Source of the DNA: a virus | Virus record (IMG/VR): IMGVR_UViG_3300042987_003796 | Location: 1 to 64,000 of that record | Length of the DNA stretch: 64,000 nucleotides | Strand: one strand, 5' to 3' | Shown here: positions 1-64,000 of the stretch, piece by piece | Layout: every line of letters begins with the position of its first letter | Numbering within the stretch: position 1 is the stretch's first letter | The notes under the pieces: generated by a model | What the model was told of the DNA's origin: nothing | The model's database searches: none | The model's input: only the letters and a program-made list of their open reading frames with translations | Position numbers and translations under genes: made by a program

Positions 1-105
1 ACGCCAACTGCGACGCCAACTGCGACGCCAACTGCGACGCCAACTGCGACGCCAACTGCGACGCCAACTGCGACGCCAACTGCGACGCCAACTGCGACGC
101 CAACT
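1..105 (+). repeat. 12-bp tandem repeat ACGCCAACTGCG
   Basis: At least 8 perfect copies, truncated by the window edge. Confidence 0.97.
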
Positions 106-384
106 TCCCCAGATACTGACGGAGACGGGATACCAAACGATCAAGATCCCGATATTGACGGAGACGGGATACCGAATGGTCAAGATCCCGATATTGACGG
201 AGACGGGATACCGAATGGTCAAGATCCCGATATTGACGGAGACGGGATACCAAACGATCAAGATCCTTCGCCGTATGGTCCTACAATCGAAACAGAGACA
301 GAGACAGAGACAGAAACGGAGTCGGAAACGGAGGCGGTATTGAATCCTGGAACTATATTTGCTGTATATAGGAAATTTTTATGA
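1..384 (+). CDS. 3' end of a gene (5'-truncated by the window): (TPTA)n linker, Asp-rich TSP3-like Ca-binding repeats, ET-rich tail
   Basis: Frame 1 is open from position 1 to TGA at 382-384 and reads TPTA x8, (DGDGIPNGQDPDI) x~4, ETETET. Its stop overlaps the next ATG (ATGA). Not in the ORF track. Confidence 0.85.
   Translation, partial: TPTATPTATPTATPTATPTATPTATPTATPTATPTSPDTDGDGIPNDQDPDIDGDGIPNGQDPDIDGDGIPNGQDPDIDGDGIPNDQDPSPYGPTIETETETETETESETEAVLNPGTIFAVYRKFL
118..266 (+). repeat. 39-bp coding tandem repeat (13 aa, DGDGIPNGQDPDI)
   Basis: About 3.8 near-identical units starting at 118, 157, 196 and 235. Confidence 0.95.
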
Positions 385-1592
385 AAAATAGAATTTTAAA
401 AATGACGGCTGAAAATGTAACTTTACATGAAGCTATAAATAATTTTCACCAGCAAGCAGACGATAATATCCTATCTGTTGGCTATGGATTTAAAACTATT
501 GGTGGGAAAATTACAAATGAAAAAAGTATAGTCTTTAGTGTAAAAAACAAGATTTCGCTTGATCAATTAGAGCCTGATAAAATAATACAAGATTACGTAT
601 CAATCAACGGAGAGGCTATAAAAACTGACGTTGTTGAAATAAGCGATATTAGAGTATTAGCTTGTGATCCAAATTTTACTTCATGGCAGAATACTCCTCC
701 TAGTAATAGAAATAAAATTAGACCAATAAAGGGCGGGTTGTCTGCTATTAACTACACTGACCTTCCTAATTATCATTGCACAATGGGGTTTCTTGCTCTA
801 GATGATACTGATAATAAAATAGTTGGTGTTTCAAACGTTCATTGTGCTTCAAGCAATCCATTTTCTATACCCGCTATGGGTGTGTATGTAGCAAATGAAA
901 TAAGACAACCGAGTGATGGCGGTGAAGATGATATAATCGGTTTTTTAAAAAGAATCAACTATTTAAAGCAAGACTCGAATAATCTTGCAGATGTTGCTAT
1001 TTACTCATTAATTGATTCGGTAGTAGGGCTAAATTCAGAACATGAGCAGGAGGGTCTTTCTGCGCCGCCGTCTTCTAGTTTTGCTAGCTTTGCTTCGTAT
1101 AATGAAATACAAAGTTTGATAACTAGCGATCCTGACTTATACAGCTCTGGAAGAACTACTGGAGCAAAAGGACAAGGATCTACAAAGCTTAAAATAAATC
1201 AAATTGGAGTTTCTCTTAAGATTAGTGGCTATGGAGGAGCAAGTGGTCCTGTTAGTTTTATAAATTGTATGTCTTTTATAGCTGTTCCATCTGGTCAAAC
1301 AAGACCATATTCAGAAGCTTGTAAATATCCGATTTCTGGCGGTGATTCCGGCTCTGCTTTAATTGCTGATATAAATGGCAGCAAAAAAATAATAGGATTA
1401 GTATTCGCTGGGGCTTCAAATCAAGCCGGAGAGTGTGTGATGGGTTATGCTTGTAATATTATAGACGTAGCTAAAGCAATTTGCATATCTTCAGCTGCTG
1501 CTCCTGCGACGCCAACTCCGACGCCAACTCCGACGCCAACTGCGACGCCAACTCCGACGCCAACTCCGACGCCAACTCCGACACCATCGTAG
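381..1592 (+). CDS. Trypsin/chymotrypsin-like (clan PA) serine protease with N-terminal prodomain and C-terminal PT linker
   Basis: Triad-like motifs SNVHC, LADVA and GGDSGS, plus SGRTTG and IIGLVFAG. Confidence 0.85.
   Translation: MKNRILKMTAENVTLHEAINNFHQQADDNILSVGYGFKTIGGKITNEKSIVFSVKNKISLDQLEPDKIIQDYVSINGEAIKTDVVEISDIRVLACDPNFTSWQNTPPSNRNKIRPIKGGLSAINYTDLPNYHCTMGFLALDDTDNKIVGVSNVHCASSNPFSIPAMGVYVANEIRQPSDGGEDDIIGFLKRINYLKQDSNNLADVAIYSLIDSVVGLNSEHEQEGLSAPPSSSFASFASYNEIQSLITSDPDLYSSGRTTGAKGQGSTKLKINQIGVSLKISGYGGASGPVSFINCMSFIAVPSGQTRPYSEACKYPISGGDSGSALIADINGSKKIIGLVFAGASNQAGECVMGYACNIIDVAKAICISSAAAPATPTPTPTPTPTATPTPTPTPTPTPTPS
1506..1586 (+). repeat. 12-bp tandem repeat ACGCCAACT(C/G)CG encoding TPTP
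   Basis: About 6.5 copies; same unit family as 1-105. Confidence 0.95.
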
Positions 1593-1625
1593 AATTTTGT
1601 GATTTAAATTTATAGAAATATATAT

Positions 1626-3638
1626 ATGGAAAAATTAGAAGATTTAGTATATCAGTCGCCAAATAAAATATTACCTTCGTTTGGAAACCAATTTGTTGAA
1701 ATTTTTTCTTTACCTGGAAAAGTTAGTTCTCCTTGCGTATTTGTGAGTGGCGATGGATGGACGGATACCTATTTTAATATGGGTTATTATTCTGGTGATC
1801 CAACAACTAAAATAAATAGTCAAGATTTTACATCTCCAGCTGGTGGGGTTTCTGTTTCTGGTTTGCCTGTGGAGATTATTGATGTTTCTAATTATACTGT
1901 TACAACTACAATAGGTGATTGTTGTAATCCTTTAAATGACGGCGGCGGCGGAACACCACCACCACCACCACCGCCGCCACCACCGCCGCCTGGTGACGAC
2001 CCCTGTGAAATAAATGATTGTTGTAATGCTGGAGGTGGACAGGGCGATATTCACTATTTTACTTCAACTCCAGGTGCGGCAGGTATAGAAGCTTTAGTAT
2101 TTGTAGACGAAAATTATTATGGAGTAGAAAGTCACTGGGTGGTCGAGTGGATAGAAATAGATCAAAATGATAATGTTTCGGCTATATTAGCTAGAAGAAG
2201 TTCGTCAAATCTTTTTCAGACTACTACAGTTAATACTCTTTTTCATATTATTGGAAACCCAATAGGCATTAGAGGTACATTTGCCGGAAGTATAATGAAG
2301 GGGTTCGGCTTTAGTTTCAAAAAAGGTGCTATATCGAGTTATACTGATGACCCTTCTTTAAATAGCTTAAAATATATAGGCGGAATGACTGTAGAGTTTT
2401 TCAGGTCGATAGCAGCGGGAACATCGCCAGTTGGTTTCAGCCCTAATACAATAGGAAGAAATAAAAGTTTTGTGCCTGATTATAGATTTAGACTAGTATC
2501 TGATCAAGGGCAAGATTTATCTCCTGTTTCTACTGATGGGAATCGTTCATCTATTATAAAAAATCCTACGAGTTTAAATTCGGTATTTTCAGGTTTTGTT
2601 AATAAATTAACTGGTAATAATTTTCTATTGAAAACAAAAGATTTTTCTCCGATTCTTCCAATTGAATATTTTACTTCAGGTCAAGAAGTTAATAATGTGG
2701 GCGTTATGCTTTATGACGATGCGGGTAGAGAAAATAATAGTCAAAGATATTATCCAATGTTGTTAAATAATATTCAAGCCAAAAGCTTGTTTGATGCATA
2801 TGCTCAAGTTGTTGGCGGTGGTGGTACAAATCCGACGCATATTAGCTCGAACAATTATTTTTATAATTCTGGATTAGAAACCAGAAACAAAATATTAAAA
2901 TATGATAATCTTGCTCTGGGGTCAAGTCAAAGTTTAGAAAGTGATCCTTGTAGCAGTTGGGGAGGGGGTGGCGGCGGAACATCTTTTGAAAGGGGAAATT
3001 CAAAGAATATAGCTAATAATTTTACTATTACTCCTTTAGTAGTAGATCAAAGACTTGCTCATATAAATGCTAATCTTGGTGCTGCTAGCTTTACATGTCA
3101 GGAATGTGTTGATCCCGATTTTGCGCCAGTTACAGGAAATTGCAACAATAATAAATGGAAGGTTGCCCTTCAAGTTGAGGCGGAAAATGTAGGTATTCAG
3201 CTAGGGCCTTCTACGGACTGTCGTTGCTGTGGAAATAAATCTGAGTTTTATTATTGGGATAACTCCGCGTTCTGCGGGAGAACGCAGAGCGTTTGTATGC
3301 CTTTAACCGTTATACAAAATGGAAGCAGTGTTGGTTTTGATAACTATGGTTTTGGAGGAAAGGTTATCCCGTTTTTCACAAATATAAATGACGATATGGG
3401 TAAAATTACAAATAAGATTAGCTTGTTTACTGGCGCTTATATAATTAATGGTAGCCTTGCAAGTGGGAGATTTCACGTTCTGGCTAAGGATTATAATCTT
3501 TCTAGTTCTTCTAATTATCCATATCAATCAAATGGTCTTGAGTCGCTTGACATTAATGATCAGATTGGTAAGGCTTTTTTATGCAATAATTCATTTAGAG
3601 GTAGTCTACCGGACGCAAAAATATTTAACCCTCTTTAA
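1626..3638 (+). CDS. Cys-rich protein with poly-Pro and poly-Gly linkers, probably virion-associated
   Basis: 670-aa ORF with a P11 tract, Gly runs and CC/CxC clusters; sits among structural genes. Confidence 0.6.
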   Translation: MEKLEDLVYQSPNKILPSFGNQFVEIFSLPGKVSSPCVFVSGDGWTDTYFNMGYYSGDPTTKINSQDFTSPAGGVSVSGLPVEIIDVSNYTVTTTIGDCCNPLNDGGGGTPPPPPPPPPPPPGDDPCEINDCCNAGGGQGDIHYFTSTPGAAGIEALVFVDENYYGVESHWVVEWIEIDQNDNVSAILARRSSSNLFQTTTVNTLFHIIGNPIGIRGTFAGSIMKGFGFSFKKGAISSYTDDPSLNSLKYIGGMTVEFFRSIAAGTSPVGFSPNTIGRNKSFVPDYRFRLVSDQGQDLSPVSTDGNRSSIIKNPTSLNSVFSGFVNKLTGNNFLLKTKDFSPILPIEYFTSGQEVNNVGVMLYDDAGRENNSQRYYPMLLNNIQAKSLFDAYAQVVGGGGTNPTHISSNNYFYNSGLETRNKILKYDNLALGSSQSLESDPCSSWGGGGGGTSFERGNSKNIANNFTITPLVVDQRLAHINANLGAASFTCQECVDPDFAPVTGNCNNNKWKVALQVEAENVGIQLGPSTDCRCCGNKSEFYYWDNSAFCGRTQSVCMPLTVIQNGSSVGFDNYGFGGKVIPFFTNINDDMGKITNKISLFTGAYIINGSLASGRFHVLAKDYNLSSSSNYPYQSNGLESLDINDQIGKAFLCNNSFRGSLPDAKIFNPL

Positions 3639-3681
3639 TATATAGATTTTAAAAAAAACTGTATTTAGTATTTGTAATATT

Positions 3682-4155
3682 ATGTATACTATTGAAATAC
3701 AAGATTTATCAAGAACAAATGAAATTGTATTGGAGACTTCTTTAGCTCCTGTTCAGTCAGTGAATGGGATGGTTGGGGCAGTTAATATTACTCCAGAAAA
3801 GGTTGGGCTTGGTAATGTAAATAATACATCGGATATGGATAAGCCCGTATCTTTTCCTATTTCTGGCGCGCTTATAGCTTTAGAACAAAAAATACTTTCG
3901 CAGGTTCAGCTTTCCTCTCAAGAAGATTTAGAATTTCAGGTAGGCTTATATTCGGGCATAGATTTTCTAAATGTATATTATCCAAGAAATTTAATACAAA
4001 AGCCGAAGTCTGTGACTTGTTCTATAGAAAACAATATAGATAACTTGATATATAATCACCAAATATCAAATGTCACAAACGTTAGTTTTGATATAGAGTT
4101 TAGCGACTATCTTTCTTCTGATGGATATATTTTGCATGTGGTTGCTTCAATTTAG
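3682..4155 (+). CDS. Fibre/decoration-like protein
   Basis: APVQSVNG and VGLGNVNNTSDMDKPVS motifs typical of phage fibre repeats; C-terminal beta domain resembles that of the next gene. Confidence 0.6.
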   Translation: MYTIEIQDLSRTNEIVLETSLAPVQSVNGMVGAVNITPEKVGLGNVNNTSDMDKPVSFPISGALIALEQKILSQVQLSSQEDLEFQVGLYSGIDFLNVYYPRNLIQKPKSVTCSIENNIDNLIYNHQISNVTNVSFDIEFSDYLSSDGYILHVVASI

Positions 4156-4282
4156 TTAAGTTTAATAATTTAATTCTATTTGAATAAATCTGAATGTAAT
4201 AAATTTATGTAAGCTATTCTATTTAAATATGTTAAGTAGATTGGCTGTATTGGTAAAATAAAATAAAATAAAATAAATAATT

Positions 4283-4996
4283 ATGATAAATGCTTTTAAA
4301 CAAATTAGATTAACTAATATTAATGTTAGCGGAAACAATGGTAGAATAGAGGCTGGGGCAAGTGGAAGCTTTGCTTTTCTTTCGGAGCTTAATGCTTCTG
4401 AATCTGCTCTTTCAAATACCATAGCTACTACTGGTGCAGATTTATACTCTTTGCTTACTGGCGCGAGTGGAACATTGGCTGGAAATACAGCGAATAGTCT
4501 TTTTGCCTTATCAAGTGATTTAGCTACTGCTAGTGGTGATTTAAATACAAAAATAGATACCGTTTCTGGTAATTTAAATACTTATATCGATGATCGCATT
4601 AGTGACGTCATTGATATGGCTCCGGCTGCTCTTGATACATTAAAAGAACTTGCGACATCTCTTAATAACGAGACTGGTTTCGCTGTTAGAATTACAAACG
4701 ATTTAGCAACAACTGGAAGCTCTTTATATGCTTCTCTAACTGGTGTTTCTGGTCATTTTTCTTCTACAAATAAACAATTCACTGTAAATGTAAATAATGG
4801 TATCGAGAGTGCTTTTGTTGCCTTCCCTGGGGCTCATTTCTCTTCTGTGCCAACAGTTCAGGCAACCGTTGAGGGAGACGAGGTTATTTATGGACTAATT
4901 CTTAAAAATCGCTCAGTTTCCGGATTCAATGTTTATTTTTCTGATGTAGTTCAGGAATCTAATGTTGTTTTGAATGTATTTGCTTCAAATCAGTAA
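4283..4996 (+). CDS. Fibre-like protein (coiled coil plus C-terminal beta domain)
   Basis: APAALDTLKELA motif common in phage fibres; C-terminal PTVQATVE...GFNVYFSD. Confidence 0.65.
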   Translation: MINAFKQIRLTNINVSGNNGRIEAGASGSFAFLSELNASESALSNTIATTGADLYSLLTGASGTLAGNTANSLFALSSDLATASGDLNTKIDTVSGNLNTYIDDRISDVIDMAPAALDTLKELATSLNNETGFAVRITNDLATTGSSLYASLTGVSGHFSSTNKQFTVNVNNGIESAFVAFPGAHFSSVPTVQATVEGDEVIYGLILKNRSVSGFNVYFSDVVQESNVVLNVFASNQ

Positions 4997-5035
4997 GTTA
5001 AGCAATATTTAATTTAAAATATTAAAAAATTAATT

Positions 5036-5071
5036 AAACTGAAAGAGTCCTATCCTCTTTCAGTTTTTTTT
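5036..5071 (+). terminator. Intrinsic terminator
   Basis: Stem AAACTGAAAGAG / CTCTTTCAGTTT, 7-nt loop, followed by a T-run. Confidence 0.85.
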
Positions 5072-5222
5072 GTATAATTATATTGATAATTAATAATAAT
5101 AATTATATATTCAATTAGCAGAAAAATCTTTTATTGAGGTTTTAGTTTGTGTATATATTTATATATAGATATTTGTTATTTATATGAATAGCAAATACAA
5201 CTTGGTTATATAACCAATAATT

Positions 5223-5762
5223 ATGGCAACAAAATTTAAATCTAAGTTATTTTATGGAAAAACAGGGTTTTTTGACTCTGTTGGTATTGGCGTATCTGAA
5301 CCTGAGAACGGATTACACATATCAGGCGCCGATTTTAAACTTGAAAGCGGGCAGGCTTATTTTCAATATAGACCGCTTATATCTGGTTCCCCAGTTATGT
5401 TATATGGCGATACTATAAGCGTGGATGTATCTGATTTATATCCACGTAATAATCCTAGCGGATTTATAACAGGAATTTCTAATTTAGTTTATACCACTGG
5501 AAATCAAAGCATTTCTGGTGTTAAAACATTTGTAGATAAAATATTACTATCTGATTTATCGCAATCGTCAGCAACTACAGGACAAATGCTGGCATGGAAT
5601 GGCAGCGCTTGGCAGCCAACAACTCCGGTTACTACTGGAACTGCAATTCAGAAAAACACATCAGACGTTACCCCGGTTAATTTTATACGCGTAATAACGC
5701 AGGCGGAATATGACGCATTGCCGATAAAAGATGAGAACACGATTTATTTTATTAAACAATAA
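5223..5762 (+). CDS. Fibre-like mosaic protein
   Basis: NPSGFITG, GNQSISGVKTF, GQMLAWNGSAWQP and TQAEYDAL..TIYFI motifs typical of fibre genes. Confidence 0.65.
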   Translation: MATKFKSKLFYGKTGFFDSVGIGVSEPENGLHISGADFKLESGQAYFQYRPLISGSPVMLYGDTISVDVSDLYPRNNPSGFITGISNLVYTTGNQSISGVKTFVDKILLSDLSQSSATTGQMLAWNGSAWQPTTPVTTGTAIQKNTSDVTPVNFIRVITQAEYDALPIKDENTIYFIKQ

Positions 5763-6994
5763 TGCCAACCTTCATTAAAGCCTACCTTGGAGCGACCCCG
5801 TTATTTACATCAACAGCAACGGCGGGCTTTGCATCTATTGAGGGAACTGACGCAGGCGGCGGCGTTCAATCACTTGCAAATGAGTTTAAACACTCCGCTG
5901 GAACACTCACGATTTTTGGTAATGTAACCTCGACAAAGGACTTCCATCTTTGCGAGGGGAGTTCGACTGCGCCAGCGAATTGCGTGATTGCGGGAACGCT
6001 CACTCAAACTAATGCAGGGCCGCAGGGAGGGCCGCGAGGCTTTACTGTCGCCCAAAGTGCAGGACAGGTTGGAACGCTAACAATCAACGGCGCAACGATC
6101 TCGCTCTTTGCGGGCGCGATGATTGGAGACAATCAATCGACCGGCGCAGTCGGCGCGATCACTCTAAACAGTGGAACATTTGCAATGAACGGGGGCTTTT
6201 GGTTTTCGGGGCCGAGCAACACCTTCACCATGAATAATGGAACCGCGACGATGACAAATTGCTACATCGGCGGCGGTGGCAATGGAACGACCAATCCAAA
6301 TCCTGTTTCTGTCATTACCATCAACGGCGGCGTCTTCAACATTTCGCAACCCGTCGCCATAAATCAATCCAACATGATTTTTGGCGTAAGTACCGCCGGA
6401 ATCTCATCGACCAACACCGTAAACCTCAACGGCGGAACGCTAAAACATAATCACTTCTCCGCGAACACTCCCGCCTCGGGCCGGACGCAAGTGAACACGA
6501 TCAACTTCAATGGCGGCGTGCTGGAATTGGACAAAGGCGCAAGCCGCGCCTTCCCGCTAAACACGCCCGTTGGAGTGACTTGGAATCTCATCGTTAAAAA
6601 TGGCGGCGCAGTCATTTCAGTTGCCACCGGATTAACGATGACAATGGCCGTTGCGTTTTCAAATGATGGATCAAATGGAGGACTTACAAAAGTTGGAGCA
6701 GGAACGCTGGATATGGGTAGCCTTGCGCATTCCTACAATGGAACGACCGCGATTTCAGCAGGGATAATTAGACGCGCAGTAACATCTGGAGCATCGACTG
6801 GAACTGCAACATTCGGGGCATCTACCTTATCAGTTTCATTTAATGTTGCGCCACCATCTGGAACGACAACTTTCAAATTCTTCCCTGCCGCAACAACAAA
6901 TTCCTATGCCTCTGTAACCTTGACAGGAGTTTCCGCTGGAACGACCGCGACATATAATTCTGCAAATTCAACCCTTTCAGTTATTGCACCATGA
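5762..6994 (+). CDS. Gly/Thr-rich beta-helix protein with an autotransporter-associated beta-strand repeat; putative adhesin
   Basis: GGLTKVGAGTL...YNGTTAISAG and repeated VNLNGGTL/INFNGGVL; GC much higher than the flanks. Confidence 0.7.
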   Translation: MPTFIKAYLGATPLFTSTATAGFASIEGTDAGGGVQSLANEFKHSAGTLTIFGNVTSTKDFHLCEGSSTAPANCVIAGTLTQTNAGPQGGPRGFTVAQSAGQVGTLTINGATISLFAGAMIGDNQSTGAVGAITLNSGTFAMNGGFWFSGPSNTFTMNNGTATMTNCYIGGGGNGTTNPNPVSVITINGGVFNISQPVAINQSNMIFGVSTAGISSTNTVNLNGGTLKHNHFSANTPASGRTQVNTINFNGGVLELDKGASRAFPLNTPVGVTWNLIVKNGGAVISVATGLTMTMAVAFSNDGSNGGLTKVGAGTLDMGSLAHSYNGTTAISAGIIRRAVTSGASTGTATFGASTLSVSFNVAPPSGTTTFKFFPAATTNSYASVTLTGVSAGTTATYNSANSTLSVIAP

Positions 6995-7287
6995 CAATTC
7001 CTCATAACGAAAATGGATGGGCGTATGATAATTCAATCGGAAACTGGAAACTTGTTTACGAAAGAAATCAAATTGTGATTTTCGAGCAAACCGATCAATG
7101 TATTGCCACGCAAAGTATTTTATTTGTAGGGACGAAGCAGGAATGCGAGCAAGAAATGATTCGCCTTGGATTGCCGCTTTCGGAATGGCAACAATCTTTT
7201 AATTCGCAGGATGACGAGCTAGACAGCCAGCAAAATACCCAGGATTCCGGCTTTGTATCGTGGTTTTCTAACTTATTTAATAAATAA
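6991..7287 (+). CDS. Hypothetical protein
   Basis: 98-aa ORF coupled by ATGA overlap; part of the high-GC block. Confidence 0.7.
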   Translation: MTIPHNENGWAYDNSIGNWKLVYERNQIVIFEQTDQCIATQSILFVGTKQECEQEMIRLGLPLSEWQQSFNSQDDELDSQQNTQDSGFVSWFSNLFNK

Positions 7288-7324
7288 ATTTTAAAATAAA
7301 AAAATACATAATAATATAATTATT

Positions 7325-7699
7325 ATGGCTAGAAAAAATAAATTACAGGATTTAGATCAGGTTGATGGAAAATTAGCTGGCGGATCTGGTTTTAAAACTT
7401 TAGACGCCTTAATTGGAGAAAATCTTTCTAATCCTTATAGGTGCTCTAATGAATCGGAATATGAGTCGTATGTAAATGAATTAAATTCAACCGATCTACA
7501 TAGACATGCAGAAAAGGTTGGCTTGGTTCCTTCTGTTGATAGAAGAGTACTTAAAGACAGGCTAATGAGAGAGTTTAGAAAATTTATTGCTTCGAGAAGC
7601 ATGGTTTCAGATGACTTGATTAAAAATCATATGACGAATGACTCTTCTGGTAGTTGCTTGAGCGTTTCTGCTCAAAGGATATTGCGCGAAGGAGCATAA
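7325..7699 (+). CDS. Hypothetical protein
   Basis: 124-aa ORF, co-oriented, genome-typical codons. Confidence 0.7.
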   Translation: MARKNKLQDLDQVDGKLAGGSGFKTLDALIGENLSNPYRCSNESEYESYVNELNSTDLHRHAEKVGLVPSVDRRVLKDRLMREFRKFIASRSMVSDDLIKNHMTNDSSGSCLSVSAQRILREGA

Positions 7700-7749
7700 T
7701 TTTTGTATAAGCTTGTTGTTTTTATATACAAGCAAGTGTAAAAAAAATA

Positions 7750-8379
7750 ATGAGCTGCTCCTATTATGATGAGTTTATAAATTCTGTTTATGAAGAAATA
7801 GGCGAGGCTTCTGGATATTCTCATGAGTATTTAGCATATTGGTTTTCTGAAAATGCAAATTTAGCAAAATTAAATAATCTTATAGGAACTTGTTATTCAG
7901 CGTCTTATGTTACTGGCGAGTATGGTGAATTAATAAGTTATTCTATTAAACCGGAAATTAAAAAAGAAGAGCTGTCTGTTTATCAAAAAATATTTGAATT
8001 AGATTTTTATAATAAGCAAGCTAAAAATATAAATCGTGGACACTCTGCTTATGCTGCATCTAATTGGACTTCTTTAAAAGAAGGAAATTCTTCAATTTCA
8101 AGAATTAATAAGAGCGATATCGTAAAAAGCTATAAATCAATAGCTAAAAATTGCAAATCTGAACTAGATAAACTTGTTAAATCCTATCTTAAATTCAGGA
8201 GCGTTCCTCAGATGATCGTTGAGGATTCTTTAGACTATATAAAAATTGCTGATTTTTTCCCTTTGCCGACCTCTACTCCGGTACCGCAACCAGATAGCGA
8301 AGCAATTTATACTATGGGAGATTTTGGACAGCAGATGAAAACAATTAATGGCGAGCTATTGGGTTTGATTAAAAAATAA
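7750..8379 (+). CDS. Putative head-tail adaptor paralog (copy 1, altered C-terminus)
   Basis: Clearly similar to 14504..15058 (EEIGEA.GYS.EYLAYWF; YQKIFELDFY; YLKFR.VPQ). Confidence 0.55.
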   Translation: MSCSYYDEFINSVYEEIGEASGYSHEYLAYWFSENANLAKLNNLIGTCYSASYVTGEYGELISYSIKPEIKKEELSVYQKIFELDFYNKQAKNINRGHSAYAASNWTSLKEGNSSISRINKSDIVKSYKSIAKNCKSELDKLVKSYLKFRSVPQMIVEDSLDYIKIADFFPLPTSTPVPQPDSEAIYTMGDFGQQMKTINGELLGLIKK

Positions 8380-8405
8380 GAAGTGTATTAGATATATTAT
8401 ATATC

Positions 8406-10313
8406 ATGGCTACTTTTAAAGATTTTTTTCTTAATGATACTCCAACCAGTGGGGATTTTCTGGTTGGATATAGTCAAGATGGTTCTGCTGAATTTAGAAC
8501 AACAATAGAACAATTAGCGAACGCTATTCGTATTAGTGGCATAAACGGCGTAGATGGAAAAAGCGCTTATGAGCTTTGGCAGCTAGCTTCTCCAGCCAAT
8601 GTTGGAGACTTAAATGGATTCTTAAATAGTTTAATTGGAGTTGACGGAAAAGACGGGATTGATGGACAAGACGGGGCCGACGGTCAGGATGGGCTTGATG
8701 GAAGAGACGGGATTGATGGACAAGACGGGATTAATGGCAAAAGTGCTTATGAACTTTGGCAGCTGGTTTCTCCAGCTAATACTGGAGATTTGGCTGAATT
8801 TTTAAATACTTTGAAAGGCGACAAAGGCGATAAGGGTGATCATGGCGATCAAGGTGATAGCGCTTATAATTTATGGCTATTAGAAGATGGAAATGATGGA
8901 AAAACTGTAACTGAATTTTTAAATAGCTTAAAGGGTGAAAAGGGCGATACTGGAAGTATACCAAATATTACTACTAGTGACGTAACGGAAGGATCTAGAT
9001 TATATTTTACAAGCGAAAGAGCTTCTGGCGCCGCTCCTGTTCAATCTGTTAATGATAAAATCGGAAATGTGGCTATAGGTATAGATGATATTCCTAATTT
9101 GTCTGATGCTCTAAATAGCAAGCAACCAACTGGAAACTATGTCGAATTAGAAAATAATTATATTCCTTCTCGTTATATTCCTGGCTCGGTTGATCAAATT
9201 GAGGAATTTTCAAGTTTTAGTGAATTGCAATTAAACATTGGATCTTCTAATGTTTTATATGTTACGACTGATAATAATAAGGTTTATAGATGGGGCGGTA
9301 CAGTTTATGTAGAAATAGTTGCTTCGCCAGGTACCACAACAGAGATTTTAGAGGGAAACAACTTGTATTTTACAAGCGAAAGAGCTAGGTTAGCTGCTCC
9401 TGTTCAATCGGTAGCTAACAGAACGGGAGATATCTCATTGATGGTTTCAGATATAACTGGTTTGAGCGATAGTTTAATATCCTCTAATGTGACGAGTTCT
9501 GAAATCGTAGCTAAACTTCCATTGGGGGTAAACGTTGGTATATATAAAAACGATTCAATCATACCTAAAGATACCCCTTTTGAAACTATTTTGCAAAATA
9601 TGTTGATAACTAGGGTTGCTTATAGTTATAAAGCGCCAACTTTATCGGTTGATTATCAGGGTTTAAATCCTGCGGCAACATACGAAGTTGGCGATACTAT
9701 AAGTTTTAATATTAATCCAACATATACTAAAAACGACGGTGGAAACTTAATAGACTTCACATATTCAAGGGCTGGTTCGTCTTTGGGAACTGGTAGTTCA
9801 TACTCGGTATCTGCGTATAAAATCGTATCAAATACTACATTTCAGGTTTCTGCAAATTACAGCGACGGTCCAATATATAATGATAATTTGGGTAATCCAG
9901 ATAATAATAACATTAAAGCTGGCACGTTGACAGCAACAAAAACAGTAAATGTTTTATATCCATATTTTTATGGAAAATCTACTACTCAGCCAACCGTTGA
10001 TAGCATAGCCGCTACTATACAAGCTGGAAACGCTACAAAAGTAATAGCCGATGCAAATGGTACAGTTTCAATAACATACAATGCAAACGCTGAGTATATT
10101 TGGTTTGCTCACCTTGCTTCTCAAACAACTAAAAAAAAGTGGTACAATACTGTTAATAACAACGGAGATATAGGCTCTGGGACAGTTTTGCAAGCTCCAG
10201 CTACGAAGTATATAAATTCACCAAGCTCAAATTGGACAAATATAGAATATAAAATATACATAGGAGCATTTGCTACTAAAACAGAAGGGGTTTTCGAACT
10301 TAGAAATTCTTGA
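8406..10313 (+). CDS. Collagen-repeat fibre protein
   Basis: Gly-X-Y runs (DGQDGADG, GDKGDKGD), GKSAYELW-type units x3, EG..LYFTSERA..AAPVQSV x2. Confidence 0.75.
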   Translation: MATFKDFFLNDTPTSGDFLVGYSQDGSAEFRTTIEQLANAIRISGINGVDGKSAYELWQLASPANVGDLNGFLNSLIGVDGKDGIDGQDGADGQDGLDGRDGIDGQDGINGKSAYELWQLVSPANTGDLAEFLNTLKGDKGDKGDHGDQGDSAYNLWLLEDGNDGKTVTEFLNSLKGEKGDTGSIPNITTSDVTEGSRLYFTSERASGAAPVQSVNDKIGNVAIGIDDIPNLSDALNSKQPTGNYVELENNYIPSRYIPGSVDQIEEFSSFSELQLNIGSSNVLYVTTDNNKVYRWGGTVYVEIVASPGTTTEILEGNNLYFTSERARLAAPVQSVANRTGDISLMVSDITGLSDSLISSNVTSSEIVAKLPLGVNVGIYKNDSIIPKDTPFETILQNMLITRVAYSYKAPTLSVDYQGLNPAATYEVGDTISFNINPTYTKNDGGNLIDFTYSRAGSSLGTGSSYSVSAYKIVSNTTFQVSANYSDGPIYNDNLGNPDNNNIKAGTLTATKTVNVLYPYFYGKSTTQPTVDSIAATIQAGNATKVIADANGTVSITYNANAEYIWFAHLASQTTKKKWYNTVNNNGDIGSGTVLQAPATKYINSPSSNWTNIEYKIYIGAFATKTEGVFELRNS

Positions 10314-10314
10314 A

Positions 10315-12282
10315 ATGGCTATTACACTTAATGATAATTTGCAGGTACAGGCTAATAAAAATATTGATAACCGATATGGTCCATATAATAGCTTAACGCA
10401 GGCATTAACCTCCATAGCTGCTTTTCAAAGGTCAAGAGGTTTAACTGTTGGCGTTATAGAAGAGGGCTTGTTGAAAGAATATTGGTTTAAAGATGGTGTA
10501 TCCGATGCTGATTTAGTGGAAAAAAATTCAGTTAGTAAAAATTCAGTTAGTATTATTTCAAAAACTTATACAGAATTAAAAACACTAAAAGATAATTCTC
10601 AACTAATTGCGGGTCAAACTTATAAAATAACAGATTTCCAACTTAAATGGTGGAACCTTAGCATTAATGATAACACGGTCAAAACAAGCGCATATGTTGA
10701 GCCGTTAAATATTACAGCTATTGCAAATAATAAATTTTCAAACATAGCTAGTTCAGATTTATATCCACAAGATATATTATATTATGATTTTGAAGCCACC
10801 ACCTCCAGAAGTTGGGGGGGTGGTGATTCTGCTCTTAATTCGTCTCCAATTACAAATTTTAAAGGAGATATATACAGAAGAATTGATCCAATAACAGATA
10901 TTGATATTTGCTATGATTGGAGACATATAACAGTTAATTGTTGCAGACCAGATTTATCTTCAATTATAACATGGACATCTTCATTAACTGCTAAATTATA
11001 TGATGTTGTTAAATTAAACGGCAAGTTATTCATATCTATACTTGATAATAATATATATCCAACAACCAACAGCTATGCTTGGCAACCTTTCTCTGATTAT
11101 AATGAAGAATACACTTACTTTCCCACCGATGAATCTTTTGGATTGTCTATACTCAGACCACCTACAAATATTACTGATATCAACACGTTTTACAATTATG
11201 TAAATTATAATTCAAATGCTTATATTTTAAATGTGCCAGCACTCGCCTCCACAAGAGTACAAAAATATACTTTTAATAATAGTACCGAAAGCATTGGAAG
11301 TCGAGAATTTAATGGAACTAGCATAAAATTAGGTGTTGGTTCGCATAGTAATATATTTTGTGGTTATAATAAGTATATAGATCTTGGCTATGAAGCCAGA
11401 TATAATATATTCCATTATAATAATAGTAACATTTTTGCGGTTTCTAATTTTTCACAAAACATTATTAGTAATACAGTTCAAAATAATTCTTTTGGATCAA
11501 CCGTGAAATTAAACGTATTCTCATCTCAATTTATTAATAATAAATTTTTAGATACTATTGTTTATAATAAATTTAGTTTTAGACAATCAGGAAATGTATT
11601 TGATAGTCAGGTAGCTGGTAATTTTTTTAGTAGCGGTATGGATAGTAATAAGTTTGGGAGTACTGTTATAGGAAATCTAACAAGACCTTCATTTAATTTA
11701 AGTAATCTTGGCCCAGTGTATTGCGGCAACAGTTTTGGTTCATACTCTGGCGGTAACATAACACTAGGAAATTGCGTTAATAATAGTTCGTTGGATCAAG
11801 TTGCAGGAAATACTTTAGGTCCCGGGTTCGTAAACAATAAATTAGGAAATTTTCAAAAAAACGAAATAGGTCCGGGATGTATCAATAATATTTTTCCTTA
11901 TTATAGTTCTGCAAACAAAATCGGAAATGGATTTGAAGGCAATACAGCAACTCCTACTTCGAGTGCAACAGGGTATATGTATTATAATACAATTGGTCAA
12001 GAATTTCAATATAATGTTATTGGAGACAATTTTAAAATAAACGAAATAGGAACAAGAATGACAGGATGTACATTAGGAAATGTATTTAGAAAAAACAAAA
12101 TAGCTAGCGGAGATTATACATATGATTATGGCTCTCAAATGTTAAACGGTGTTGATTTTAGAACCGCTACCCATGTTGCGAACAATTATTATAAAACTAT
12201 TTTTCATAACTCCGCAGGACAAGCAAGACTAAGTTATTATAACGAAAATGATCAATTAATTATAACAGATATAACAGCATAA
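10315..12282 (+). CDS. Beta-helix receptor-binding/tailspike-like protein, paralog A
   Basis: Likely start is ATG 10315, just after the upstream TGA; Asn-rich N.(I/F)G..F..N repeats; similar to the next gene. Confidence 0.65.
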   Translation: MAITLNDNLQVQANKNIDNRYGPYNSLTQALTSIAAFQRSRGLTVGVIEEGLLKEYWFKDGVSDADLVEKNSVSKNSVSIISKTYTELKTLKDNSQLIAGQTYKITDFQLKWWNLSINDNTVKTSAYVEPLNITAIANNKFSNIASSDLYPQDILYYDFEATTSRSWGGGDSALNSSPITNFKGDIYRRIDPITDIDICYDWRHITVNCCRPDLSSIITWTSSLTAKLYDVVKLNGKLFISILDNNIYPTTNSYAWQPFSDYNEEYTYFPTDESFGLSILRPPTNITDINTFYNYVNYNSNAYILNVPALASTRVQKYTFNNSTESIGSREFNGTSIKLGVGSHSNIFCGYNKYIDLGYEARYNIFHYNNSNIFAVSNFSQNIISNTVQNNSFGSTVKLNVFSSQFINNKFLDTIVYNKFSFRQSGNVFDSQVAGNFFSSGMDSNKFGSTVIGNLTRPSFNLSNLGPVYCGNSFGSYSGGNITLGNCVNNSSLDQVAGNTLGPGFVNNKLGNFQKNEIGPGCINNIFPYYSSANKIGNGFEGNTATPTSSATGYMYYNTIGQEFQYNVIGDNFKINEIGTRMTGCTLGNVFRKNKIASGDYTYDYGSQMLNGVDFRTATHVANNYYKTIFHNSAGQARLSYYNENDQLIITDITA

Positions 12283-12283
12283 T

Positions 12284-13891
12284 ATGGCTACAATTACTAC
12301 TACAGTCAATACAATTTCAAAAACTTATGCGCAATTAAAAACTTTGCGAGAATCTTCTTCTTTAACACCAGGACAATATTATAAGATAACAGATTTCCAG
12401 ACAAAATGGTGGAATCAAGCAACGCAACAAACTGGTGGGTATTTTGTCTTAACTAGCTCGGTGGTAGAACCCTTAAACGTTTTAGCAGTGGCTACGAATA
12501 AATTTTCAAACATAGCTAGTTCAGATTTATATCCACAAGATATATTATATTATGATTTTGAAGCCGTTACGAATTATGGTATGTTATATGGAACAGGCAT
12601 ATCAAACTTTAAAGGTTGGATCACAAGGAGAATAGATAGCAATAAAAATATAGATGTTTCTTTAGATTGGAGACATATAACCGTTAATTGTTGTAGACCA
12701 GATTTATCAAGTATTCCTACATGGTCTTCAACTACTACATACAATCTTTGGAGTGTAGTAAAAGTTAATAATAAATTATATTATTCGTTACAAAACAATA
12801 ATATAAACAACAATCCAGTTCCCAATCCCTCATATATAAATACGCCTACTGTTTATTGGAGGCCAATATCAGGATTTCGAGAAGGATTAACATACTTTCC
12901 TACTGATGAGCTTTTTGGTTTTTATGCTAATAAACCAGATGGGTCATATCTTGTTAACTTACCTGCTGATTCTGCTACTAGAACTCAAAAATATATGTTT
13001 GGGGTAGATGCAGAATCTGGTAATAATGCAAATTCTTTAGATGGTTATTCGAACATTACAATTCAAGGGACAGGTTGTTGGGGTAATATATTTTGCGGTG
13101 GAGGCAAGCAATTAAAGTTCGGCTCAAACTGTTATTTAAATTTACTAGCATATATGGAATCCAATATAGCAGGAGATAATTTTAGATTAAATATATTATC
13201 TAGTAACGCGAACAATAAATTTGGAGATGGGTTTGAAAATAACAGATCAACTATAGACACTGTGCATCCATCTTTTTCATTTTCAGAAAATGTGTTTATT
13301 ACTAATACCACCAATAATATTTTTCTTGGTGGAACTGTTGGCAATATTTTTGATGTATCTACTTCTTACAACCATTTTGGACCTGTTACCAGAGGAAATA
13401 AAATAGGTAGTAATTGTTTTAGCAATTTTTTTCCTCATTATCAAACAAGATATAATACACTCGCTCCTTTTTTTAATAATAATTTTATAGATTCTAATGC
13501 GGGTTTTGAAGGGAATGTGACATTAGGATCATGTCTCAGGAATATATTTAGCGGCAGTGCGGGAGATAATTTAATTGGGAATAATTTTAGAGATAATATT
13601 ATTGGTAGTGATTTTATTAAAAATCAAATTGCAGCTAATTTTATTTTCAATACAATAGGCAATTATTTTAATTGCAATATTATAGGAGACTTTAACGCCT
13701 ATAACACTATAGGACACTATTTTAGGAGAAATAATGTAAGTGCTGGGGCTATTGGGAATACTAACTTCACATCATCCACTTTAGTATATAATAATTACGA
13801 TAAAACAATATTTCTAAACTCCGCAGGACAAGCGAGATTAAGTTATTACAATTCTTCGGACGTGCAAGTAGTAACTTCGCCAACAGCTTAA
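12284..13891 (+). CDS. Beta-helix receptor-binding/tailspike-like protein, paralog B
   Basis: Shares YKITDFQ.KWWN, NKFSNIASSDLYPQDILYYDFEA, WRHITVNCCRPDLSS and NSAGQARLSYYN with paralog A. Confidence 0.65.
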   Translation: MATITTTVNTISKTYAQLKTLRESSSLTPGQYYKITDFQTKWWNQATQQTGGYFVLTSSVVEPLNVLAVATNKFSNIASSDLYPQDILYYDFEAVTNYGMLYGTGISNFKGWITRRIDSNKNIDVSLDWRHITVNCCRPDLSSIPTWSSTTTYNLWSVVKVNNKLYYSLQNNNINNNPVPNPSYINTPTVYWRPISGFREGLTYFPTDELFGFYANKPDGSYLVNLPADSATRTQKYMFGVDAESGNNANSLDGYSNITIQGTGCWGNIFCGGGKQLKFGSNCYLNLLAYMESNIAGDNFRLNILSSNANNKFGDGFENNRSTIDTVHPSFSFSENVFITNTTNNIFLGGTVGNIFDVSTSYNHFGPVTRGNKIGSNCFSNFFPHYQTRYNTLAPFFNNNFIDSNAGFEGNVTLGSCLRNIFSGSAGDNLIGNNFRDNIIGSDFIKNQIAANFIFNTIGNYFNCNIIGDFNAYNTIGHYFRRNNVSAGAIGNTNFTSSTLVYNNYDKTIFLNSAGQARLSYYNSSDVQVVTSPTA

Positions 13892-13894
13892 AAT

Positions 13895-14182
13895 ATGAAA
13901 ACAGTAACAATAATAAAAGATGCTTATATAGACAACTCGCTTAGAGTTAGTTATTTTGATAAAAATGCAACAAAAAAAGAGTCGAGATTGAGAGACATAT
14001 CATCGTTGATGTTCTCCTTATCTGGAGAATTTCCAAAGTCGGAAGAGATATATGAAGAATTCGAAGTAACTTATGAAGATTTACTTTTTTGTGAAAGACT
14101 TAAATGGGTAAATGAAGAAAACGAATTAGATGAACAAATTGAAGCCAAGAGATTATTTTTTGAAAAAAAGATAAACAGTTAA
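13895..14182 (+). CDS. Hypothetical protein (possible fibre chaperone)
   Basis: 95-aa acidic ORF directly after the fibre genes. Confidence 0.55.
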   Translation: MKTVTIIKDAYIDNSLRVSYFDKNATKKESRLRDISSLMFSLSGEFPKSEEIYEEFEVTYEDLLFCERLKWVNEENELDEQIEAKRLFFEKKINS

Positions 14183-14242
14183 ATTAACTTTTTTTACCGT
14201 TTAATTTCCCAAAAATATAAATCAGGATGTTTTTACCATTCG

Positions 14243-14422
14243 GTGTTTGAAAACATCCAACAAGAAGCAAACCTTAATAAAATTAATACTCTGCCACATG
14301 ATACGTTTAATCTCAAGCTGTCAGATATCACTGATGCGGAAAGTATTAGGGCTAGGTTGAAGAATGTAGCAACCGTAGATAACGTCGGGGTTATTATTTC
14401 GGACTCTCTAACTAGAGAGTAG
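14243..14422 (+). pseudogene. Short ORF or remnant of a fibre-gene C-terminus
   Basis: GTG..TAG, 59 aa, ending LSDITDAESIRARLKNVATVDNVGVIISDSLTRE; below the ORF-track cutoff. Confidence 0.4.
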
Positions 14423-14503
14423 TTTGATTATGTTAAATTAGTAATAAGTTTATTATCTAAACGAATAGAAGATAAATACTATAAAATAGTGTAGATATTT
14501 TCT

Positions 14504-15058
14504 ATGAGCTGTGTTTATTTTAACGATTTTATTAGATCTGTTCATGAGGAGATAGGTGAGGCTGCAGGATATTCTTATGAATATTTGGCGTACTGGTTTG
14601 CTGGAAACTATAATCTTGGCAGACTGAATACTCTTATTGATACATGCTTTTCTGGTTCATATGTAACGGGGGAGTATGGGGAGATGACAAGTTATGCTAT
14701 AACTCCAGAAATGCATTCTGAAGAAACAGCTATTTATCAAAAAATATTTGAATTAGATTTTTATAGTAAAATGGCTAGAAATACTTTGCGTGAAATATCC
14801 AGCGGTGGAGCAGACTGGATATCTTTGAGGGAGGGCGATTCCTCTATTACTAAAATAAACAAAAATGAAGTCGCAAAGAATTATAGGTCGCTTTCCCAAG
14901 ATGCTAAATTAGAACTAGATAAAATGGTGGACTCTTATCTTAAATTTAGGGCTGTGCCTCAGCAGGTTGTTGGAGATGATGCTGTTGAAGGTGGATATTA
15001 TGTTGGTCCTGGTTCATCTTATGATACTTATAGAGGAAATAGGGAAAACTTATTATAA
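14504..15058 (+). CDS. Putative head-tail adaptor (copy 2)
   Basis: First of four small genes preceding the tail tube; canonical neck-gene order. Confidence 0.55.
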   Translation: MSCVYFNDFIRSVHEEIGEAAGYSYEYLAYWFAGNYNLGRLNTLIDTCFSGSYVTGEYGEMTSYAITPEMHSEETAIYQKIFELDFYSKMARNTLREISSGGADWISLREGDSSITKINKNEVAKNYRSLSQDAKLELDKMVDSYLKFRAVPQQVVGDDAVEGGYYVGPGSSYDTYRGNRENLL

Positions 15059-15513
15059 TGCAAAATTTTTTTACAGCTGAGCAAAAAGCTAGTTACGAAG
15101 ACGCCTTTGAATCTTTGCACGAATCATTTGGTAGAGATGTAACTATAATAAAAGAATCTAAAAGAGTTATTATTAATACTTCCGATTCTGAATATAACTA
15201 TTTCTATTCTGATGATTCTCAATCTTCTATTGAGGAGGCTTTTGTCCCTGTATCTGGGGTTTTCAAAATGAGGGTTATGTGGCAGGATCCAAGTAAAGAA
15301 GTTTTGTCCGCAGAAAATGGAATGGATACAGTTAGACCAAAAATACATGATAATTTATGCCGCTTGAAAATGAGAAAAGAAGCCTATGATTTTATTAATG
15401 GTTATAAGCAATTTGTAGTAGATGAAAAAAAATGTGATTGGGTTGGATTTTCAAAACCTCATGGAATAATTTCTCCTCAATTTTATACTATAATACTTAA
15501 AGAGGTCAATTAG
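15058..15513 (+). CDS. Putative head-closure protein
   Basis: Synteny and size; beta-rich. Confidence 0.5.
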   Translation: MQNFFTAEQKASYEDAFESLHESFGRDVTIIKESKRVIINTSDSEYNYFYSDDSQSSIEEAFVPVSGVFKMRVMWQDPSKEVLSAENGMDTVRPKIHDNLCRLKMRKEAYDFINGYKQFVVDEKKCDWVGFSKPHGIISPQFYTIILKEVN

Positions 15514-15517
15514 ACTT

Positions 15518-16105
15518 ATGGCTGAAATAGATTATAGAAAATTAAATCTAAATATAGGTAAGTATAAGATTGTGAAATCCGCTGCTTTAGAAATAGCTGA
15601 AAGCAAACTTCAGGATTCCAAAAAAACATTGCTTGATTCGTTTTCATCTCACCCTGTTACTGTTGAGATACAAGGCGGCGCAGCTTCTAATAATATATCT
15701 GGCACTCTTGGTGGCTATGGCAATCTTTTTTCTTTTATTGGTTTTCCGTCTGGCTTGGATCCTATAGAGCCAGTTAAAAAATTAATAAATAAGATAAGAT
15801 TAATTAGAAAATCTTACGTTAAGCAAGAAAAAAATGGAATGCTTATAAGTTTTAATGTTTTATCGCCTAAATTGTCAGATTTTGAAAGCGCCTCCCCAAT
15901 ACCTTGGGCTAGTGGAAGAAGCTGGCTGAGTGGAATAGAAAAAGGAATAAGCGGACTTGGATATTTTCTTTCCAAGAGCGGATCTGGTAGATCTGAGGGT
16001 GGAGAGCAAATTAAAAATCAAATTAGACAACTTTCGTTTAAAAGGGTTTCTTATTTTTCGAAAATGTATTCCGATTTCTTCAAAAGACTTGTAAATAATA
16101 AATAA
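15518..16105 (+). CDS. Putative neck/tail-completion protein
   Basis: Synteny; basic, Gly-rich. Confidence 0.5.
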   Translation: MAEIDYRKLNLNIGKYKIVKSAALEIAESKLQDSKKTLLDSFSSHPVTVEIQGGAASNNISGTLGGYGNLFSFIGFPSGLDPIEPVKKLINKIRLIRKSYVKQEKNGMLISFNVLSPKLSDFESASPIPWASGRSWLSGIEKGISGLGYFLSKSGSGRSEGGEQIKNQIRQLSFKRVSYFSKMYSDFFKRLVNNK

Positions 16106-16107
16106 AA

Positions 16108-16956
16108 ATGAAGCCTTCTTTTATAAATGAATTATCTGCTTCTTTCATGATGTTTTTAGATCATGAGGTATGTTATAATGCAAATGGCTTTTTAAATGTA
16201 ACAAGTGGAAAACTTTATCCTTCCAATGATTTATCATTTGGAAATAAAACAGTTTATCAGTCTGAGTATAGGCAGTGGGTAGCGGATAATAGTATATCTA
16301 ATATTGGTGGGGTAGTAGCTGATTCTATTTATTATGGAAATAATACTCTTAACAAACTACAAAACGGATTACGAATTGATTATGGAATGGGAAGAGTTTT
16401 TTTAGATGAATCTTTTCCTAAAAATCTAACAAATTTAACCGCTACGTTTTCGAGAAAAGAATTTAATATATTCTTGACCTCTAAAGACGAAATGCGGCTT
16501 TTGATGGAAGATCCTAATTATTATAGGATGTTTCCTAGCGGAATGGCAAAAAATATAGAGCCATATCCTCTTATTTATGTTAAGAATTTTTATAGCGAAA
16601 ACAAGCCATTCGCGTTTGGCGGAATGGACGAGTCTGAATATGAGTTTAGATGTACAGTGTTATCTGATAATGCATTTAAATTAGATTCAATAAATTCCAC
16701 ATTACAAGATTGCGCTAGAAAAAACTTTTCGATTATTCCTTCTTCTGGAATTCCTTTTGATATCTTTGGTGATTTTAAATCTGGAGTTCAGTATGATTAC
16801 TTTAATTTATGTGGTCAATTTTCAAATAATTCTGCTTATATAGATTCTGTAAAAGTTTCTAAATTTGATGAAAGATTAAATAAAATAATAAAGGATGGAG
16901 TTTGGGGAGGATTTATTGATTTTAAAATAAAAGCATTGAGATATCCAAGGTTATAA
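16108..16956 (+). CDS. Putative tail terminator
   Basis: Directly upstream of the tail tube; PYPLIYV...FAFGG pattern. Confidence 0.5.
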   Translation: MKPSFINELSASFMMFLDHEVCYNANGFLNVTSGKLYPSNDLSFGNKTVYQSEYRQWVADNSISNIGGVVADSIYYGNNTLNKLQNGLRIDYGMGRVFLDESFPKNLTNLTATFSRKEFNIFLTSKDEMRLLMEDPNYYRMFPSGMAKNIEPYPLIYVKNFYSENKPFAFGGMDESEYEFRCTVLSDNAFKLDSINSTLQDCARKNFSIIPSSGIPFDIFGDFKSGVQYDYFNLCGQFSNNSAYIDSVKVSKFDERLNKIIKDGVWGGFIDFKIKALRYPRL

Positions 16957-17039
16957 AATAATATTCCCATAATTTTTTTTATGATGTAATCTAAATTATA
17001 GTTTTTAACTCTTAACAACTAATAAAATAAAATAAAAAT

Positions 17040-18137
17040 ATGGGAAGAAATCGTATCATTTATCAAAGCTTAGCTCTTTATGCTGGGCAAAATAATGCTC
17101 AATCTGGTGTTCATACTGGCATTGGGGCAATTCAGCAACTTACTAGGGTTCAGAGCTGGGATTCTGATTTTTCAAGAAGCTTTACTGATATTAACCAGTA
17201 TGGTCAACTAGCTGCTATTGACCGTATTGAGGTTGAGGCTCCTACTGTTAACATGAGCACTTCTTGGTATCCTACTGATGGTTTTAACGAAAGATCTATT
17301 GGCTTAAGCGTTTGTGGGAGTGGTCAAAATCCTACGGCATTACTTTCTGGTATTCTTAAAAAACAAACTGATGAAAAAAATTATTTTTTATTAGTTGCAA
17401 ATGAGGGAAGTGATGCTGTTGGTTATGTTGGTGCTAAAACTGGAGTTTTTGGAGTCGGTAATTGTTTCTTAACTTCTTACTCTCTTGAAGGTAAGGTTGG
17501 TGATGTTCCAACTGCGACAGCTGATTTTGAAGCGCTTAATTTTGCTGTTTATGCAGACGCTTCTATTTCAAATAATATTCCTGCAATTAATCCTTCTAAT
17601 GGAACTAAAGTAACAGGTATCAAGTTTAGTCTTCCTTCTGCTGTTGAAAGTACTGCTAGCCAGGTTACTGTTTTAAGACCAGGCGATATTACCTTAACGC
17701 TTACAGATACTCAGGTTAAAGGTTTTGCTGCTGATGATATCAAGATTCAAAGCTTTACATTAAAGTCTGATCTTAAAAGAACACCGATTCAAAAACTTGG
17801 AAGCAGATTCCCATTTAGTAGAGAAATTGATTTCCCTATTACGGCTTCTCTCTCGGTTGAGGCTCAAATGGGCGACTTGAGAGATTTTAATCTTTCTGAT
17901 CTTCTTTGCGAAACCGGATTCTATGATATGACTATTACTCTTAGAGAGAATAGCTGCTCAGGAAATGGTGATATCGGAATACTTGCTCAATTAAAAGGTG
18001 CCAAACTTCTTTCGGAGAACGTCACTACTTCAATTGGTGATAATGCTTCTGTTACTCTTGAATATGAAGTTAGCATTGGTGGACCAGAAGATTTAGCTAA
18101 AGGCGTATTCATATCTGGAAGTTATCCAACTATTTAA
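17040..18137 (+). CDS. Major tail (tube) protein
   Basis: 365 aa, beta-rich with two similar halves; upstream of chaperones and TMP; strongly biased codons. Confidence 0.7.
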   Translation: MGRNRIIYQSLALYAGQNNAQSGVHTGIGAIQQLTRVQSWDSDFSRSFTDINQYGQLAAIDRIEVEAPTVNMSTSWYPTDGFNERSIGLSVCGSGQNPTALLSGILKKQTDEKNYFLLVANEGSDAVGYVGAKTGVFGVGNCFLTSYSLEGKVGDVPTATADFEALNFAVYADASISNNIPAINPSNGTKVTGIKFSLPSAVESTASQVTVLRPGDITLTLTDTQVKGFAADDIKIQSFTLKSDLKRTPIQKLGSRFPFSREIDFPITASLSVEAQMGDLRDFNLSDLLCETGFYDMTITLRENSCSGNGDIGILAQLKGAKLLSENVTTSIGDNASVTLEYEVSIGGPEDLAKGVFISGSYPTI

Positions 18138-18150
18138 TAGTGATTTTATA

Positions 18151-18378
18151 ATGACGATTACTCTTTCAGAGCTTGTTTACGCTGCTAAAACAAAGCCTCT
18201 GGGTTTCCTTGAAGAGGCTTTGAGAAGGGGCGTTGTTAAGAATGAATGCTTAGAACTAAGTGATGGCGATTATGAGTTTATAAAAAATAATTTTTCATTG
18301 TCTTCAGATAAAAAACAAAGCGCTAGAGTCGCTTTTATAGATCCGTCAGCGAACATTAAAGTTAGTCGTTTATTTTAA
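18151..18378 (+). CDS. Hypothetical protein
   Basis: 75-aa ORF before a terminator. Confidence 0.6.
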   Translation: MTITLSELVYAAKTKPLGFLEEALRRGVVKNECLELSDGDYEFIKNNFSLSSDKKQSARVAFIDPSANIKVSRLF

Positions 18379-18403
18379 AACTATTTTTTAACTATTCTAT
18401 AAT

Positions 18404-18433
18404 ACAAAAAAGAGCCTTATGGCTCTTTTTTGT
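18404..18433. terminator. Intrinsic terminator (potentially bidirectional)
   Basis: ACAAAAAAGAGCC-TTAT-GGCTCTTTTTTGT. Confidence 0.9.
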
Positions 18434-18491
18434 TTTATTATGTGTATATATTTATAGGTTTTGGTTATAAAAGGTAAAAAGGTTAAGAAAT

Positions 18492-18725
18492 ATGCAAAAA
18501 TTTGAATTTTATTTTGATAAATTTCTTTCGCAAAAAGTTGAAAAAGAAATAAAGTATTTATTTGTATCTCATTTATTGTATCTCGAAGAGTTATCTAATC
18601 GGGGAGTAATATCTAATGATGAATATCAGGCGAAAAGAAAAGAGATTTTTGATAAAGGTAATACCGCTATAAGAAATATTGATGAACAAATTAACTCGAT
18701 TTTTTCGAATTTACGTTTGGTTTAA
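18492..18725 (+). CDS. Hypothetical protein
   Basis: 77-aa ORF with AAAGG upstream. Confidence 0.65.
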   Translation: MQKFEFYFDKFLSQKVEKEIKYLFVSHLLYLEELSNRGVISNDEYQAKRKEIFDKGNTAIRNIDEQINSIFSNLRLV

Positions 18726-18759
18726 ATATAATAGGAATTAGGTAAAAGGAAAATAAAAA

Positions 18760-19593
18760 ATGGACAATAAGAAACAACAAGAAAAATATTTATACTCATT
18801 TGAAGCTACAGATGCTGCTTCAGTTAAAAGAAAATTTTGCATTTTAAAGCCGACTAGAAAAATGAAAGAAAATGGTGAGCTTTTTTATGCATCTAAGCTT
18901 TCTCAGTTTATTTCTGCTGGAGTTTTGCCTAAGATAGTTTGGGACAAAATATTTAAAGATAACGGCGGCATAATATCTGAAGTAGACCAGAAGGAATATT
19001 CTGATCTTTTTGTTGAGTTTTCTGAATTTAGAAATTCCATAGATAGCCTATCTGTTAAAGCTGAAAAAGATAGAACAGAAGATGAGAAAAATCAAATTGA
19101 ATTTTTTGAGGGTCAGCTTATTAGGGTTAGAAAAAGAATGCAAGAAATGGAGATGGCTCAGGTTAATGCATTTGAGAATACGGCTGAAGCAAAGGCAAGA
19201 AATCGCACTATTGTTTGGTGGGCTGCTAATTTGGCTGCCGAGGAAAATAATGGAGTTACGGAATTATTATTGGGAAGTGGACAAATTGAAGATAGACTTG
19301 ATATTTATGACTCTATCATTGAAAATGATAAATTTCTTACCGATTGTTTTTCTAGAATAAATTATTTAGTTACTGTTTGGTACCTTGGCAGTGCATCTTC
19401 TTTTGAAGACTTTAAAACTTTAGATGAGGAATACTTGAAAAGAATTCAAGAGGATGAGTCTCTTTTGAAACCAGATAGTAGTTCGTTAGAAGATAAGAGT
19501 AGAGGTGAGAAAGAAAATGAGACGGTTACTGAAGTTGATTTCAAAAAAACTGAAGAGATTAATCAATCTGTATCTGTGGTAGCAGATAAGTAG
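18760..19593 (+). CDS. Putative tail assembly chaperone 1
   Basis: Acidic helical protein between tail tube and TMP. Confidence 0.55.
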   Translation: MDNKKQQEKYLYSFEATDAASVKRKFCILKPTRKMKENGELFYASKLSQFISAGVLPKIVWDKIFKDNGGIISEVDQKEYSDLFVEFSEFRNSIDSLSVKAEKDRTEDEKNQIEFFEGQLIRVRKRMQEMEMAQVNAFENTAEAKARNRTIVWWAANLAAEENNGVTELLLGSGQIEDRLDIYDSIIENDKFLTDCFSRINYLVTVWYLGSASSFEDFKTLDEEYLKRIQEDESLLKPDSSSLEDKSRGEKENETVTEVDFKKTEEINQSVSVVADK

Positions 19594-19632
19594 AAGATAG
19601 CTTATTATATAATAAGTTACCATATTTTATTT

Positions 19633-20676
19633 ATGGAACTTGATGATATACAAAAGCTTTATGTTAAGGTTTGCGCTGGCTATGAAAAAATATTTATCAA
19701 CGGCGAGGAATGCTTCTTAAAGCATCATACGTATATTGATAGGCACGCCTTAAAGGATAAATATAAAGAAGGTATTTCTATTGCTCAGTCTAATGGTATA
19801 AAGACAGAGAAAGATTATATAGATTTTTACATAGAAAAGAAATGGTGGTCTCAGTCTAAAGAGGATGAAATAAGAACTCTTACTACATTTATTGAAAATT
19901 TAAAAAAAAGTAGAGACAAATTAATATTGCCGTCGCAAAAAGAACAAGTTTCTCAAACTATAAAAGAGGAGCAGGGGAAGCTTGATATAATCATTTCTGA
20001 AAAGAAGAGTATTATTCCAATAACCGCAGAAGAATATGCAGATAAGTATTATAATAGATATTATTTATATTATTCTTTATTTAAAGATAGGGAGTTTTCT
20101 GTTTACTTTGGTAAAAATGAAGATTATTTTATAGAAATAGAAGACGAAATATATAACGATGTGTGGAATAGTGTTTTTAATGTTATTAATTTTCTTAAAT
20201 TAGAAAATATAAAATATGTAGCGGCGACTGGCTTTTTTCAGAATTTATTAATTTTAACTGGAAAAGAAATGTCGATAATAGACTTTTATGGAAAACCGAT
20301 TCCGTCTTTAACTATTAATCAAATTGATTTATTTTCTTATGCCGCAAGTTTTAGAAGATCTATAAATAATGCGACTGAGCAAATTCCGGATTATATACTT
20401 AGCGATCCGCTTAATTTGATAGATTGGTGTGAGGGTGGAAATTCTTCATCTGTAAAAGCAAAGGGTATGATGGAAAGAACGCCAAATAAAAATAAAACAA
20501 AAGGCGAACGTAGCGGTAGAATAAGTTCTATTGTTGGAGCCAGTTCTTCAGATTATAAAAAACTTGGGGTAGGGGGCGTTGCGTCTGGAGGTTCGGATCT
20601 TATATCTGCCGCTGAAGAATCGGGGGGAGAAATGGCTATAAATCAAATAATTAAAAAAACTGATAAATTAAAATAA
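19633..20676 (+). CDS. Putative tail assembly chaperone 2
   Basis: Directly upstream of the TMP. Confidence 0.5.
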   Translation: MELDDIQKLYVKVCAGYEKIFINGEECFLKHHTYIDRHALKDKYKEGISIAQSNGIKTEKDYIDFYIEKKWWSQSKEDEIRTLTTFIENLKKSRDKLILPSQKEQVSQTIKEEQGKLDIIISEKKSIIPITAEEYADKYYNRYYLYYSLFKDREFSVYFGKNEDYFIEIEDEIYNDVWNSVFNVINFLKLENIKYVAATGFFQNLLILTGKEMSIIDFYGKPIPSLTINQIDLFSYAASFRRSINNATEQIPDYILSDPLNLIDWCEGGNSSSVKAKGMMERTPNKNKTKGERSGRISSIVGASSSDYKKLGVGGVASGGSDLISAAEESGGEMAINQIIKKTDKLK

Positions 20677-20744
20677 TTAGGATTGCATATGCTTATTTTG
20701 TGTAAAATTACTGATAGAGGTTAACTTTCGGAGTTTAAAGGTAT

Positions 20745-23700
20745 ATGGCTGATAATTTGACTACGGCAACAATTGATGTAAGAGCAAACACAAGGGGCTT
20801 AGAAAAAGATATTCTAAAAGCTCTTAAAACCGTTGAATTTTCTGAGATAAATACAAAGAAAAGTTCGCAGGCTCTTGGTAGAATAACTGGACAGGTTTCT
20901 GAATTTAATAAAAGCCTGGAAGCGTCTAATGCTCGCGTAGTTGCTTTCGGTGCGTCTGCTGGGGCTATTTTTGCTGTCGAAAAAGCTTTTTCAAGCTTAA
21001 TTTCTTCTACGATAGAGGTGCAGAAAAAACTTACAGATGTAAATATTCTTCTTAATTTATCTTCCTCTGGTTTGCAAAAATTTGGAGATAGCTTATTTGA
21101 TATAGCTAAAAATACAGCTCAGTCTTTTTCTACTGTTGCAGACGCCGCTACCGAGCTTTCTCGTCAGGGTCTTGGCGTTGAAGAGACATTAAAAAGAACA
21201 AATGCCGCGTTAGTTTTGACTAGACTCAGCGGACTTGATGCAAAATCTAGCGTTGATGCGTTGACCGCTACATTAAACTCTTTTGCTGGGTCTGCGCTTG
21301 ATGCGGTAGAGGTAGTTAATAAATTAGCAAACGTTGACGCCGCTTTTGCTGTTAGTTCTGCTGATCTTGCCAATGCTATTAGTCGCGTTGGTTCTACTGC
21401 TGTTGATGCTGGGGTATCCTTAGATGAATTAATTGCTTTAGTTACTTCTGCTCAACAAACTACGGCGAGAGGTGGAGCTGTAATTGGTAACTCTTTTAAA
21501 ACTATTTTTACGCGTTTGCAAAGAGGAAAAGTTCAAGATTTGCTTGGCTCTCTTGGGGTCGATACAACAGAAGGACAAAGTGCGATAAGTTTATTACAAC
21601 AACTTGCGGCAACTTATGATACTCTTGGAGCGGCTCAAAAATCTTACGTTGCAGAGCAGGTTGGTGGCGTTTTCCAAATCAACATTTTAAAAGCAGCTTT
21701 ATCTGATTTGGGTAAGGAGTATAGTATTTTTGGAAGAGCTTTAGATACTTCATTAAGCTCAACAGATGAAGCTATTAGAAGAAATGAACTTTTAAATCAA
21801 ACTATTTCTGCCTTATCTAGTCAAGCCGTTTCTGGATTGCAGCAGGCGGCGAGCAAAATCGGCTCTATTGTTTTTGAACCTAACGCAAAGGGTTTTCTTT
21901 CTGGTTTTAATAATTTATTAGATTCTTTTAATAATATAGATGCAGAAAGCGCTGGTGGAAAGTTAATGACTGGATTTTTTAAGGGTATTGGTGACTTTAT
22001 ATCTGGTCCTGGAGCAGTTTTAGCTACCGCTGTTCTTGTAAAATTATTTTCCAATTTAGCAAAATTTGCAGCTGGGTCAGCAAAAGAATTACTTGGAACT
22101 AATAAAGCTGCACAACAACAGGCTGCTATAGAGCAAAGTATTTTAAGTATACTTCAAAAGAATAGTCAATTTACTAGTCAGATCTTGAGTGGTAAAATGA
22201 CAACAGTTCAGGCAGAAAAGGAATTATTGACTTATTTAACTGCTCAATCAAATATCCTTAGGGAGCAGGAAAGATTAAGCAAAATTATTGGTGCAAATTT
22301 GATGACAGCTGGAGTTAGTATTGGGTCAAGTGGTATTCCAATTGTAGCTGCATCAAAAGGTAAAAAGGCTGCTTCATCTGGATTTATACCAAACTTTGCA
22401 TCAGATCAGGCGATTGGTCAGGCGATGGAGAATGCTGGAGCTAGACAGCATGGATACAAAGCTGGAAAAGCTAAAAAAACAACTATTCATGATGGTAATG
22501 GAAAATCATTCAAATCTTTTGTTAATAGCAAAGAGGATGTAAAAACTTTTACTAATTCCGCTGGCAAGAAAGCTACAATAGTTCGTCCTCCAAATGGGTT
22601 TGGTGAAAATACTCAATATGCTGCTGGTGGATTTGTTCCTAATTTTGCAAAAAATAAAAATGAAGATTCGATAAGAAAAGGTGTGTTGTTTGAAAAACGT
22701 TTGAATAAAGCCCTTAGTGGATCTGCCTCGTTTTCTCCTAATGCTCCAATGGATTTTCCTCTCCCAACTGGTTATGGAAATGACTATGAGATAAGAAGAA
22801 AAATTGGAATTAGTGATGCTTCTATATATGGAGATGCAAAGCTTACTAGAAGTAGAAAAAGCGAACAGAGTTTATTAGACAAATATTTAAGAACGCCAGA
22901 GGGAGTTAAGGATTTTCTTTCAGCAAAAGAAACTTCTAGAGGGTTTATTAATTTAAATCCGAATGGATTATCAATGTTGTTTTCTGGGTCTGGATCTGAT
23001 TCAAGGGGCATATCTTATATTTCCAGTATAAATACTCAGCTTTCTGCTGGCGCAAAACGTTTGATTAGTTCAAGATTTGGTAAAAATCATAAAAAAAGCA
23101 GAACATTGGCAATGCCTTATATTGCTGATAAAATAAACGAAAAAAATTTATCTGGATTAAGTTCTGGTTTTATTCCTAATTTTGGAAAAATGCAAGATCT
23201 TTATAAAAATACGAAGATGCGCGAAGGAAAGGATGATCCTTTTGGCAAAAGAGCTGCTAAGGCTAATTTAGCAGCTAAAAAGGGTATTCCAATTAAAGAT
23301 CTTGGAAACTTGCCATATACAATGATTCACCCTGGTGGTGGTAGTAATTTTCAAGCCTCTGCTAGTTATACTAAAAAAGATAAAAAAACAAATTCTTCAA
23401 CTCAATATGTTGGAAAAATATGGACTGCTGGATTAGATGCAAGCAAGTTAAATCGTAAAACTGTTCAAGATAGAGTTGGAGATGCGCTAGTTACAGAAGC
23501 AAATAATTTAACAAAAATTTTCAATCCTTCTGGGAGTGGGCAATTTAGTAACTATAGTCAGTTGTCAAATACCGGATCTGTATTTAGTGCAGCTGGCACT
23601 GTTTTTGAGTCAGCGGTCAGAAAAGCGTTTAATGTTTCTGCTCAAGGTCAAGGAGATAGGATAGATTTTCCAAATCCATCCTCTGAGCTTAGATCTTTCT

Positions 23701-26700
23701 TTGGAAATGCTCCAGGACCTTATGAGGCAAAAATTTCAAATGACGATACAAATAGGTCAAGTACTCTTTCTAAGTGGATAGCTGTAAATGGATTAAGTGG
23801 TGGATTTATTCCTAGCTTTGCTAATTCTAAGAATAGGCTGTCATTTTCTTATAAGGATAAAGATGAATTTGGAATTAGTGAAATTGAAGCTATAATGAGC
23901 GGTAAAAAAGTTGGTTCATTTAGTTATGCGGAAGATAGACCCGGAATAGTAGATGTTGGAGACCTTACAGTTAATAAAGGAGAAAGAGGAAAGGGTATAG
24001 GGAGCGCGCTTTATAAAGAAGCAATAAAAAGAAACGCCGGCAAAAAAATGAAGGGGCAATTATTGCCACAGATGAATCGCTTATTAGAGAAAATAAAAAA
24101 AGGCGAACCCGTTTCTGCTGAGACCTTATACCCACAAATAAAGAGAGCCGATCTTGCTAAAAGTTCTGTTTTTGAGGTTTATGGGCATAAGGGTTTAGAA
24201 GCAGAAAAAATGACGCGTGATCAGTTTACGTCATTTGTTAATGCAAAAATTACGGAATTAAAAAAAGACCCGAAAAGATTGCAAAGCTATTTTGGAAATG
24301 TAGAAGCTGACGAGTATGGCGGACTTGGAGTGGATTTACAAACTCAACATTCTTCTGGATTTATTCCTAATTTTGCAAGCGGAATAATAACTGGAGACGT
24401 CATTCGGGGAAATGAATATAAAAGCGTTTTAGATTTTCTTGCAAAAACAAATAAACCTGTTAGAACTATTATTGGTCCGTCTGGCTCTGGAAAAACAACA
24501 ATGGCTTCGAAAAGTGGCGGCTCTATTGTTAAGTCATTTAACGATTTAGCGGGATTTGATAGTTATATTCTTGATAGAGCTACGATGTCTATGCCAAAAG
24601 ACGAAATAGTTTCAGAAAATTTAAAAAAGATATTTCGTAAATCTGGAGAAAGCGGCGCTTTAGATTTATTGGTTGGCTCTAGAAATACTATAAAATCTTT
24701 ACGCGAAAAAAGGGCAAAAGAAGGAGACTCTTTAATTCCGGATAGAAAACAATTTACTTCTGGAAGTGGAGGTATTTCATCTTTTGTAAAGGGCGCTAGG
24801 GAATTTGCGTCTGAATATCCAGGAGCTTCTGTTTCTAGAATATTTAAAGATAAGTCTGAATATAAAACAAAAAAAATATTATCAGGGGGGTTTGTTCCCA
24901 ACTTTGCTTCTCCAAAATTAATAGAAGCTATAAATAAAAGAATTAAAAATCCAAACGTTGCCCAAAAGTTAAAAGAGGGAGCTGGCTTGAATGATTCTGC
25001 TTATATGAAAGCCGCGAGTAAGCTTGGAATAGATGTTGCTGGACTAGAGGCATTCCTGCCTCAGATGGGTTTTCCTTTGCGTGGAAAAGATAAGGTATTA
25101 AACTTATCAAAAGCTATTGGTTTTGGTTTTGGTAGATCTTTCATTATAGACGCTCTTAAGATGGGGGATTGGAATTATGTTAAGCCTCAATTTGAATCCG
25201 CTGGCTATGTGAAAGATGACTTTGATAAGTTATCTAAATATGCAAAAACGCCAAAAGGCGAATCTGCCTTAAAATGGTGGAGGTCTAAATCTAGCGGGTT
25301 TATTCCAAATTTTGCTTCTCCAAAGAAAAGCGGAAAGACTTTTAATAGTTACATGAGTAAGCCTTTATCTGATACTATCAGATTCGTGCATCCTCTTAAG
25401 CCAGTTATTGATTCAAGTGGTAATATATCTTTTCCTGGGCTTCCTAAAAAGGGCGCTAAAGCTACAATCATTCATGGGGAGGCAATGGCTGGGCAGGAAA
25501 GAATGACTCTCGATGAGTTTTATGCGCTTGCTGAAAAAAGAAAGAACGATCCAAGATTCTGGGGTAGAAACTCTTTTGAGTATGTATATAATTCAGGAGG
25601 ATTTGTTCCTAATTTTGCTGACGCATTAAATAATGCAATAGCTAGAGAAAAGTCTTCTGGGTTGTCTAATAGTCAGATATATGTTGACCAGCATAGCTCT
25701 TTAAAGAATAAAAATAACCCAATGGGTTTAATGGTTGCTAATACTAGGGATGAGCCAGGCGGTGGAATTCAGGGCATTAAAAGAGCTAAGAAAGAGGGAA
25801 AGAATCCAAAAACTTATGGAACATCTTTTGGGTATGTGCCTAATTTTGCAACTGGACCGATACAACCGTCTCAAGATTACTTGAATGCCTTGAATGAGGC
25901 TGTTAAGGCGGTAGATAAGCTATCGCAAAGTTCTAAAAAAGCATCTGAGGGTTTAAATCGAGCTTCTGATAGTGTTGAGAAATTTGATAACGGAGCTTCT
26001 GGGTCTGGCAAGGGAAAAATGGGTAAGATTGGTGGATTCCTTAAAGATAATGCTTTAACTGTAGGTTTTGGTTTGCAGTCTATAGCTAGTATGGCTGGTG
26101 AATACGCTGGAAATGACGATACTAAATCTGGTCGCGCAATTAAGGCTGGAGCAGGCGCGGTTGGAGATATTGCTAGTTTTACAGGAACTGGGGCTATGAT
26201 TGCTGGACCTTGGGGGGCTGCTGCTGGTTTCGCTGTAGGATTAGGAAAAGCTGCGCTTGATTTGTCAAAAGCCTTAACTACTAAAGTTCCAGATATGGAA
26301 AAAGCTCTTCAGACTAGCTCTGATGCAATGAATAGATTTGGTGAATCTGGTCAAAAGCTATTGCAACTTAATGAGCAATATGGTGACGCGTTAAATTCTG
26401 GAAATCCTGGTCAGGCTGCTGATATAATGGTTAAAACTCAAAAGGCGTATGCGGAAGAGTTAAGTAAATTAACTCAAGCTCAAAGAGATTCATTTATTTC
26501 AGCAGTTGCTCAGGGTAAGGGGCAAGAAGAATATGCAAAAATCCTTGGCGAAATGCAGGATTCTGTTAGAGCCTCTGAGTCGGCTTTGTCTTTGCAAAAA
26601 TTTAGTGAGAGCAAGGGCTTTTTTGGTGGACCTGATAAAAAACTTATATCTGGAATAGATAAAACTTTAGTTTCTGATTTGACAAAGGGTCTTGACGCAG

Positions 26701-29700
26701 ATGCGATTAAAAAAGCTTTAGAAAATGCTTCCCCTGTTCTTACTGATAAGAGCGCGGGAACAGAAAATCAAGCTATTGCATTAATGAAAAGCCTAGCTCA
26801 GTCAGAGAGTCTTACAGTAGATCAAAAAGCTAATTTTGAAAAGATTATTGATTCTTTTGCTTCTGCGGCGGCGCAAACAGATTTAGGAGCAGTTTCTGAG
26901 GCTTTCGTTGAAGGAATTCAGTTAAAGCCTAAATCATTTGAAGATGTTCAAAAAGCTCAAGAGGCGTATAAAAAATCCCAAGAAATAAACAATGCAAAAA
27001 TAAAAGAAGAGATTGCTATTAGAGAAAAAGCAAATGCTTCTTTATTGCAGCTTCAATCTGAAACGGAAGCTATATATACTAGCTTCAATGATTCTCTTGA
27101 AAGATTTATTTCTAGTGTTGAAACAGCCGCAAAAATGCGAGCTGCGTCAGTAGAGTTCAAGCAAGAATTTTATTCTGAAGGCGGAGTTCCAAGCGCCGCT
27201 GAGTCGCAAAAAGAAAAAAATATAGTTCAGGCTTCGAGGGATAATTTGACGGTTGATATTTATAAATCTCAAGTTGAGGCTTCTAATAATTTTAATTCCG
27301 CTGTTAAGGATTTAGTTGGAGGTCTTGATATTGACATAGCAAAGCTTGGCGTCGGCGGTCAGTCGATGGATCAGCAGAATCAGCTGCTTGGCGTACAGTC
27401 TTCTATACAGAAAGCATTGTTGCCAATTCAGGGGATGATATTAAAGGGAGACTATGAAGGGGCAAGACAAAAAACAAGCGAGGCTCTTTCTGGATTAAAG
27501 CCAGAAGAAGTTAGTGCGGTTGGCGTTGACGCGATAACAAAAGTTGGTCAGCAATTAGATCAAACATTGCAGGATAGCGCTAGGAAATTAGATCAGATTA
27601 AACAAAATTCACAAAAAGATCTTGCTATTCAAGCTCAGCAATTAGTTTTTCAAAGAGCTATGTCTAAACTTAGTCAAGCTCAAGGCTTTGGTGGAACAGA
27701 CATAAAAGGTTTAATTACAGATAATGGAGGAGAGTCATTTCAGCAGGCTATTTCTTCTTTGAAAGATCTAAAAACGTTGGGATATAATCAAAAAGATTTG
27801 CAAAAGGGGTACGTAAAGGGCGGTGGAGCTGAAACATATGGAATAAAAGATAAAAAAGCTAATGCTGCGATGAGCGGAAAAGTTATTGATTTTTATGGAG
27901 CTGCCAGTAAAATAATCGGAAGTCCTGTTTTGTCTACCCAATCTAAGGATTTTGGCGCTTTAGCTCAAGCGGTCTCAGACCAGATAAGAAACCAGATGGA
28001 TAAGTTCAAGGCTGCTGGAGAAGGCGTTGTTGACCCTGCTGTTTTTAGTAGAATGGAAAAAGCTCTTGCCACATTAGGTGGGGGAGATATGGTTGCTCAG
28101 TTAAAAATATTTAAAAATATTGGAGTTGCAGATGTTGGTGGAAAGCAAGTAATGGATGAAGCTTTAAAAACTTATAGCGGTGGTCAGTTTGCAAATTTGA
28201 GCCCAGAGCTTAAGAAGGCATTTGAAAGCACTACAGATGAAGGGGCTGCTGCTACTTTATTATTAGTCGCTGTACAAGATAAGCAAACCCAAAGTCTAAA
28301 TACAGGATTTAATTTTTTATCTGGCATTGGAGGGCAAACAAATGACTTATTGTCAAAACAACCGGACGCAATCGCTGCAGCAATAGGAGCGGTTTTAGAA
28401 AAAGGTAGAGCCGATTCTGAGGCGCAAAAAGTTAATCGAGAAGCTGCGTCGCTAGACAAGCAGTTCTTTGATAGTAAGGCTAAACTGAAAGAAGCTAATA
28501 AAGGCGTCGATTCAGCTCAAGCCCAAGTTGATTCTATTGTTGAATCTTTAGGTGGAAATGCTAGTGGATCATCTATTGAGGATTTTATTAAATCCATGCA
28601 GGTTAGTCAAAAAGATAAAGATAAGGCTAAGTCTATAACGTCTTTAGGTAGGAATGAATATATTAATTATAAAACATCGCTGGAGATGACTCCAACAGAA
28701 ATATTGTCAGGGTTACCAACTCCAAGGAGCGACAAAGCCAAACAAGAGTCGGCAAAAAAATATGACGAAGCTGTGGCTCTTCAAGAAAAAGTAAAAAAAC
28801 TTGATGCATTGAAAGCCGCATCTCAGCAGGTTAGTAGTAAAAAATCTGAAGCTGTAGGTATTTCTAATGAAATAAAAGAAATCAATAAAAAATATGATGC
28901 GCTTGCGCCAGATATTCAAGCTAAAAACGATGCCGCAAAAAAGGCTTCTGAAGTTGCTGCGCAAAGCAGAAATCTAGTTCTTGATAAGAAGCCATTGCAG
29001 GATTCTATGGATTATTACGCAAATGATAAAAAAGCTAGAGAGGCTGCTTTAGCTCAATCTTTGGCGACAGAAAATCTCAAAAAAACAAAACAGCAAAAAC
29101 AAACTCTAGATAGAACGTCTGGGGCAGAAAAGGCTATGAGCCCTACTGGAAAGCTAGATACTTATGAAAATATAGCGATTACTAAAGCTGGCGGCGCAAA
29201 CCAAGCTGCTTTCCAAGATTTATTGTCTCAAATGGTTGTGCCGAGTTTTGATAAATTTAAAGATGTTTATGCGTCTCTTGGAGAAGAGGGTGGAGCAAAA
29301 GGCGCTTACGAAAGAACCATAAATGAAATGATTGGACCAGCTCTTTCCCAAAAGCTGCCAATTGTAGAATCTGGATCTCAAGGTCAGCAAATAGCTTCTG
29401 CTATTACAGAGGGCATTAAGCAAGCTTCCGCCTCAGTGGTTGGTGGAGGCATTACACGCGAAGAAAATAAATCGTTGATGAGCAAACATGGGTATGTTGA
29501 AGGAGAGGGTTGGAAAAATGAAAGCGGTAAGGCGGCTTATTCTGAAGAACTTAAAATGTTAAAAGAACAAAAGCAAGCTCAGCAGCAGTTGTCTTCACAG
29601 ACTAGCGCAAATAATTTACAAAAAAATGCAGAGCAAGAGCAGGCGAAAAAACAAGAAAGCGAGAAAGCTAAAGCTCAATCTGCTCAGCAAGATCCTACTC

Positions 29701-30008
29701 AACTTATTTCGAGTATCCTGACTACGGTTCAGCAAATTTCAACCGATCTTCAAAAAAAGGCGGCTGGAACAACGGAACAGCAACCCTCTCAGTCTGGTTC
29801 CGCTGGTGGGATAAGTGTAAGCGCGCCGGTATCATTTAGTGTAAATTCAACAGCCGGAGAAGGAAAAGATGCTGCGTCTGCGATTGCGGAACAAATAAAG
29901 GTGGGGCTATCTTCATTCTTGTCTTCTCCAGAATTTATAGGAAAAGTTACATCTATTGCTAACCAAGCTGCTGGAAATAAAACTCCTCCAACTTCACTTC
30001 CTAAGTAA
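20745..30008 (+). CDS. Tape measure protein with an internal array of motif-delimited accessory domains
   Basis: N-terminal TP901-like TMP region (ELSRQGLG...DAAFAVSSADLA...GGAVIGNSFKTIF), Ala/Gln/Lys-rich helical body, hydrophobic segments, position after tube and chaperones. Confidence 0.9.
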   Translation: MADNLTTATIDVRANTRGLEKDILKALKTVEFSEINTKKSSQALGRITGQVSEFNKSLEASNARVVAFGASAGAIFAVEKAFSSLISSTIEVQKKLTDVNILLNLSSSGLQKFGDSLFDIAKNTAQSFSTVADAATELSRQGLGVEETLKRTNAALVLTRLSGLDAKSSVDALTATLNSFAGSALDAVEVVNKLANVDAAFAVSSADLANAISRVGSTAVDAGVSLDELIALVTSAQQTTARGGAVIGNSFKTIFTRLQRGKVQDLLGSLGVDTTEGQSAISLLQQLAATYDTLGAAQKSYVAEQVGGVFQINILKAALSDLGKEYSIFGRALDTSLSSTDEAIRRNELLNQTISALSSQAVSGLQQAASKIGSIVFEPNAKGFLSGFNNLLDSFNNIDAESAGGKLMTGFFKGIGDFISGPGAVLATAVLVKLFSNLAKFAAGSAKELLGTNKAAQQQAAIEQSILSILQKNSQFTSQILSGKMTTVQAEKELLTYLTAQSNILREQERLSKIIGANLMTAGVSIGSSGIPIVAASKGKKAASSGFIPNFASDQAIGQAMENAGARQHGYKAGKAKKTTIHDGNGKSFKSFVNSKEDVKTFTNSAGKKATIVRPPNGFGENTQYAAGGFVPNFAKNKNEDSIRKGVLFEKRLNKALSGSASFSPNAPMDFPLPTGYGNDYEIRRKIGISDASIYGDAKLTRSRKSEQSLLDKYLRTPEGVKDFLSAKETSRGFINLNPNGLSMLFSGSGSDSRGISYISSINTQLSAGAKRLISSRFGKNHKKSRTLAMPYIADKINEKNLSGLSSGFIPNFGKMQDLYKNTKMREGKDDPFGKRAAKANLAAKKGIPIKDLGNLPYTMIHPGGGSNFQASASYTKKDKKTNSSTQYVGKIWTAGLDASKLNRKTVQDRVGDALVTEANNLTKIFNPSGSGQFSNYSQLSNTGSVFSAAGTVFESAVRKAFNVSAQGQGDRIDFPNPSSELRSFFGNAPGPYEAKISNDDTNRSSTLSKWIAVNGLSGGFIPSFANSKNRLSFSYKDKDEFGISEIEAIMSGKKVGSFSYAEDRPGIVDVGDLTVNKGERGKGIGSALYKEAIKRNAGKKMKGQLLPQMNRLLEKIKKGEPVSAETLYPQIKRADLAKSSVFEVYGHKGLEAEKMTRDQFTSFVNAKITELKKDPKRLQSYFGNVEADEYGGLGVDLQTQHSSGFIPNFASGIITGDVIRGNEYKSVLDFLAKTNKPVRTIIGPSGSGKTTMASKSGGSIVKSFNDLAGFDSYILDRATMSMPKDEIVSENLKKIFRKSGESGALDLLVGSRNTIKSLREKRAKEGDSLIPDRKQFTSGSGGISSFVKGAREFASEYPGASVSRIFKDKSEYKTKKILSGGFVPNFASPKLIEAINKRIKNPNVAQKLKEGAGLNDSAYMKAASKLGIDVAGLEAFLPQMGFPLRGKDKVLNLSKAIGFGFGRSFIIDALKMGDWNYVKPQFESAGYVKDDFDKLSKYAKTPKGESALKWWRSKSSGFIPNFASPKKSGKTFNSYMSKPLSDTIRFVHPLKPVIDSSGNISFPGLPKKGAKATIIHGEAMAGQERMTLDEFYALAEKRKNDPRFWGRNSFEYVYNSGGFVPNFADALNNAIAREKSSGLSNSQIYVDQHSSLKNKNNPMGLMVANTRDEPGGGIQGIKRAKKEGKNPKTYGTSFGYVPNFATGPIQPSQDYLNALNEAVKAVDKLSQSSKKASEGLNRASDSVEKFDNGASGSGKGKMGKIGGFLKDNALTVGFGLQSIASMAGEYAGNDDTKSGRAIKAGAGAVGDIASFTGTGAMIAGPWGAAAGFAVGLGKAALDLSKALTTKVPDMEKALQTSSDAMNRFGESGQKLLQLNEQYGDALNSGNPGQAADIMVKTQKAYAEELSKLTQAQRDSFISAVAQGKGQEEYAKILGEMQDSVRASESALSLQKFSESKGFFGGPDKKLISGIDKTLVSDLTKGLDADAIKKALENASPVLTDKSAGTENQAIALMKSLAQSESLTVDQKANFEKIIDSFASAAAQTDLGAVSEAFVEGIQLKPKSFEDVQKAQEAYKKSQEINNAKIKEEIAIREKANASLLQLQSETEAIYTSFNDSLERFISSVETAAKMRAASVEFKQEFYSEGGVPSAAESQKEKNIVQASRDNLTVDIYKSQVEASNNFNSAVKDLVGGLDIDIAKLGVGGQSMDQQNQLLGVQSSIQKALLPIQGMILKGDYEGARQKTSEALSGLKPEEVSAVGVDAITKVGQQLDQTLQDSARKLDQIKQNSQKDLAIQAQQLVFQRAMSKLSQAQGFGGTDIKGLITDNGGESFQQAISSLKDLKTLGYNQKDLQKGYVKGGGAETYGIKDKKANAAMSGKVIDFYGAASKIIGSPVLSTQSKDFGALAQAVSDQIRNQMDKFKAAGEGVVDPAVFSRMEKALATLGGGDMVAQLKIFKNIGVADVGGKQVMDEALKTYSGGQFANLSPELKKAFESTTDEGAAATLLLVAVQDKQTQSLNTGFNFLSGIGGQTNDLLSKQPDAIAAAIGAVLEKGRADSEAQKVNREAASLDKQFFDSKAKLKEANKGVDSAQAQVDSIVESLGGNASGSSIEDFIKSMQVSQKDKDKAKSITSLGRNEYINYKTSLEMTPTEILSGLPTPRSDKAKQESAKKYDEAVALQEKVKKLDALKAASQQVSSKKSEAVGISNEIKEINKKYDALAPDIQAKNDAAKKASEVAAQSRNLVLDKKPLQDSMDYYANDKKAREAALAQSLATENLKKTKQQKQTLDRTSGAEKAMSPTGKLDTYENIAITKAGGANQAAFQDLLSQMVVPSFDKFKDVYASLGEEGGAKGAYERTINEMIGPALSQKLPIVESGSQGQQIASAITEGIKQASASVVGGGITREENKSLMSKHGYVEGEGWKNESGKAAYSEELKMLKEQKQAQQQLSSQTSANNLQKNAEQEQAKKQESEKAKAQSAQQDPTQLISSILTTVQQISTDLQKKAAGTTEQQPSQSGSAGGISVSAPVSFSVNSTAGEGKDAASAIAEQIKVGLSSFLSSPEFIGKVTSIANQAAGNKTPPTSLPK
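22380..25850 (+). repeat. Nine dispersed copies of peptide motif G[FY][IV]P[NS]F[AG] within the TMP
   Basis: Motif Gly codons at 22380, 22629, 23166, 23802, 24357, 24888, 25296, 25599 and 25830. Confidence 0.95.
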
Positions 30009-30014
30009 TATTCT

Positions 30015-31664
30015 ATGAATTTTAGTAATGTAAAAGTTTTAAGCTACGAGCACAAAAATAACTTTTGGGGTGATAAAGCTTTTAGATATGGTTCTACTAT
30101 TTCAATATCGATAAATGGATATATTCTTGATTTATCCAATACTTCTGGCGTTAAGGATATTTTTCAGTCTTGCAAAAATTTATCAGACTCTTTGGGTGCT
30201 TATCAGGATATAGTTATTGATAATGTTAATTATGGTAAGGGTAAAATAACAAACGTCTCTTTTGATTCGGGAAACTGGGTTAAGGTTACAGAGTATACTG
30301 CCTCTATAGAAATAGTTGGAGATGGAAATCTTGGTTCTGTTAATTTTACAGATTTAGATTTTTCTAATCAAGTTATTAATGATATTAAATCAAACATTCA
30401 ATATGTAGAAGAATTTAATGAGAGTTATTCTATAGACTACTCTTCTGATCAAGATTCGGTTTCTGGGGTTCATTCTATAGATTTAAAAATTTCTACTTTG
30501 TTTTCTGGAGATAAAATTAATTTTGCAAAAAATTTAGCGTCGGCTCTTTTTTCTAAAACATTTTCCGAGAATTTATCTAAAATAACTTATTCAAAACCTT
30601 CTGAAAACTTAAGAAAAGATTTTTACTCAGAGAATTATGATTCTATAAGTGGCGCATGTGGATTCAAAAGAAGCTTTTCATATTCTAACGATTCTTCTTG
30701 TTTTAGCAGGAATAGATCTATTTCTGTAAATTTTGGAGAAGATGGGATAACTACTGTTAGTGAATCAAATACTATAAAAGGCGAATGCATGAATGCGTCT
30801 CTTTTTGATTCGGCGGAATCTGGATTTTCTTCTGAGATTTCTGGCGTTTTTTCTCGCTGTAATGCTGCGTTTACAACTTATCAGACTCAGTTTGGATCGG
30901 TTGATCCTTTAATTAATAAGGAGATTGAAAGGTCGGTGAAAAGAAATAGATTTACTGGAGAAATAGAATATACAATATCTTTTACAAATGATAAGCGTAG
31001 AAAAAATTTATATACTTTTGAGTATGTTCTAGACTTGTCTAGATCTGAGGATTTTATATGGAGCGCCGTTGAAAATGGATCCGTGAAAGGCGATGGGATT
31101 GTGGGATCTACGGATAGATTTAATAATGCTTTGAATGGATGGAATACTGAAAAAGCAGGAATAAGTGCTAGGGTTCAATCTTTTTATACCTCTAATGCAA
31201 AAATAAAACCTATACCATCTGTATTAAATTTAATTAATAAAAATATAACTCACGCACCTTTTGAGGGATTAATATCTTATTCTTATAATTATACAGACGA
31301 TTCTACACTTGATATGTCTAGCGCAATAAGAAGAAAAAGTATTAATATTACAGACTCTAAAGCTACAAGGATTCATAATGATTTTTTAATACCTGGGGGC
31401 GTGGTTAAATATGCAATCGCTCAAGCGGCTAACCAGTCAAAACAAGGGGAGAGGGAGGTAGCTGGATCTTTAGAAATATCTAGCTCCACTTTGCCATTTA
31501 AGGGCAATGATTATTTTCAGGAATGTGTAAATTTAGCTTCTTCTAATAAGGGGACTGGGACAGATTTATATTTAGAATCTTTTTCTTTTTCCTCCGACGA
31601 AATAGAGCAAAATGTAGAATTTAATGGAAAATATAAATATTCATCAGCTGCCAGTAGCAGTTAG
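30015..31664 (+). CDS. Putative tail-tip/distal tail protein
   Basis: Follows the TMP; repeated beta-rich units resembling the next gene (RFTGEIEY vs RFNGKYSI). Confidence 0.55.
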   Translation: MNFSNVKVLSYEHKNNFWGDKAFRYGSTISISINGYILDLSNTSGVKDIFQSCKNLSDSLGAYQDIVIDNVNYGKGKITNVSFDSGNWVKVTEYTASIEIVGDGNLGSVNFTDLDFSNQVINDIKSNIQYVEEFNESYSIDYSSDQDSVSGVHSIDLKISTLFSGDKINFAKNLASALFSKTFSENLSKITYSKPSENLRKDFYSENYDSISGACGFKRSFSYSNDSSCFSRNRSISVNFGEDGITTVSESNTIKGECMNASLFDSAESGFSSEISGVFSRCNAAFTTYQTQFGSVDPLINKEIERSVKRNRFTGEIEYTISFTNDKRRKNLYTFEYVLDLSRSEDFIWSAVENGSVKGDGIVGSTDRFNNALNGWNTEKAGISARVQSFYTSNAKIKPIPSVLNLINKNITHAPFEGLISYSYNYTDDSTLDMSSAIRRKSINITDSKATRIHNDFLIPGGVVKYAIAQAANQSKQGEREVAGSLEISSSTLPFKGNDYFQECVNLASSNKGTGTDLYLESFSFSSDEIEQNVEFNGKYKYSSAASSS

Positions 31665-31695
31665 TGTATAAATTTATATAAAGGTAATTTAAAGG

Positions 31696-33318
31696 ATGCA
31701 AGGACAAGTTAAAATATTATATGGAAATTTGGATATATTTTCAGGAATATGTCCTACTCCTTTTGCTTACTTTGATAAAGAGTATATAGAAAATGGATCT
31801 GTTTGGGGTTCTAAATATAATTTAAAATTAGATGGTCAGATAACCGGAAGGCTTGGGCCGGCTGCTTTTTATGACTTAGAAAATAAAAAAAATAAACTTA
31901 TTTCTGGATTTAAAAATGATAGTTTATCAATAAAAATAACGGAGGACAGTGTTGATGTTTTTAATTCTGATATATGCCAGGTAGATTCTATTTCTTTTGA
32001 AGAGTCTAAATATTATGCGTTGCTACCCTTTTCTATATCGGCTTCTTGTTATGATAAAAGCTCTTTTGGGCAAAACTATGGGGTAACCAACCCTCAAGAC
32101 TCTTGGGAATATTCAGAAAATGAAGATGGTACTTTATCTTTGAGGCATTCTGTTTCTGCCGATGGATTTAATATCTCAGGCGCGTCTGCTATTTCTCAAG
32201 CTAAAAAGTGGGCTTTATCTAAAACAGGAATAAGCAATAGAGTAAGCTCTTTAAAATTTAATAATGTTTCCGCCGGTGATTTTATTCTTGATTCTTTTTC
32301 TGAACAAGTTGATAGATTTAATGGTAAATATTCTATCGAAGAAGTTTATAAAGCTGATTTGCTTAAAACTAATTCTTTTGGAAATGGTATACTTAGATAT
32401 ACAGTTGATGTATCAAAAAATATAGAAAATGGAATTTCGGATGTTTCTATTCAGGGAAGCGTAGTCGGAAAAACAAATATTGGACTAGCTGATATGTCTG
32501 TATTGAGGGCTAAAATGAATGCAGAGAATTTTTTTCAAATTGCTGCTGAAGCCGCCTCAAAATCTACGGGTACAACAAAAATAAATGATAAGCCATACTC
32601 TAGAAGCGTCACAGAAAATCAAAATTCATCAGAGATATCTTTTTCGATAAACTATGACGATGATCCTGTTGCTCCTGGAACTGCAAAATGCATATATAAA
32701 GTAGATCTTTCTGAGAATTTAATAAAAAATATAGTTGATATAAAGATAGACGCCGAAATTTTATGCGAGAGGGGGGACGCTTCTGTTAGGTGGAATGCCG
32801 TTAAAACTTATTACTCTAATACGTTCAATGGATATGACTTAGCTTTAAAAGAATATAAAAGAGCTGGATATTCTAAATCTTTTAGTTCTACCCCAAAAAC
32901 AGAGTCAATCAATTTTGACGAATTTAATAGTAAAATATCATATTCTGCAAGTTGGAGCGATAGATATATGCCTTATCCAGATATTTTGACATCTATTTCT
33001 GAAAAGGTAAATATAACTCCATCATTGAAGGTGTATGCGGTCCAGCCTTCGTTATATACAAATGGGGCGCATAATGTTCAAGATTTTGGGTGCGCAAATA
33101 GGGCTTCTGTTTCGATATCAATAGAAGCAACGTGTAGGCCAGATAAAACAATTTCAGAATTAAAAAATTGCGTTTCTTCTGAGCTTTCTAGGCTTCGCTC
33201 TATTTATGTAAAAAATATAAATTTATTTACAGACGAGGCAAGTGAGTCAGTAAACGAAAAACTTAAAAGAATGTCGGTTTCTTATAGTTATTCTTTTGAT
33301 GGAGATATTGTTTCATAA
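31696..33318 (+). CDS. Putative tail-tip protein
   Basis: Synteny; size and pattern like the previous gene. Confidence 0.55.
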   Translation: MQGQVKILYGNLDIFSGICPTPFAYFDKEYIENGSVWGSKYNLKLDGQITGRLGPAAFYDLENKKNKLISGFKNDSLSIKITEDSVDVFNSDICQVDSISFEESKYYALLPFSISASCYDKSSFGQNYGVTNPQDSWEYSENEDGTLSLRHSVSADGFNISGASAISQAKKWALSKTGISNRVSSLKFNNVSAGDFILDSFSEQVDRFNGKYSIEEVYKADLLKTNSFGNGILRYTVDVSKNIENGISDVSIQGSVVGKTNIGLADMSVLRAKMNAENFFQIAAEAASKSTGTTKINDKPYSRSVTENQNSSEISFSINYDDDPVAPGTAKCIYKVDLSENLIKNIVDIKIDAEILCERGDASVRWNAVKTYYSNTFNGYDLALKEYKRAGYSKSFSSTPKTESINFDEFNSKISYSASWSDRYMPYPDILTSISEKVNITPSLKVYAVQPSLYTNGAHNVQDFGCANRASVSISIEATCRPDKTISELKNCVSSELSRLRSIYVKNINLFTDEASESVNEKLKRMSVSYSYSFDGDIVS

Positions 33319-33324
33319 TTATAT

Positions 33325-35286
33325 ATGTCATCTATTAATTCTTCTGGCTTTAAATATAGACTCGATTCATTAGGTATAACTAGTGAATCATTGCTTGTTG
33401 CATATGATTTTGTTTCTGGATCTAATTTTCAGCAAGGTTTTTTAAATACTCCCCCATGGGTTACTGGCTCGACGTTTAGTGGAAAACTTAATGGAATTTA
33501 TAGTAATTTTTATACAAAATCTGGAAGCGGTTATTTTAATGGGTTTAATTCTGTTTCAATCTCTGGAAAAATTCCAGAAGACGATTTTACTTTTTTATTT
33601 TGCTATGAAAAACAAAGAACGGGCGAAGAAATTTTATTGAGTTCTGCGGCCGGAGGCTCTTTTGCTTCTGCATCTGGATTGACTGTTGGAATTAATGACG
33701 CAAATAAGCTTTATTTAGAATACTGGAGCCCAGTAGTAGGAAAGAAAACTTTAGATTATACAGATAATATAAGCTCTAAAAATTTAGTTTTCTTTAGCAA
33801 GACATTTGATGAATTTCAATTAGGTATTTTTGATCCAATTGGCGGAGATTTATCTTTTTCTTCAGCTTCAATAGATCAAATCGAGGGATATTCTCACTCT
33901 GATTCTTTTATAATTGGGGCAAATAACTCGTCTTCTTACTGGTCTAAAGGCAGGTCTTTTAATGGATATTTTGATGATTTTTATTGTATAAGTGGTAAAA
34001 AACCGAACGACTATTTTATAGAGCTTTTTAGCGGATTTTATTCGATTCCTGTAACTGGATTGATAAGTGGTCAATATCAGGTATGTAATTATGTTTCTGT
34101 TATGAGTGGTAGCGGGGTCAATCTAGGAACTGGGATAACGGGATATGAAACTAGGGTTACATATACTACCGGATACGTTCCAACTGGCTGTTTTAATAGT
34201 GGATACTCTTATCTTGTTGGAACTGGAATTACTGGTTATGAGGAAAGACTTATTGGGACTCAAAAAGATGCTTGTGATCAAGACGTGCCTATATATGTAA
34301 GAACAGCGTTAACTGGAAATATTTATGCAACTGGTTATACTTATGCCTGTAGCGGATCTGGTCAAGTAATAACGCCAACCTATACAAATTATCCATTGAC
34401 CGGAATGTTAACTGGTCAAGTTTTTGTTGAGGTTCTTTCTGGTATTTGTTCTAATTTTACTGGCTATTATCCAGATGGTCTTCAATTAGATTCAGGCTTT
34501 CTATCGTCTCTCGGATTTGATTCTGTATATTTGCTTAATCAATGCAGCAATATTGTTACGCATGAATGTTTTTTACATACTGGTGGATTTGCATCTAATA
34601 ATATAAATTTAACTCCGTCTTTTGATTTAGTAGCAAATGACTGGATTATTCCAAATATTCACTCTGGCTCAGGAAAAAATTTATTTTTTAATAATGGACA
34701 GTTAATGCTAGAAAGTGGGTGGTCGTCTTATCAGGAAAAAGGTGTGACAAAATATAATATAACGGGAAATATTTTTTTGGACGGCAATATTATTAGGTCA
34801 AATGGAGACTGCAGCTTAGAAGATTCTATTATATATGATAACTCAAATTTTATTAGCGGCGTATCTGTTTATCTTTTAACCGGATTAGGGTCTTCTGCTA
34901 GTTTTAATTCTATTTTGAATTCTAGTTATCAAGATTTTTCCATTTTTCTAAATGGAGTCAAAATGACTAGTGGATTTGATTATTTTAATTCTAATTTTAT
35001 TTTTAATGTGCCGCCTTCTTCTGTTTTAACTAAGGTTAATAATAATTATATTTCTGATGGTGCAAAATATATAACTGGATCTGGTAATCTTTTAACGCTG
35101 GGATCTAATGGCTCGTCTTCTTTTTTAAAAAAATCTTCTCAAGTTTATTTAAACGGCTTGAGACAATTGATAAATAGCGACTATTTTGAAATTTCTAGAT
35201 TCTCTATTTTAAGTGGCTGTCCAGCTCAAGAAGTAAGCAATAACCAACTAGTATATTCTTTTAATGAAGAGTTTTGGAATATTTAA
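33325..35286 (+). CDS. Tail protein with LamG/ConA-like N-terminal domain
   Basis: FIIGAN...FNGYFDDF signature; TGITGY repeats; C-terminal (F/L)NG repeats. Confidence 0.55.
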   Translation: MSSINSSGFKYRLDSLGITSESLLVAYDFVSGSNFQQGFLNTPPWVTGSTFSGKLNGIYSNFYTKSGSGYFNGFNSVSISGKIPEDDFTFLFCYEKQRTGEEILLSSAAGGSFASASGLTVGINDANKLYLEYWSPVVGKKTLDYTDNISSKNLVFFSKTFDEFQLGIFDPIGGDLSFSSASIDQIEGYSHSDSFIIGANNSSSYWSKGRSFNGYFDDFYCISGKKPNDYFIELFSGFYSIPVTGLISGQYQVCNYVSVMSGSGVNLGTGITGYETRVTYTTGYVPTGCFNSGYSYLVGTGITGYEERLIGTQKDACDQDVPIYVRTALTGNIYATGYTYACSGSGQVITPTYTNYPLTGMLTGQVFVEVLSGICSNFTGYYPDGLQLDSGFLSSLGFDSVYLLNQCSNIVTHECFLHTGGFASNNINLTPSFDLVANDWIIPNIHSGSGKNLFFNNGQLMLESGWSSYQEKGVTKYNITGNIFLDGNIIRSNGDCSLEDSIIYDNSNFISGVSVYLLTGLGSSASFNSILNSSYQDFSIFLNGVKMTSGFDYFNSNFIFNVPPSSVLTKVNNNYISDGAKYITGSGNLLTLGSNGSSSFLKKSSQVYLNGLRQLINSDYFEISRFSILSGCPAQEVSNNQLVYSFNEEFWNI

Positions 35287-35312
35287 TTAAATTTTAATAT
35301 AATAAAAGCAAT

Positions 35313-37730
35313 ATGGCTATAGAAACTATACCAAAAATTACTGCAACATCTGCCGGTGGCGGGGTGGTTTATTCTATTGATTTTCAAAGAAATTTTAGTA
35401 ATGAGCCTTCTAAGGTGACATATAAGGTTGTGAATAGTTCTGGATCTTATTCTTTGCCAACGCTCGAGTCTGATGCCTCTATATCTTTTGGTAATTTTTC
35501 TTTTAATGGGTATATTTATTCTTATGAGTTAGAAGAATCTAATTCTGGTAATGTTCTCTCTATTACATTAATAGATAAGAGTGTGATTTTAGATAAGTTA
35601 TATGTTTCTGTTTTTAGGCGTGGACTTATGGGGTTTAATGGAACAAAAAAAACTTTAATTGTCCCAGTTCAGTTTGATTCAGATGACGAATTTTATACAA
35701 TTAAGAACATAAATGGGGTTTTTAAGCCCGTTAGAAATAATTATATAAACGGAACTGTAGCAAGAAGCGTTTATGGAGGGAGCACAAAAAGAGGGGATAT
35801 AATAATAGTAGGAACAGAAGAAACTCCGGATACAAATTGTGAAATACCTTCATCTTCTTATACATTTAATGAATTGAAATCCGTAACTGGAGTAAGCGGA
35901 TTTTCTTCTTGTCCTATAAATAATAGTACTGTTAGAAAAACATATGAAGGAACCCTAAGATCCGTGCTTAATAGTTGGTGTCAAGATTTTGGTTATTCTT
36001 TTTATTGGGATTATAGTGCTAACACTTTGAAATTTTTTGATTCAAAAAATGCAGTGTTTTCAATACCAGGTTCTATATCAGATACAAAGATAACTTCAAA
36101 AAAAACATTTGCTTCGGCTGAAGGGAAATATAATCAAGTAGCTGTAGATTATTTTGCTAAGCCATATAATCCAAAAACAGCAAGTGCATCTTTGTCTAAG
36201 ACATTTTATACTACAACAGAGATGAACTGCTATCCTCTTTCTTCTTTTATAGATAGGTCTCTAACAGGAGATGAAGATAGTATTTATGGTGGAGGAAGAT
36301 CTAAGAATGAGTTTATAACTAGTGCGGCTCTTGGGTATGTTTCTCCAGCTCTTAGAAAAATTTACAATTATTCATGGATAAGTAAATGGGCTGGAAATAT
36401 TGGGTTTAGTGGCTCGCTTGCTCCGCTGTCTGTTGCAAGGGTTGCCGTCGCATTAAAAGAATCTGGCAACTCTGATATTGTTAATGACATGGTTTCTTAC
36501 TCTGGATACGCTGAAGCTAATTTAGATGGAGCTTATTATGCTTTAATAGTTAAGTACGACGAAGGAACAGAAGACACATGGGCTAATTCAGAGCAAGAAA
36601 TTTTTACTAGTAAAATAGGAAATTACTATAGGTGTCCATACAATAAAAGTGGAGGATCTACTTTTTGCACTCCAAGAATGATAGTAAAAACTTCAATTAA
36701 TTTTGAACCAGAAGGAGATATGATGGAAGATAATGATAATCCTTTAGATACAAAACTAATTGGAAGGAGGGTTTTTTCTAGAGGCGGTCCGGGTCCAGAG
36801 ATTTCTGGAGCTAAAGCTCTTGAAGAGCTTGGTTTAGCTGACAAAAATAGTAGCGCTGGATTGCAAAAATTATTGCCAGTTCAAATAGAGTTGCTATCTG
36901 GTTCTAAGTTAGATTTAGCGTTAAAAAATCAAGGAGTTGGGGGGTCTGGCGACACTTTATTTCTAATTCCAACTTCCGGATTAGTGTCAACAAAGCTTGG
37001 ATTTGGCGCGTCTTATATTGGCGGTTATAATAAAAAAGAAACCACTTGGATAGATATAAAAAATTCTCAACAAGGCGAAGAAGAGGAATGTACTTTACAA
37101 GATCCAAATGAAAATAAATGTCTGTCTCAAAAAGACGAATTAAAACAAAAGCAGCGTAAAGCTCAAGAAGCTACTCAAAATTTTGAAACAAAAAAACCAT
37201 TTTCTGGTTTAACTAGTAAAGCATCATGCGTTGGTGCGTCAATAAAAACTAGGAGTGGAAGCGTTAGAATACTTTCATCCTCTCAGTCTCAATATAGGTG
37301 TGTTGTTACGCATTCTTATTCTGTGGAGGCAATTTTAGATATTTCTGAAGCAGAAAGTATTATTTCTAATACATCTGGATCTACTTCTTCTTCACCAAAA
37401 ATTATTGAAACTAGGCTCATCGTTGAAAATAGAACTACATCAGAAAAGCTATCTGCCCAAAATCCTCCAACTCCAAGCGAGCTTGCGAGCAGAAATGGTT
37501 ATATTCAATCTTCAAATATTAATAAGGTTACTTATTCTTGCGCTGGTTTTGTGCCAAGTTTGCCAACAAGTGTAAGTAGCGGTTTGGAGGCTCTTGATAT
37601 GTCAATAAGTGATTCTGGGTTTTCAGCAACTTATAGTTATTCCACTCGTCCACCAGTCTTTCCGTCACAGGATTTAAATAGAATAAATAATGGATCAAAT
37701 TCGTCTTCTCCGGCGTTTCAGGTTAGATAA
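35313..37730 (+). CDS. Putative tail hub protein
   Basis: GTLRSVLNSWCQDFGYSFYWD resembles hub-protein segments; synteny. Confidence 0.5.
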   Translation: MAIETIPKITATSAGGGVVYSIDFQRNFSNEPSKVTYKVVNSSGSYSLPTLESDASISFGNFSFNGYIYSYELEESNSGNVLSITLIDKSVILDKLYVSVFRRGLMGFNGTKKTLIVPVQFDSDDEFYTIKNINGVFKPVRNNYINGTVARSVYGGSTKRGDIIIVGTEETPDTNCEIPSSSYTFNELKSVTGVSGFSSCPINNSTVRKTYEGTLRSVLNSWCQDFGYSFYWDYSANTLKFFDSKNAVFSIPGSISDTKITSKKTFASAEGKYNQVAVDYFAKPYNPKTASASLSKTFYTTTEMNCYPLSSFIDRSLTGDEDSIYGGGRSKNEFITSAALGYVSPALRKIYNYSWISKWAGNIGFSGSLAPLSVARVAVALKESGNSDIVNDMVSYSGYAEANLDGAYYALIVKYDEGTEDTWANSEQEIFTSKIGNYYRCPYNKSGGSTFCTPRMIVKTSINFEPEGDMMEDNDNPLDTKLIGRRVFSRGGPGPEISGAKALEELGLADKNSSAGLQKLLPVQIELLSGSKLDLALKNQGVGGSGDTLFLIPTSGLVSTKLGFGASYIGGYNKKETTWIDIKNSQQGEEEECTLQDPNENKCLSQKDELKQKQRKAQEATQNFETKKPFSGLTSKASCVGASIKTRSGSVRILSSSQSQYRCVVTHSYSVEAILDISEAESIISNTSGSTSSSPKIIETRLIVENRTTSEKLSAQNPPTPSELASRNGYIQSSNINKVTYSCAGFVPSLPTSVSSGLEALDMSISDSGFSATYSYSTRPPVFPSQDLNRINNGSNSSSPAFQVR

Positions 37731-37735
37731 ATTTT

Positions 37736-38866
37736 ATGATACTTTCTAGCGGCGATATATTTAAAAGTTTTGCAGAACAAAGATGTTTTTCTTTTGATTG
37801 TGACTTATCAATAAAAACCTCTACTGGCATTTCTAAGATTTTAGCTTCAGGTGAGACATCTTCAGTTTCATTATTCTCTTTTAAGAGTGGTAGGATTTTT
37901 GATTGTTTTAATCGATTCGTAAAATCTTATTCTCCATCTGAGTCCATTAATATTTCTGGAAACTTTTGTAGCGGTATTTTTGGATACTATATAGATCAAT
38001 ATCCTGTTTGTTTAAATTCTAATGTTTCTACTTCTACTTCTTCTTTTGAAAATTTAGTTTTTTCAACTAGCGGATCTGAAATTGAATTTTTTGTTGATAT
38101 TTTTGGAGAGGTTAAGCCTAAATATGAATTGGTATTTCCAAGTCAGAGTCAAGTCACGGGTAGTCCTATAACTGGTTTTTTAAAAAATACTTCTTCGAAT
38201 GCGTTTCAGAGTTTTAAACTTTTCTCTGGGTCTTCGTATTTTCCTGGGGCTGATTATAATATATCATCTACAGTACAGGGACTTAAAATAAAGCCAAATA
38301 ATTCTGGACAAATAGTGTTATCTTTTTCTGGCGGTACATCTTTTTCTTTAGACTCTAATAAGCAGGCTTTGCCTATATATGGAAATTTATATTTGGATAC
38401 AAATTTTGGAAGCATTGATATTCCAGTAAGTATACCATTAAAATCTTCTCCTTTTTATTATATAGATTTTCAAGAAGATTCTAACATACAATACGGTGAG
38501 ACAGGAAAATTTTGGTCTTTCGAATTAGAAAGACAAGCTTGTTCTGGAACTAGATTTGAATTTATTTTAGATGACGTGAGGTGGCTTGATCCATATAATT
38601 CATTTTCAGATAAGTTTTTTATAAAAACTGGTTATAATAATGGAGCTTTTCTTTCATCCTCTGTTCCATACAATATAGCAAGAGGTATTTATGCTGCAAC
38701 TGGATATATTTCTGGAGCTGGTTGCTCTGGAGACGACACGTTTAATGTTAGATTTGAAATACTCCACTCTCATCCTAGTGGAATATATGCAAATAAATTT
38801 AAATATTCTATAAGCGGAATAGAGGAAAAATTTTTGTTTTCTGGGTTTTTAGAAGAAGGTTTATGA
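37736..38866 (+). CDS. Putative tail protein
   Basis: Ser/Phe/Gly-rich beta protein in the tail operon. Confidence 0.5.
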   Translation: MILSSGDIFKSFAEQRCFSFDCDLSIKTSTGISKILASGETSSVSLFSFKSGRIFDCFNRFVKSYSPSESINISGNFCSGIFGYYIDQYPVCLNSNVSTSTSSFENLVFSTSGSEIEFFVDIFGEVKPKYELVFPSQSQVTGSPITGFLKNTSSNAFQSFKLFSGSSYFPGADYNISSTVQGLKIKPNNSGQIVLSFSGGTSFSLDSNKQALPIYGNLYLDTNFGSIDIPVSIPLKSSPFYYIDFQEDSNIQYGETGKFWSFELERQACSGTRFEFILDDVRWLDPYNSFSDKFFIKTGYNNGAFLSSSVPYNIARGIYAATGYISGAGCSGDDTFNVRFEILHSHPSGIYANKFKYSISGIEEKFLFSGFLEEGL

Positions 38867-38888
38867 TAATAAAGGAGGTATTGTATTT

Positions 38889-39464
38889 ATGTCTTTATCT
38901 ATAAGAGGCGGGTCAACTATTAAAAATAGAATAATAACTGGAAGTAGTGCAAACGAAGATAAGTGCCCATTTTCTGTTACAGCATATGAAACAGAAACAG
39001 TTGGCGAATATAAAGCTTATGTTGAAGATGGCGAAATAAATTTCACAAGTTTTTATAGTAAAAATGGAGGGGGGGCTGCGGCAGCACAAAGATCGATTTC
39101 TCCAAATTGCGAACTGGCATTAATGATAATTTTCACTAGTGACGATTATGAATATAAGTCTATAAAAGAAATTTACGTTGTTGATTTCAGTAGCGATAAT
39201 AGAAGCCAGTACAAAACTCAAGTAACTGACTACGGCGATGGAGCAATGCAAATAACAATGTATATTCCTTTGGCTTATATTTATTTATATACTCCTCCTG
39301 AATCACCGCCAGGCGCTCGCCCGCAAGTAATTGTTAAACAATATTGGTGTGGAAATTTAGATTTTAGATTATATTATACAACCGTAAATGGAGCCCCATT
39401 CTTTGAATTTTTTAAGACTATTGGGTTAACTCCGGGTGAGATTCCAATGCCTCCTCCCGAATAA
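38889..39464 (+). CDS. Hypothetical protein
   Basis: 191-aa ORF with AAAGGAGG upstream; last gene of the + strand block. Confidence 0.65.
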   Translation: MSLSIRGGSTIKNRIITGSSANEDKCPFSVTAYETETVGEYKAYVEDGEINFTSFYSKNGGGAAAAQRSISPNCELALMIIFTSDDYEYKSIKEIYVVDFSSDNRSQYKTQVTDYGDGAMQITMYIPLAYIYLYTPPESPPGARPQVIVKQYWCGNLDFRLYYTTVNGAPFFEFFKTIGLTPGEIPMPPPE

Positions 39465-39470
39465 TAAAAT

Positions 39471-40709
39471 TTATAATTGTCCGGATATTTGTTCGCACCA
39501 CCCCTTAGAAGATGAATGAGGCCAAACTACCCATTTTTTAGGTAAGGTTTCGGTATTGAACTCTCTCCATATTTTACAGTATTTGTCAGGATCTCTCATC
39601 ATTCTTGAGATTTCTGCTTTATCTGCGTCTTTTCTAAAGACTGTTTCTCCTTTTTCGTCATGGAAAGCTACAACCCAGAACTCGTAATCTTTTTCTGGAA
39701 CTTGACTGTATTGAATATCTATGCAATGTTTAAATATTTTTAAAAATGATTTTTCATAGTCTTCTTCATTTTCATAAGAAGGGTTAGGAGGATAGTTTTT
39801 ATCTAAAGTAAACTTTTGAACAGCCCTCCTTTTAAAGGAGATGCCAGCATATCTTTCATAATCTTGAAGAGTTCTTTCTTTTCCAAATCCATATGTTCCA
39901 AAATCTATATTTTCTGTGTTCTTTTCCATTCCGAAAAGAATGCGGTTTCTTTTATGGCATTTGGAGTTTGCTTCCCACCATTGTTTGTGGTCATCCCAAT
40001 GTTTTGTTCTGCCTTTTCTTGTATACTCGTGCCACGCTATGATTTTATGTGGATGAAAAAGATCGTATCCATGAGTATATGCCCTGACAGCTATTGATAT
40101 TTCCTCTCCGTGAAAATAATATTCTGGATCGTGCTGAACGTCCTTGCAAAAGGAGCCGTCTGCAAAGCAAAAGTGAGCAGAATAAAATCTTGATTTAACT
40201 GGCTCATTTAAGTCTTTAAAATTAGGAATTGAGGCGGGTAGAAAAAAAACTATGCCTTCTGGCGTGAATCTGTCAAAGTCCATTCTCCACGGGACTTTTT
40301 CTCTTCCATTTGGGTCGTTGTCTGGATCAAAGCTTGATATGTATCCAGTAAGAAGAGGTTTCTTATATCCTTTTGTTCGAAGTTTTTCAATCATCGAGAT
40401 TAATTCTTCGTCCCAATTTTCTACGAATCTATGATGACTATCTAATTGAAGAGTATAAGTTTCGTTATTATATTCTTGCTGTATTTTATTTCTTGCCCAG
40501 CAAGCTCCTTTTGACTCTTTATAGGGTATGTCAAGAATTTTAAATCTTGAATCATTTTTATATTTATCTAAATTTTCATTTTCGCCGTGTTGCCAAGCAA
40601 TACAAAATCTTAAATTTTCTGGATGTTTTGCATTTTTTATGCAATCATCTAGAGTTGGAATTAATTGAGGATCTTTGTATGAGGCTATTTGAATAAATAT
40701 AGTAGACAT
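39471..40709 (-). CDS. GT-A glycosyltransferase, Skp1 GlcNAc-transferase-like
   Basis: IFIQIASYKD, QLDSHHRF..NWD and FHGEEISIAVRAYTHGYDLFHP motifs. Confidence 0.75.
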   Translation of the reverse strand: MSTIFIQIASYKDPQLIPTLDDCIKNAKHPENLRFCIAWQHGENENLDKYKNDSRFKILDIPYKESKGACWARNKIQQEYNNETYTLQLDSHHRFVENWDEELISMIEKLRTKGYKKPLLTGYISSFDPDNDPNGREKVPWRMDFDRFTPEGIVFFLPASIPNFKDLNEPVKSRFYSAHFCFADGSFCKDVQHDPEYYFHGEEISIAVRAYTHGYDLFHPHKIIAWHEYTRKGRTKHWDDHKQWWEANSKCHKRNRILFGMEKNTENIDFGTYGFGKERTLQDYERYAGISFKRRAVQKFTLDKNYPPNPSYENEEDYEKSFLKIFKHCIDIQYSQVPEKDYEFWVVAFHDEKGETVFRKDADKAEISRMMRDPDKYCKIWREFNTETLPKKWVVWPHSSSKGWCEQISGQL

Positions 40710-40722
40710 CCTACTATATTAT

Positions 40723-41613
40723 TTATTCTTGAGCTTTTTTCCAAGAATTTTCAGAGGGTCTATCTGGAGAACCGGGCTGAGCGGGTTTATAATTTTTGCC
40801 CATTCTTTTCTTTTTTTCTCTTATATTGTCCCATAAACCTTTTCTTTTAGCAGCGTCAGCTTCTTCCATTTCTTCTGGCTCTTGGCTAAACATCACATAG
40901 TTGTGAATAGTTGTAATGTAATCTTCTGCTAAAACCGCCATTTGTTGTAAGAATGGCTCAGATAGATTTTCTTTTACTGATTCGCTTGATAAATTATTTA
41001 ATATATTTTCAGAGAAGGACTTTACGGCTCCTAAGGATCCTATTACCATTTCTGAGAGATCTTCTTTTAGATCCATTAATTCTTCTTCTGGCGTTTCATC
41101 TTCGGAAGCTATTGCGCTAACTGGTTTTGCTGACCACATTTTACAAGACCAGTAATTCGCTTTCCACTTTGGTCCAGGATTGTCGCAATTGTGTCTGGCT
41201 CTATAACTTTTCCTTCTTTCTGGGTCGTCTCTTTTTATTTCCATGTTTGGGTCGCCAAAGTTAACCTTGACTATGTTCCCTTTGTCGTTTTTGACATATA
41301 CAGAAAACTTTTTTGGACCACTTGGGGTTCTGAATGGTTTATTTAGTTTTTTTTGAGCCTCTTTCGCTTCTGCTTCATCTAATACCTCAATTCCATCTTC
41401 ATCTTCTGTTTTGATATTATATGAATACAAAAATTCAGAATCCCCTTCTCCGGCTACCACGGAAGCTTCTGCTTTCGATTTTTCCCACTGAGAATAGCAA
41501 ACTGCGATCCTTTGTTTTTGATCTGGGAAGTCTTTATTTGTTTGCGTGTCTCCTATGCAGCGAGAAACGAAATCAGTTTTTTTTTCTTTATTTTTTGGCT
41601 TTGGAAGAGGCAT
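40723..41613 (-). CDS. Multi-module basic/acidic protein, possible internal head protein
   Basis: Short basic modules (e.g. KVNFGDPNM...RARHNC...YWSC) separated by Glu/Ala-rich linkers. Confidence 0.55.
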   Translation of the reverse strand: MPLPKPKNKEKKTDFVSRCIGDTQTNKDFPDQKQRIAVCYSQWEKSKAEASVVAGEGDSEFLYSYNIKTEDEDGIEVLDEAEAKEAQKKLNKPFRTPSGPKKFSVYVKNDKGNIVKVNFGDPNMEIKRDDPERRKSYRARHNCDNPGPKWKANYWSCKMWSAKPVSAIASEDETPEEELMDLKEDLSEMVIGSLGAVKSFSENILNNLSSESVKENLSEPFLQQMAVLAEDYITTIHNYVMFSQEPEEMEEADAAKRKGLWDNIREKKKRMGKNYKPAQPGSPDRPSENSWKKAQE

Positions 41614-41657
41614 ATATTTATATGTAGTTATATTTCACTGTAAAATTACACTTCTTT

Positions 41658-42041
41658 TTAAGAAAAGACGTGTTTCTTGATGATATATAAAATATAAAAT
41701 ACCAAAATAGAAAAGAAAAAACATGGAAATACGAGTATTATGCTTTTTGTAATTAGAAGTACAGAAAAAAGAGAGAGAAAGCAATTGAGACATATAAAAC
41801 ATGTTGCTAGCCTACAAATAAAACCTGTTATATTTTTTTTTACCCCATAAACAGAACCCAAAAAAGAAATGTAATTTTCGTAATTGTTTGAATTTTCATA
41901 AGTTTTAAACTTATTTAAAAGATATTTTATTCTAAAGATATTAGAAAAAAGCGATACATATTCATATATAAAATCAGTTTGCTGTATTAAAAATACAATA
42001 CACCCAATTGAAACCGGAAGATAAATATAGCTCTCTATCAT
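41658..42041 (-). CDS. Small membrane protein
   Basis: 2-3 hydrophobic segments with CFIC. Confidence 0.6.
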   Translation of the reverse strand: MIESYIYLPVSIGCIVFLIQQTDFIYEYVSLFSNIFRIKYLLNKFKTYENSNNYENYISFLGSVYGVKKNITGFICRLATCFICLNCFLSLFSVLLITKSIILVFPCFFFSILVFYILYIIKKHVFS

Positions 42042-42081
42042 ATTTTATGATAGGTTGCTATTTTTAATTTTCAAAATTAAC

Positions 42082-42110
42082 TTGACACTGGCCCAAAAAT
42101 AAAATACAAT
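42082..42110 (+). promoter_or_regulatory. Sigma70-type promoter
   Basis: TTGACA-17 bp-TACAAT at the head of the right-hand module. Confidence 0.7.
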
Positions 42111-42341
42111 ATTGAACTATATTCCTTGCGAGTCGCAACTCCATACGTTTTTTTTTTAAAAAAATAATTTATTTTCTAGCGAGCGAAGCGATGCTCGGAT
42201 TTTTCTAAAGGCGTTATTTTTATTAAGGCTGCCAATAAAAATACGAACATAAGAATGCCTGCGCAAAAAATATACGCGAGAATATGGCCGGCAATCGTTT
42301 GACTTTTGATAAAAAACTTTTATTATTGCTAAAATAATTAA

Positions 42342-42947
42342 ATGAAAATAAAAACGGTAATAGGCATATCTGGTTTTGCAAGATCGGGAAAAGACACTCT
42401 CGCCTCATTGGTTGATTTGTCTTTGAATCAAAATGGAACAAAATCTAAGATTTTCTCTTTTGCTAGTGCCCTAAAACTTGACATGAAAGATTTTTTTGAA
42501 CAAAAACTTGGAATATCGCCATTTACAAACGATACCATTTTAAAAGAAAAAATAAGACCAATTTTAATCTCTTATGGAAATGTTCAAAGAACTCTCTCTA
42601 ACGGAACCTATTGGTTTAATAGACTAAAGCCAGAAATAAATAAATTTTTTGAAACAGGTGGAGACGTAGCAGTTATTCCAGACCTTAGATTCAAGGAGTA
42701 TGAATTCGACGAGTACGACTTCGTAAGATCCTTTGGATCTAGCTTTATAATAACCGTATCAAGAAAATTAGATGATGGCTCTTTCAACAAGCCGGCACAT
42801 GAATCCGAGGAAAAAAGTTTTCCATTCTTCAAAAATGTAGCAGATTTTAATCTTATCTGGAAGACTCACACAGAAAAATCTTTAATAGAAAAAGATGCAA
42901 AAGAGTGTATAGACTCAATTTTTAAATTTTTAAATTCAAAAAAATGA
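42342..42947 (+). CDS. Deoxynucleoside monophosphate kinase-like
   Basis: GISGFARSGKDT P-loop, FASALK, IPDLRF..E, HESE. Confidence 0.8.
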   Translation: MKIKTVIGISGFARSGKDTLASLVDLSLNQNGTKSKIFSFASALKLDMKDFFEQKLGISPFTNDTILKEKIRPILISYGNVQRTLSNGTYWFNRLKPEINKFFETGGDVAVIPDLRFKEYEFDEYDFVRSFGSSFIITVSRKLDDGSFNKPAHESEEKSFPFFKNVADFNLIWKTHTEKSLIEKDAKECIDSIFKFLNSKK

Positions 42948-43579
42948 AACAAGCAAAACTAAATTCAGATTTCTCTCTAAAAGAAGACATTGAACTAATT
43001 AATTCCGTAAAAAATGGAGACAACGAAGCTATTAAACTATTAATAGATAAACATAGTGGAATATGCGTAGACACTTATAAGAAATATATAAATCTACCAA
43101 ATATATGTGGATTTATTTCAGACGAAATAACATCTAGCAAAGATTATATAATATATAACTCAGCCAAAACCTATGATGCCTCAATGGGAAGCAAATTTTC
43201 AACATGGCTTTCAAACCAGACAAGGTTTTTTTGTTTAAATTGTATTAATAAATATAACAAGCTCGTACCCACAGAAGATCAAAATTTAAATCTTTTAATA
43301 GAATCCAAGAATTTAGAAGAAAAAAAATCTAAACTTCAAAGAGAGGTTAAAAATGAAATGCTGGAAATAATAAAAGAAATATTACCAAACCTATCAAATA
43401 AAAAAATGCAAGAATGTATAAATAGAAAATATTTTTCCTCAGAAGACAGATGCAAAAGTTATACAGAAGTAGCTAATGAAATGAGCGTAACCGTGCAAAC
43501 CGTAATAAATTGGCACAAGAAATTTATAAAATTAATAAAGCAGAAATGCAAAAATAGAAAAATTATATTTGACTTATAG
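42944..43579 (+). CDS. Phage sigma70-family sigma factor
   Basis: Region 2-like (GDNEAIKLLI...KTYD..GSKFSTW) and region 4 HTH (SYTEVANEMSVTVQTV). Confidence 0.8.
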   Translation: MKQAKLNSDFSLKEDIELINSVKNGDNEAIKLLIDKHSGICVDTYKKYINLPNICGFISDEITSSKDYIIYNSAKTYDASMGSKFSTWLSNQTRFFCLNCINKYNKLVPTEDQNLNLLIESKNLEEKKSKLQREVKNEMLEIIKEILPNLSNKKMQECINRKYFSSEDRCKSYTEVANEMSVTVQTVINWHKKFIKLIKQKCKNRKIIFDL

Positions 43580-43597
43580 AAAAAATACGATTATATT
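43569..43597 (+). promoter_or_regulatory. Sigma70-type promoter
   Basis: TTGACT-17-TATATT. Confidence 0.5.
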
Positions 43598-43622
43598 ATT
43601 TAATCTAAAATAAAATAAAAAA

Positions 43623-43916
43623 ATGAGCAACGAAAATCAAAACGCAAAAACATCAAGAGACCAAGAAGCGGGGGCTTTTTGGATTAAAAAGTCAAAAGCA
43701 GGAAACACTTTCCTTTCTGGTTATTTCTTAGACGCAAATAAAGAAAAGGTTAGCGTAGTTGTCTTCAAGAATAACTTCAAGAAGGCTGGAGAGCCATCTC
43801 CAGATTACAGAATTTATCTGTCTGATAATAGCAAAAATCAACAAGCGCAAGTAAATTCAACCGAACAAGCCTCCTCCTCGGAGGAAGCCTCGTCGTCTGA
43901 CGATATCCCATTTTAA
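43623..43916 (+). CDS. Putative ssDNA-binding protein (DUF736-like)
   Basis: GAFW.K.SKAG..FLSG, PDYRI, acidic DDIPF C-terminus. Confidence 0.7.
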   Translation: MSNENQNAKTSRDQEAGAFWIKKSKAGNTFLSGYFLDANKEKVSVVVFKNNFKKAGEPSPDYRIYLSDNSKNQQAQVNSTEQASSSEEASSSDDIPF

Positions 43917-43919
43917 AAA

Positions 43920-45011
43920 ATGGGAAGCTTTAACTTAGAAATACCTATAAATAAGGTATCTTTCGGCAATGTTAGTATAAATATACTATTTGAGCTTTTT
44001 AAACTTGGAAAAAAGCCCAACATAATGCCAATCGGTGGTCAGGCAGATTTTGGAGCTTTTGCCAATTTAGTTGATAAAGACTTCTTAGAATGGTTCAAGT
44101 CCTGCTTTTCAGGAACTCAGTCAAGAATAAATAGAAACGACCCAGGTTTCAAATTATGGCACTTAAATGGGTCGCTAAATTCTTACTCAAAAGATCAGCA
44201 CTTGTTTACCTTTTATGAACTTGATTCCCCAACTTCCGCAGAATTAAATATCGCGAAAAATCAAAAAACTTTATTTTTATCCTCGCTTTATTCTGTTGAT
44301 GTTTTTTCTAAATTAGGCTGTAAAAACGTCACCCATTGTCCATTGGGATTTGATTCAAAGTCTTTTTTTAAAATTGAAAAAAAGCAAGACGATAAAATAG
44401 TTTTTGCCTTAGCGGGAAAATTAGAAAAAAGAAAACAGCATCACAAAGTGTTAAAGGCTTGGGCAAAAAAATACGGAAATAATCCGAACTATTTGCTTAA
44501 TTGCGCCATTAGCAATCCATTTTTAAGCAAGGAACAGCAGGACTCTTCGATTTCTTCAGTTCTTGAAGGTAAAAATTATTTTAATATTAATTTTTTGCCA
44601 TTTATGGATACTAATTTAGTCTACAATAACTATTTAAATAATAATGATATTATTATTGGAATGTCTGCCGCAGAAGGATGGGGTCTTCCAGAGTTCCAAA
44701 GCGTTGCCCTTGGAAAGCATTCTGTCATCTTAAATGCCCACTCTTATAAAGATTGGGCTGATGAAAAAAATTCAGTACTTGTAAATCCAAGCGGTAAAAT
44801 CCCTTGTTACGATGGATTGTTTTTTAATGAAAAACAAGAATTCAACCAAGGTTCATATTTTGACTGGAACGATGAAGAATTTATTTCCGCATGTGAAACA
44901 GCCGAAAAAAGATTCAAGGATAATCCAAATAACCTAGAAGGAGAAAAGCTTACTAAAAAATTCACATGGGAAAAAACTGTAAATATTATACTTGATTCAA
45001 TGGGGGTATAA
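43920..45011 (+). CDS. GT-B (GT4-like) glycosyltransferase
   Basis: GKLEKRK and EGWGLPEFQS motifs. Confidence 0.8.
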   Translation: MGSFNLEIPINKVSFGNVSINILFELFKLGKKPNIMPIGGQADFGAFANLVDKDFLEWFKSCFSGTQSRINRNDPGFKLWHLNGSLNSYSKDQHLFTFYELDSPTSAELNIAKNQKTLFLSSLYSVDVFSKLGCKNVTHCPLGFDSKSFFKIEKKQDDKIVFALAGKLEKRKQHHKVLKAWAKKYGNNPNYLLNCAISNPFLSKEQQDSSISSVLEGKNYFNINFLPFMDTNLVYNNYLNNNDIIIGMSAAEGWGLPEFQSVALGKHSVILNAHSYKDWADEKNSVLVNPSGKIPCYDGLFFNEKQEFNQGSYFDWNDEEFISACETAEKRFKDNPNNLEGEKLTKKFTWEKTVNIILDSMGV

Positions 45012-45012
45012 A

Positions 45013-45411
45013 ATGCCTATTTACCTTTTTCAAAATCCAAAAACTGAAGAAGTTATTGAAGTTATTCAACATATGAATGAAAGTCATACATTCGTAGACT
45101 CCAATGGCCTTGAATACAAAAGAATATATACCGTTCCATCTTCCTCAATAGATTCAAAAATAGACGCTTTTTCTTCAAAAGATTTTGCTGAAAAAACAAG
45201 AAATAAAAAAGGCACAATTGGCGATCTATTAAACGCAAGCAAGGAGTTAAGTGAAAAAAGAGGCGGCGAAAAAAACGATCCAGTTTTAAAAAACTTTCTC
45301 TCTTCATATAAAAAAGAAAAAGGAGTAAAACATTCTTCAGAAATAAAGAAAGAAAAATTAGAAAAAGCAAATAAAAAACTTAAAAAGTTTGGAGTTTCCA
45401 TCTCTGACTAG
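45013..45411 (+). CDS. FmdB-like small protein lacking Zn cysteines
   Basis: Likely start MPIYLFQNPKTEEVIEV. Confidence 0.55.
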   Translation: MPIYLFQNPKTEEVIEVIQHMNESHTFVDSNGLEYKRIYTVPSSSIDSKIDAFSSKDFAEKTRNKKGTIGDLLNASKELSEKRGGEKNDPVLKNFLSSYKKEKGVKHSSEIKKEKLEKANKKLKKFGVSISD

Positions 45412-45471
45412 AGATAGCCTACACGTCATCAATCCTAATTTTTTAATAAAAATTAATATAAAAATATTAAT

Positions 45472-45500
45472 TTGACCCAAGTAAAAATTTACTGTAAACT
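45472..45500 (+). promoter_or_regulatory. Sigma70-type promoter
   Basis: TTGACC-17-TAAACT upstream of nrdB. Confidence 0.5.
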
Positions 45501-45523
45501 TATACTCAGACACAGTAAAAAAT

Positions 45524-46495
45524 ATGATTTTCGACGAACAAATTTCACGTAAGCCAAACTTTTATCCCTGGACAGATAGCTTCATAGAAGCCATGCATAA
45601 CGGTTTTTGGACAGACAAAGAATTTTCTTTTAAATCTGATGTCCAACAATTTAAGGTAAACCTTAGCGAACAGGAAAAAGAAATAATAATACGAACCCTT
45701 TCCGCAATAGGGCAAATAGAAATTGCCGTTAAAACCTTTTGGGCTAAGCTCGGCGAAAACCTCCCACATCCTTCATTACAAGACCTCGGCTACGTAATGG
45801 CTAATACAGAGGTTATTCACAATAACGCCTATGAAAGATTAATATCCACACTTGGATTAGAAGACGTCTTTGAAAAAAATTTAAAACTTGATTGGATCCA
45901 AGGCAGGGTTAAATATTTAAAAAAATATACTCATCGATACTATAAGGATTCTAAAAAACAATACGTTTATGCCTTAACGCTTTTTACATTATTTGTTGAA
46001 AACGTTTCTTTATTCTCTCAATTTTATATTATAAATTGGTTTGCCCGTTTCAAAAACGTGCTTAAAGACACGGATCAGCAAGTAAAATATACAAGAAACG
46101 AAGAAAATATACACGCCTTAGTCGGAGCCAAAATTATCAATACGATAAGAGATGAATATCCAGATCTATTTGACGCAGACTTTATTGAAAAAATTCTTTC
46201 AGAGGCAAAAGAAGCATACGAGTCAGAATCTAAGATAATTGACTGGATGGTAAACGGAATAAAAGAAGAGGGCTTAAATGCTCAAGTATTAAAAGAATTT
46301 GTAAAAAATAGAATAAACGAATCGTTAAAGATGATCGGATTCCCCACGGCTTTCGAAATTGATAAAAGCCTAGTTTCCTCAACTATGTGGTTTGAGGAAG
46401 AATTACTTGGAAACAACATGGTTGACTTTTTTCATTCAAGACCAACCGAATACTCAAAGAAAAACCAATCTTTTTCAGAAGAAGACCTTTTTTAA
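45524..46495 (+). CDS. nrdB: Ribonucleotide reductase class I beta subunit (class Id-like)
   Basis: QIEIAVK, EVIH..AY, VENVSLFSQF, EENIH, DFFH..PTEY. Confidence 0.93.
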   Translation: MIFDEQISRKPNFYPWTDSFIEAMHNGFWTDKEFSFKSDVQQFKVNLSEQEKEIIIRTLSAIGQIEIAVKTFWAKLGENLPHPSLQDLGYVMANTEVIHNNAYERLISTLGLEDVFEKNLKLDWIQGRVKYLKKYTHRYYKDSKKQYVYALTLFTLFVENVSLFSQFYIINWFARFKNVLKDTDQQVKYTRNEENIHALVGAKIINTIRDEYPDLFDADFIEKILSEAKEAYESESKIIDWMVNGIKEEGLNAQVLKEFVKNRINESLKMIGFPTAFEIDKSLVSSTMWFEEELLGNNMVDFFHSRPTEYSKKNQSFSEEDLF

Positions 46496-46508
46496 TACAA
46501 AAAAATAA

Positions 46509-46832
46509 ATGAATAATAATATTATAGAAATAAACGACGGCAATTATAAAAGCATATTAACAATTAATAAAAATGTGTTAGTAGATTTTTATGCAACGTG
46601 GTGCGGTCCATGCAAAATGATAAATCCTATTCTTGAGCTTGTAGCCGCAGATAAAACATTAAAAACAATCATAGCAAAAGTAAACGTAGATAGCTCGCCT
46701 GAATTTTCTACTCTAATGAAAATTAGAGCGGTGCCATCTATTTTTTTCTTTAAAAATGGCAAGTCTCTTGGTAGATTTTCAGAGCAACCTACGCAAAAAA
46801 ATATTATTAATTTTATTAAAAATAATGAGTAA
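46509..46832 (+). CDS. trxA: Thioredoxin
   Basis: VDFYATWCGPCK. Confidence 0.95.
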   Translation: MNNNIIEINDGNYKSILTINKNVLVDFYATWCGPCKMINPILELVAADKTLKTIIAKVNVDSSPEFSTLMKIRAVPSIFFFKNGKSLGRFSEQPTQKNIINFIKNNE

Positions 46833-48480
46833 AGACATTTATTGGCTTAACAAAGACTCAAGAAAATTTCTTGAAAGAGGGTACTTGCTGCAAGGCGAGA
46901 CGGCAGAGCAAAGAATTAGAGATATTTCACTAACGGCAGAAAATTCTTTAAAAATTAAAGACTTTGCCGATAAGTTTGAAAAATATATGACTGCCGGATT
47001 TTATTCTCTTTCAAGCCCAATATGGAGTAATTTCGGACGAAAGAGGGGCTTGCCGATATCATGCTTCGGATCTTGTATTCCAGACACAATGGAAGGAATT
47101 ATGGAGAAAGTTTCTGAGGTGGCAGTAATGACAAAGCATGGAGGGGGAACTTCCGCATATTTTGGCAATCTTCGCGGAAGAGGTACCCCGATTTCATCTG
47201 GAGGGGAATCTACTGGGTCTGTACATTTTATGGAACTATTTGATAAATTAATGAACGTTGTTTCTCAAGGAAACGTTCGTAGGGGGTCATTTGCAGCTTA
47301 CCTTCCGATTGATCACCCAGATATAGAAGAATTTTTGAAAATTAAATCAGAAGGAAGCGAGATTCAAGATATGTCTATTGGCGTATCCGTTTCTGATAAA
47401 TGGATGAAGAAAATGATTGATGGAGATAAAGATGCTCGTAAGATTTGGGGTCTTGTTATTAAGAAGAGGTTTGAATCTGGATATCCTTATATTTTCTTTA
47501 GCGACAATGCCAACAACCAGTCTCCACAAATTTATAAAGATAAGGGGATTAAAATTAACAATTCCAACCTTTGTTCAGAAATCATGCTTTCAAGCTCAGA
47601 AGATGAATCATTTGTTTGCGATTTATCCTCTATGAATTTAGAAACCTGGGAGGAATGGAAAGATACCGACGCCGTAGAAACATTAGTTTATTTTTTGGAC
47701 GCCGTAATGTCAGAGTTTATTGACAAAACTAAAGCGATGAAATTCATGGAAGCGCCAAGAAAGTTTGCTATAAATCAAAGAGCGTTAGGAGTAGGCGTTC
47801 TTGGCTGGCATTCTTTATTGCAATCTAAAATGATTGGATTTGAATCCATGGAAGCCAAAATACTAAATAGTCAAATTTGGAAGACTATTAGAGAAAGAGC
47901 AGATTCAGCCACAAAAAATTTAGCCTCTATTTTTGGAGAAGCTCCTATATATAAAGATTCAGAAGAAAAAAGAAGAAATACAACAACTCTTGCAGTCGCC
48001 CCAACAACATCATCAAGTTTTATTCTCGGTCAAGTATCTCCCAGTATAGAGCCTCTTAATAGTAATTATTTTGTTAAGGATCTTGCTAAAGGCAAGTTTA
48101 CATATAAAAATCCTTATCTTAAAAACCTACTAAAAGAAAAAGGAAAAGACGACGATGAAACCTGGAAATCAATTCTTATAAAGGGCGGAAGCGTTCAGCA
48201 TTTAGACATTTTAAATGAAGACGAAAAAAACGTTTTCAAAACATTCGGAGAAATTTCTCAAAAAGAAATCATAATACAGGCGGCTCAGCGCCAAAAATAT
48301 ATAGATCAAGGTCAAAGTTTAAACATAATGATACCACCAAATACCAAACCTAAAGATGTTAATGAACTTATGATTTTTGCTTGGGAGCAAGGCATAAAAT
48401 CTTTGTATTATCAAAGAAGCGCAAACCCAGCGCAAGAACTTGCTCGTTCAATTTTAAGCTGTAACTCATGCGAGGCATAA
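46825..48480 (+). CDS. nrdA: Ribonucleotide reductase class I alpha subunit, no ATP cone
   Basis: PISCF, NLCSEI, APTTSSS, SLYY, C-terminal CNSC; likely start ATG 46825. Confidence 0.95.
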   Translation: MSKDIYWLNKDSRKFLERGYLLQGETAEQRIRDISLTAENSLKIKDFADKFEKYMTAGFYSLSSPIWSNFGRKRGLPISCFGSCIPDTMEGIMEKVSEVAVMTKHGGGTSAYFGNLRGRGTPISSGGESTGSVHFMELFDKLMNVVSQGNVRRGSFAAYLPIDHPDIEEFLKIKSEGSEIQDMSIGVSVSDKWMKKMIDGDKDARKIWGLVIKKRFESGYPYIFFSDNANNQSPQIYKDKGIKINNSNLCSEIMLSSSEDESFVCDLSSMNLETWEEWKDTDAVETLVYFLDAVMSEFIDKTKAMKFMEAPRKFAINQRALGVGVLGWHSLLQSKMIGFESMEAKILNSQIWKTIRERADSATKNLASIFGEAPIYKDSEEKRRNTTTLAVAPTTSSSFILGQVSPSIEPLNSNYFVKDLAKGKFTYKNPYLKNLLKEKGKDDDETWKSILIKGGSVQHLDILNEDEKNVFKTFGEISQKEIIIQAAQRQKYIDQGQSLNIMIPPNTKPKDVNELMIFAWEQGIKSLYYQRSANPAQELARSILSCNSCEA

Positions 48481-48493
48481 AAAATATAAGAAT

Positions 48494-48919
48494 ATGAATG
48501 TAGAAATTAAACTATTAAATGATAACGCAAAAATACCAGCCAAGTCTTCTGAAGATGACGCTGGATATGATCTTTATTCCTGCAACGACTTTTTTATAAA
48601 ACCGATGGAAAGGTGCTTAGTTAAGACTGGGGTATCCATGAGCATGCCATCTGGATATTATGGCCATATTTCAGATAGAAGCGGTATGGCTCTAAAAAAG
48701 GGAGCGCACTGTATTGGCAAAATAGTTGATCCATCTTACAGGGGCGAAATTGGTATTATTATTTTAAATACAGATATGTATGAGACTATAAAAATACAAA
48801 AAGGAGATAGAGTCGCCCAAATGATTTTTAAAAAATATGAAAATGTAAATTTTATAGAGTCTGAAAGCCTTCAGGAAACAGAAAGAGCTGATAATGGCTA
48901 TGGAAGTTCTGGCAATTAA
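48494..48919 (+). CDS. dut: Trimeric dUTPase
   Basis: AGYDL, RSG, VDPSYRGEI, AQM, R...GYGSSG. Confidence 0.95.
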   Translation: MNVEIKLLNDNAKIPAKSSEDDAGYDLYSCNDFFIKPMERCLVKTGVSMSMPSGYYGHISDRSGMALKKGAHCIGKIVDPSYRGEIGIIILNTDMYETIKIQKGDRVAQMIFKKYENVNFIESESLQETERADNGYGSSGN

Positions 48920-48932
48920 ATATTAAAAATAA

Positions 48933-49361
48933 ATGTATCAAGAAGACTTCAATGAAAATGAGCCAATTGAAAGCAATGATTTTTCAGTAGAGGATTTAAA
49001 AAGAAACCTTGACGAAACAAATCTCGCCTTACTTGAAACTCTTAAAAATAGATACATGCAGGAATTAATAGGATCGATGGTGTTTTTTATCTTTAATGAA
49101 ATTTGCCAAAATAAAAATCCAGAATCAGATACACAAACAAAAGAAAATTCTATTGCCAAAATGTTTTTCTCTTCTTGGCTAAACTCGGTAAAAAAAAGAG
49201 CTAAAAAAGAAATACTAGAAATTAATAACAAATTAAAAGACAACAAAATGAATTTTCTTGGAGCGATTTCAAACTATTCGCTTCCAAGCACCGAAGATTA
49301 TCAGGACATATATAATAAAGCTCTTCTAGAGGTTCAAAAAGTATTTCAAAAAAATACTTAA
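48933..49361 (+). CDS. Hypothetical protein
   Basis: 142-aa co-oriented ORF. Confidence 0.65.
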   Translation: MYQEDFNENEPIESNDFSVEDLKRNLDETNLALLETLKNRYMQELIGSMVFFIFNEICQNKNPESDTQTKENSIAKMFFSSWLNSVKKRAKKEILEINNKLKDNKMNFLGAISNYSLPSTEDYQDIYNKALLEVQKVFQKNT

Positions 49362-49400
49362 ATTTAAAAAACGCGATTTTTATCTTATAATATCTTCGTT

Positions 49401-49640
49401 ATGGTAAAGATAAAAGTTTCTAATTTTTCAATAGAAGACAAAAACAATGGAACTCTTCCAGAGCTGGAAGTAAAATCTTTTATAATAAAAAGTGATAAAA
49501 ACGACGAAACTTTTTCAGAAAAATCAATAAAAAATGACTATCTTATCCTAATGTCAGAAACAGAATATAGAAATAAAATAGCGTTCAAATCTGGAAGAAA
49601 ATCTAACCCATTGATGGTAAATTTTGAACAATATGGATAA
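49401..49640 (+). CDS. Hypothetical protein
   Basis: 79-aa ORF. Confidence 0.55.
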   Translation: MVKIKVSNFSIEDKNNGTLPELEVKSFIIKSDKNDETFSEKSIKNDYLILMSETEYRNKIAFKSGRKSNPLMVNFEQYG

Positions 49641-50298
49641 TCCAAAAATCTTATTATTTTGTACTAGTTTTTCAGATAACGAATATCTTTGGAATAATAG
49701 ATATATAAAATGGTTAAAATTCTATAACTCTATAAATTTAAATTCAAATAAAATATTGATGATAGACGACGGGAGTCCAGTTGTTCCAAATATTGAATCA
49801 GTATCAATAACAAATTCAAATAATCTTAATGAAGAGGATCGCGAGTACAAAAATTCCATAATACGATTTCCCAATCACCTTGGGAGAAGAGGAGTGCTGG
49901 ATTACCCCGGCTGGTTCAGAAGCTTCTCATTTGCCTGCGAATATGCAAAAAAATTTAATTATAAAAAAGTTATACATATAGAGTCCGATGTATTCTTATT
50001 GTCAGATAAAATTATAAATTACATAAATGATTTGGATAGCGGCTGGAATTCTTTTATGTGCAGTAGATATTCGTTTCCAGAATCAGGCATACAAATTATA
50101 TGTAAGGATCAAATTGATAATTTATATGAATTTTATAATAAAGACTATAATCTTTATAAAAATTTCCCAATTGAAAGATTAATACCATTTACTAATGTAA
50201 GCGATAATTTTATAGGAGATAGATATGGAGAATATTTACCGTCTCCGCCTATTGGCGCCGATTTTTGTTCTCAATTTCTTCCAGAGTGGCGCATATGA
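49633..50298 (+). CDS. Putative GT-A glycosyltransferase
   Basis: MIDDGS and IHIESD (DxD-like) motifs. Confidence 0.6.
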   Translation: MDNPKILLFCTSFSDNEYLWNNRYIKWLKFYNSINLNSNKILMIDDGSPVVPNIESVSITNSNNLNEEDREYKNSIIRFPNHLGRRGVLDYPGWFRSFSFACEYAKKFNYKKVIHIESDVFLLSDKIINYINDLDSGWNSFMCSRYSFPESGIQIICKDQIDNLYEFYNKDYNLYKNFPIERLIPFTNVSDNFIGDRYGEYLPSPPIGADFCSQFLPEWRI

Positions 50299-50981
50299 AA
50301 ACAAAATATAAAAAAAACGATATAACATTAAATGGAATAGCAAGCGAAGAAAAATATTTTGAAAATACTTTAAAAGCCTTAATTTATTCAAAAAAAATAA
50401 GCGGAATCAAAAAGGCTCAGTTGATTTGTTTCAAAGATTTCGAACACAAAGACATTGAATGCATAAAACTTCCTTATGAAATAAAAAATCTTGTAGATTG
50501 GAATTTTTTCATGATGAAGCATCTATATAAATTTATAGATACAGAATTAATGATTAATATTCACGACGATGGCTTTATAATAAATCCAGAGGCTTGGACG
50601 GATGAATTTTTAAATTATGATTACATAGGAGCGCTATGGCCTATTGGCGGATTACCCCCGCATGTAACAGAGCATGACAGATGTGGAAATGGCGGATTCT
50701 CGTTGAGAAGCAAAAGATTTTTAGAAATTTCCGCACTTTACTGTCCATTTTACCAAAATTTACCAGAAGATGCCACCGTCTGTAGAGTTCATAAAGATAT
50801 ATTTTTAAAACACGGAATGAAGTTTGGAACTAACGAAATATGCTCTAAATTCTCTATAGAATACCAGTTTATGAAAGAATACGCAAATCAATTTCATGAG
50901 GACAGATTTAGTCTAAAAACATTTGGCTTTCATTTTTCAACTTCAGACGCCATAAAATATTTGGATGACGTATCACTATAA
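50295..50981 (+). CDS. DUF5672-like putative glycosyltransferase
   Basis: IHDDGF...YDYIGALW...GNGGFSLRSK...ED. Confidence 0.7.
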   Translation: MKTKYKKNDITLNGIASEEKYFENTLKALIYSKKISGIKKAQLICFKDFEHKDIECIKLPYEIKNLVDWNFFMMKHLYKFIDTELMINIHDDGFIINPEAWTDEFLNYDYIGALWPIGGLPPHVTEHDRCGNGGFSLRSKRFLEISALYCPFYQNLPEDATVCRVHKDIFLKHGMKFGTNEICSKFSIEYQFMKEYANQFHEDRFSLKTFGFHFSTSDAIKYLDDVSL

Positions 50982-50994
50982 GTCGTGAAAAACT

Positions 50995-51696
50995 ATGAGA
51001 AACTATATCTACAATATCATATATCACATATATGCCGAAAAAACAAACCCAATATTAACATTTAATATAGAAAATTTAAAAAAATATCTTCCTAAATTTA
51101 ATGGTAAAAAAATAATAAATATTAACTATGAAAACGAGATCTCTGCTAATCTTATAGTAGATAATATTAAAAAAGTCGACCCAAATATCAAATTTTTCTT
51201 TACAAGAAACGAAGAAACAAATGGACTGTATGAGTTATATCCATTTATTACAAAATTGCTACCATCAATCATGTCTGATAGTGAAAATGAATTTACATTC
51301 TATGCGCATGCTAAGGGAGTTACGAGATACAACTCTGAAAAAGAATTTATATCCTTACTGTGGGCAAATCTGATGTATACAAAAAATTTAGATGATTTTG
51401 CATATATAAATACTATTCTTGAAAAATACTCATGTGCTGGATGTTTAAAAATCAATAAGCCATATACGGCTCTCTCATTTGTAAACTGGCATTACAGTGG
51501 AGCTTTTTTTTGGTTTAGAAATAAGGATCTATTTTCTAAGAAGTGGCAAGAATACTACAATAATGTATACGGACTAGAAGGTTATTTGGCAACTCATTTT
51601 TCTTCGAAAGAGGCATTTTCAATAGACCCAGAATTGCCAAATAATCATGAAGACATCTATCAAAAAGAAAACTGGGAATATTTTTATAAAATATGA
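50995..51696 (+). CDS. Putative glycosyltransferase-like protein
   Basis: YAHAKG and HYSGAFFW motifs; lies in the sugar cluster. Confidence 0.45.
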   Translation: MRNYIYNIIYHIYAEKTNPILTFNIENLKKYLPKFNGKKIININYENEISANLIVDNIKKVDPNIKFFFTRNEETNGLYELYPFITKLLPSIMSDSENEFTFYAHAKGVTRYNSEKEFISLLWANLMYTKNLDDFAYINTILEKYSCAGCLKINKPYTALSFVNWHYSGAFFWFRNKDLFSKKWQEYYNNVYGLEGYLATHFSSKEAFSIDPELPNNHEDIYQKENWEYFYKI

Positions 51697-52547
51697 TATT
51701 ATTGATAGGCTCTACTGGATACATAGGAACAGAATTCAAAAAACAATTCGAAAAGAATTCAATACCCTATAAAACCCTTAGTCACAAAGAAGCGACTAGA
51801 GCAAATATTATTGAAATACATAAAGCTTATAATATTCAATATATAATTAACTGCGCTGCATTCGTTGGTAAGCCAAACATAGAAGCATGCGAAAATCAAA
51901 AAGACGAAACAATAAGCGGAAATATCATTTTGCCAATTTTATTAAAAGAAATAAGCCAAGAACTTGAAATAGTATATTGCCATATTTCTACCGGCTGCTT
52001 GTATAATGGACAATCTCCAAATACAGATGGATGGCAAGAGAAGGATAAGCCAAATTTTAGTTTTGAATTGAATAATTGTAATTTTTATACGGGTACAAAA
52101 ATAATAGCAGAAAAATATATTTCTCTATATGAAAAAAGCTATATATGGAGAATAAAACTGCCTTTTGAAAACGAGCACAATAATAAGAATTACATTTCAA
52201 AAATAATTAATTATGATACACTTGTGTCAGAAAATAATTCAATTTCAAACAAAGTCGAACTTGTAAAAGCTTGCATAGATTCAATAAAATTAGAAATACC
52301 ATTTGGCACATATAATATAACTAATAGTGGTTATATTTCACCAATGGACTTAGTTAAAAAGCTGGTGAATACAATCACTCCAAATAAAAAAGCAAATTTT
52401 TTAATAATAGATAATTTTTACAAAGATATAAGTTCTATGCCGCGCTCAAGTTGCATTGTAAATAATAAAAAATTACTTTCAACTGGCATAAAAATGTCTG
52501 AAGTAAACGAATCAATAGATTGGTGTTTAAAAAACTGGAAGTGGTAA
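51693..52547 (+). CDS. RmlD-family NDP-4-keto-6-deoxysugar (epimerase/)reductase
   Basis: GSTGYIG, NCAAFVGKPNIEACE, STGCLY, YTGTK. Confidence 0.8.
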   Translation: MILLIGSTGYIGTEFKKQFEKNSIPYKTLSHKEATRANIIEIHKAYNIQYIINCAAFVGKPNIEACENQKDETISGNIILPILLKEISQELEIVYCHISTGCLYNGQSPNTDGWQEKDKPNFSFELNNCNFYTGTKIIAEKYISLYEKSYIWRIKLPFENEHNNKNYISKIINYDTLVSENNSISNKVELVKACIDSIKLEIPFGTYNITNSGYISPMDLVKKLVNTITPNKKANFLIIDNFYKDISSMPRSSCIVNNKKLLSTGIKMSEVNESIDWCLKNWKW

Positions 52548-52548
52548 T

Positions 52549-53685
52549 ATGCAAAAAGAAATCATAAATCTTGGCAGTCTCCCCCTAGTAAACAATCTCT
52601 GTAAAACAAAACACGAGAGCCTAAACGTAAAGACATTCGGATTAAAAATTATTGAAGAAGATAATTTATTAATGAAGCTGGATGTTGAAATTCCATCCGA
52701 AGAGATGTTCGAAGAATACCTGTATAGATCATCTGTAAATATTCCATACATAAGACATTGTGAAACTATGTGGGAATACGTGAAACAATTCAGCCCAGAG
52801 AATATAGCCGATATAGGCGGAAATGACGGAGCATTGCTAAAAGCTTTCCAATCTAAAAGCGAAAAAAAACTCAACCTACACAATATAGACGCAAGTAAGT
52901 CTTTTAAAGAAGACAATGAAAAAAGCGGAATAAATTATCATAATAATTACTGGGGAGATGTCATTTTCGAAAACAAGTTCGATCTGATTATATCCACAAA
53001 TGTTTTCCAACATAATCCATTTTATGAAAAATTCGTAGATGCAATTCAAAAAAATTTAAATGGCAGATGGGTACTAGAGTTTCCTTATTTTCTCGATACG
53101 GTAAAAACAAATCAATTTGATCAAATATATCACGAGCATGTATTCTACTGGCTATTGACGCCTTTATATTCATTATTTAAAAAATACGGCTTGAAAATCA
53201 TAGACGTATCTCGACAAGAAATACATGGCGGCTCGTTAAGAATAGTCTCCTCCAATGTTGAATCAGACATTGAAAATACAAACTTGATAAATACTTTCCT
53301 AAAAGAGGAAAACGATTTTGATTTTAAAAATTGGCAAGCTGTAACCAAAGAAAAAATAATTCAAGATAAGCTTTTTATTGAAAAATTAACCGGAAAAACT
53401 TATTGTTTTGGCGCCGCAGCAAAAGGGTGCATTTATTTAAACGCTTTAAAATTAACAAATAACGACATTCATTTTATCATTGATGATACAATTCAAAAGC
53501 AAAACAAGTTTAGTCCCGGAACTGGGATTGAAATTTGCTCAAGAGAAATTATAAAAACAGAAGATTGTCCAGATAATATTATTATACTTGCACATAACTT
53601 TAAAGATTACATAGCTAACTCTCTTAGAGAATATGGTTACACAGGCAGGCTATTCGTAATGATCCCAGAAATAGAAGAAATATAA
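52549..53685 (+). CDS. NDP-hexose C-methyltransferase
   Basis: DIGGNDG, FDQIYHEH, IHGGSLR, FGAAAKG. Confidence 0.85.
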   Translation: MQKEIINLGSLPLVNNLCKTKHESLNVKTFGLKIIEEDNLLMKLDVEIPSEEMFEEYLYRSSVNIPYIRHCETMWEYVKQFSPENIADIGGNDGALLKAFQSKSEKKLNLHNIDASKSFKEDNEKSGINYHNNYWGDVIFENKFDLIISTNVFQHNPFYEKFVDAIQKNLNGRWVLEFPYFLDTVKTNQFDQIYHEHVFYWLLTPLYSLFKKYGLKIIDVSRQEIHGGSLRIVSSNVESDIENTNLINTFLKEENDFDFKNWQAVTKEKIIQDKLFIEKLTGKTYCFGAAAKGCIYLNALKLTNNDIHFIIDDTIQKQNKFSPGTGIEICSREIIKTEDCPDNIIILAHNFKDYIANSLREYGYTGRLFVMIPEIEEI

Positions 53686-53712
53686 AATAAAAAATTAAAT
53701 TATTATATATAA

Positions 53713-54489
53713 ATGGAAACCAAAATAGTGCTAGCCACAGGGGTAGATATTGGCTATTTAAAAAAAATAAATACTTATCTTGATTCAATACAAAAAAATT
53801 CAAATTTTGATGAAAATTATCTAATTATTAATGGATTAGAAAATGTAAAGATAAAACAAGATAAAATTCAGGTTGTAAATATTAATCCGTCAATAATAAA
53901 ATCGTTAACACAAAATAAATGCTTGCAGCATGGGGAATTCTTAAGATCTCAATATTTATTAGATCATCTTAAAGATAATGATGTTATATTTTTTACCGAT
54001 GGAGATATGTGGTTACAAAAACCTTTATCACATCTAGAAAAAACAAAATATAAATCTTTTAAAGATTTTGATATTTATATAGGATACAATGCTAATCCTA
54101 ATCAAAAATTAAGTGAAGAATATCATTCTCTCCAACCAACGGGATATATATCTAACAGTATTTCTAATCAAAACTGGTCAAATATAAAATGCTACAATAC
54201 AGGGGTAATTGCGATGAATAAAAAAACATGGTTATTCCTAATGGATGAGTATTGTAAATTATTTAATGAAGTCGATAAAATGTTTTCACATTACGCAAAA
54301 CAGCAATGGCTTATTTGTTACATAATAGGTACCTATAAATTTAATATAATAGAAATGGATTATGATGTACATAATCATGATCATTTCGGACCAGTCCCAG
54401 GCACGAGCGTATTAGAAAATAACATTATAACCTATAATAACAATATAGTTTTATTTAAGCACAAATGGAATGGACATAGAATTGAATAA
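53713..54489 (+). CDS. Putative GT-A glycosyltransferase
   Basis: FFTDGD (DxD) and YNTGV. Confidence 0.55.
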   Translation: METKIVLATGVDIGYLKKINTYLDSIQKNSNFDENYLIINGLENVKIKQDKIQVVNINPSIIKSLTQNKCLQHGEFLRSQYLLDHLKDNDVIFFTDGDMWLQKPLSHLEKTKYKSFKDFDIYIGYNANPNQKLSEEYHSLQPTGYISNSISNQNWSNIKCYNTGVIAMNKKTWLFLMDEYCKLFNEVDKMFSHYAKQQWLICYIIGTYKFNIIEMDYDVHNHDHFGPVPGTSVLENNIITYNNNIVLFKHKWNGHRIE

Positions 54490-54502
54490 TTTTAATTAAA
54501 AA

Positions 54503-55642
54503 ATGAATAAAAATATACAAGAATCATACATTGGTAAAAAAATAGACAACGCCAATGTTCTAAATATAGATGATGCAGCCAAAATTCTTAAAAATAAAAA
54601 AACTTGTATAGTTACGGGGGTAACTGGTCAAGATGGAAGCTACATGGTAGATTATCTTCTTGAAAATACGGATCTATATATCGTAGGCGGAGTTAGAAGA
54701 CTAAGTGTGTATAATCATATTAATATTAAACATATTAATAACGACAGATTTATTTTATTAAATTTTGATTTAACTGATCCGCACTCCATAACTAGAATAA
54801 TAGAAAAACTCAAACCAGAGTACTTTGTAAATTTAGCCGCGCAAAGCTTTGTAGCTAGTAGCTGGGATTTTGCCAGGCAAACTTGGGCAGCAAATTCGAC
54901 AGCTATTCTAGACATACTAGAGGCCATTAGGCTATATAAGCCTGATTGCAAAATGTATCAAGCTGGCTCTAGCGAAGAATTTGGCAACGTCTCATATATA
55001 CCACAGGACGAAAAGCATCCATTAAAACCAAGGAGTCCGTACGGAGCAAGCAAAGCAGCTGCCAGACAATTAGTTAAAGTATATAGAGAGTCTTACGGAT
55101 TATACGCTGTTCAAGGATGGCTATTCAATCACGAATCAGAGAGAAGAGGAGTAGAATTTGTAACTAGAAAAATTACTACTAACGTGGCTAGAATCAAAAA
55201 AGAAATAGGAACTGGTGTAAAAATTACACCAGTTGAACTAGGAAATATTGATGCAAAAAGAGACTGGAGTCATGCTAGCGATTTTGTAGACGGAATCTGG
55301 AGAATGCTAAACCAAAAAGAACCAAAAGATTACGTTCTTTCATCTAACGAAACCCACACTGTTAGAGAATTTGTAGAAAAAGCATTTTTAGCTGCTAACA
55401 TAGAGGGTCACTGGTCTTATCTAAATTTAGATAATACTGATAAAAGACCCGAAAACGAAGTCTTTAGAAAAGATACTGGAGAAATTTTAGTTAAAATTAA
55501 TCCAAAATTCTACAGACCAGCGGAAGTTGATTTACTTTTTGGAGATTCTTCTTTGGCTAGAAGAGAATTAGACTGGCAACCAAAAATTTCTTTTGATCAA
55601 CTTATAAAAAAAATGGTAGAAAATGATATTATAAGTGTGTAA
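54503..55642 (+). CDS. gmd: GDP-mannose 4,6-dehydratase
   Basis: TGVTGQDGSY, NLAAQSFV, PRSPYGASK, LFNHES, FVTRKIT, RDWSHA, YRPAEV. Confidence 0.93.
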   Translation: MNKNIQESYIGKKIDNANVLNIDDAAKILKNKKTCIVTGVTGQDGSYMVDYLLENTDLYIVGGVRRLSVYNHINIKHINNDRFILLNFDLTDPHSITRIIEKLKPEYFVNLAAQSFVASSWDFARQTWAANSTAILDILEAIRLYKPDCKMYQAGSSEEFGNVSYIPQDEKHPLKPRSPYGASKAAARQLVKVYRESYGLYAVQGWLFNHESERRGVEFVTRKITTNVARIKKEIGTGVKITPVELGNIDAKRDWSHASDFVDGIWRMLNQKEPKDYVLSSNETHTVREFVEKAFLAANIEGHWSYLNLDNTDKRPENEVFRKDTGEILVKINPKFYRPAEVDLLFGDSSLARRELDWQPKISFDQLIKKMVENDIISV

Positions 55643-55650
55643 TATATAAC

Positions 55651-55833
55651 ATGAGTGGCGAAGAAAAATTTAATTTTTGTAAGCATAAGCCAGAAGAGCA
55701 GATTGAAATATTTGACGGCTGTCCATGTCGAAAAAAGAAAAAACTCGTTTCTCAATGCGTATTAAGATCGATAGTCGATATAAAGCCAGAGATATGCGCC
55801 GACTGCTCTCTATTTGAAGATAAAAGAGCTTGA
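55651..55833 (+). CDS. Small Cys-rich protein
   Basis: 60 aa with 6 Cys; GTGTA motif upstream. Confidence 0.55.
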   Translation: MSGEEKFNFCKHKPEEQIEIFDGCPCRKKKKLVSQCVLRSIVDIKPEICADCSLFEDKRA

Positions 55834-55857
55834 CATAATTTCAATATTGCTTATACT
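55830..55857 (+). promoter_or_regulatory. Sigma70-type promoter
   Basis: TTGACA-16-TATACT. Confidence 0.55.
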
Positions 55858-55867
55858 TTGATAACAA

Positions 55868-56248
55868 ATGTCAAAGTTTAAATATAAAGATTCTTTTACT
55901 CAAAAGAATTTTAAGACGGAATTTATTATTTCGTGCCTTCGTCTACCGAAAAGTAGACACAAAGAAATACCATGGGCTAAAGAAATGAAAATAATGATTT
56001 CATTAGCAAAAAAATGTTCGGATCCAGGCTTTTGGTTTCACGCTAGACCTGAGTTTCAGCTTCCATCGCTTGCCTGGTTTCTAACAAGTGATGGTAGAAA
56101 ATATTTAAATGAAAAATATTCAACTTTTAATTTTAAATTTAAAAAAGAAAGCGAAGAAAAAATAAAACTGGATGAAAATAAATACGGACTAGACGAAAAA
56201 ATAACACCAAAAAAACCCAAGACAATAATGGACTTTATCAAAAAATGA
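55868..56248 (+). CDS. Hypothetical protein
   Basis: 126-aa ORF coupled to the recA-like gene. Confidence 0.65.
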   Translation: MSKFKYKDSFTQKNFKTEFIISCLRLPKSRHKEIPWAKEMKIMISLAKKCSDPGFWFHARPEFQLPSLAWFLTSDGRKYLNEKYSTFNFKFKKESEEKIKLDENKYGLDEKITPKKPKTIMDFIKK

Positions 56249-57327
56249 ACTCAAAAGAACTTTTATCAAGCTATTTAAAAACAAACAAAGAAGAGCACTT
56301 TAACTTTGTTAAAGACAAAGATTTTGTAATTTCAACCGGAAGTTTAATTTTTGATATTGAGGTCGGCGGGGGGCTACACCCGTCAATACTTAGATTCAGT
56401 GGGGTTTCCGGCGGAGGAAAAACTAGCGCGAGTCTTTCAATTATGAAAAGCTTTCTTTCCTCTTCAAAGAACAGGAAAGGATTATACATTAAAGCCGAGG
56501 GAAGACTTTCTAAAAACGTAGTAGAAAGATCTGGTATAAATTTTGTAGAAGACGCTCAGGACTGGATTGATGGAAGTTGTTTTATATTTAAAACCAATAT
56601 ATACGAAACAGCCGCAAATTTAATTCATAAATTAGTTCAAAACAATGAAGAGGATATTTCTTACTTTTTTATAATTGATAGCATGGACGCGCTCATCCCA
56701 AAAGGAGACAAAGATAAAACATTTGAGGATGCTGTAAAGGTTAGCGGAGGAGCCGCCATATCCTCACATTTTCTTAAAAAAATGGCTCTTCCATTTTCTG
56801 TAGGAGGACACATATGCGCCATGATTAGTCAAGTAAGAAGCGAGGTAAAAATTAATCAATATGCAAAAAGCGATCCGAGGCTAACTAACGCGTCTGGCGG
56901 GTCCGCATTACTACATTACTCTGATTGGATTTTTGAATTTGCCCCTAGATATAAGTCTGACTATATTACTGCTACCGTAAACGGAAAAGAAGAAAATATA
57001 GGTCACTGGGCTAAAATAACCTTTAAAAAGTCAACAAACGAAAAAGACGGAAAAGAAATTAGATACCCAATTAAACATAGCCAGAATGGAGGAAACTCAG
57101 TTTGGGTAGAATATGAAATAGCCGATCTCATGATTATGTGGGAGCTAGCTAAAAAGGCTGGCGCATGGATTAAAATTGAATCATCCCTCATAGAAGAATT
57201 AAAATCAAAAAAAATCGACTTTCCAGAAACTATTCAAGGAATAGATAATTTAAGAACATATCTAGCAAATAATCAAGAAGCTACAAAATATTTATTTAAT
57301 AAATTTAAAGAAATTTGTATAAGCTGA
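56245..57327 (+). CDS. RecA/UvsX-like recombinase
   Basis: ISTGS..FD...GGG, GVSGGGKT, IIDSM, ISQVR, SGGSAL.HYS. Confidence 0.88.
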   Translation: MNSKELLSSYLKTNKEEHFNFVKDKDFVISTGSLIFDIEVGGGLHPSILRFSGVSGGGKTSASLSIMKSFLSSSKNRKGLYIKAEGRLSKNVVERSGINFVEDAQDWIDGSCFIFKTNIYETAANLIHKLVQNNEEDISYFFIIDSMDALIPKGDKDKTFEDAVKVSGGAAISSHFLKKMALPFSVGGHICAMISQVRSEVKINQYAKSDPRLTNASGGSALLHYSDWIFEFAPRYKSDYITATVNGKEENIGHWAKITFKKSTNEKDGKEIRYPIKHSQNGGNSVWVEYEIADLMIMWELAKKAGAWIKIESSLIEELKSKKIDFPETIQGIDNLRTYLANNQEATKYLFNKFKEICIS

Positions 57328-57740
57328 TGATTCTTACCGACCTAAGGGGGAAGAATAGAAATGTATCCATATCAAGATACAAAATAGACTGGAACTCAAA
57401 AAGGGCCAGCTTACCTCAATATAGAACAAAGCAATTTCTAAAAGAATTTTGGCTAGGGGATATGGTATGTGAAGAATTTATTATACCAGGAAGCAGACTC
57501 AGGGTAGATTTAATAAACTTTACAAAAATGATAGCCGTAGAAGTTTCTGGAGAACAGCATGAGGCTTTTAGCAAGTTTTTTCATAAAACTAGGATTGGCT
57601 TTATCAAATCCATAAAAAGAGACTTTCAAAAAATTAAGTGGCTGGAGCTTAATAAAATTAAATTAATAGAAATATACGACTACGAAACCACAAGTCTAAA
57701 TAAAAAAGAAATAGAAAAAAAATTTTCAGTTACCTTATGA
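57327..57740 (+). CDS. Vsr/DUF559-like endonuclease
   Basis: EEF...RVD......AVEVSGEQH...RD..K. Confidence 0.65.
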   Translation: MILTDLRGKNRNVSISRYKIDWNSKRASLPQYRTKQFLKEFWLGDMVCEEFIIPGSRLRVDLINFTKMIAVEVSGEQHEAFSKFFHKTRIGFIKSIKRDFQKIKWLELNKIKLIEIYDYETTSLNKKEIEKKFSVTL

Positions 57741-58009
57741 GAGAAGAATACAATCATCAGTTCGAACTTCCAGAGTCAATACTTTCACAGCTTGAAGAAA
57801 TGAGCGGAGGGGGTTATTTAATTTTTATTTTAGATTCAGAAAATAAACCCTCAATATACGAAAGCTTTGATGGAATAGGTCAAGAGTCTCAAGTAAAAGG
57901 ATTTGCGCTTGATTGGCTGGAAGCAGAAAGAGAATTTAGAAAAGAAAGATTGAAAAAGGATATAGCTTTTTCTTACGGACAAGAAGAAGGAGACGAAGAG
58001 GCTGATTGA
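57737..58009 (+). CDS. Hypothetical acidic protein
   Basis: 90-aa ORF with ATGA overlap. Confidence 0.65.
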   Translation: MREEYNHQFELPESILSQLEEMSGGGYLIFILDSENKPSIYESFDGIGQESQVKGFALDWLEAEREFRKERLKKDIAFSYGQEEGDEEAD

Positions 58010-58034
58010 CAAAATTGAAAAAACGCCTTAAAGT
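58006..58034 (+). promoter_or_regulatory. Sigma70-type promoter
   Basis: TTGACA-17-TAAAGT upstream of dnaB. Confidence 0.55.
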
Positions 58035-58045
58035 TAAAAAACCTT

Positions 58046-59548
58046 ATGATTTATTCTTTACCCGTAGAAAAACACGTTATAGCTGGATGCCTTAAATATC
58101 CCAAAAGCTTCTACGAAATCGACAGCTTCATTAACGAAAAAGATTTTTATCACGATATTCATTCTGTGATTTTTTCTGTGATAAAATCAAATATTGCTCA
58201 TTCGGAAGACATTGATAATGTTCTTATCAGCGAAAAGATAAAGAACTTAGGCATTACATTTAAAAATAGCGTAAATACATACGAGTATCTCCAAAGCTTA
58301 AGCTTAATCAATTTATCTGAAAAAGCTTTTATAGAGTCAGCTAAAGCTCTAAAAACCCTAACAATCAGAAGAGAGATATACGAAACAGCAGAAAAACTAA
58401 AATCAAGAATGTCAGCAAAAGAAGAAATGTCTGCTGATCAAATCATTTCTGCGGCTGATGCTATTTATAATGAAAAAATAAGCGCATATGATCTTTTCGA
58501 AGAGCCAACTAATATTTTTGAAGATGCTCAATTTCAAATCGAAGAAATTGGAAACAATCCGGTTGACGACTCCGGTTTTTTAACTCCATTTAAAGACTTT
58601 AATAGGCTTTATGGAGGTCTTCGTCCAAAAAACCTATATGCGTTTGTTGCTAGACCAAAATCAGGCAAAACTACAATGCTTTGCGATTTGAACTATAAAA
58701 TATGCAATGAAATTTACAACGGACAAGTGTCATGTCTATATCTCGATACCGAGATGGAAACTTTAGATGTTCAAAAAAGACTTATTGCTTCTATATCTGG
58801 GGTACCATTCTGGTATATCGACACAGGAAATTGGAGAAAAAATCCAGAAATGACGCAAAAAATTAGAGCTACGTGGACCAAAATTAAAAATTTTAAATTT
58901 CATCACTTAAAAGTTGGAAACAAAAACACCAACGAGATTCTTTCTATTGCTAGAAGATGGTATTATTCAAAGGTTGGAAGAGGAGAAAAAGCGATTATTA
59001 CCTACGATTACTTGAAGATGACAGGAGAAGGAGTTTCTGAATCATGGAAAGAATACCAAGTGATTGGAGACAAAACAGATAAATTAAAAAAACTAGGAGA
59101 AGAGCTTAATTGCGTTATCCTAACATCTACCCAAATGAACAGAAGCGGAGAGAGTCAGAATAAAAAATCTGGAAGCTTCTCCGATGATTCTTCTGCAATT
59201 GCCTTATCTGATAGACTTCAATGGTTTGCTTCTTATGTTGGAATTTTTAGGAGAAAAACAATTGATGAAATTACTGAAGATGGAGAAGACTGGGGGACTC
59301 ACAAACTTGTTACGACGGCAAGTCGTTTTCAGGGAAAAGAAGCCGCTGGACACGTTGACCTTGTCGAAAGGAACATAGACGGAGAAAAAAAGTTTGTTAG
59401 TAATTTTATATCGTTTGATGTAAAAAATTTTAATGTTGAAGAAAAGGGGAGTCTTGATTCTTTAGTAAAGAAGGGTGGATTAAAATTTCAAATTTTTGAT
59501 AAAAATGGAAAGGCAGTTGACGAGAATGAAAACGACGACCTCCTATAA
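58046..59548 (+). CDS. dnaB: Replicative DNA helicase
   Basis: ARPKSGKT, LDTEM, YDYLK, TQMNR; DnaB-like N-terminal domain. Confidence 0.92.
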   Translation: MIYSLPVEKHVIAGCLKYPKSFYEIDSFINEKDFYHDIHSVIFSVIKSNIAHSEDIDNVLISEKIKNLGITFKNSVNTYEYLQSLSLINLSEKAFIESAKALKTLTIRREIYETAEKLKSRMSAKEEMSADQIISAADAIYNEKISAYDLFEEPTNIFEDAQFQIEEIGNNPVDDSGFLTPFKDFNRLYGGLRPKNLYAFVARPKSGKTTMLCDLNYKICNEIYNGQVSCLYLDTEMETLDVQKRLIASISGVPFWYIDTGNWRKNPEMTQKIRATWTKIKNFKFHHLKVGNKNTNEILSIARRWYYSKVGRGEKAIITYDYLKMTGEGVSESWKEYQVIGDKTDKLKKLGEELNCVILTSTQMNRSGESQNKKSGSFSDDSSAIALSDRLQWFASYVGIFRRKTIDEITEDGEDWGTHKLVTTASRFQGKEAAGHVDLVERNIDGEKKFVSNFISFDVKNFNVEEKGSLDSLVKKGGLKFQIFDKNGKAVDENENDDLL

Positions 59549-60461
59549 TCCAGAAGACGTAAAGCAAATACTTGAACAGCTTGGATATAAACTTAACGAC
59601 AGAGGCAAAGAATGGAGATCAAAGCCGCTATACAGGGATTCTGATAATGATACTTCGTTAAAAATAAATAAACTTGACGGAAAATGGATAGATTTTGCTA
59701 GGAACGAATCTGGCAATATAGAGCAGCTTGTAGAAAAAACATTAGGAATTTCTTTTGGAACTGGAAAGAGCTGGATAAAGAAGAATGGAATAAATGTTTC
59801 TTCCGCTGGCGCGCTTAAAATAAAAGAAGAAATAAACTTAGATTATGTTAAATTTTTTGATCCAGATCTTTTAAAAAAACTTTCATGCAATTATTCTTAT
59901 TGGAATAAAAGGGGTATAAAAAAAGAAACACTTATAGAATTTGGAGGAGGTTTGTGTTCTACTGGAAAAATGGCTGGAAGATATGTTTTCCCAATCTTCG
60001 ACGAGGAAAAAAGAATTAGAGGATTTTCAGGAAGATCAATTTATACAAATAACGAAATAAAATGGAAGCACATAGGCAAAAGAAGCGACTGGAACTACCC
60101 ATTATTTTTAACAAGAGATTATATTGAAAAGGAAAAAGAATGCATTATAGTAGAGAGCATTGGCGATGGGCTGAGCCTATGGCAAGCAGGCGTTAAAAAC
60201 TTTATTATTTCTTTTGGATTGAATTCATTAGATCATATTTGCTATTTACTAGTTGAGCTTGATCCATCTATAATAACTATAGCATTTAATAACGATCTTG
60301 TTGGTGGAAAAACTAGCGGATCAGGAAATGCTGCCGCTAGAAATTTTAAAAAAAACCTAGAAACTTTCTTTTCAAAAGATCAAATCTCTGTAAAGTTACC
60401 CGATATTAATGACTTTGGATCAATGACAGAAGAACAAATTTTACAATGGAAGAACAAATAA
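59526..60461 (+). CDS. DnaG-like primase
   Basis: YVFPI......GFSGR, KW, Toprim IIVESIGD and IAFNND. Confidence 0.85.
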   Translation: MKTTTSYNPEDVKQILEQLGYKLNDRGKEWRSKPLYRDSDNDTSLKINKLDGKWIDFARNESGNIEQLVEKTLGISFGTGKSWIKKNGINVSSAGALKIKEEINLDYVKFFDPDLLKKLSCNYSYWNKRGIKKETLIEFGGGLCSTGKMAGRYVFPIFDEEKRIRGFSGRSIYTNNEIKWKHIGKRSDWNYPLFLTRDYIEKEKECIIVESIGDGLSLWQAGVKNFIISFGLNSLDHICYLLVELDPSIITIAFNNDLVGGKTSGSGNAAARNFKKNLETFFSKDQISVKLPDINDFGSMTEEQILQWKNK

Positions 60462-61468
60462 AAAATAAACCGCTTTACCTGAGCGCTTCAAAAATAAAAA
60501 CATACGCATCATGCTCTTGGCAGTACTATGCCTCATATAATCTAAAAATCCCTCAATCAGGAAACAGCGGAGCATCTAGAGGCACCGTTGTCCATAATTT
60601 ATTTGAATTAATATCTAAGCCAAAGCATACTCACTTCATTCAGAAGATATGGTTGGCTGGAAGCCCAGAAAAAATTCCAGCTATTAAAAAATTTCTAGAA
60701 AAACAATTTAAAAAAGAAAAACTAGACTTCAACGAACAGGTTAAGCCGATAAAAGCTAAATACGGAAATAAAAATAATTGGGAAAGCGTATGCGAGATGG
60801 TAATGACCACCTTGAAATTTGAATTTTTAGAATCAGAAAATAAAAAAATAACACACTCAGAATATGAATTTGATATAATAAATGAAAATCCAAAGTATGC
60901 AGTAAGGGGTTTTATAGATAGACTATCGGAAGAAGACGAAGGAAAAACTCTTAGAATTTTAGATTACAAAAGCTCTTCAAAGAAATTTAAAGGAGAAGAC
61001 GAGGAGGCAAATATTCAAGCAATGATATACTCACTTGTTGCTAGAAAAATATGGAAAAATTATAAGAATTATAAAGCAAGTTTTTTCTTCATGAGGTTTC
61101 CAGAAGATCCATATCAACACAATGAATTTTCCGAAAAAGAATTAAACGGTTTAGAGCATTACTTAGAGTATATAACCGAGATACTAGAAAACATTAACGA
61201 AGATTCAGCGAAAGATAACCTAGCAGTCAATGACAAAGAAAAATCCTGGCTTTGTGGAAGAGGAAAATGGATATGTCCTTATAAAAATAAGATTACGTTT
61301 TATAAAGTAATTGACAAAACCAAAACAGGAAAAGACTCAGAGATTTCCTCTCACTTGAAACTAGAAGACGCCCAAGAAACCGCTGCAAAAAAAGAGAACT
61401 GGCAAGTTAAAACAATATTTTATGATGGTTGTCCGGCTTTCAAATCAAATCAATTTCTTGATTTTTAA
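60446..61468 (+). CDS. PD-(D/E)xK exonuclease, Cas4/AddB-like
   Basis: LSASKI...C, GTVVH, RGFIDR, ILDYKSS, QAMIY, C-terminal Cys residues. Confidence 0.85.
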   Translation: MEEQIKNKPLYLSASKIKTYASCSWQYYASYNLKIPQSGNSGASRGTVVHNLFELISKPKHTHFIQKIWLAGSPEKIPAIKKFLEKQFKKEKLDFNEQVKPIKAKYGNKNNWESVCEMVMTTLKFEFLESENKKITHSEYEFDIINENPKYAVRGFIDRLSEEDEGKTLRILDYKSSSKKFKGEDEEANIQAMIYSLVARKIWKNYKNYKASFFFMRFPEDPYQHNEFSEKELNGLEHYLEYITEILENINEDSAKDNLAVNDKEKSWLCGRGKWICPYKNKITFYKVIDKTKTGKDSEISSHLKLEDAQETAAKKENWQVKTIFYDGCPAFKSNQFLDF

Positions 61469-61498
61469 TAAAAAAAAATATATATACAATAATCGACA

Positions 61499-62257
61499 AT
61501 GATTATTCCAGCTTTTAAGTCACACTACTCCCTCAATAAGAGCATTCTTACCCTTGAGGAGTCTCACCTTGAGACTGGACCAAGGTCTATTTTGGGTTTA
61601 ATAAAAAACCACAACCTACAAAACTCGTTCTTAATAGATGATAACATGAGCGGCTTTTTGGAAGCCTACTATAATTCTAAAAACGTAGGCGTAAAATTGA
61701 ACTTTGGTCTTAGATTAACATTTTGCGCTGATCTAAATGACAAAAGCGACGCCTCAATAAAAACAGAATCAAAATATATAATTTTTTTAAAAGATTCCAA
61801 TGGGTACGAGTCGCTAAGCAAGATTTTTTCGACAGCCGCATCTAAGGGTTTTTATTATATACCCCGCTTGGATTTTAAAACTCTTAAAGAACTTTGGAGC
61901 GATTCGTTAGACATAGGGGTTCCATTTTATGATAGTTTTTTGTTTAATAATCACATGCGAATGTACAACTGTTTTCCTCCAGATTTTTGGAGCTGCCCAA
62001 CATTCTTCTGGGAAGATAATTCGATACCGTTCGACAGAGTATATAAGCGCTCTCTCTTAGAACACCTTTCCAAAAATTATCCTGAATGTGAAATTATTAG
62101 AATGCAGTCTATCTTTTACGAAATGAAAGATGACTTTCTTGCTTACTTAACAATGAAATGCATTGGAAAAAAATCAACTCTTCAAAAGCCAAACCTCGAC
62201 CATCTTTGTAGCGATGAATTTTGCGTAGAATCTTTTTTAGAAAAACTAGAGTCATAA
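61499..62257 (+). CDS. Stand-alone PHP domain of DNA polymerase III alpha
   Basis: KSHYSL..S, D.NMSGF, GY..L.K..S.A...GFYYIPRLD. Confidence 0.8.
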   Translation: MIIPAFKSHYSLNKSILTLEESHLETGPRSILGLIKNHNLQNSFLIDDNMSGFLEAYYNSKNVGVKLNFGLRLTFCADLNDKSDASIKTESKYIIFLKDSNGYESLSKIFSTAASKGFYYIPRLDFKTLKELWSDSLDIGVPFYDSFLFNNHMRMYNCFPPDFWSCPTFFWEDNSIPFDRVYKRSLLEHLSKNYPECEIIRMQSIFYEMKDDFLAYLTMKCIGKKSTLQKPNLDHLCSDEFCVESFLEKLES

Positions 62258-62258
62258 A

Positions 62259-62909
62259 ATGGAAGAAAATCTTATTAGATTCAATAAAAAAATTAAATTA
62301 CTTTTTATTGATTTTGAAACTGCAAATCTTTGTCTCAACTTTAGATTTAATTTACCATGGCAAATGGCAATGATAAATACTATTGGTGGAGAAAAAATTG
62401 GAGAAGGTCGTAATATCTTAATTAATTGGGGCGATGATTTTAAGTTTTCAAAGGGTGCAGAAGCAATGGCTTACTCTTACTCAAAAGAAAGGATGGAAAA
62501 AGAAGGAATCAAGCCAATAGAAGCCCTTAAGATTCTATCTGAAAATTTAAATAATTGCGACGGAATCGTTGGTCATAATATATTAGGGTTTGATATTTAT
62601 TTAATTAAATGTATCTATAATAAATTAGGAAGACCATACCCCGATGTTCTATCAAAGAAACCCGTATTTGATACCTTTGCAATAGCCAAGGGTTACTTTA
62701 ATAATATTCCATATCAAAAAGGCGATGATTTTATTTTTTATCAATATAAAGTCCTAAATCAAATAATTAAAGGCTCAAAAAATTCTCTTTCAAAGGTTGC
62801 GTCAAATTTCAATATACAGTATAATGAATCAAAGCTTCATGACGGCTTATACGATCTTGAACTTAATGTGCAAGTTTGGAATAAACTAAAATACCAAATA
62901 GATATTTAA
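62259..62909 (+). CDS. DEDDh 3'-5' exonuclease (DnaQ-like)
   Basis: IDFET, GHNILGFD, HDGLYD. Confidence 0.88.
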   Translation: MEENLIRFNKKIKLLFIDFETANLCLNFRFNLPWQMAMINTIGGEKIGEGRNILINWGDDFKFSKGAEAMAYSYSKERMEKEGIKPIEALKILSENLNNCDGIVGHNILGFDIYLIKCIYNKLGRPYPDVLSKKPVFDTFAIAKGYFNNIPYQKGDDFIFYQYKVLNQIIKGSKNSLSKVASNFNIQYNESKLHDGLYDLELNVQVWNKLKYQIDI

Positions 62910-62917
62910 TTTACAAA

Positions 62918-64000
62918 ATGTTCTTAGAAAATTTTAAAGAAATAGAACTTCCGCTTTACGGAGTCAGGTGTCCCACGATTTCTCTTTCTACAAAAGATAG
63001 AGAACAGTATAATATCAAAGAAGGCTCGTCGAACCTAGAGATACTTCAGGCTCTTTGTAATCAGGGGTTTAAAAAGAATTTGCCGAAATGGAAAGAAGAA
63101 AATCTAGATATTGAAGAATACAAAAAAAGAGCAAAGCTTGAAGTTGAAACTCTTTCCAAGCTCGACTTCGTAGATTATATTTTAATCATCTGGGATGTTT
63201 TTAATTTTTGTAACAAAAATAGCATACCAACAGGACTTGGTAGGGGCAGCGCCGCAGGAAGCTTAGTTCTTTACCTTCTTGGGGTAACGGGAATAGATCC
63301 AGTTAAATACGGTCTTTTCTTTCAGCGCTTCGTCTCAGAAGTAAGGGCTAAAAAACAGGTTATTGATGGAGTAACTTATTTAGATGGAAAAATGATTGCA
63401 GATATCGATAGCGACATTTGCTATTATAGAAGAAAAGAGGTAGTAAAATACCTTGAAGAAAAGTATCCAAATCGCACATCTAAGATGTTAACGGTATCTA
63501 CGCTTTCTGGAAAAGCCCTTATCAAAGACGCCGGTAAGATTATTGGAGAAAAAGAAGAGACGGAGATGAATAAAATAACCTCCCTATTTACTTCAAAGTA
63601 TGGAAAAGTAGCCGAGCCAGAAGAAATGTATGAAACTAGCGAAGAATTTAAAGATTGGTGCGATGAAAATAGACTGATATACGATACGTCTTTAAAATTA
63701 AAAGATTTAATCAGAAACAAAGGGGTTCATGCCTCTGGGATCGTCGTCAGTTTTGATGATTTGAATAAAACTACACCAACAGAGCTAACAGCAGACAAAG
63801 AAGTAGTTTCTTCTTTTACAATGGACTGGGCTACTAAAATTAATATTAAGCTTGACCTATTAGGCTTAAAAAGCGTTTCCGTTATCCATGAGGTGTCTAA
63901 ATTAGTTGGAGTGGATTATAAAAATATAGACCTAGAAAACTATGAAAATATTTACGCTCATTTACAAGATTTAAAAAATCCAAAAGGGCTTTTTCAAATT
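62918..64000 (+). CDS. dnaE: DNA polymerase III alpha catalytic core (3'-truncated by the window)
   Basis: Translated from ATG 62918: GRGSAAGSLVLYLLGVTGIDP, FQRF, DIDSD, HASG, KLDLLGL. Not in the ORF track. Confidence 0.93.
   Translation, partial: MFLENFKEIELPLYGVRCPTISLSTKDREQYNIKEGSSNLEILQALCNQGFKKNLPKWKEENLDIEEYKKRAKLEVETLSKLDFVDYILIIWDVFNFCNKNSIPTGLGRGSAAGSLVLYLLGVTGIDPVKYGLFFQRFVSEVRAKKQVIDGVTYLDGKMIADIDSDICYYRRKEVVKYLEEKYPNRTSKMLTVSTLSGKALIKDAGKIIGEKEETEMNKITSLFTSKYGKVAEPEEMYETSEEFKDWCDENRLIYDTSLKLKDLIRNKGVHASGIVVSFDDLNKTTPTELTADKEVVSSFTMDWATKINIKLDLLGLKSVSVIHEVSKLVGVDYKNIDLENYENIYAHLQDLKNPKGLFQI

What the first reader, a model, noticed from the sequence alone, without database searches (positions are those of the whole stretch)
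22380..25850. Tape measure protein carries a motif-punctuated array of enzyme cassettes (candidate virion-delivered effector polyprotein)
Seen: nine copies of G[FY][IV]P[NS]F[AG], mostly preceded by SS or SG, at aa 546, 629, 808, 1020, 1205, 1382, 1518, 1619 and 1696. They cut about 1150 aa into eight units of 83, 179, 212, 185, 177, 136, 101 and 77 aa that do not look like TMP helical sequence. Four units carry enzyme signatures (two PD-(D/E)xK-like, one GNAT, one P-loop). Established: TMPs leave the tail during infection and several are proteolytically processed; phage polyvalent proteins carry similar effector domains. Inference: the motif is a processing or assembly signal that releases anti-host or anti-defence enzymes on injection, making the TMP a modular payload carrier. 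I do not know of a described system with this layout.
Basis: partly seen in the sequence, partly recalled or inferred. Interest (0 to 1): 0.93.

Follow-up and report, generated by a model that had tools for sequence, protein, structure and literature searches.

The report
Tape measure protein with swappable cassettes
The tail-length "ruler" protein of an uncultured aquatic phage carries eight separate protein modules, some enzyme-like, each fenced by the same ten-residue peptide at which related phages swap modules; the tail probably brings ready-made proteins into the host, but neither delivery nor cutting has been shown.

Summary
ORF 20745-30008 (+) encodes a 3087-aa TP901-type tape measure protein (TMP). 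It has nine G[FY][IV]P[NS]F[AG] copies at exactly the stated residues; 7e-5 are expected by chance.

In 120 homologues the peptide occurs 3-15 times, and the stretches between copies fall into at least 50 unrelated families. These are gained, lost and reordered at the peptide. A profile of the last unit finds 1164 protein clusters, nearly all giant proteins.

The peptide is selected as protein, not DNA. Its core G-F-[IV]-P matches the mapped maturation cut site of phage T5's TMP and its relatives, [SG]F[VTI]PR|A.

Enzyme calls are only signature-level: a minimal GNAT, a Walker A motif, and two remotely related E..D..(D/E)xK units. Related arrays hold ART-PolyVal, Ntox24 and nucleotidyltransferase cassettes.

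Cleavage, delivery and folds are untested.

This scan has already reported the same system on other DNA. I found no paper describing it.

The parts
20745..30008 (+). Tape measure protein gene, 3087 aa (P0001)
   Evidence: Single ORF. PF10145 E 9e-24 at aa 120-308. TIGR01760 E 1.2e-27 at aa 77-401. PHROG TMP families, best 1.2e-41.
20745..22379 (+). N-terminal TP901-type TMP core, aa 1-545
   Evidence: 89% nucleotide identity to L001 up to nt 22651.
22380..22628 (+). Junction peptide 1 (22380-22400) plus unit 1, 83 aa, family 'C'. This is the first unit in 59 units' worth of the 120 homologues.
   Evidence: 47-sequence alignment A8 with invariant E17, Y26, N49, E52. No Pfam or PDB relative.
22629..23165 (+). 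Junction peptide 2 (22629-22649) plus unit 2, 179 aa, family 'I'. It carries an FE..DFP..DAK signature.
   Evidence: hhalign to family B 83.7%, E 8e-6, 76 columns. No Pfam or PDB hit. In relatives this slot holds the unrelated families K, L and P.
23166..23801 (+). Junction peptide 3 (23166-23186) plus unit 3, 212 aa, family 'B', a candidate PD-(D/E)xK-like domain
   Evidence: 31-sequence alignment A4. Invariant G144, F147, E148, D167, F179, K189, K203, with D/E two residues before K189. No Pfam or PDB hit.
23802..24356 (+). Junction peptide 4 (23802-23822, the only copy with Ser for Asn) plus unit 4, 185 aa, family 'D'. It is a minimal GNAT-like core plus a conserved ~100-aa tail.
   Evidence: PF00583 22.5 bits (cut-off 20.7), E 1.5e-4, profile positions 38-87 of 116 only. 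PDB profile search gave only weak GNAT rows, E 0.05 or worse.
24357..24887 (+). Junction peptide 5 (24357-24377) plus unit 5, 177 aa, family 'E', with Walker A GPSGSGKTT
   Evidence: Only P-loop-region matches: Pfam E 0.025 or worse, PDB designed P-loop protein E 5e-4.
24888..25295 (+). Junction peptide 6 (24888-24908) plus unit 6, 136 aa, family 'F', orphan
25296..25598 (+). Junction peptide 7 (25296-25316) plus unit 7, 101 aa, family 'G', orphan
25599..25829 (+). Junction peptide 8 (25599-25619) plus unit 8, 77 aa, family 'A'. This is the near-universal last unit of the arrays.
   Evidence: 116 units in 120 homologues. 35-sequence alignment A6 with conserved RE..AG, NP.G, V.N, DEP. Profile finds 1164 clusters. 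No Pfam or PDB hit.
25830..25850 (+). Junction peptide 9 (GYVPNFA), the end of the array
   Evidence: Nucleotide identity to L001, L002 and L004 ends at 25847-25854.
25851..30005 (+). C-terminal TMP part, about 1385 aa, helix-rich, without junction peptides
   Evidence: 86% nucleotide identity to L001 over 26036-29982.

Best explanation
The gene encodes the tape measure protein of an uncultured aquatic phage. The record holds 84 kb and is estimated to be about 55% complete. A string of eight autonomous cassettes lies between the N-terminal TP901-type core and the long helical C-terminal part. Each cassette is fenced by the decapeptide A-[AS]-[SG]-G-[FY]-[VI]-P-N-F-A.

Shown here: cassettes are exchanged, added, lost and reordered between phages by recombination at or beside the peptide-coding DNA. 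The peptide itself is kept by selection on the protein, not on the DNA.

Inferred:
(i) The peptide is a post-translational handling signal. It is most likely a maturation cut site of the same kind as the T5 pb2 site [SG]F[VTI]PR|A, so that the assembled tail holds separate or separable cassettes.
(ii) The cassettes are ejected with the TMP ahead of the DNA. They include a minimal GNAT, a P-loop protein and two E..D..(D/E)xK units here, and ADP-ribosyltransferase, Ntox24 and nucleotidyltransferase units in relatives. They would act in the host before phage genes are expressed.

My odds:
- modular, swappable array: 0.95
- virion-carried payload acting in the host: 0.6
- peptide is cleaved: 0.35-0.4
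For: TMP identity.

Nine copies against 7e-5 expected.

Spread in the family:
- All 120 listed homologues carry 3-15 copies.
- 675 inter-motif units fall into 50 families of two or more members plus 50 singletons, with different orders such as ..E-F-G-A against ..E-G-F-A, and B-E against E-B.

Breakpoints:
- 147 of 408 BLAST HSP ends lie inside a motif against 6% expected. 254 of 408 lie within 10 aa against 20% expected.
- Nucleotide identity to the nearest locus, L001, breaks at 22651, 25285, 25599 and 25847, which are motif edges.

The peptide:
- The logo of 794 copies gives N 98%, F 92% and A 76%, with unconserved flanks. The nine window copies differ at synonymous sites.
- In 1.81 Mb of related loci, over six frames, the motif occurs only in TMP frames.
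- A profile of the last unit finds 1164 clusters at E<=1e-3.

Cassette content:
- Family B keeps E148, D167 and K189 in 31 of 31 sequences at about 20-60% identity.
- Of 105 cassette representatives, single members hit ART-PolyVal, Ntox24, PolyA_pol and GNAT.

Published parallels:
- T5 pb2 is cut after R1127, which frees an enzyme domain that stays in the tail (PMC10038345, passages).
- The T5 sequence there is NSFVPR|A. Klebsiella phage AmPh_EK80 has NGFIPR|A and Vibrio phage GRLPWR has QSFTPR|A.
- The N-terminal part of the P23-45 TMP is a virion RNA polymerase that transcribes pre-early genes (PMC10770324, abstract and passages).
Against: No experiment or computation here shows cleavage or injection.
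- The match to T5 covers four residues. The residue before the T5 cut is Arg, here it is Asn, and the downstream A-x-G-G of T5 is absent.
- Profile comparison of unit 1 with the T5 and lambda C-terminal regions found nothing (0.1%).
- No protease or any other family was recognised in 29 of the 30 neighbouring ORFs scanned. The one with significant hits is a tail-fibre-like ORF.
- The window's own enzyme assignments are partial: GNAT covers 50 of 116 profile positions, the P-loop match is Walker A only, and the E..D..(D/E)xK units have no Pfam or PDB hit.
- At most 9 of 105 cassette representatives hit any Pfam family.
- Peptidoglycan hydrolase domains in three relatives sit about 800 aa or more downstream of the array and are not fenced by the motif. 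So a fence is not needed to embed an enzyme in these TMPs.
- From general knowledge, not a call: folded cassettes of 180-490 aa in three or six TMP copies would hardly fit a tail-tube lumen about 4 nm wide.
- Folds and domain edges could not be checked.
Confidence: 0.45

Rival explanations
1. The peptide is not cut. It is a docking or handling site bound once per cassette, either by a phage part (tail tube lumen, tail assembly chaperone, hub) or by a host periplasmic chaperone or prolyl isomerase of the SurA/FkpA kind. That partner would keep the ejected, unfolded chain soluble and help each cassette refold.
For: The motif is a short, strictly conserved island in unconserved, gappy, G/K/S/P-rich linkers. 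That is the usual look of a linear binding motif. The 7-residue phage-display peptide that binds the P1 domain of E. coli SurA with Kd 1-14 uM contains Y-I-P-N, identical to the GYIPNF form of the motif. The published SurA preference is Ar-X-Ar-X-Pro (PMC7195389 and PMC11401910, passages). The periplasmic prolyl isomerase FkpA is needed for HK97 DNA entry in connection with its TMP (Cumby 2015, as cited in a passage of PMC7229145). After T5 cleavage, the new C-terminus of pb2* (ending ..SFVPR) docks between hub subunits (PMC10038345).
Against: The first aromatic of the SurA consensus is missing: position -2 is A or S in 94% of copies. The four-residue match was recalled from many known peptide motifs, so chance is not excluded. 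The hosts are unknown, because all genome-contig hits are aquatic MAG bins. The complex prediction meant to test self-association was not available.
Confidence: 0.25
2. The cassettes are not effectors. They are structural or regulatory parts of the tail, for example spacers that set tail length, lumen plugs, or DNA-end binders. Their turnover reflects drift or adaptation of the virion, not an arms race.
For: At least 96 of 105 cassette representatives hit no Pfam family. The array is strongly basic, 15.5% K+R against 9.6% D+E, which would suit contact with the leading DNA end. The first and last units are conserved in position. Cassettes were not found as free-standing genes.
Against: Catalytic-type residues are invariant across distant members of family B. 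Toxin and effector families occur among cassettes: ART-PolyVal and Ntox24. Array length varies many-fold among related TMPs, which is hard to square with a fixed structural role.
Confidence: 0.15
3. The peptide is only an in-frame recombination joint. It would be a conserved linker that gives microhomology for cassette exchange, like the VENN motif of CdiA, with no role in the finished protein.
For: Homology breakpoints fall on the motif-coding DNA to within a few bases. The VENN and PxxxxDPxGL motifs demarcate swappable toxin ends in the same way (PMC3150448, passages).
Against: The nine copies differ at synonymous positions (GGA/GGT/GGG, ATA/ATT, CCA/CCT/CCC, AAC/AAT, GCA/GCT), while the amino acids are kept at 92-100% over 794 copies. 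So selection acts on the peptide. A joint would not need an invariant Pro-Asn.
Confidence: 0.08

Closest known systems
Phage T5 tape measure protein pb2 and its maturation cut into pb2* and pb2C (Linares et al. 2023, PMC10038345; passages read, supplements not seen)
   Same: It is a TMP with an embedded enzyme domain that a cut separates from the rest, and both pieces stay in the tail. The cut site NSFVPR|A (NGFIPR|A and QSFTPR|A in relatives) shares [SG]-F-[VI]-P with the junction peptide.
   Different: T5 has one site near the C-terminus and one peptidoglycan-acting domain. The window has nine sites in the head-proximal half, and its cassettes carry signatures of enzymes that would use cytoplasmic substrates. 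Arg stands before the T5 cut, against Asn-Phe here. The catalyst in T5 is unknown. No profile-level homology was found around the site.
Thermus phage P23-45 gp96, a 5002-aa TMP whose N-terminal part is a virion RNA polymerase (PMC10770324; abstract and passages)
   Same: A cytoplasm-acting enzyme is fused to the N-terminal, head-proximal part of a giant TMP and is used at the start of infection.
   Different: It is a single fixed enzyme. There is no repeated delimiter and no cassette exchange.
Polyvalent proteins of phages and conjugative elements (Iyer et al. 2017, PMC5512222; passages)
   Same: These are giant proteins stringing together unrelated effector domains that enter the recipient with the DNA. 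ART-PolyVal occurs in one related cassette. That paper proposes autoproteolytic release.
   Different: The paper has no occurrence of 'tape measure'. It describes no conserved delimiter peptide, and the proposed carriers are head or conjugation proteins. The marker domains MuF and MPTase were not seen here.
Polymorphic toxins: the CdiA VENN and Rhs PxxxxDPxGL motifs (Poole et al. 2011, PMC3150448; passages)
   Same: A short conserved peptide sharply demarcates swappable toxin modules, and homology between loci begins and ends at its coding sequence (compare).
   Different: These proteins have one variable end each, with a cognate immunity gene, and are bacterial surface or secreted proteins. 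Here up to 14 cassettes stand in tandem inside a virion protein, with no immunity genes seen.
Asn-dependent self-cleavage of virion proteins, e.g. the NwV capsid at Asn570|Phe571 (PMC8144610; passages)
   Same: An Asn-Phe bond is cut by cyclic imide formation only after assembly, and this frees an entry peptide. The junction peptide has a nearly invariant Asn-Phe.
   Different: There is no sequence or fold relation, and no catalytic base has been identified here. This is a chemical precedent only.

Membership tests
TP901-family phage tail tape measure protein (PF10145 / TIGR01760) | Match to the family core region above the curated cut-off | tested here: met
   PF10145 84.9 bits (cut-off 33.2), E 9e-24. 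TIGR01760 96.9 bits (cut-off 28.8).
TP901-family phage tail tape measure protein (PF10145 / TIGR01760) | Position in a tail gene module of a phage genome | tested here: inconclusive
   The record is an IMG/VR virus record. Upstream ORFs hit tail-fibre and tail-tip families. The ten ORFs immediately around the gene hit nothing.
T5 pb2-type processed TMP | Cut-site sequence [SG]F[VTI]PR|A-x-G-G | tested here: inconclusive
   G-F-[IV]-P is shared. Arg is replaced by Asn-Phe, and A-x-G-G is absent.
T5 pb2-type processed TMP | Proteolytic cleavage during tail assembly, with both fragments in the virion | not testable with these tools
   This needs virion proteomics. No cultured relative exists in the phage collection.
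Polyvalent proteins (Iyer et al. 2017) | Several unrelated effector or enzyme domains in one giant phage protein | tested here: inconclusive
   Eight unrelated units, apart from the B-I pair. Only signature-level enzyme calls in the window. ART-PolyVal and Ntox24 each in 1 of 105 related cassettes.
Polyvalent proteins (Iyer et al. 2017) | Marker domains such as MuF or a zincin-like MPTase | tested here: not met
   None among the Pfam hits of the protein, its units, or 105 cassette representatives.
GNAT acetyltransferase (unit 4) | Full GNAT fold with acetyl-CoA motif A | tested here: inconclusive
   PF00583 scores just above its cut-off, but only over profile positions 38-87 of 116. The motif A-like RGKGIG is invariant at R, G and G in 5 of 5 sequences. 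The PDB profile search gave GNAT rows only at E 0.05 or worse.
P-loop NTPase (unit 5) | Walker A and Walker B motifs in a P-loop fold | tested here: inconclusive
   Walker A GPSGSGKTT matched. Walker B (YILD) was read by eye only. No family reached its cut-off.
PD-(D/E)xK nuclease (units 2 and 3) | E ... D ... (D/E)xK catalytic residues on the restriction-endonuclease fold | tested here: inconclusive
   The residues are invariant in 31 of 31 family B sequences and aligned between B and I. No Pfam or PDB sequence match. The fold was not testable.
SurA P1-domain client motif | Ar-X-Ar-X-Pro | tested here: not met
   The second aromatic, the aliphatic residue, Pro and the following Asn match the display peptide. 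The first aromatic position is A or S in 94% of 794 copies.

The most novel reading that the evidence does not exclude
The decapeptide is a programmable release joint. Once the tail is assembled or fired, each Asn-Phe bond is cut. The cut is made either by the peptide's own Asn, as in nodavirus and tetravirus capsids, or by the still unknown activity that cuts T5 pb2. The tail then delivers a set of free, separately folding enzymes into the cell ahead of the DNA. Because the joint also guides in-frame recombination, over a thousand phage lineages share a plug-in system for loading new effectors into the virion. Most of the more than 100 cassette families would then be unknown anti-host or anti-defence proteins.
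Probability: 0.25. Interest if true: 0.92.

Novelty: new variant of a known kind. Interest (0 to 1): 0.8.

Why it matters
TMPs are known to carry single embedded enzymes (T5, mycobacteriophages, P23-45). Polyvalent proteins are known to string effectors together. A TMP built as an exchangeable, delimiter-fenced cassette array is not in the papers I could search, yet it occurs in over a thousand protein clusters from lakes and oceans.

If the cassettes are delivered, this is a large, mostly uncharacterised reservoir of proteins that act in the first seconds of infection. At least 96 of 105 cassette representatives hit no Pfam family. It would also be a natural scaffold for loading proteins into phage tails.

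The peptide gives a concrete handle on two open questions in phage biology: how, and by what, TMPs are processed (unknown for T5 and lambda), and how folded domains travel in a tail tube.

Tried and rejected
1. Units 1 and 8 as copies of one domain. Single-linkage clustering joined them. With the motif stripped they separate, and hhalign gives 0.2%. Rejected.

2. Unit 1 as a homologue of the region after the T5 or lambda cut sites. An eye-level likeness (GG.Y.PG, GE..E.V) is not supported: hhalign gives 0.1% for both.

3. A natural gene split at the motif. P0126 ends right after a motif, but its cluster holds 3031-aa full-length forms and fragments broken at many places. These are frameshift artefacts. 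Short hits of the unit 8 profile lie on contigs of 1.5-3.8 kb or have full-length cluster mates.

4. Free-standing family B proteins. Only 6 hits among proteins of 117-560 aa, and they are fragments.

5. Cultured relatives. No tblastn or megablast match in 50,697 phage records.

6. PDB sequence and profile searches for units 1-8 gave nothing significant beyond a Walker A match. Pfam, PHROG and NCBIfam on the units gave GNAT only.

7. Lambda gpH has two ATGG[FY] copies about 40 aa apart near the expected cut. Its cut site is unmapped (PMC12617516), so this stays a lead.

8. Peptidoglycan hydrolase domains as fenced cassettes: they are not fenced.

9. Protease search among neighbours gave nothing.

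11. The supplementary figures of the T5 paper (fig. S5G, table S3) that show the cut-site mapping could not be seen.

Full report
Observation. The window holds one 3087-aa ORF at 20745-30008 on the + strand. A regex scan finds G[FY][IV]P[NS]F[AG] nine times, at aa 546, 629, 808, 1020, 1205, 1382, 1518, 1619 and 1696. A protein of this composition should hold 7e-5 such matches, and 2 of 20000 shuffles held even one. The array (aa 546-1702) has about twice the aromatic content of the flanks, more G/P/N, fewer helix-favouring residues, and a net basic charge.

What the protein is. Residues 77-401 match the TP901 tape-measure core: PF10145 at E 9e-24, TIGR01760 at E 1.2e-27, and PHROG TMP families down to 1e-41. 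The record is an IMG/VR virus record of 84,021 bases, about 55% complete by CheckV. Upstream ORFs hit tail-fibre and tail-tip families. Otherwise the ORFs scanned around the gene hit nothing significant in PHROGs or Pfam. The 50,697 GenBank phage records hold no match. Relatives come from lake and marine metagenomes and from aquatic MAG bins labelled Flavobacteriales, Proteobacteria and others. The host is therefore unknown.

The array is a family trait, and the cassettes move.
- A word-index search with aa 530-1720 gave 247 hits, of which 120 were listed. Nearly all carry PF10145. Every one of the 120 has 3-15 copies of the motif.
- The 675 inter-motif units form 50 families of two or more members and 50 singletons. 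The window reads C-I-B-D-E-F-G-A. Relatives read, for example, C-K-B-D-E-F-G-A, C-P-B-D-E-G-F-A, C-P-E-B-D-H-Q-G-A, and B-A.
- Family C (83 aa) usually opens the array. Family A (77-79 aa) almost always closes it.
- I took BLAST HSP ends of the window protein against relatives, left out HSPs above 95% identity, and counted only ends within aa 560-1690. Of 408 ends, 147 fall inside a motif (6% expected) and 254 fall within 10 aa (20% expected).
- At the DNA level, identity to the closest locus, L001, runs at 89% up to nt 22651, two bases past motif 2. It is lost over slot 2 and is 87% from 23786 to 25285, just before motif 7. It resumes exactly at 25599 (motif 8) and ends at 25847 (motif 9).
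- In 1.81 Mb of fetched loci the motif occurs only in TMP reading frames.
- A profile of unit 8 with both flanking motifs finds 1164 clusters at E<=1e-3 among 1.84 billion representatives (939 at <=1e-10). Nearly all are 1400-5400 aa long. The short ones are fragments.

The peptide. A logo of 794 copies reads A(42%)-[AS](94%)-[SG](64%)-G-[FY]-[VI]-P-N(98%)-F(92%)-A(76%). The positions on either side carry almost no information. In the window the nine copies use different synonymous codons. Selection therefore acts on the peptide, and the DNA likeness is a by-product that recombination can use. More distant relatives carry degenerate forms: GYIPMYA, NIPNFA, GFTP[DS]. The B-D junction has the only Ser-for-Asn copy in the window, and in P0122 it has decayed to GFMPKG.

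What the cassettes are.
- Unit 4 passes the PF00583 cut-off (22.5 against 20.7 bits), but only over the motif A region. It is followed by a highly conserved ~100-aa part of unknown kind.
- Unit 5 has a Walker A motif and nothing more that can be scored.
- Unit 3 (family B) keeps G144, F147, E148, D167, F179, K189 and K203 in 31 of 31 sequences at about 20-60% identity. This gives an E..D..(D/E)xK pattern.
- Unit 2 (family I) aligns to that core at 83.7% probability, E 8e-6, with FE, DFP and [DE]AK in register. Neither unit 2 nor unit 3 hits Pfam or PDB sequences.
- Units 1, 6, 7 and 8 are orphans.
- Among 105 representatives of the 118 cassette families found in the fetched loci, nine Pfam families were hit, each by one member: DUF7178, PolyA_pol head, Ntox24, ART-PolyVal, two GNAT models, DUF6278, AAA_30 and NB-ARC.
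- The repertoire is therefore mostly unknown, with a sprinkling of toxin and effector families.

What did not hold. Units 1 and 8 are not homologous. Unit 1 is not detectably related to the T5 or lambda regions after their cut sites. Apparent gene splits at the motif are assembly frameshifts. Family B does not occur as a free-standing gene. The lysozyme, chitinase-like and SLT domains of three relatives lie far downstream of the array and are not fenced.

How it may work.
- T5 pb2 is the only TMP with a mapped maturation cut. It is cut after R1127, between a hydrophobic stretch and a muralytic domain. Both fragments stay in the tail, and after firing the new C-terminus docks in the hub (PMC10038345, passages). 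The sequence there is NSFVPR|AEGG in T5, NGFIPR|AEGG in Klebsiella phage AmPh_EK80 and QSFTPR|ANGG in Vibrio phage GRLPWR. A fourth relative lacks it. So [SG]-F-[VI]-P is shared with the junction peptide, while Arg is replaced by Asn-Phe.
- The catalyst of the T5 and lambda cuts is unknown, and the lambda site is unmapped (PMC12617516, passages). Lambda has two ATGG[FY] copies in the right region.
- An Asn-Phe bond is cut by the Asn itself in the NwV capsid after assembly (PMC8144610). This is a chemical precedent only.
- Alternatively, the peptide could be a chaperone site. The phage-display peptide that binds the SurA P1 domain shares Y-I-P-N with it (PMC7195389, PMC11401910), and HK97 needs the periplasmic isomerase FkpA in connection with its TMP (passage in PMC7229145). 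However, the first aromatic of the SurA consensus is missing.
- I rank cleavage first, docking or chaperoning second, and a bare recombination joint last.

Payload. P23-45 shows that the N-terminal part of a TMP can be an enzyme that works in the cytoplasm at the start of infection (PMC10770324). The window's array likewise lies in the head-proximal half. Its recognisable cassettes would need acetyl-CoA, ATP or DNA, all of which are cytoplasmic. This is inference. Nothing here shows that the array is in the virion or leaves it.

Known kinds and novelty. The nearest kinds are:
- processed TMPs (T5, lambda);
- TMP-enzyme fusions (P23-45);
- polyvalent proteins (PMC5512222, which has no occurrence of 'tape measure');
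- polymorphic toxins, whose VENN and PxxxxDPxGL motifs fence swappable ends (PMC3150448).

None of these combines a repeated delimiter with tandem exchangeable cassettes inside a tail protein. Full-text searches found no description. I searched 'tape measure protein' with 'polyvalent protein' (6 papers, none on this; listing only). I searched it with 'acetyltransferase domain' and 'freshwater' (listing only). I also searched the motif strings themselves (3 unrelated papers). Earlier agents of this scan reported the same system on other genomes, with the same open points. I tested their T5 lead and their count of relatives myself.

So domain edges, folds, self-association and wider gene context remain untested. 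Supplementary files of papers were not available.

Noticed in passing
window 23802-23822; protein P0122: The junction between units 3 (B) and 4 (D) is the only copy with Ser instead of Asn (GFIPSFA). In relative P0122 the same junction has decayed to GFMPKG. B and D are neighbours in most architectures, so this pair may be fusing into one cassette.
   Followed up: partly
window 20745-30008: The 3087-aa protein has no cysteine. The array is net basic (15.5% K+R against 9.6% D+E), whereas the C-terminal part is balanced.
   Followed up: no
window 8406-10313 (+): A 635-aa ORF with repeated matches to tail-fibre, collagen-like minor tail and tail-assembly PHROGs (best 1.2e-21, three stretches).
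   Followed up: no
window 5223-5762 (+) and 5762-6994 (+): A 179-aa ORF ends in a 'Phage tail tip domain' (PF24243, E 4e-12) and has a weak BppL_N match. The next ORF has a sub-threshold PATR repeat match.
   Followed up: no
window 381-20676 and 30015-39464: Of the 30 ORFs scanned beside the TMP gene, 29 have no significant Pfam or PHROG match, including the ten that flank it directly. This phage lineage is very poorly covered by family libraries.
   Followed up: partly
proteins P0083 (aa 1862-1986), P0094 (1534-1587), P0112 (1991-2077): Relatives carry a phage lysozyme, a chitinase-class-I-like domain or an SLT domain in the C-terminal TMP part, with no junction peptide within 250 aa. The window's TMP has no such domain.
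   Followed up: partly
loci L111, L075, L027: More distant TMP relatives have degenerate junction peptides: GYIPMYA, EIPNFGA, VYPNFAT; NNIPNFA; ASGFTPD, FGFTPSN. This suggests an older and wider G-aromatic-[IVT]-Pro core.
   Followed up: partly
locus L118 (phage lambda gpH aa 733-784): Lambda gpH has FATGGFTG and YATGGYVG about 40 aa apart, about 117 aa from its C-terminus. That is where the unmapped gpH to gpH* cut is thought to lie.
   Followed up: no
proteins P0126-P0137: One 90% cluster mixes 3031-aa TMPs with many fragments from contigs of about 160 kb, broken at different places. These are frameshift errors of those assemblies, not split genes.
   Followed up: yes
window 39471-42041 (-) and whole window: Three ORFs on the minus strand interrupt an otherwise + strand gene order, and cumulative GC skew flattens there. 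ARAGORN finds no tRNA in the window.
   Followed up: no

What the first reader, a model, noticed from the sequence alone, without database searches (positions are those of the whole stretch)
22380..25850. Delimiter is conserved as peptide, not DNA, but leaves in-frame microhomology
Seen: copies differ mainly at synonymous sites (GGA TTT ATA CCA AAC TTT GCA vs GGG TTT GTT CCC AAC TTT GCT), so selection acts on the protein. Copies 2 (22629) and 8 (25599) still share 20 identical bp (GGATTTGTTCCTAATTTTGC). Copy 2 reads YAAGGFV, which from memory resembles the [FY]AxGG[FY] motif near the C-terminus of many siphovirus TMPs. Inference: an ancestral TMP motif was amplified, and crossovers between copies would add, delete or swap cassettes while keeping the frame.
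Basis: partly seen in the sequence, partly recalled or inferred. Interest (0 to 1): 0.7.

Follow-up and report, generated by a model that had tools for sequence, protein, structure and literature searches.

The report
Motif-fenced swappable tape measure modules
A giant phage tail "ruler" protein carries eight unrelated modules fenced by one short peptide, and natural relatives gain, lose and swap whole modules exactly at that peptide, so the phage can re-equip a protein that it probably ejects into its host.

Summary
Window 22380-25850 lies inside one 3087-aa tape measure protein (TMP) gene (20745-30008). It holds nine in-frame copies of G[FY][VI]P[NS]F[AG], which fence eight mutually unrelated segments of 77-212 aa. 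One segment is GNAT-like and one has a P-loop.

The DNA likeness between copies, including the 20-nt run, is close to what the peptide plus AT-biased codon use predicts. Selection therefore acts on the peptide.

In 119 relatives, 610 motif-bounded cassettes fall into 124 families that are added, dropped, replaced and reordered. Similarity breakpoints pile up at the motif. Contigs 95-99% identical to the window, from three other studies, carry one extra 199-codon cassette flanked on both sides by the same 22 nt of motif DNA.

What the peptide does is not shown. It sits in low-confidence linkers of two AlphaFold models. My best guess is a processing site like those of T5 pb2 and lambda gpH (about 0.35). 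A docking site or a passive joint are the rivals.

The [FY]AxGG[FY] resemblance holds for 3 of 5 TMPs checked, including lambda gpH. This scan has already noted the same architecture on other genomes. I found no paper describing it.

The parts
20745..30008 (+). Tape measure protein gene, 3087 aa
   Evidence: ORF list and translation. Pfam PF10145 at aa 120-308, E 9e-24. TIGR01760 at aa 77-401, E 1.7e-26. Six PHROG TMP families.
21102..21668 (+). TP901-type TMP core domain (PF10145, aa 120-308)
22299..22355 (+). Hydrophobic segment aa 519-537, 8 residues before motif copy 1
   Evidence: Kyte-Doolittle 19-residue mean 1.38
22380..22400 (+). Motif copy 1, GFIPNFA
22401..22628 (+). Cassette 1 body (family F2; 83 aa with its motif). 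It opens the array in 51 of the 120 proteins.
   Evidence: No Pfam or PHROG hit.
22629..22649 (+). Motif copy 2, GFVPNFA, preceded by YAAG (the lambda-like [FY]AxGG[FY] form)
22650..23165 (+). Cassette 2 body (family F11; 179 aa with its motif), function unknown. Replaced by other families in most relatives.
   Evidence: Unlike sequence beyond 22648 and before 23164 in other samples' contigs.
23166..23186 (+). Motif copy 3, GFIPNFG
23187..23801 (+). Cassette 3 body (family F3; 212 aa with its motif). It is the commonest cargo family (49 proteins). D..ExK is invariant, but the fold was not identified.
23802..23822 (+). Motif copy 4, GFIPSFA (Ser in place of Asn)
23823..24356 (+). Cassette 4 body (family F4; 185 aa with its motif), GNAT acetyltransferase-like
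   Evidence: PF00583 scores 22.5 bits against a cut-off of 20.7, E 1.5e-4, on the isolated cassette
24357..24377 (+). Motif copy 5, GFIPNFA. This is the site of the 199-codon cassette indel in near-identical natural variants.
24378..24887 (+). Cassette 5 body (family F5; 177 aa with its motif), P-loop NTPase-like (GPSGSGKTT)
   Evidence: Only weak Walker-A matches
24888..24908 (+). Motif copy 6, GFVPNFA
24909..25295 (+). Cassette 6 body (family F6; 136 aa with its motif), function unknown
25296..25316 (+). Motif copy 7, GFIPNFA
25317..25598 (+). Cassette 7 body (family F7; 101 aa with its motif), function unknown
25599..25619 (+). Motif copy 8, GFVPNFA
25620..25829 (+). Cassette 8 body (family F1; 77 aa with its motif). 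A small alpha-beta-beta-alpha module that closes the array in most relatives.
   Evidence: No fold match.
25830..25850 (+). Motif copy 9, GYVPNFA
26190..26246 (+). Gly/Ala-rich hydrophobic segment aa 1816-1834, downstream of the array
25851..30008 (+). C-terminal 1385 aa, rich in A/K/S/Q, with no motif copy. In relatives this part, not the array, holds the lysozyme, GH19 or SLT domains.
   Evidence: with 15

Best explanation
The region is the cargo array of a giant TP901-type tape measure protein from an uncultured freshwater phage. The record is 84 kb and estimated about 55% complete.

A ten-residue peptide, A-[AS]-[SGK]-G-[FY]-[VI]-P-N-F-A, stands at every boundary between eight unrelated modules. 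Each copy is kept by selection on the peptide. Codon use is strongly AT-biased, so any two copies still share about 17 of 21 bases and sometimes 20-22 in a row, always in the same frame. Recombination between copies, within a genome or between related phages, therefore deletes, inserts, replaces or reorders whole modules without breaking the ruler protein.

Shown: the TMP identity, the nine copies, the unrelatedness of the modules, peptide-level conservation, the breakpoints at the motif, and a one-module indel between near-identical natural variants flanked by the motif DNA.

Inferred: the modules travel in the tail and enter the host with the TMP, and the peptide is read at every junction.

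I commit to the peptide being a proteolytic processing site that frees the modules from the ruler. The comparison is T5 pb2, which is cut between its hydrophobic stretch and its enzyme domain, and lambda gpH, which is cut in its Gly-rich region. I give this sub-claim about 0.35 on its own. The confidence below is for the whole picture apart from that sub-claim.
For: TMP identity.

Nine copies, found only in this gene of the 84-kb record.

Modules share only the motif columns. hhalign aligns 7-11 columns for F1/F2, F3/F9, F9/F11, F1/F7, F2/F7 and F6/F7. The exception is F3~F10 (98%).

Peptide-level rather than DNA-level conservation.

Family-wide modularity: 610 cassettes fall into 124 families with tight length ranges. 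Orders are permuted (P0007 has F7-F6, P0014 has F5 moved).

Mosaic identity. P0003 against the window reads N 92, F3 92, F5 96, F6 69, F7 40, F1 88, C 39%.

Breakpoints at the motif.

Natural variants. In X3 record 9, X5 record 15 and X6 record 20, the two laid pieces overlap on window 24353-24374 and are offset by 597 nt. The extra DNA starts LDVKKSNLPL, which is family F8 (199 aa in P0005). X10 loose ends agree.

The motif lies in low-confidence linkers. The pLDDT blocks holding the five modelled copies are 49/74, 66, 29/31, 57/34 and 25/25.

In viral contigs, 116 of 118 DNA-pattern matches lie in long open frames and 103 of those frames hold 2 or more copies.

The F3 cargo family occurs only inside long proteins: 46 of 50 hits among 1.84 billion representatives are 1165 aa or longer.

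Precedent for cutting a TMP next to an enzyme domain: PMC10038345 passages and PMC12617516 passages.

The array starts 8 residues after a hydrophobic stretch, as the T5 cut site does.
Against: No cleavage product, protease or delivery has been observed.

No protease family was found in the 30 neighbouring ORFs scanned.

The only peptidase-like cassette (F8, HExxH read by eye) is in 20 of 120 proteins and is absent from this window.

The P23-45 TMP-fused RNA polymerase is proposed to act while attached to the TMP (PMC10770324 passages), so cargo need not be cut free.

Relatives embed lysozyme, GH19 and SLT domains in the C-terminal part without any motif.

12 of 66 change-points lie more than 20 aa from a motif.

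The segmentation used the motif itself, and the sequences are related. The family-wide counts are therefore not independent events, and any multidomain protein would show HSP ends at domain borders.

The variants are assembled contigs, not reads.

Only GNAT (just above Pfam's cut-off) and a Walker A motif are recognised among the eight modules.
Confidence: 0.7

Rival explanations
1. The peptide is a docking or handling site, not a cut site. Each module boundary binds a partner that keeps the bulky modules threadable in the tail tube or helps them refold after ejection. The partner could be the tail assembly chaperone, the tube lumen, or a host chaperone or prolyl isomerase. The modules stay tethered to the ruler.
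For: The motif is a short linear element in predicted unstructured linkers, with one copy per module.

Globular modules of 77-212 aa must be handled somehow inside a tail tube (inference).

The P23-45 vRNAP is thought to work while fused (PMC10770324 passages).

The GYIPNFA variant (105 copies) shares YIPN with WEYIPNV, a peptide that binds the SurA P1 domain with micromolar affinity (PMC11401910 passages).
Against: No partner is identified. The two ORFs upstream of the TMP have no family hits.

The SurA consensus Ar-X-Ar-X-Pro is not met, because the position of the first aromatic is S/G/K.

The host is unknown.

GNAT and P-loop modules need cytoplasmic cofactors, which argues against a periplasmic partner (inference).
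Confidence: 0.25
2. The peptide is a passive structural joint. It is a fixed turn or helix cap that insulates the folding of neighbouring modules and gives every module the same start and end. No partner and no cleavage are involved.
For: In both models a helix starts at or right after the motif's last residues: H13-26 after motif residues 8-14 in F1, and H14-23 after residues 8-14 in F3.

The invariant G, P and N are classic turn and cap residues (general knowledge).
Against: Ordinary linkers are not conserved to 93-100% per residue across modules whose bodies have diverged to 33% identity.

The motif itself is modelled with low confidence.

Lysozyme-type domains sit in the same proteins without it.
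Confidence: 0.12
3. The repeat is a DNA site for a dedicated site-specific recombinase, as in an integron or shufflon, and the peptide is only its translation.
For: Cassettes are exchanged exactly at the repeat.

In cultured phages with related TMPs, an integrase-annotated gene lies just upstream of the TMP gene (AM4, PJN02) or a few genes upstream (SPbeta).
Against: Synonymous sites vary about as freely as codon bias allows.

All copies are direct, with none inverted.

The window's upstream ORF has no similarity to those integrases (best E 0.88-3.3) and no Pfam hit.

Those cultured TMPs lack the PNF motif.
Confidence: 0.03

Closest known systems
Polyvalent proteins of phages and conjugative elements (Iyer et al. 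2017, PMC5512222; abstract and passages seen)
   Same: One polypeptide strings together 2-15 unrelated, mostly enzymatic domains that an invading element brings into the cell. Processing by an embedded zincin-like peptidase is proposed there. Relatives of this TMP carry an HExxH cassette (F8).
   Different: That paper's main text never mentions a tape measure (0 occurrences; its supplementary files were not visible to me). No uniform delimiter peptide is described in the passages I saw. Here the carrier is the tail ruler itself, and only 2 of 8 modules match known families.
TMPs with embedded enzymes: T5 pb2 (PMC10038345, passages), P23-45 gp96 (PMC10770324, abstract and passages), mycobacteriophage TM4 Tmp (PMC1796659, listing only)
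   Same: A tape measure carries an enzyme into the cell envelope or cell. T5 pb2 is cut after R1127, between a hydrophobic stretch and its peptidase domain. gp96 (5,002 aa) carries a virion RNA polymerase that acts in the cytoplasm.
   Different: Those carry one fixed domain. Here there is an array of eight interchangeable modules, each fenced by the same peptide, and natural populations are polymorphic for module content.
Lambda gpH maturation to gpH* and gpHC (PMC12617516, passages)
   Same: gpH is cut in a Gly-rich region near its C terminus, and both the site and the protease are unknown. gpH has two [FY]AxGG[FY] copies there, at aa 733 and 778. Copy 2 of this window has the same six-residue form. 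A cut near 733 would leave about 121 aa, close to the reported ~14 kDa (my arithmetic).
   Different: gpH lacks the VPNF half and has no cargo between its copies beyond 39 residues. Profile comparison of F1, F2, F6 and F7 with the gpH C-terminal region finds nothing. That lambda is cut at this motif is not established.
Viral polyproteins with uniform cleavage sites (general knowledge, no call)
   Same: Unrelated functional units in one reading frame are separated by one conserved 7-10-residue peptide.
   Different: No protease and no products are known here. The host is a bacterium, and the polyprotein is a virion structural protein.
Integron and shufflon cassette systems (general knowledge, no call)
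   Same: Cassettes are bounded by a repeated site and are gained, lost and reordered.
   Different: Exchange here is in frame inside one gene. The site is conserved as peptide, not DNA. There is no recombinase and there are no inverted sites.

Membership tests
TP901-type phage tail tape measure protein (PF10145 / TIGR01760) | N-terminal core domain matches the family models above their cut-offs | tested here: met
   PF10145 scores 84.9 bits against a cut-off of 33.2. TIGR01760 scores 93.1 bits against 28.8.
TP901-type phage tail tape measure protein (PF10145 / TIGR01760) | Gene sits in the tail module between chaperone genes and distal tail / hub genes | tested here: inconclusive
   The ten ORFs flanking the gene (seven upstream, three downstream) have no Pfam hit above cut-off, and the upstream ones no PHROG hit. 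Tail-fibre-like genes lie further upstream.
TP901-type phage tail tape measure protein (PF10145 / TIGR01760) | Protein length sets tail length | not testable with these tools
   No virion is available.
Polyvalent proteins (Iyer et al. 2017) | Several unrelated effector-type domains in one polypeptide of a phage | tested here: inconclusive
   Eight modules are unrelated to each other, but only GNAT and a Walker A motif are recognised. Catalytic-looking motifs in other families were read by eye from consensus lines.
Polyvalent proteins (Iyer et al. 2017) | Embedded processing metallopeptidase (MPTase) | tested here: inconclusive
   The F8 cassette with HExxH is in 20 of 120 relatives and in near-identical variants, but not in this window. 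A sequence search (phmmer) of F8 against solved structures in the PDB finds nothing.
Polyvalent proteins (Iyer et al. 2017) | Packaged in the virion and delivered into the host | not testable with these tools
   Inferred only from being part of a TMP.
Polyprotein with uniform cleavage sites | Same short peptide at every unit boundary | tested here: met
   Nine copies bound eight units. Conservation at the F1 flanks is 49-56 of 56 for G, P, N and F.
Polyprotein with uniform cleavage sites | A cognate protease and cleaved products | not testable with these tools
   No protease family was found in the 30 ORFs scanned. No proteomics is available.
Site-specific recombination cassette system (integron / shufflon) | Site conserved at the DNA level beyond its coding constraint | tested here: not met
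   The same-codon fraction is 0.625 against 0.529 expected (P 0.061). A 20-nt run arises in 11.7% of simulations.
Site-specific recombination cassette system (integron / shufflon) | Adjacent dedicated recombinase | tested here: not met
   Neighbouring ORFs have no Pfam hit. BLASTP against three integrase-annotated genes found beside related TMPs gives E 0.88-3.3.
Lambda-type [FY]AxGG[FY] TMP motif | Six-residue motif present | tested here: met
   Copy 2 reads YAAGGF. Across the family, 38 of 729 copies carry the prefix, 33 of them the second copy. The motif occurs in lambda gpH (2 copies), SPbeta YomI (1) and PJN02 (1), but not in Stills or AM4.
SurA client motif Ar-X-Ar-X-Pro | Aromatic residue two positions before the second aromatic | tested here: not met
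   That position is S/G/K. Only YIPN is shared with WEYIPNV (PMC11401910).

The most novel reading that the evidence does not exclude
The delimiter is the first sequence-defined processing signal of tape measure proteins. It would be an elaborated form of the [FY]AxGG[FY] element that sits where lambda gpH is cut. It would be cleaved during tail assembly or on ejection, possibly by Asn-dependent self-cleavage at N|F, which I recall from some capsid proteins and did not test.

On this reading the TMP is a true polyprotein that releases a population-variable, plug-in set of enzymes into the host cytoplasm ahead of the DNA.
Probability: 0.25. Interest if true: 0.85.

Novelty: new variant of a known kind. 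Interest (0 to 1): 0.7.

Why it matters
Phages are known to fuse single enzymes to their tail ruler and to string anti-host domains into polyvalent proteins. Here both ideas meet in one gene, with a built-in standard connector. One peptide lets any module be inserted in frame, and its coding sequence gives recombination a foothold.

Near-identical phages in different lakes already differ by one module. This makes the payload a fast-evolving trait that can be read from metagenomes.

If the peptide is a cut site, it would give a concrete handle on how TMPs are processed. The lambda site and protease are still unknown (PMC12617516). It would also offer a natural design for loading proteins into phage tails.

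Most modules match no known family, so the arrays are a rich source of candidate host-takeover or counter-defence enzymes.

Tried and rejected
Array region against 50,697 GenBank phage records by tblastn: no match at E 1e-3.

Pfam and PHROGs on the eight cassettes: only GNAT and weak P-loop matches. Pfam on P0005, P0046 and P0057: only PF10145 and GNAT.

ESM Atlas on cassette 3: no usable hit.

Structure models:
- AlphaFold of F3+F4 gave mean pLDDT 56. Foldseek found no match at E 1e-3. VIA-align's best Z was 5.3, below its own noise guide.
- The F1 model gave pLDDT 76.5 and no Foldseek match.

My by-eye readings of the consensus lines remain unverified. These are F3/F10/F11/F9 as PD-(D/E)xK-like, F12 as HAD-like (DWDGT) and F8 as a zincin (HExxH). 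Sequence searches (phmmer) against solved structures in the PDB for cassettes 4 and 5 and for F8 gave only a Walker A match.

F1 and F2 looked alike to me, but hhalign aligns only the motif.

F1, F2, F6 and F7 against the C-terminal regions of lambda gpH, SPbeta YomI and PJN02: probabilities of 1.4% or less.

Window ORF 19633-20676 against integrase-annotated genes beside related TMPs: no similarity.

Complex prediction on three copies of motif-F1-motif: no verdict.

SurA-binding idea: the consensus is not met. It is kept only as a low-odds lead.

Three joints have sides of only 20-29 letters and were not counted: 22648 to 24930, 23184 to 24348, and 24961 to 25692.

Host: a scan of 185,579 species genomes with the F1 alignment found two MAG contigs, labelled Saccharibacteria and Flavobacterium sp. 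This is too little to name a host.

The first call for earlier notes on this genome found none.

Literature:
- Exact 7-residue motif strings occur in 0 papers. The 17 papers holding the 5-residue strings are unrelated by title.
- Searches combining 'tape measure protein' with polyvalent, effector, cleavage, polyprotein, domain shuffling and cassettes found no paper on such arrays. Searches were read as listings only, apart from the papers named above.
- The library lacks most subscription journals, and supplements were closed.

Full report
WHAT IS THERE

The finding's range (22380-25850) lies inside one 9,264-nt ORF (20745-30008, + strand) that encodes 3087 aa. The protein is a TP901-type tape measure protein (TMP). 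Pfam PF10145 matches aa 120-308 with E 9e-24. TIGR01760 matches aa 77-401 with E 1.7e-26. Six PHROG TMP families also match.

The window is part of an 84,021-base virus record that CheckV rates about 55% complete. Twenty freshwater or lake metagenome runs from 14 studies hold part of the stretch. Two of those runs may be its source.

THE REPEAT

G[FY][VI]P[NS]F[AG] occurs nine times, at aa 546-1702, all in frame. The quoted codons, the 20-nt identity of copies 2 and 8, and the YAAGGFV reading are all correct.

A degenerate DNA pattern for the motif matches 7 times in the window and 0 times in 100 shuffles. In the whole record it matches only in this gene and only on the + strand. The repeat finder recovers all nine copies as direct repeats and finds no inverted copy.

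The nine copies fence eight segments of 83, 179, 212, 185, 177, 136, 101 and 77 aa.
- Cassette 4 is GNAT-like. PF00583 scores 22.5 bits against a cut-off of 20.7.
- Cassette 5 has a Walker A loop and nothing more.
- The other six match no Pfam or PHROG family.

The array starts 8 residues after a hydrophobic stretch (aa 519-537) and is followed by a Gly/Ala-rich hydrophobic stretch (aa 1816-1834).

PEPTIDE OR DNA?

I compared the 36 copy pairs over 7 codons each. Of these, 208 codon pairs encode the same residue: 130 use the same codon and 78 differ synonymously. The other 44 change the residue, mostly I/V and F/Y (the last figure is my arithmetic).

I then redrew every codon from the gene's own usage, where TTT is 84%, AAT 85% and GTT 66%. 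This gives:
- 16.3 identical bases of 21, against 17.1 observed (P 0.028);
- a same-codon fraction of 0.529, against 0.625 observed (P 0.061);
- a run of 20 nt or more in 11.7% of trials.

So the "microhomology" is almost entirely a by-product of a conserved peptide in an AT-rich genome.

An estimate of peptide conservation that does not depend on my regex comes from the F1 module. I collected 56 distinct copies by similarity of the module body (33-78% identical to the window's). At the upstream and downstream flank, G is kept in 55 and 53, P in 55 and 56, N in 52 and 55, and F in 54 and 49 (plus 7 Y). Mean column identity across the alignment is 45%.

THE FAMILY

A search with the array region found 247 proteins at E 1e-3 among 7,998 scored candidates. 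The best 120 are TMPs or fragments of 1,729-4,887 aa, and every one has at least one motif copy (1-11).

I cut these proteins at the motif and clustered the pieces with the motif removed. This gave 610 internal cassettes in 124 families with narrow length ranges. Profile comparison shows that the families share only the 7-11 motif columns. The exception is F3 with F10 (98% probability).

Architectures differ by whole cassettes:
- the window is F2-F11-F3-F4-F5-F6-F7-F1;
- P0002 has F9 in place of F11;
- P0005 adds F23, F62, F17 and F8;
- P0007 has F7 before F6;
- P0014 has F5 before F3;
- P0006 has F1-F39-F1.

F2 usually opens the array and F1 usually closes it. Ordinary-sized TMPs of 1,147-1,695 aa have minimal arrays of three to five copies.

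Of these, 116 lie in long open frames, 107 in frames of 500 aa or more, and 103 in frames with two or more peptide copies. Across all loci held then plus the window, the core [FY][VI]PNF occurs in 125 open frames. Of these, 119 are 400 aa or longer. Five of the six short ones are 10-31 aa. I saw the motif in no other gene.

The commonest cargo family, F3, has only 50 relatives at E 1e-3 among 1.84 billion representative proteins. Of these, 46 are 1,165 aa or longer with the match internal. The four shorter ones (164-619 aa) match at an end (three of them) or run close to their C-terminal end (the 619-aa one), like fragments.

No GenBank phage has the array. The N-terminal 545 aa find 126 cultured-phage TMPs, all below 60% identity and mostly from Bacillus and Lactococcus phages.

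DO BREAKPOINTS FALL AT THE MOTIF?

(a) DNA. Against four viral contigs, blastn HSPs end 2-9 nt past motif 2, start 16 nt before motif 4, and start at or within 8 nt of motif 8.

(b) Protein HSP ends. For the window's TMP against 119 relatives, 135 of 217 starts and 173 of 272 ends inside the array lie within 10 aa of a motif. Uniform placement would give 15%.

(c) Mosaic identity. P0003 is 92, 95, 92, 84, 96, 69, 40, 88 and 39% identical over N, F2, F3, F4, F5, F6, F7, F1 and C. P0006 is 96% in N, 63% in F3 and 98% in F5.

(d) Change-points. I took the 66 adjacent cassette pairs whose identity differs by 15 points or more and fitted a maximum-likelihood change-point to each.
- 31 lie within 10 aa of the motif start and 54 within 20 aa. 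The median is +7, which is the motif's end. Uniform placement gives 10% within 10 aa.
- The 12 exceptions are eight F3-to-F4 rows at +61 to +72, two F4-to-F5 rows at -106, one F6-to-F7 row at -101, and one F7-to-F1 row at +24.

These counts come from related sequences and from a segmentation that used the motif, so they are not independent events.

(e) Natural variants. This is the cleanest evidence. Contigs from four runs of four other studies were laid on 22000-26200.
- In X3 (a 57,994-nt contig), X5 (9,306 nt) and X6 (9,426 nt), the contig matches the window up to 24374 and again from 24353. In the contig the two pieces are offset by 597 nt, which is 199 codons.
- The 22 nt shared by both junctions are TTCT GGA TTT ATT CCT AAT TTT, which is motif 5.
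- The extra DNA begins LDVKKSNLPL and ends FSSVMGNQAY (X10 loose ends). These are the start and end of family F8, which is 199 aa in P0005.
- The contigs are 95.5-99.4% identical to the window on either side. X3 has 106 differences in 2,375 nt on the left and 12 in 1,848 nt on the right.

So phages nearly identical to this one differ from it by exactly one cassette plus one motif, flanked by a 22-nt direct repeat. This is what a crossover between two motif copies would leave. The repeat is shorter than the 31-letter words used to index these contigs, so I do not expect assembly to have collapsed or joined at it. That is inference: the assembler's own word length was not shown to me.

The F8-less order also exists independently in viral contig L001.

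In X5, X6 and X10, contigs that match from 23164 (2 nt before motif 3) carry the same unlike sequence upstream. X5 also has unlike sequence after 22648, the end of motif 2. This indicates a replaced cassette 2.

WHERE THE PEPTIDE SITS

AlphaFold of motif-F1-motif, built on 56 sequences, gave mean pLDDT 76.5. It shows a small helix-strand-strand-helix module. The ten-residue blocks that hold the flanking motifs score 49 and 74 (upstream copy, residues 8-14) and 66 (downstream copy, residues 85-91).

The model of cassettes 3+4, built on 29 sequences, is poor (mean pLDDT 56). All three of its motif copies lie in or next to segments below pLDDT 50.

Neither model has a usable match among solved structures. 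A trimer test of motif-F1-motif gave no verdict.

Lysozyme, GH19 and SLT domains in three relatives lie 600-1,000 residues beyond the last motif, in the C-terminal part, without delimiters. The delimiter is therefore a feature of the array, not of every embedded domain.

HOW IT MOST LIKELY WORKS

Shown: a peptide kept at every junction, and in-frame exchange of whole modules at its coding sequence.

Inferred: because TMPs fill the tail tube and leave it at infection, the modules are carried into the host. This rests on established knowledge and on the T5, lambda and P23-45 papers.

For the peptide's own role I commit, at about 0.35, to a processing site.
- A uniform 7-10-residue peptide between unrelated units is the hallmark of polyproteins.
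- T5 pb2 is cut after R1127, between its hydrophobic stretch and its enzyme domain, and both parts stay in the tail (PMC10038345).
- Lambda gpH is cut in its Gly-rich C-terminal region by an unknown agent at an unknown site (PMC12617516).

Against this reading:
- No protease was found in the 30 ORFs scanned.
- The HExxH cassette is present in only 20 of 120 proteins.
- The P23-45 polymerase is thought to act while fused.

The rivals are a docking site for a chaperone or the tube (0.25), a passive joint (0.12), and a DNA site for a dedicated recombinase (0.03). The last is contradicted by the codon test, by the absence of inverted copies and by the absence of a recombinase.

THE LAMBDA-LIKE HALF

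- Lambda gpH has it at aa 733 and 778.
- SPbeta YomI has it at aa 2143 of 2285.
- Bacillus phage PJN02 has it at aa 2211 of 3080.
- Stills and AM4 lack it.
- Shuffles give at most 0.006 per protein.

None of the five TMPs has the VPNF half. In this family the prefix marks 38 of 729 copies, and 33 of those are the second copy, at the end of F2. A cut at gpH 733 would leave about 121 aa, close to the reported ~14 kDa. This is my arithmetic, not a result.

COMPARISON AND NOVELTY

The nearest concepts are these:
- polyvalent proteins (PMC5512222, whose main text has no mention of tape measures);
- TMPs with one embedded enzyme (T5, TM4, P23-45);
- lambda and T5 TMP maturation.

The new elements are the uniform delimiter, the interchangeable multi-module array inside the ruler, and the population-level module polymorphism.

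I found no paper with the motif, and none describing such arrays in four further searches that I read as listings. The library lacks most subscription journals, and supplements were closed. The supplementary architectures of PMC5512222 could bear on this.

This scan has noted the same architecture on other genomes. Those notes agree with my results. They also gave me the P23-45 and lambda leads, which I checked.

VERDICT

The biochemical role of the peptide remains open.

Noticed in passing
window 24353-24377 (motif 5); runs X3, X5, X6, X10: Near-identical phages in other samples carry a 199-codon cassette here that this window lacks (family F8, with HExxH in its consensus). In X3 the contig is 95.5% identical to the left of the junction and 99.4% to the right.
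   Followed up: partly
L127:6056-7048, L129:6206-7192, L128:4025-5026: In cultured phages with related giant TMPs, a gene annotated as integrase lies directly upstream of the TMP gene (Lactococcus AM4, Bacillus PJN02) or a few genes upstream (SPbeta yomM). The window's upstream ORF is not similar to them.
   Followed up: partly
window 18760-19593 and 19633-20676: The two ORFs just upstream of the TMP (277 and 347 aa) are in the same reading frame, separated by one stop codon and 39 nt. Neither has a Pfam or PHROG hit. They occupy the place where tail assembly chaperones usually lie.
   Followed up: no
window 5223-5762 and 8406-10313: Tail-fibre-type genes lie upstream of the tail tube/TMP block rather than downstream. 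One has a PF24243 phage tail tip domain and the other has collagen-like tail-fibre PHROG matches.
   Followed up: no
protein P0135 (200 aa, on a 206,740-base contig): A short, apparently complete protein holds three GLIPNF copies and an F1 module. It may be a free-standing mini-array or a broken TMP. Its contig could not be fetched.
   Followed up: no
L125:143-2704 (lambda gene H): Lambda gpH has two [FY]AxGG[FY] copies 45 residues apart (start to start), just after its Gly-rich hydrophobic stretch. The first, at aa 733, is about where a ~14-kDa C-terminal fragment would begin (PMC12617516).
   Followed up: partly
window 24881-24916 vs 25289-25324; 23153-23184 vs 23789-23820: Some copy pairs share likeness beyond the motif: 83% over 36 nt (both read NFASPK) and 84% over 32 nt (both read GLS.GFIP).
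   Followed up: no
family F3 consensus (window 23187-23195): A conserved Met stands two residues after the motif in the F3 family (GFiPNFAsM). This may be a relic of a former start codon of a captured gene.
   Followed up: no
L123 and L124: The only two hits in 185,579 species genomes are MAG contigs, labelled Candidatus Saccharibacteria (138,977 bases) and Flavobacterium sp. (7,690 bases). They are likely binned phage contigs or a prophage piece.
   Followed up: no
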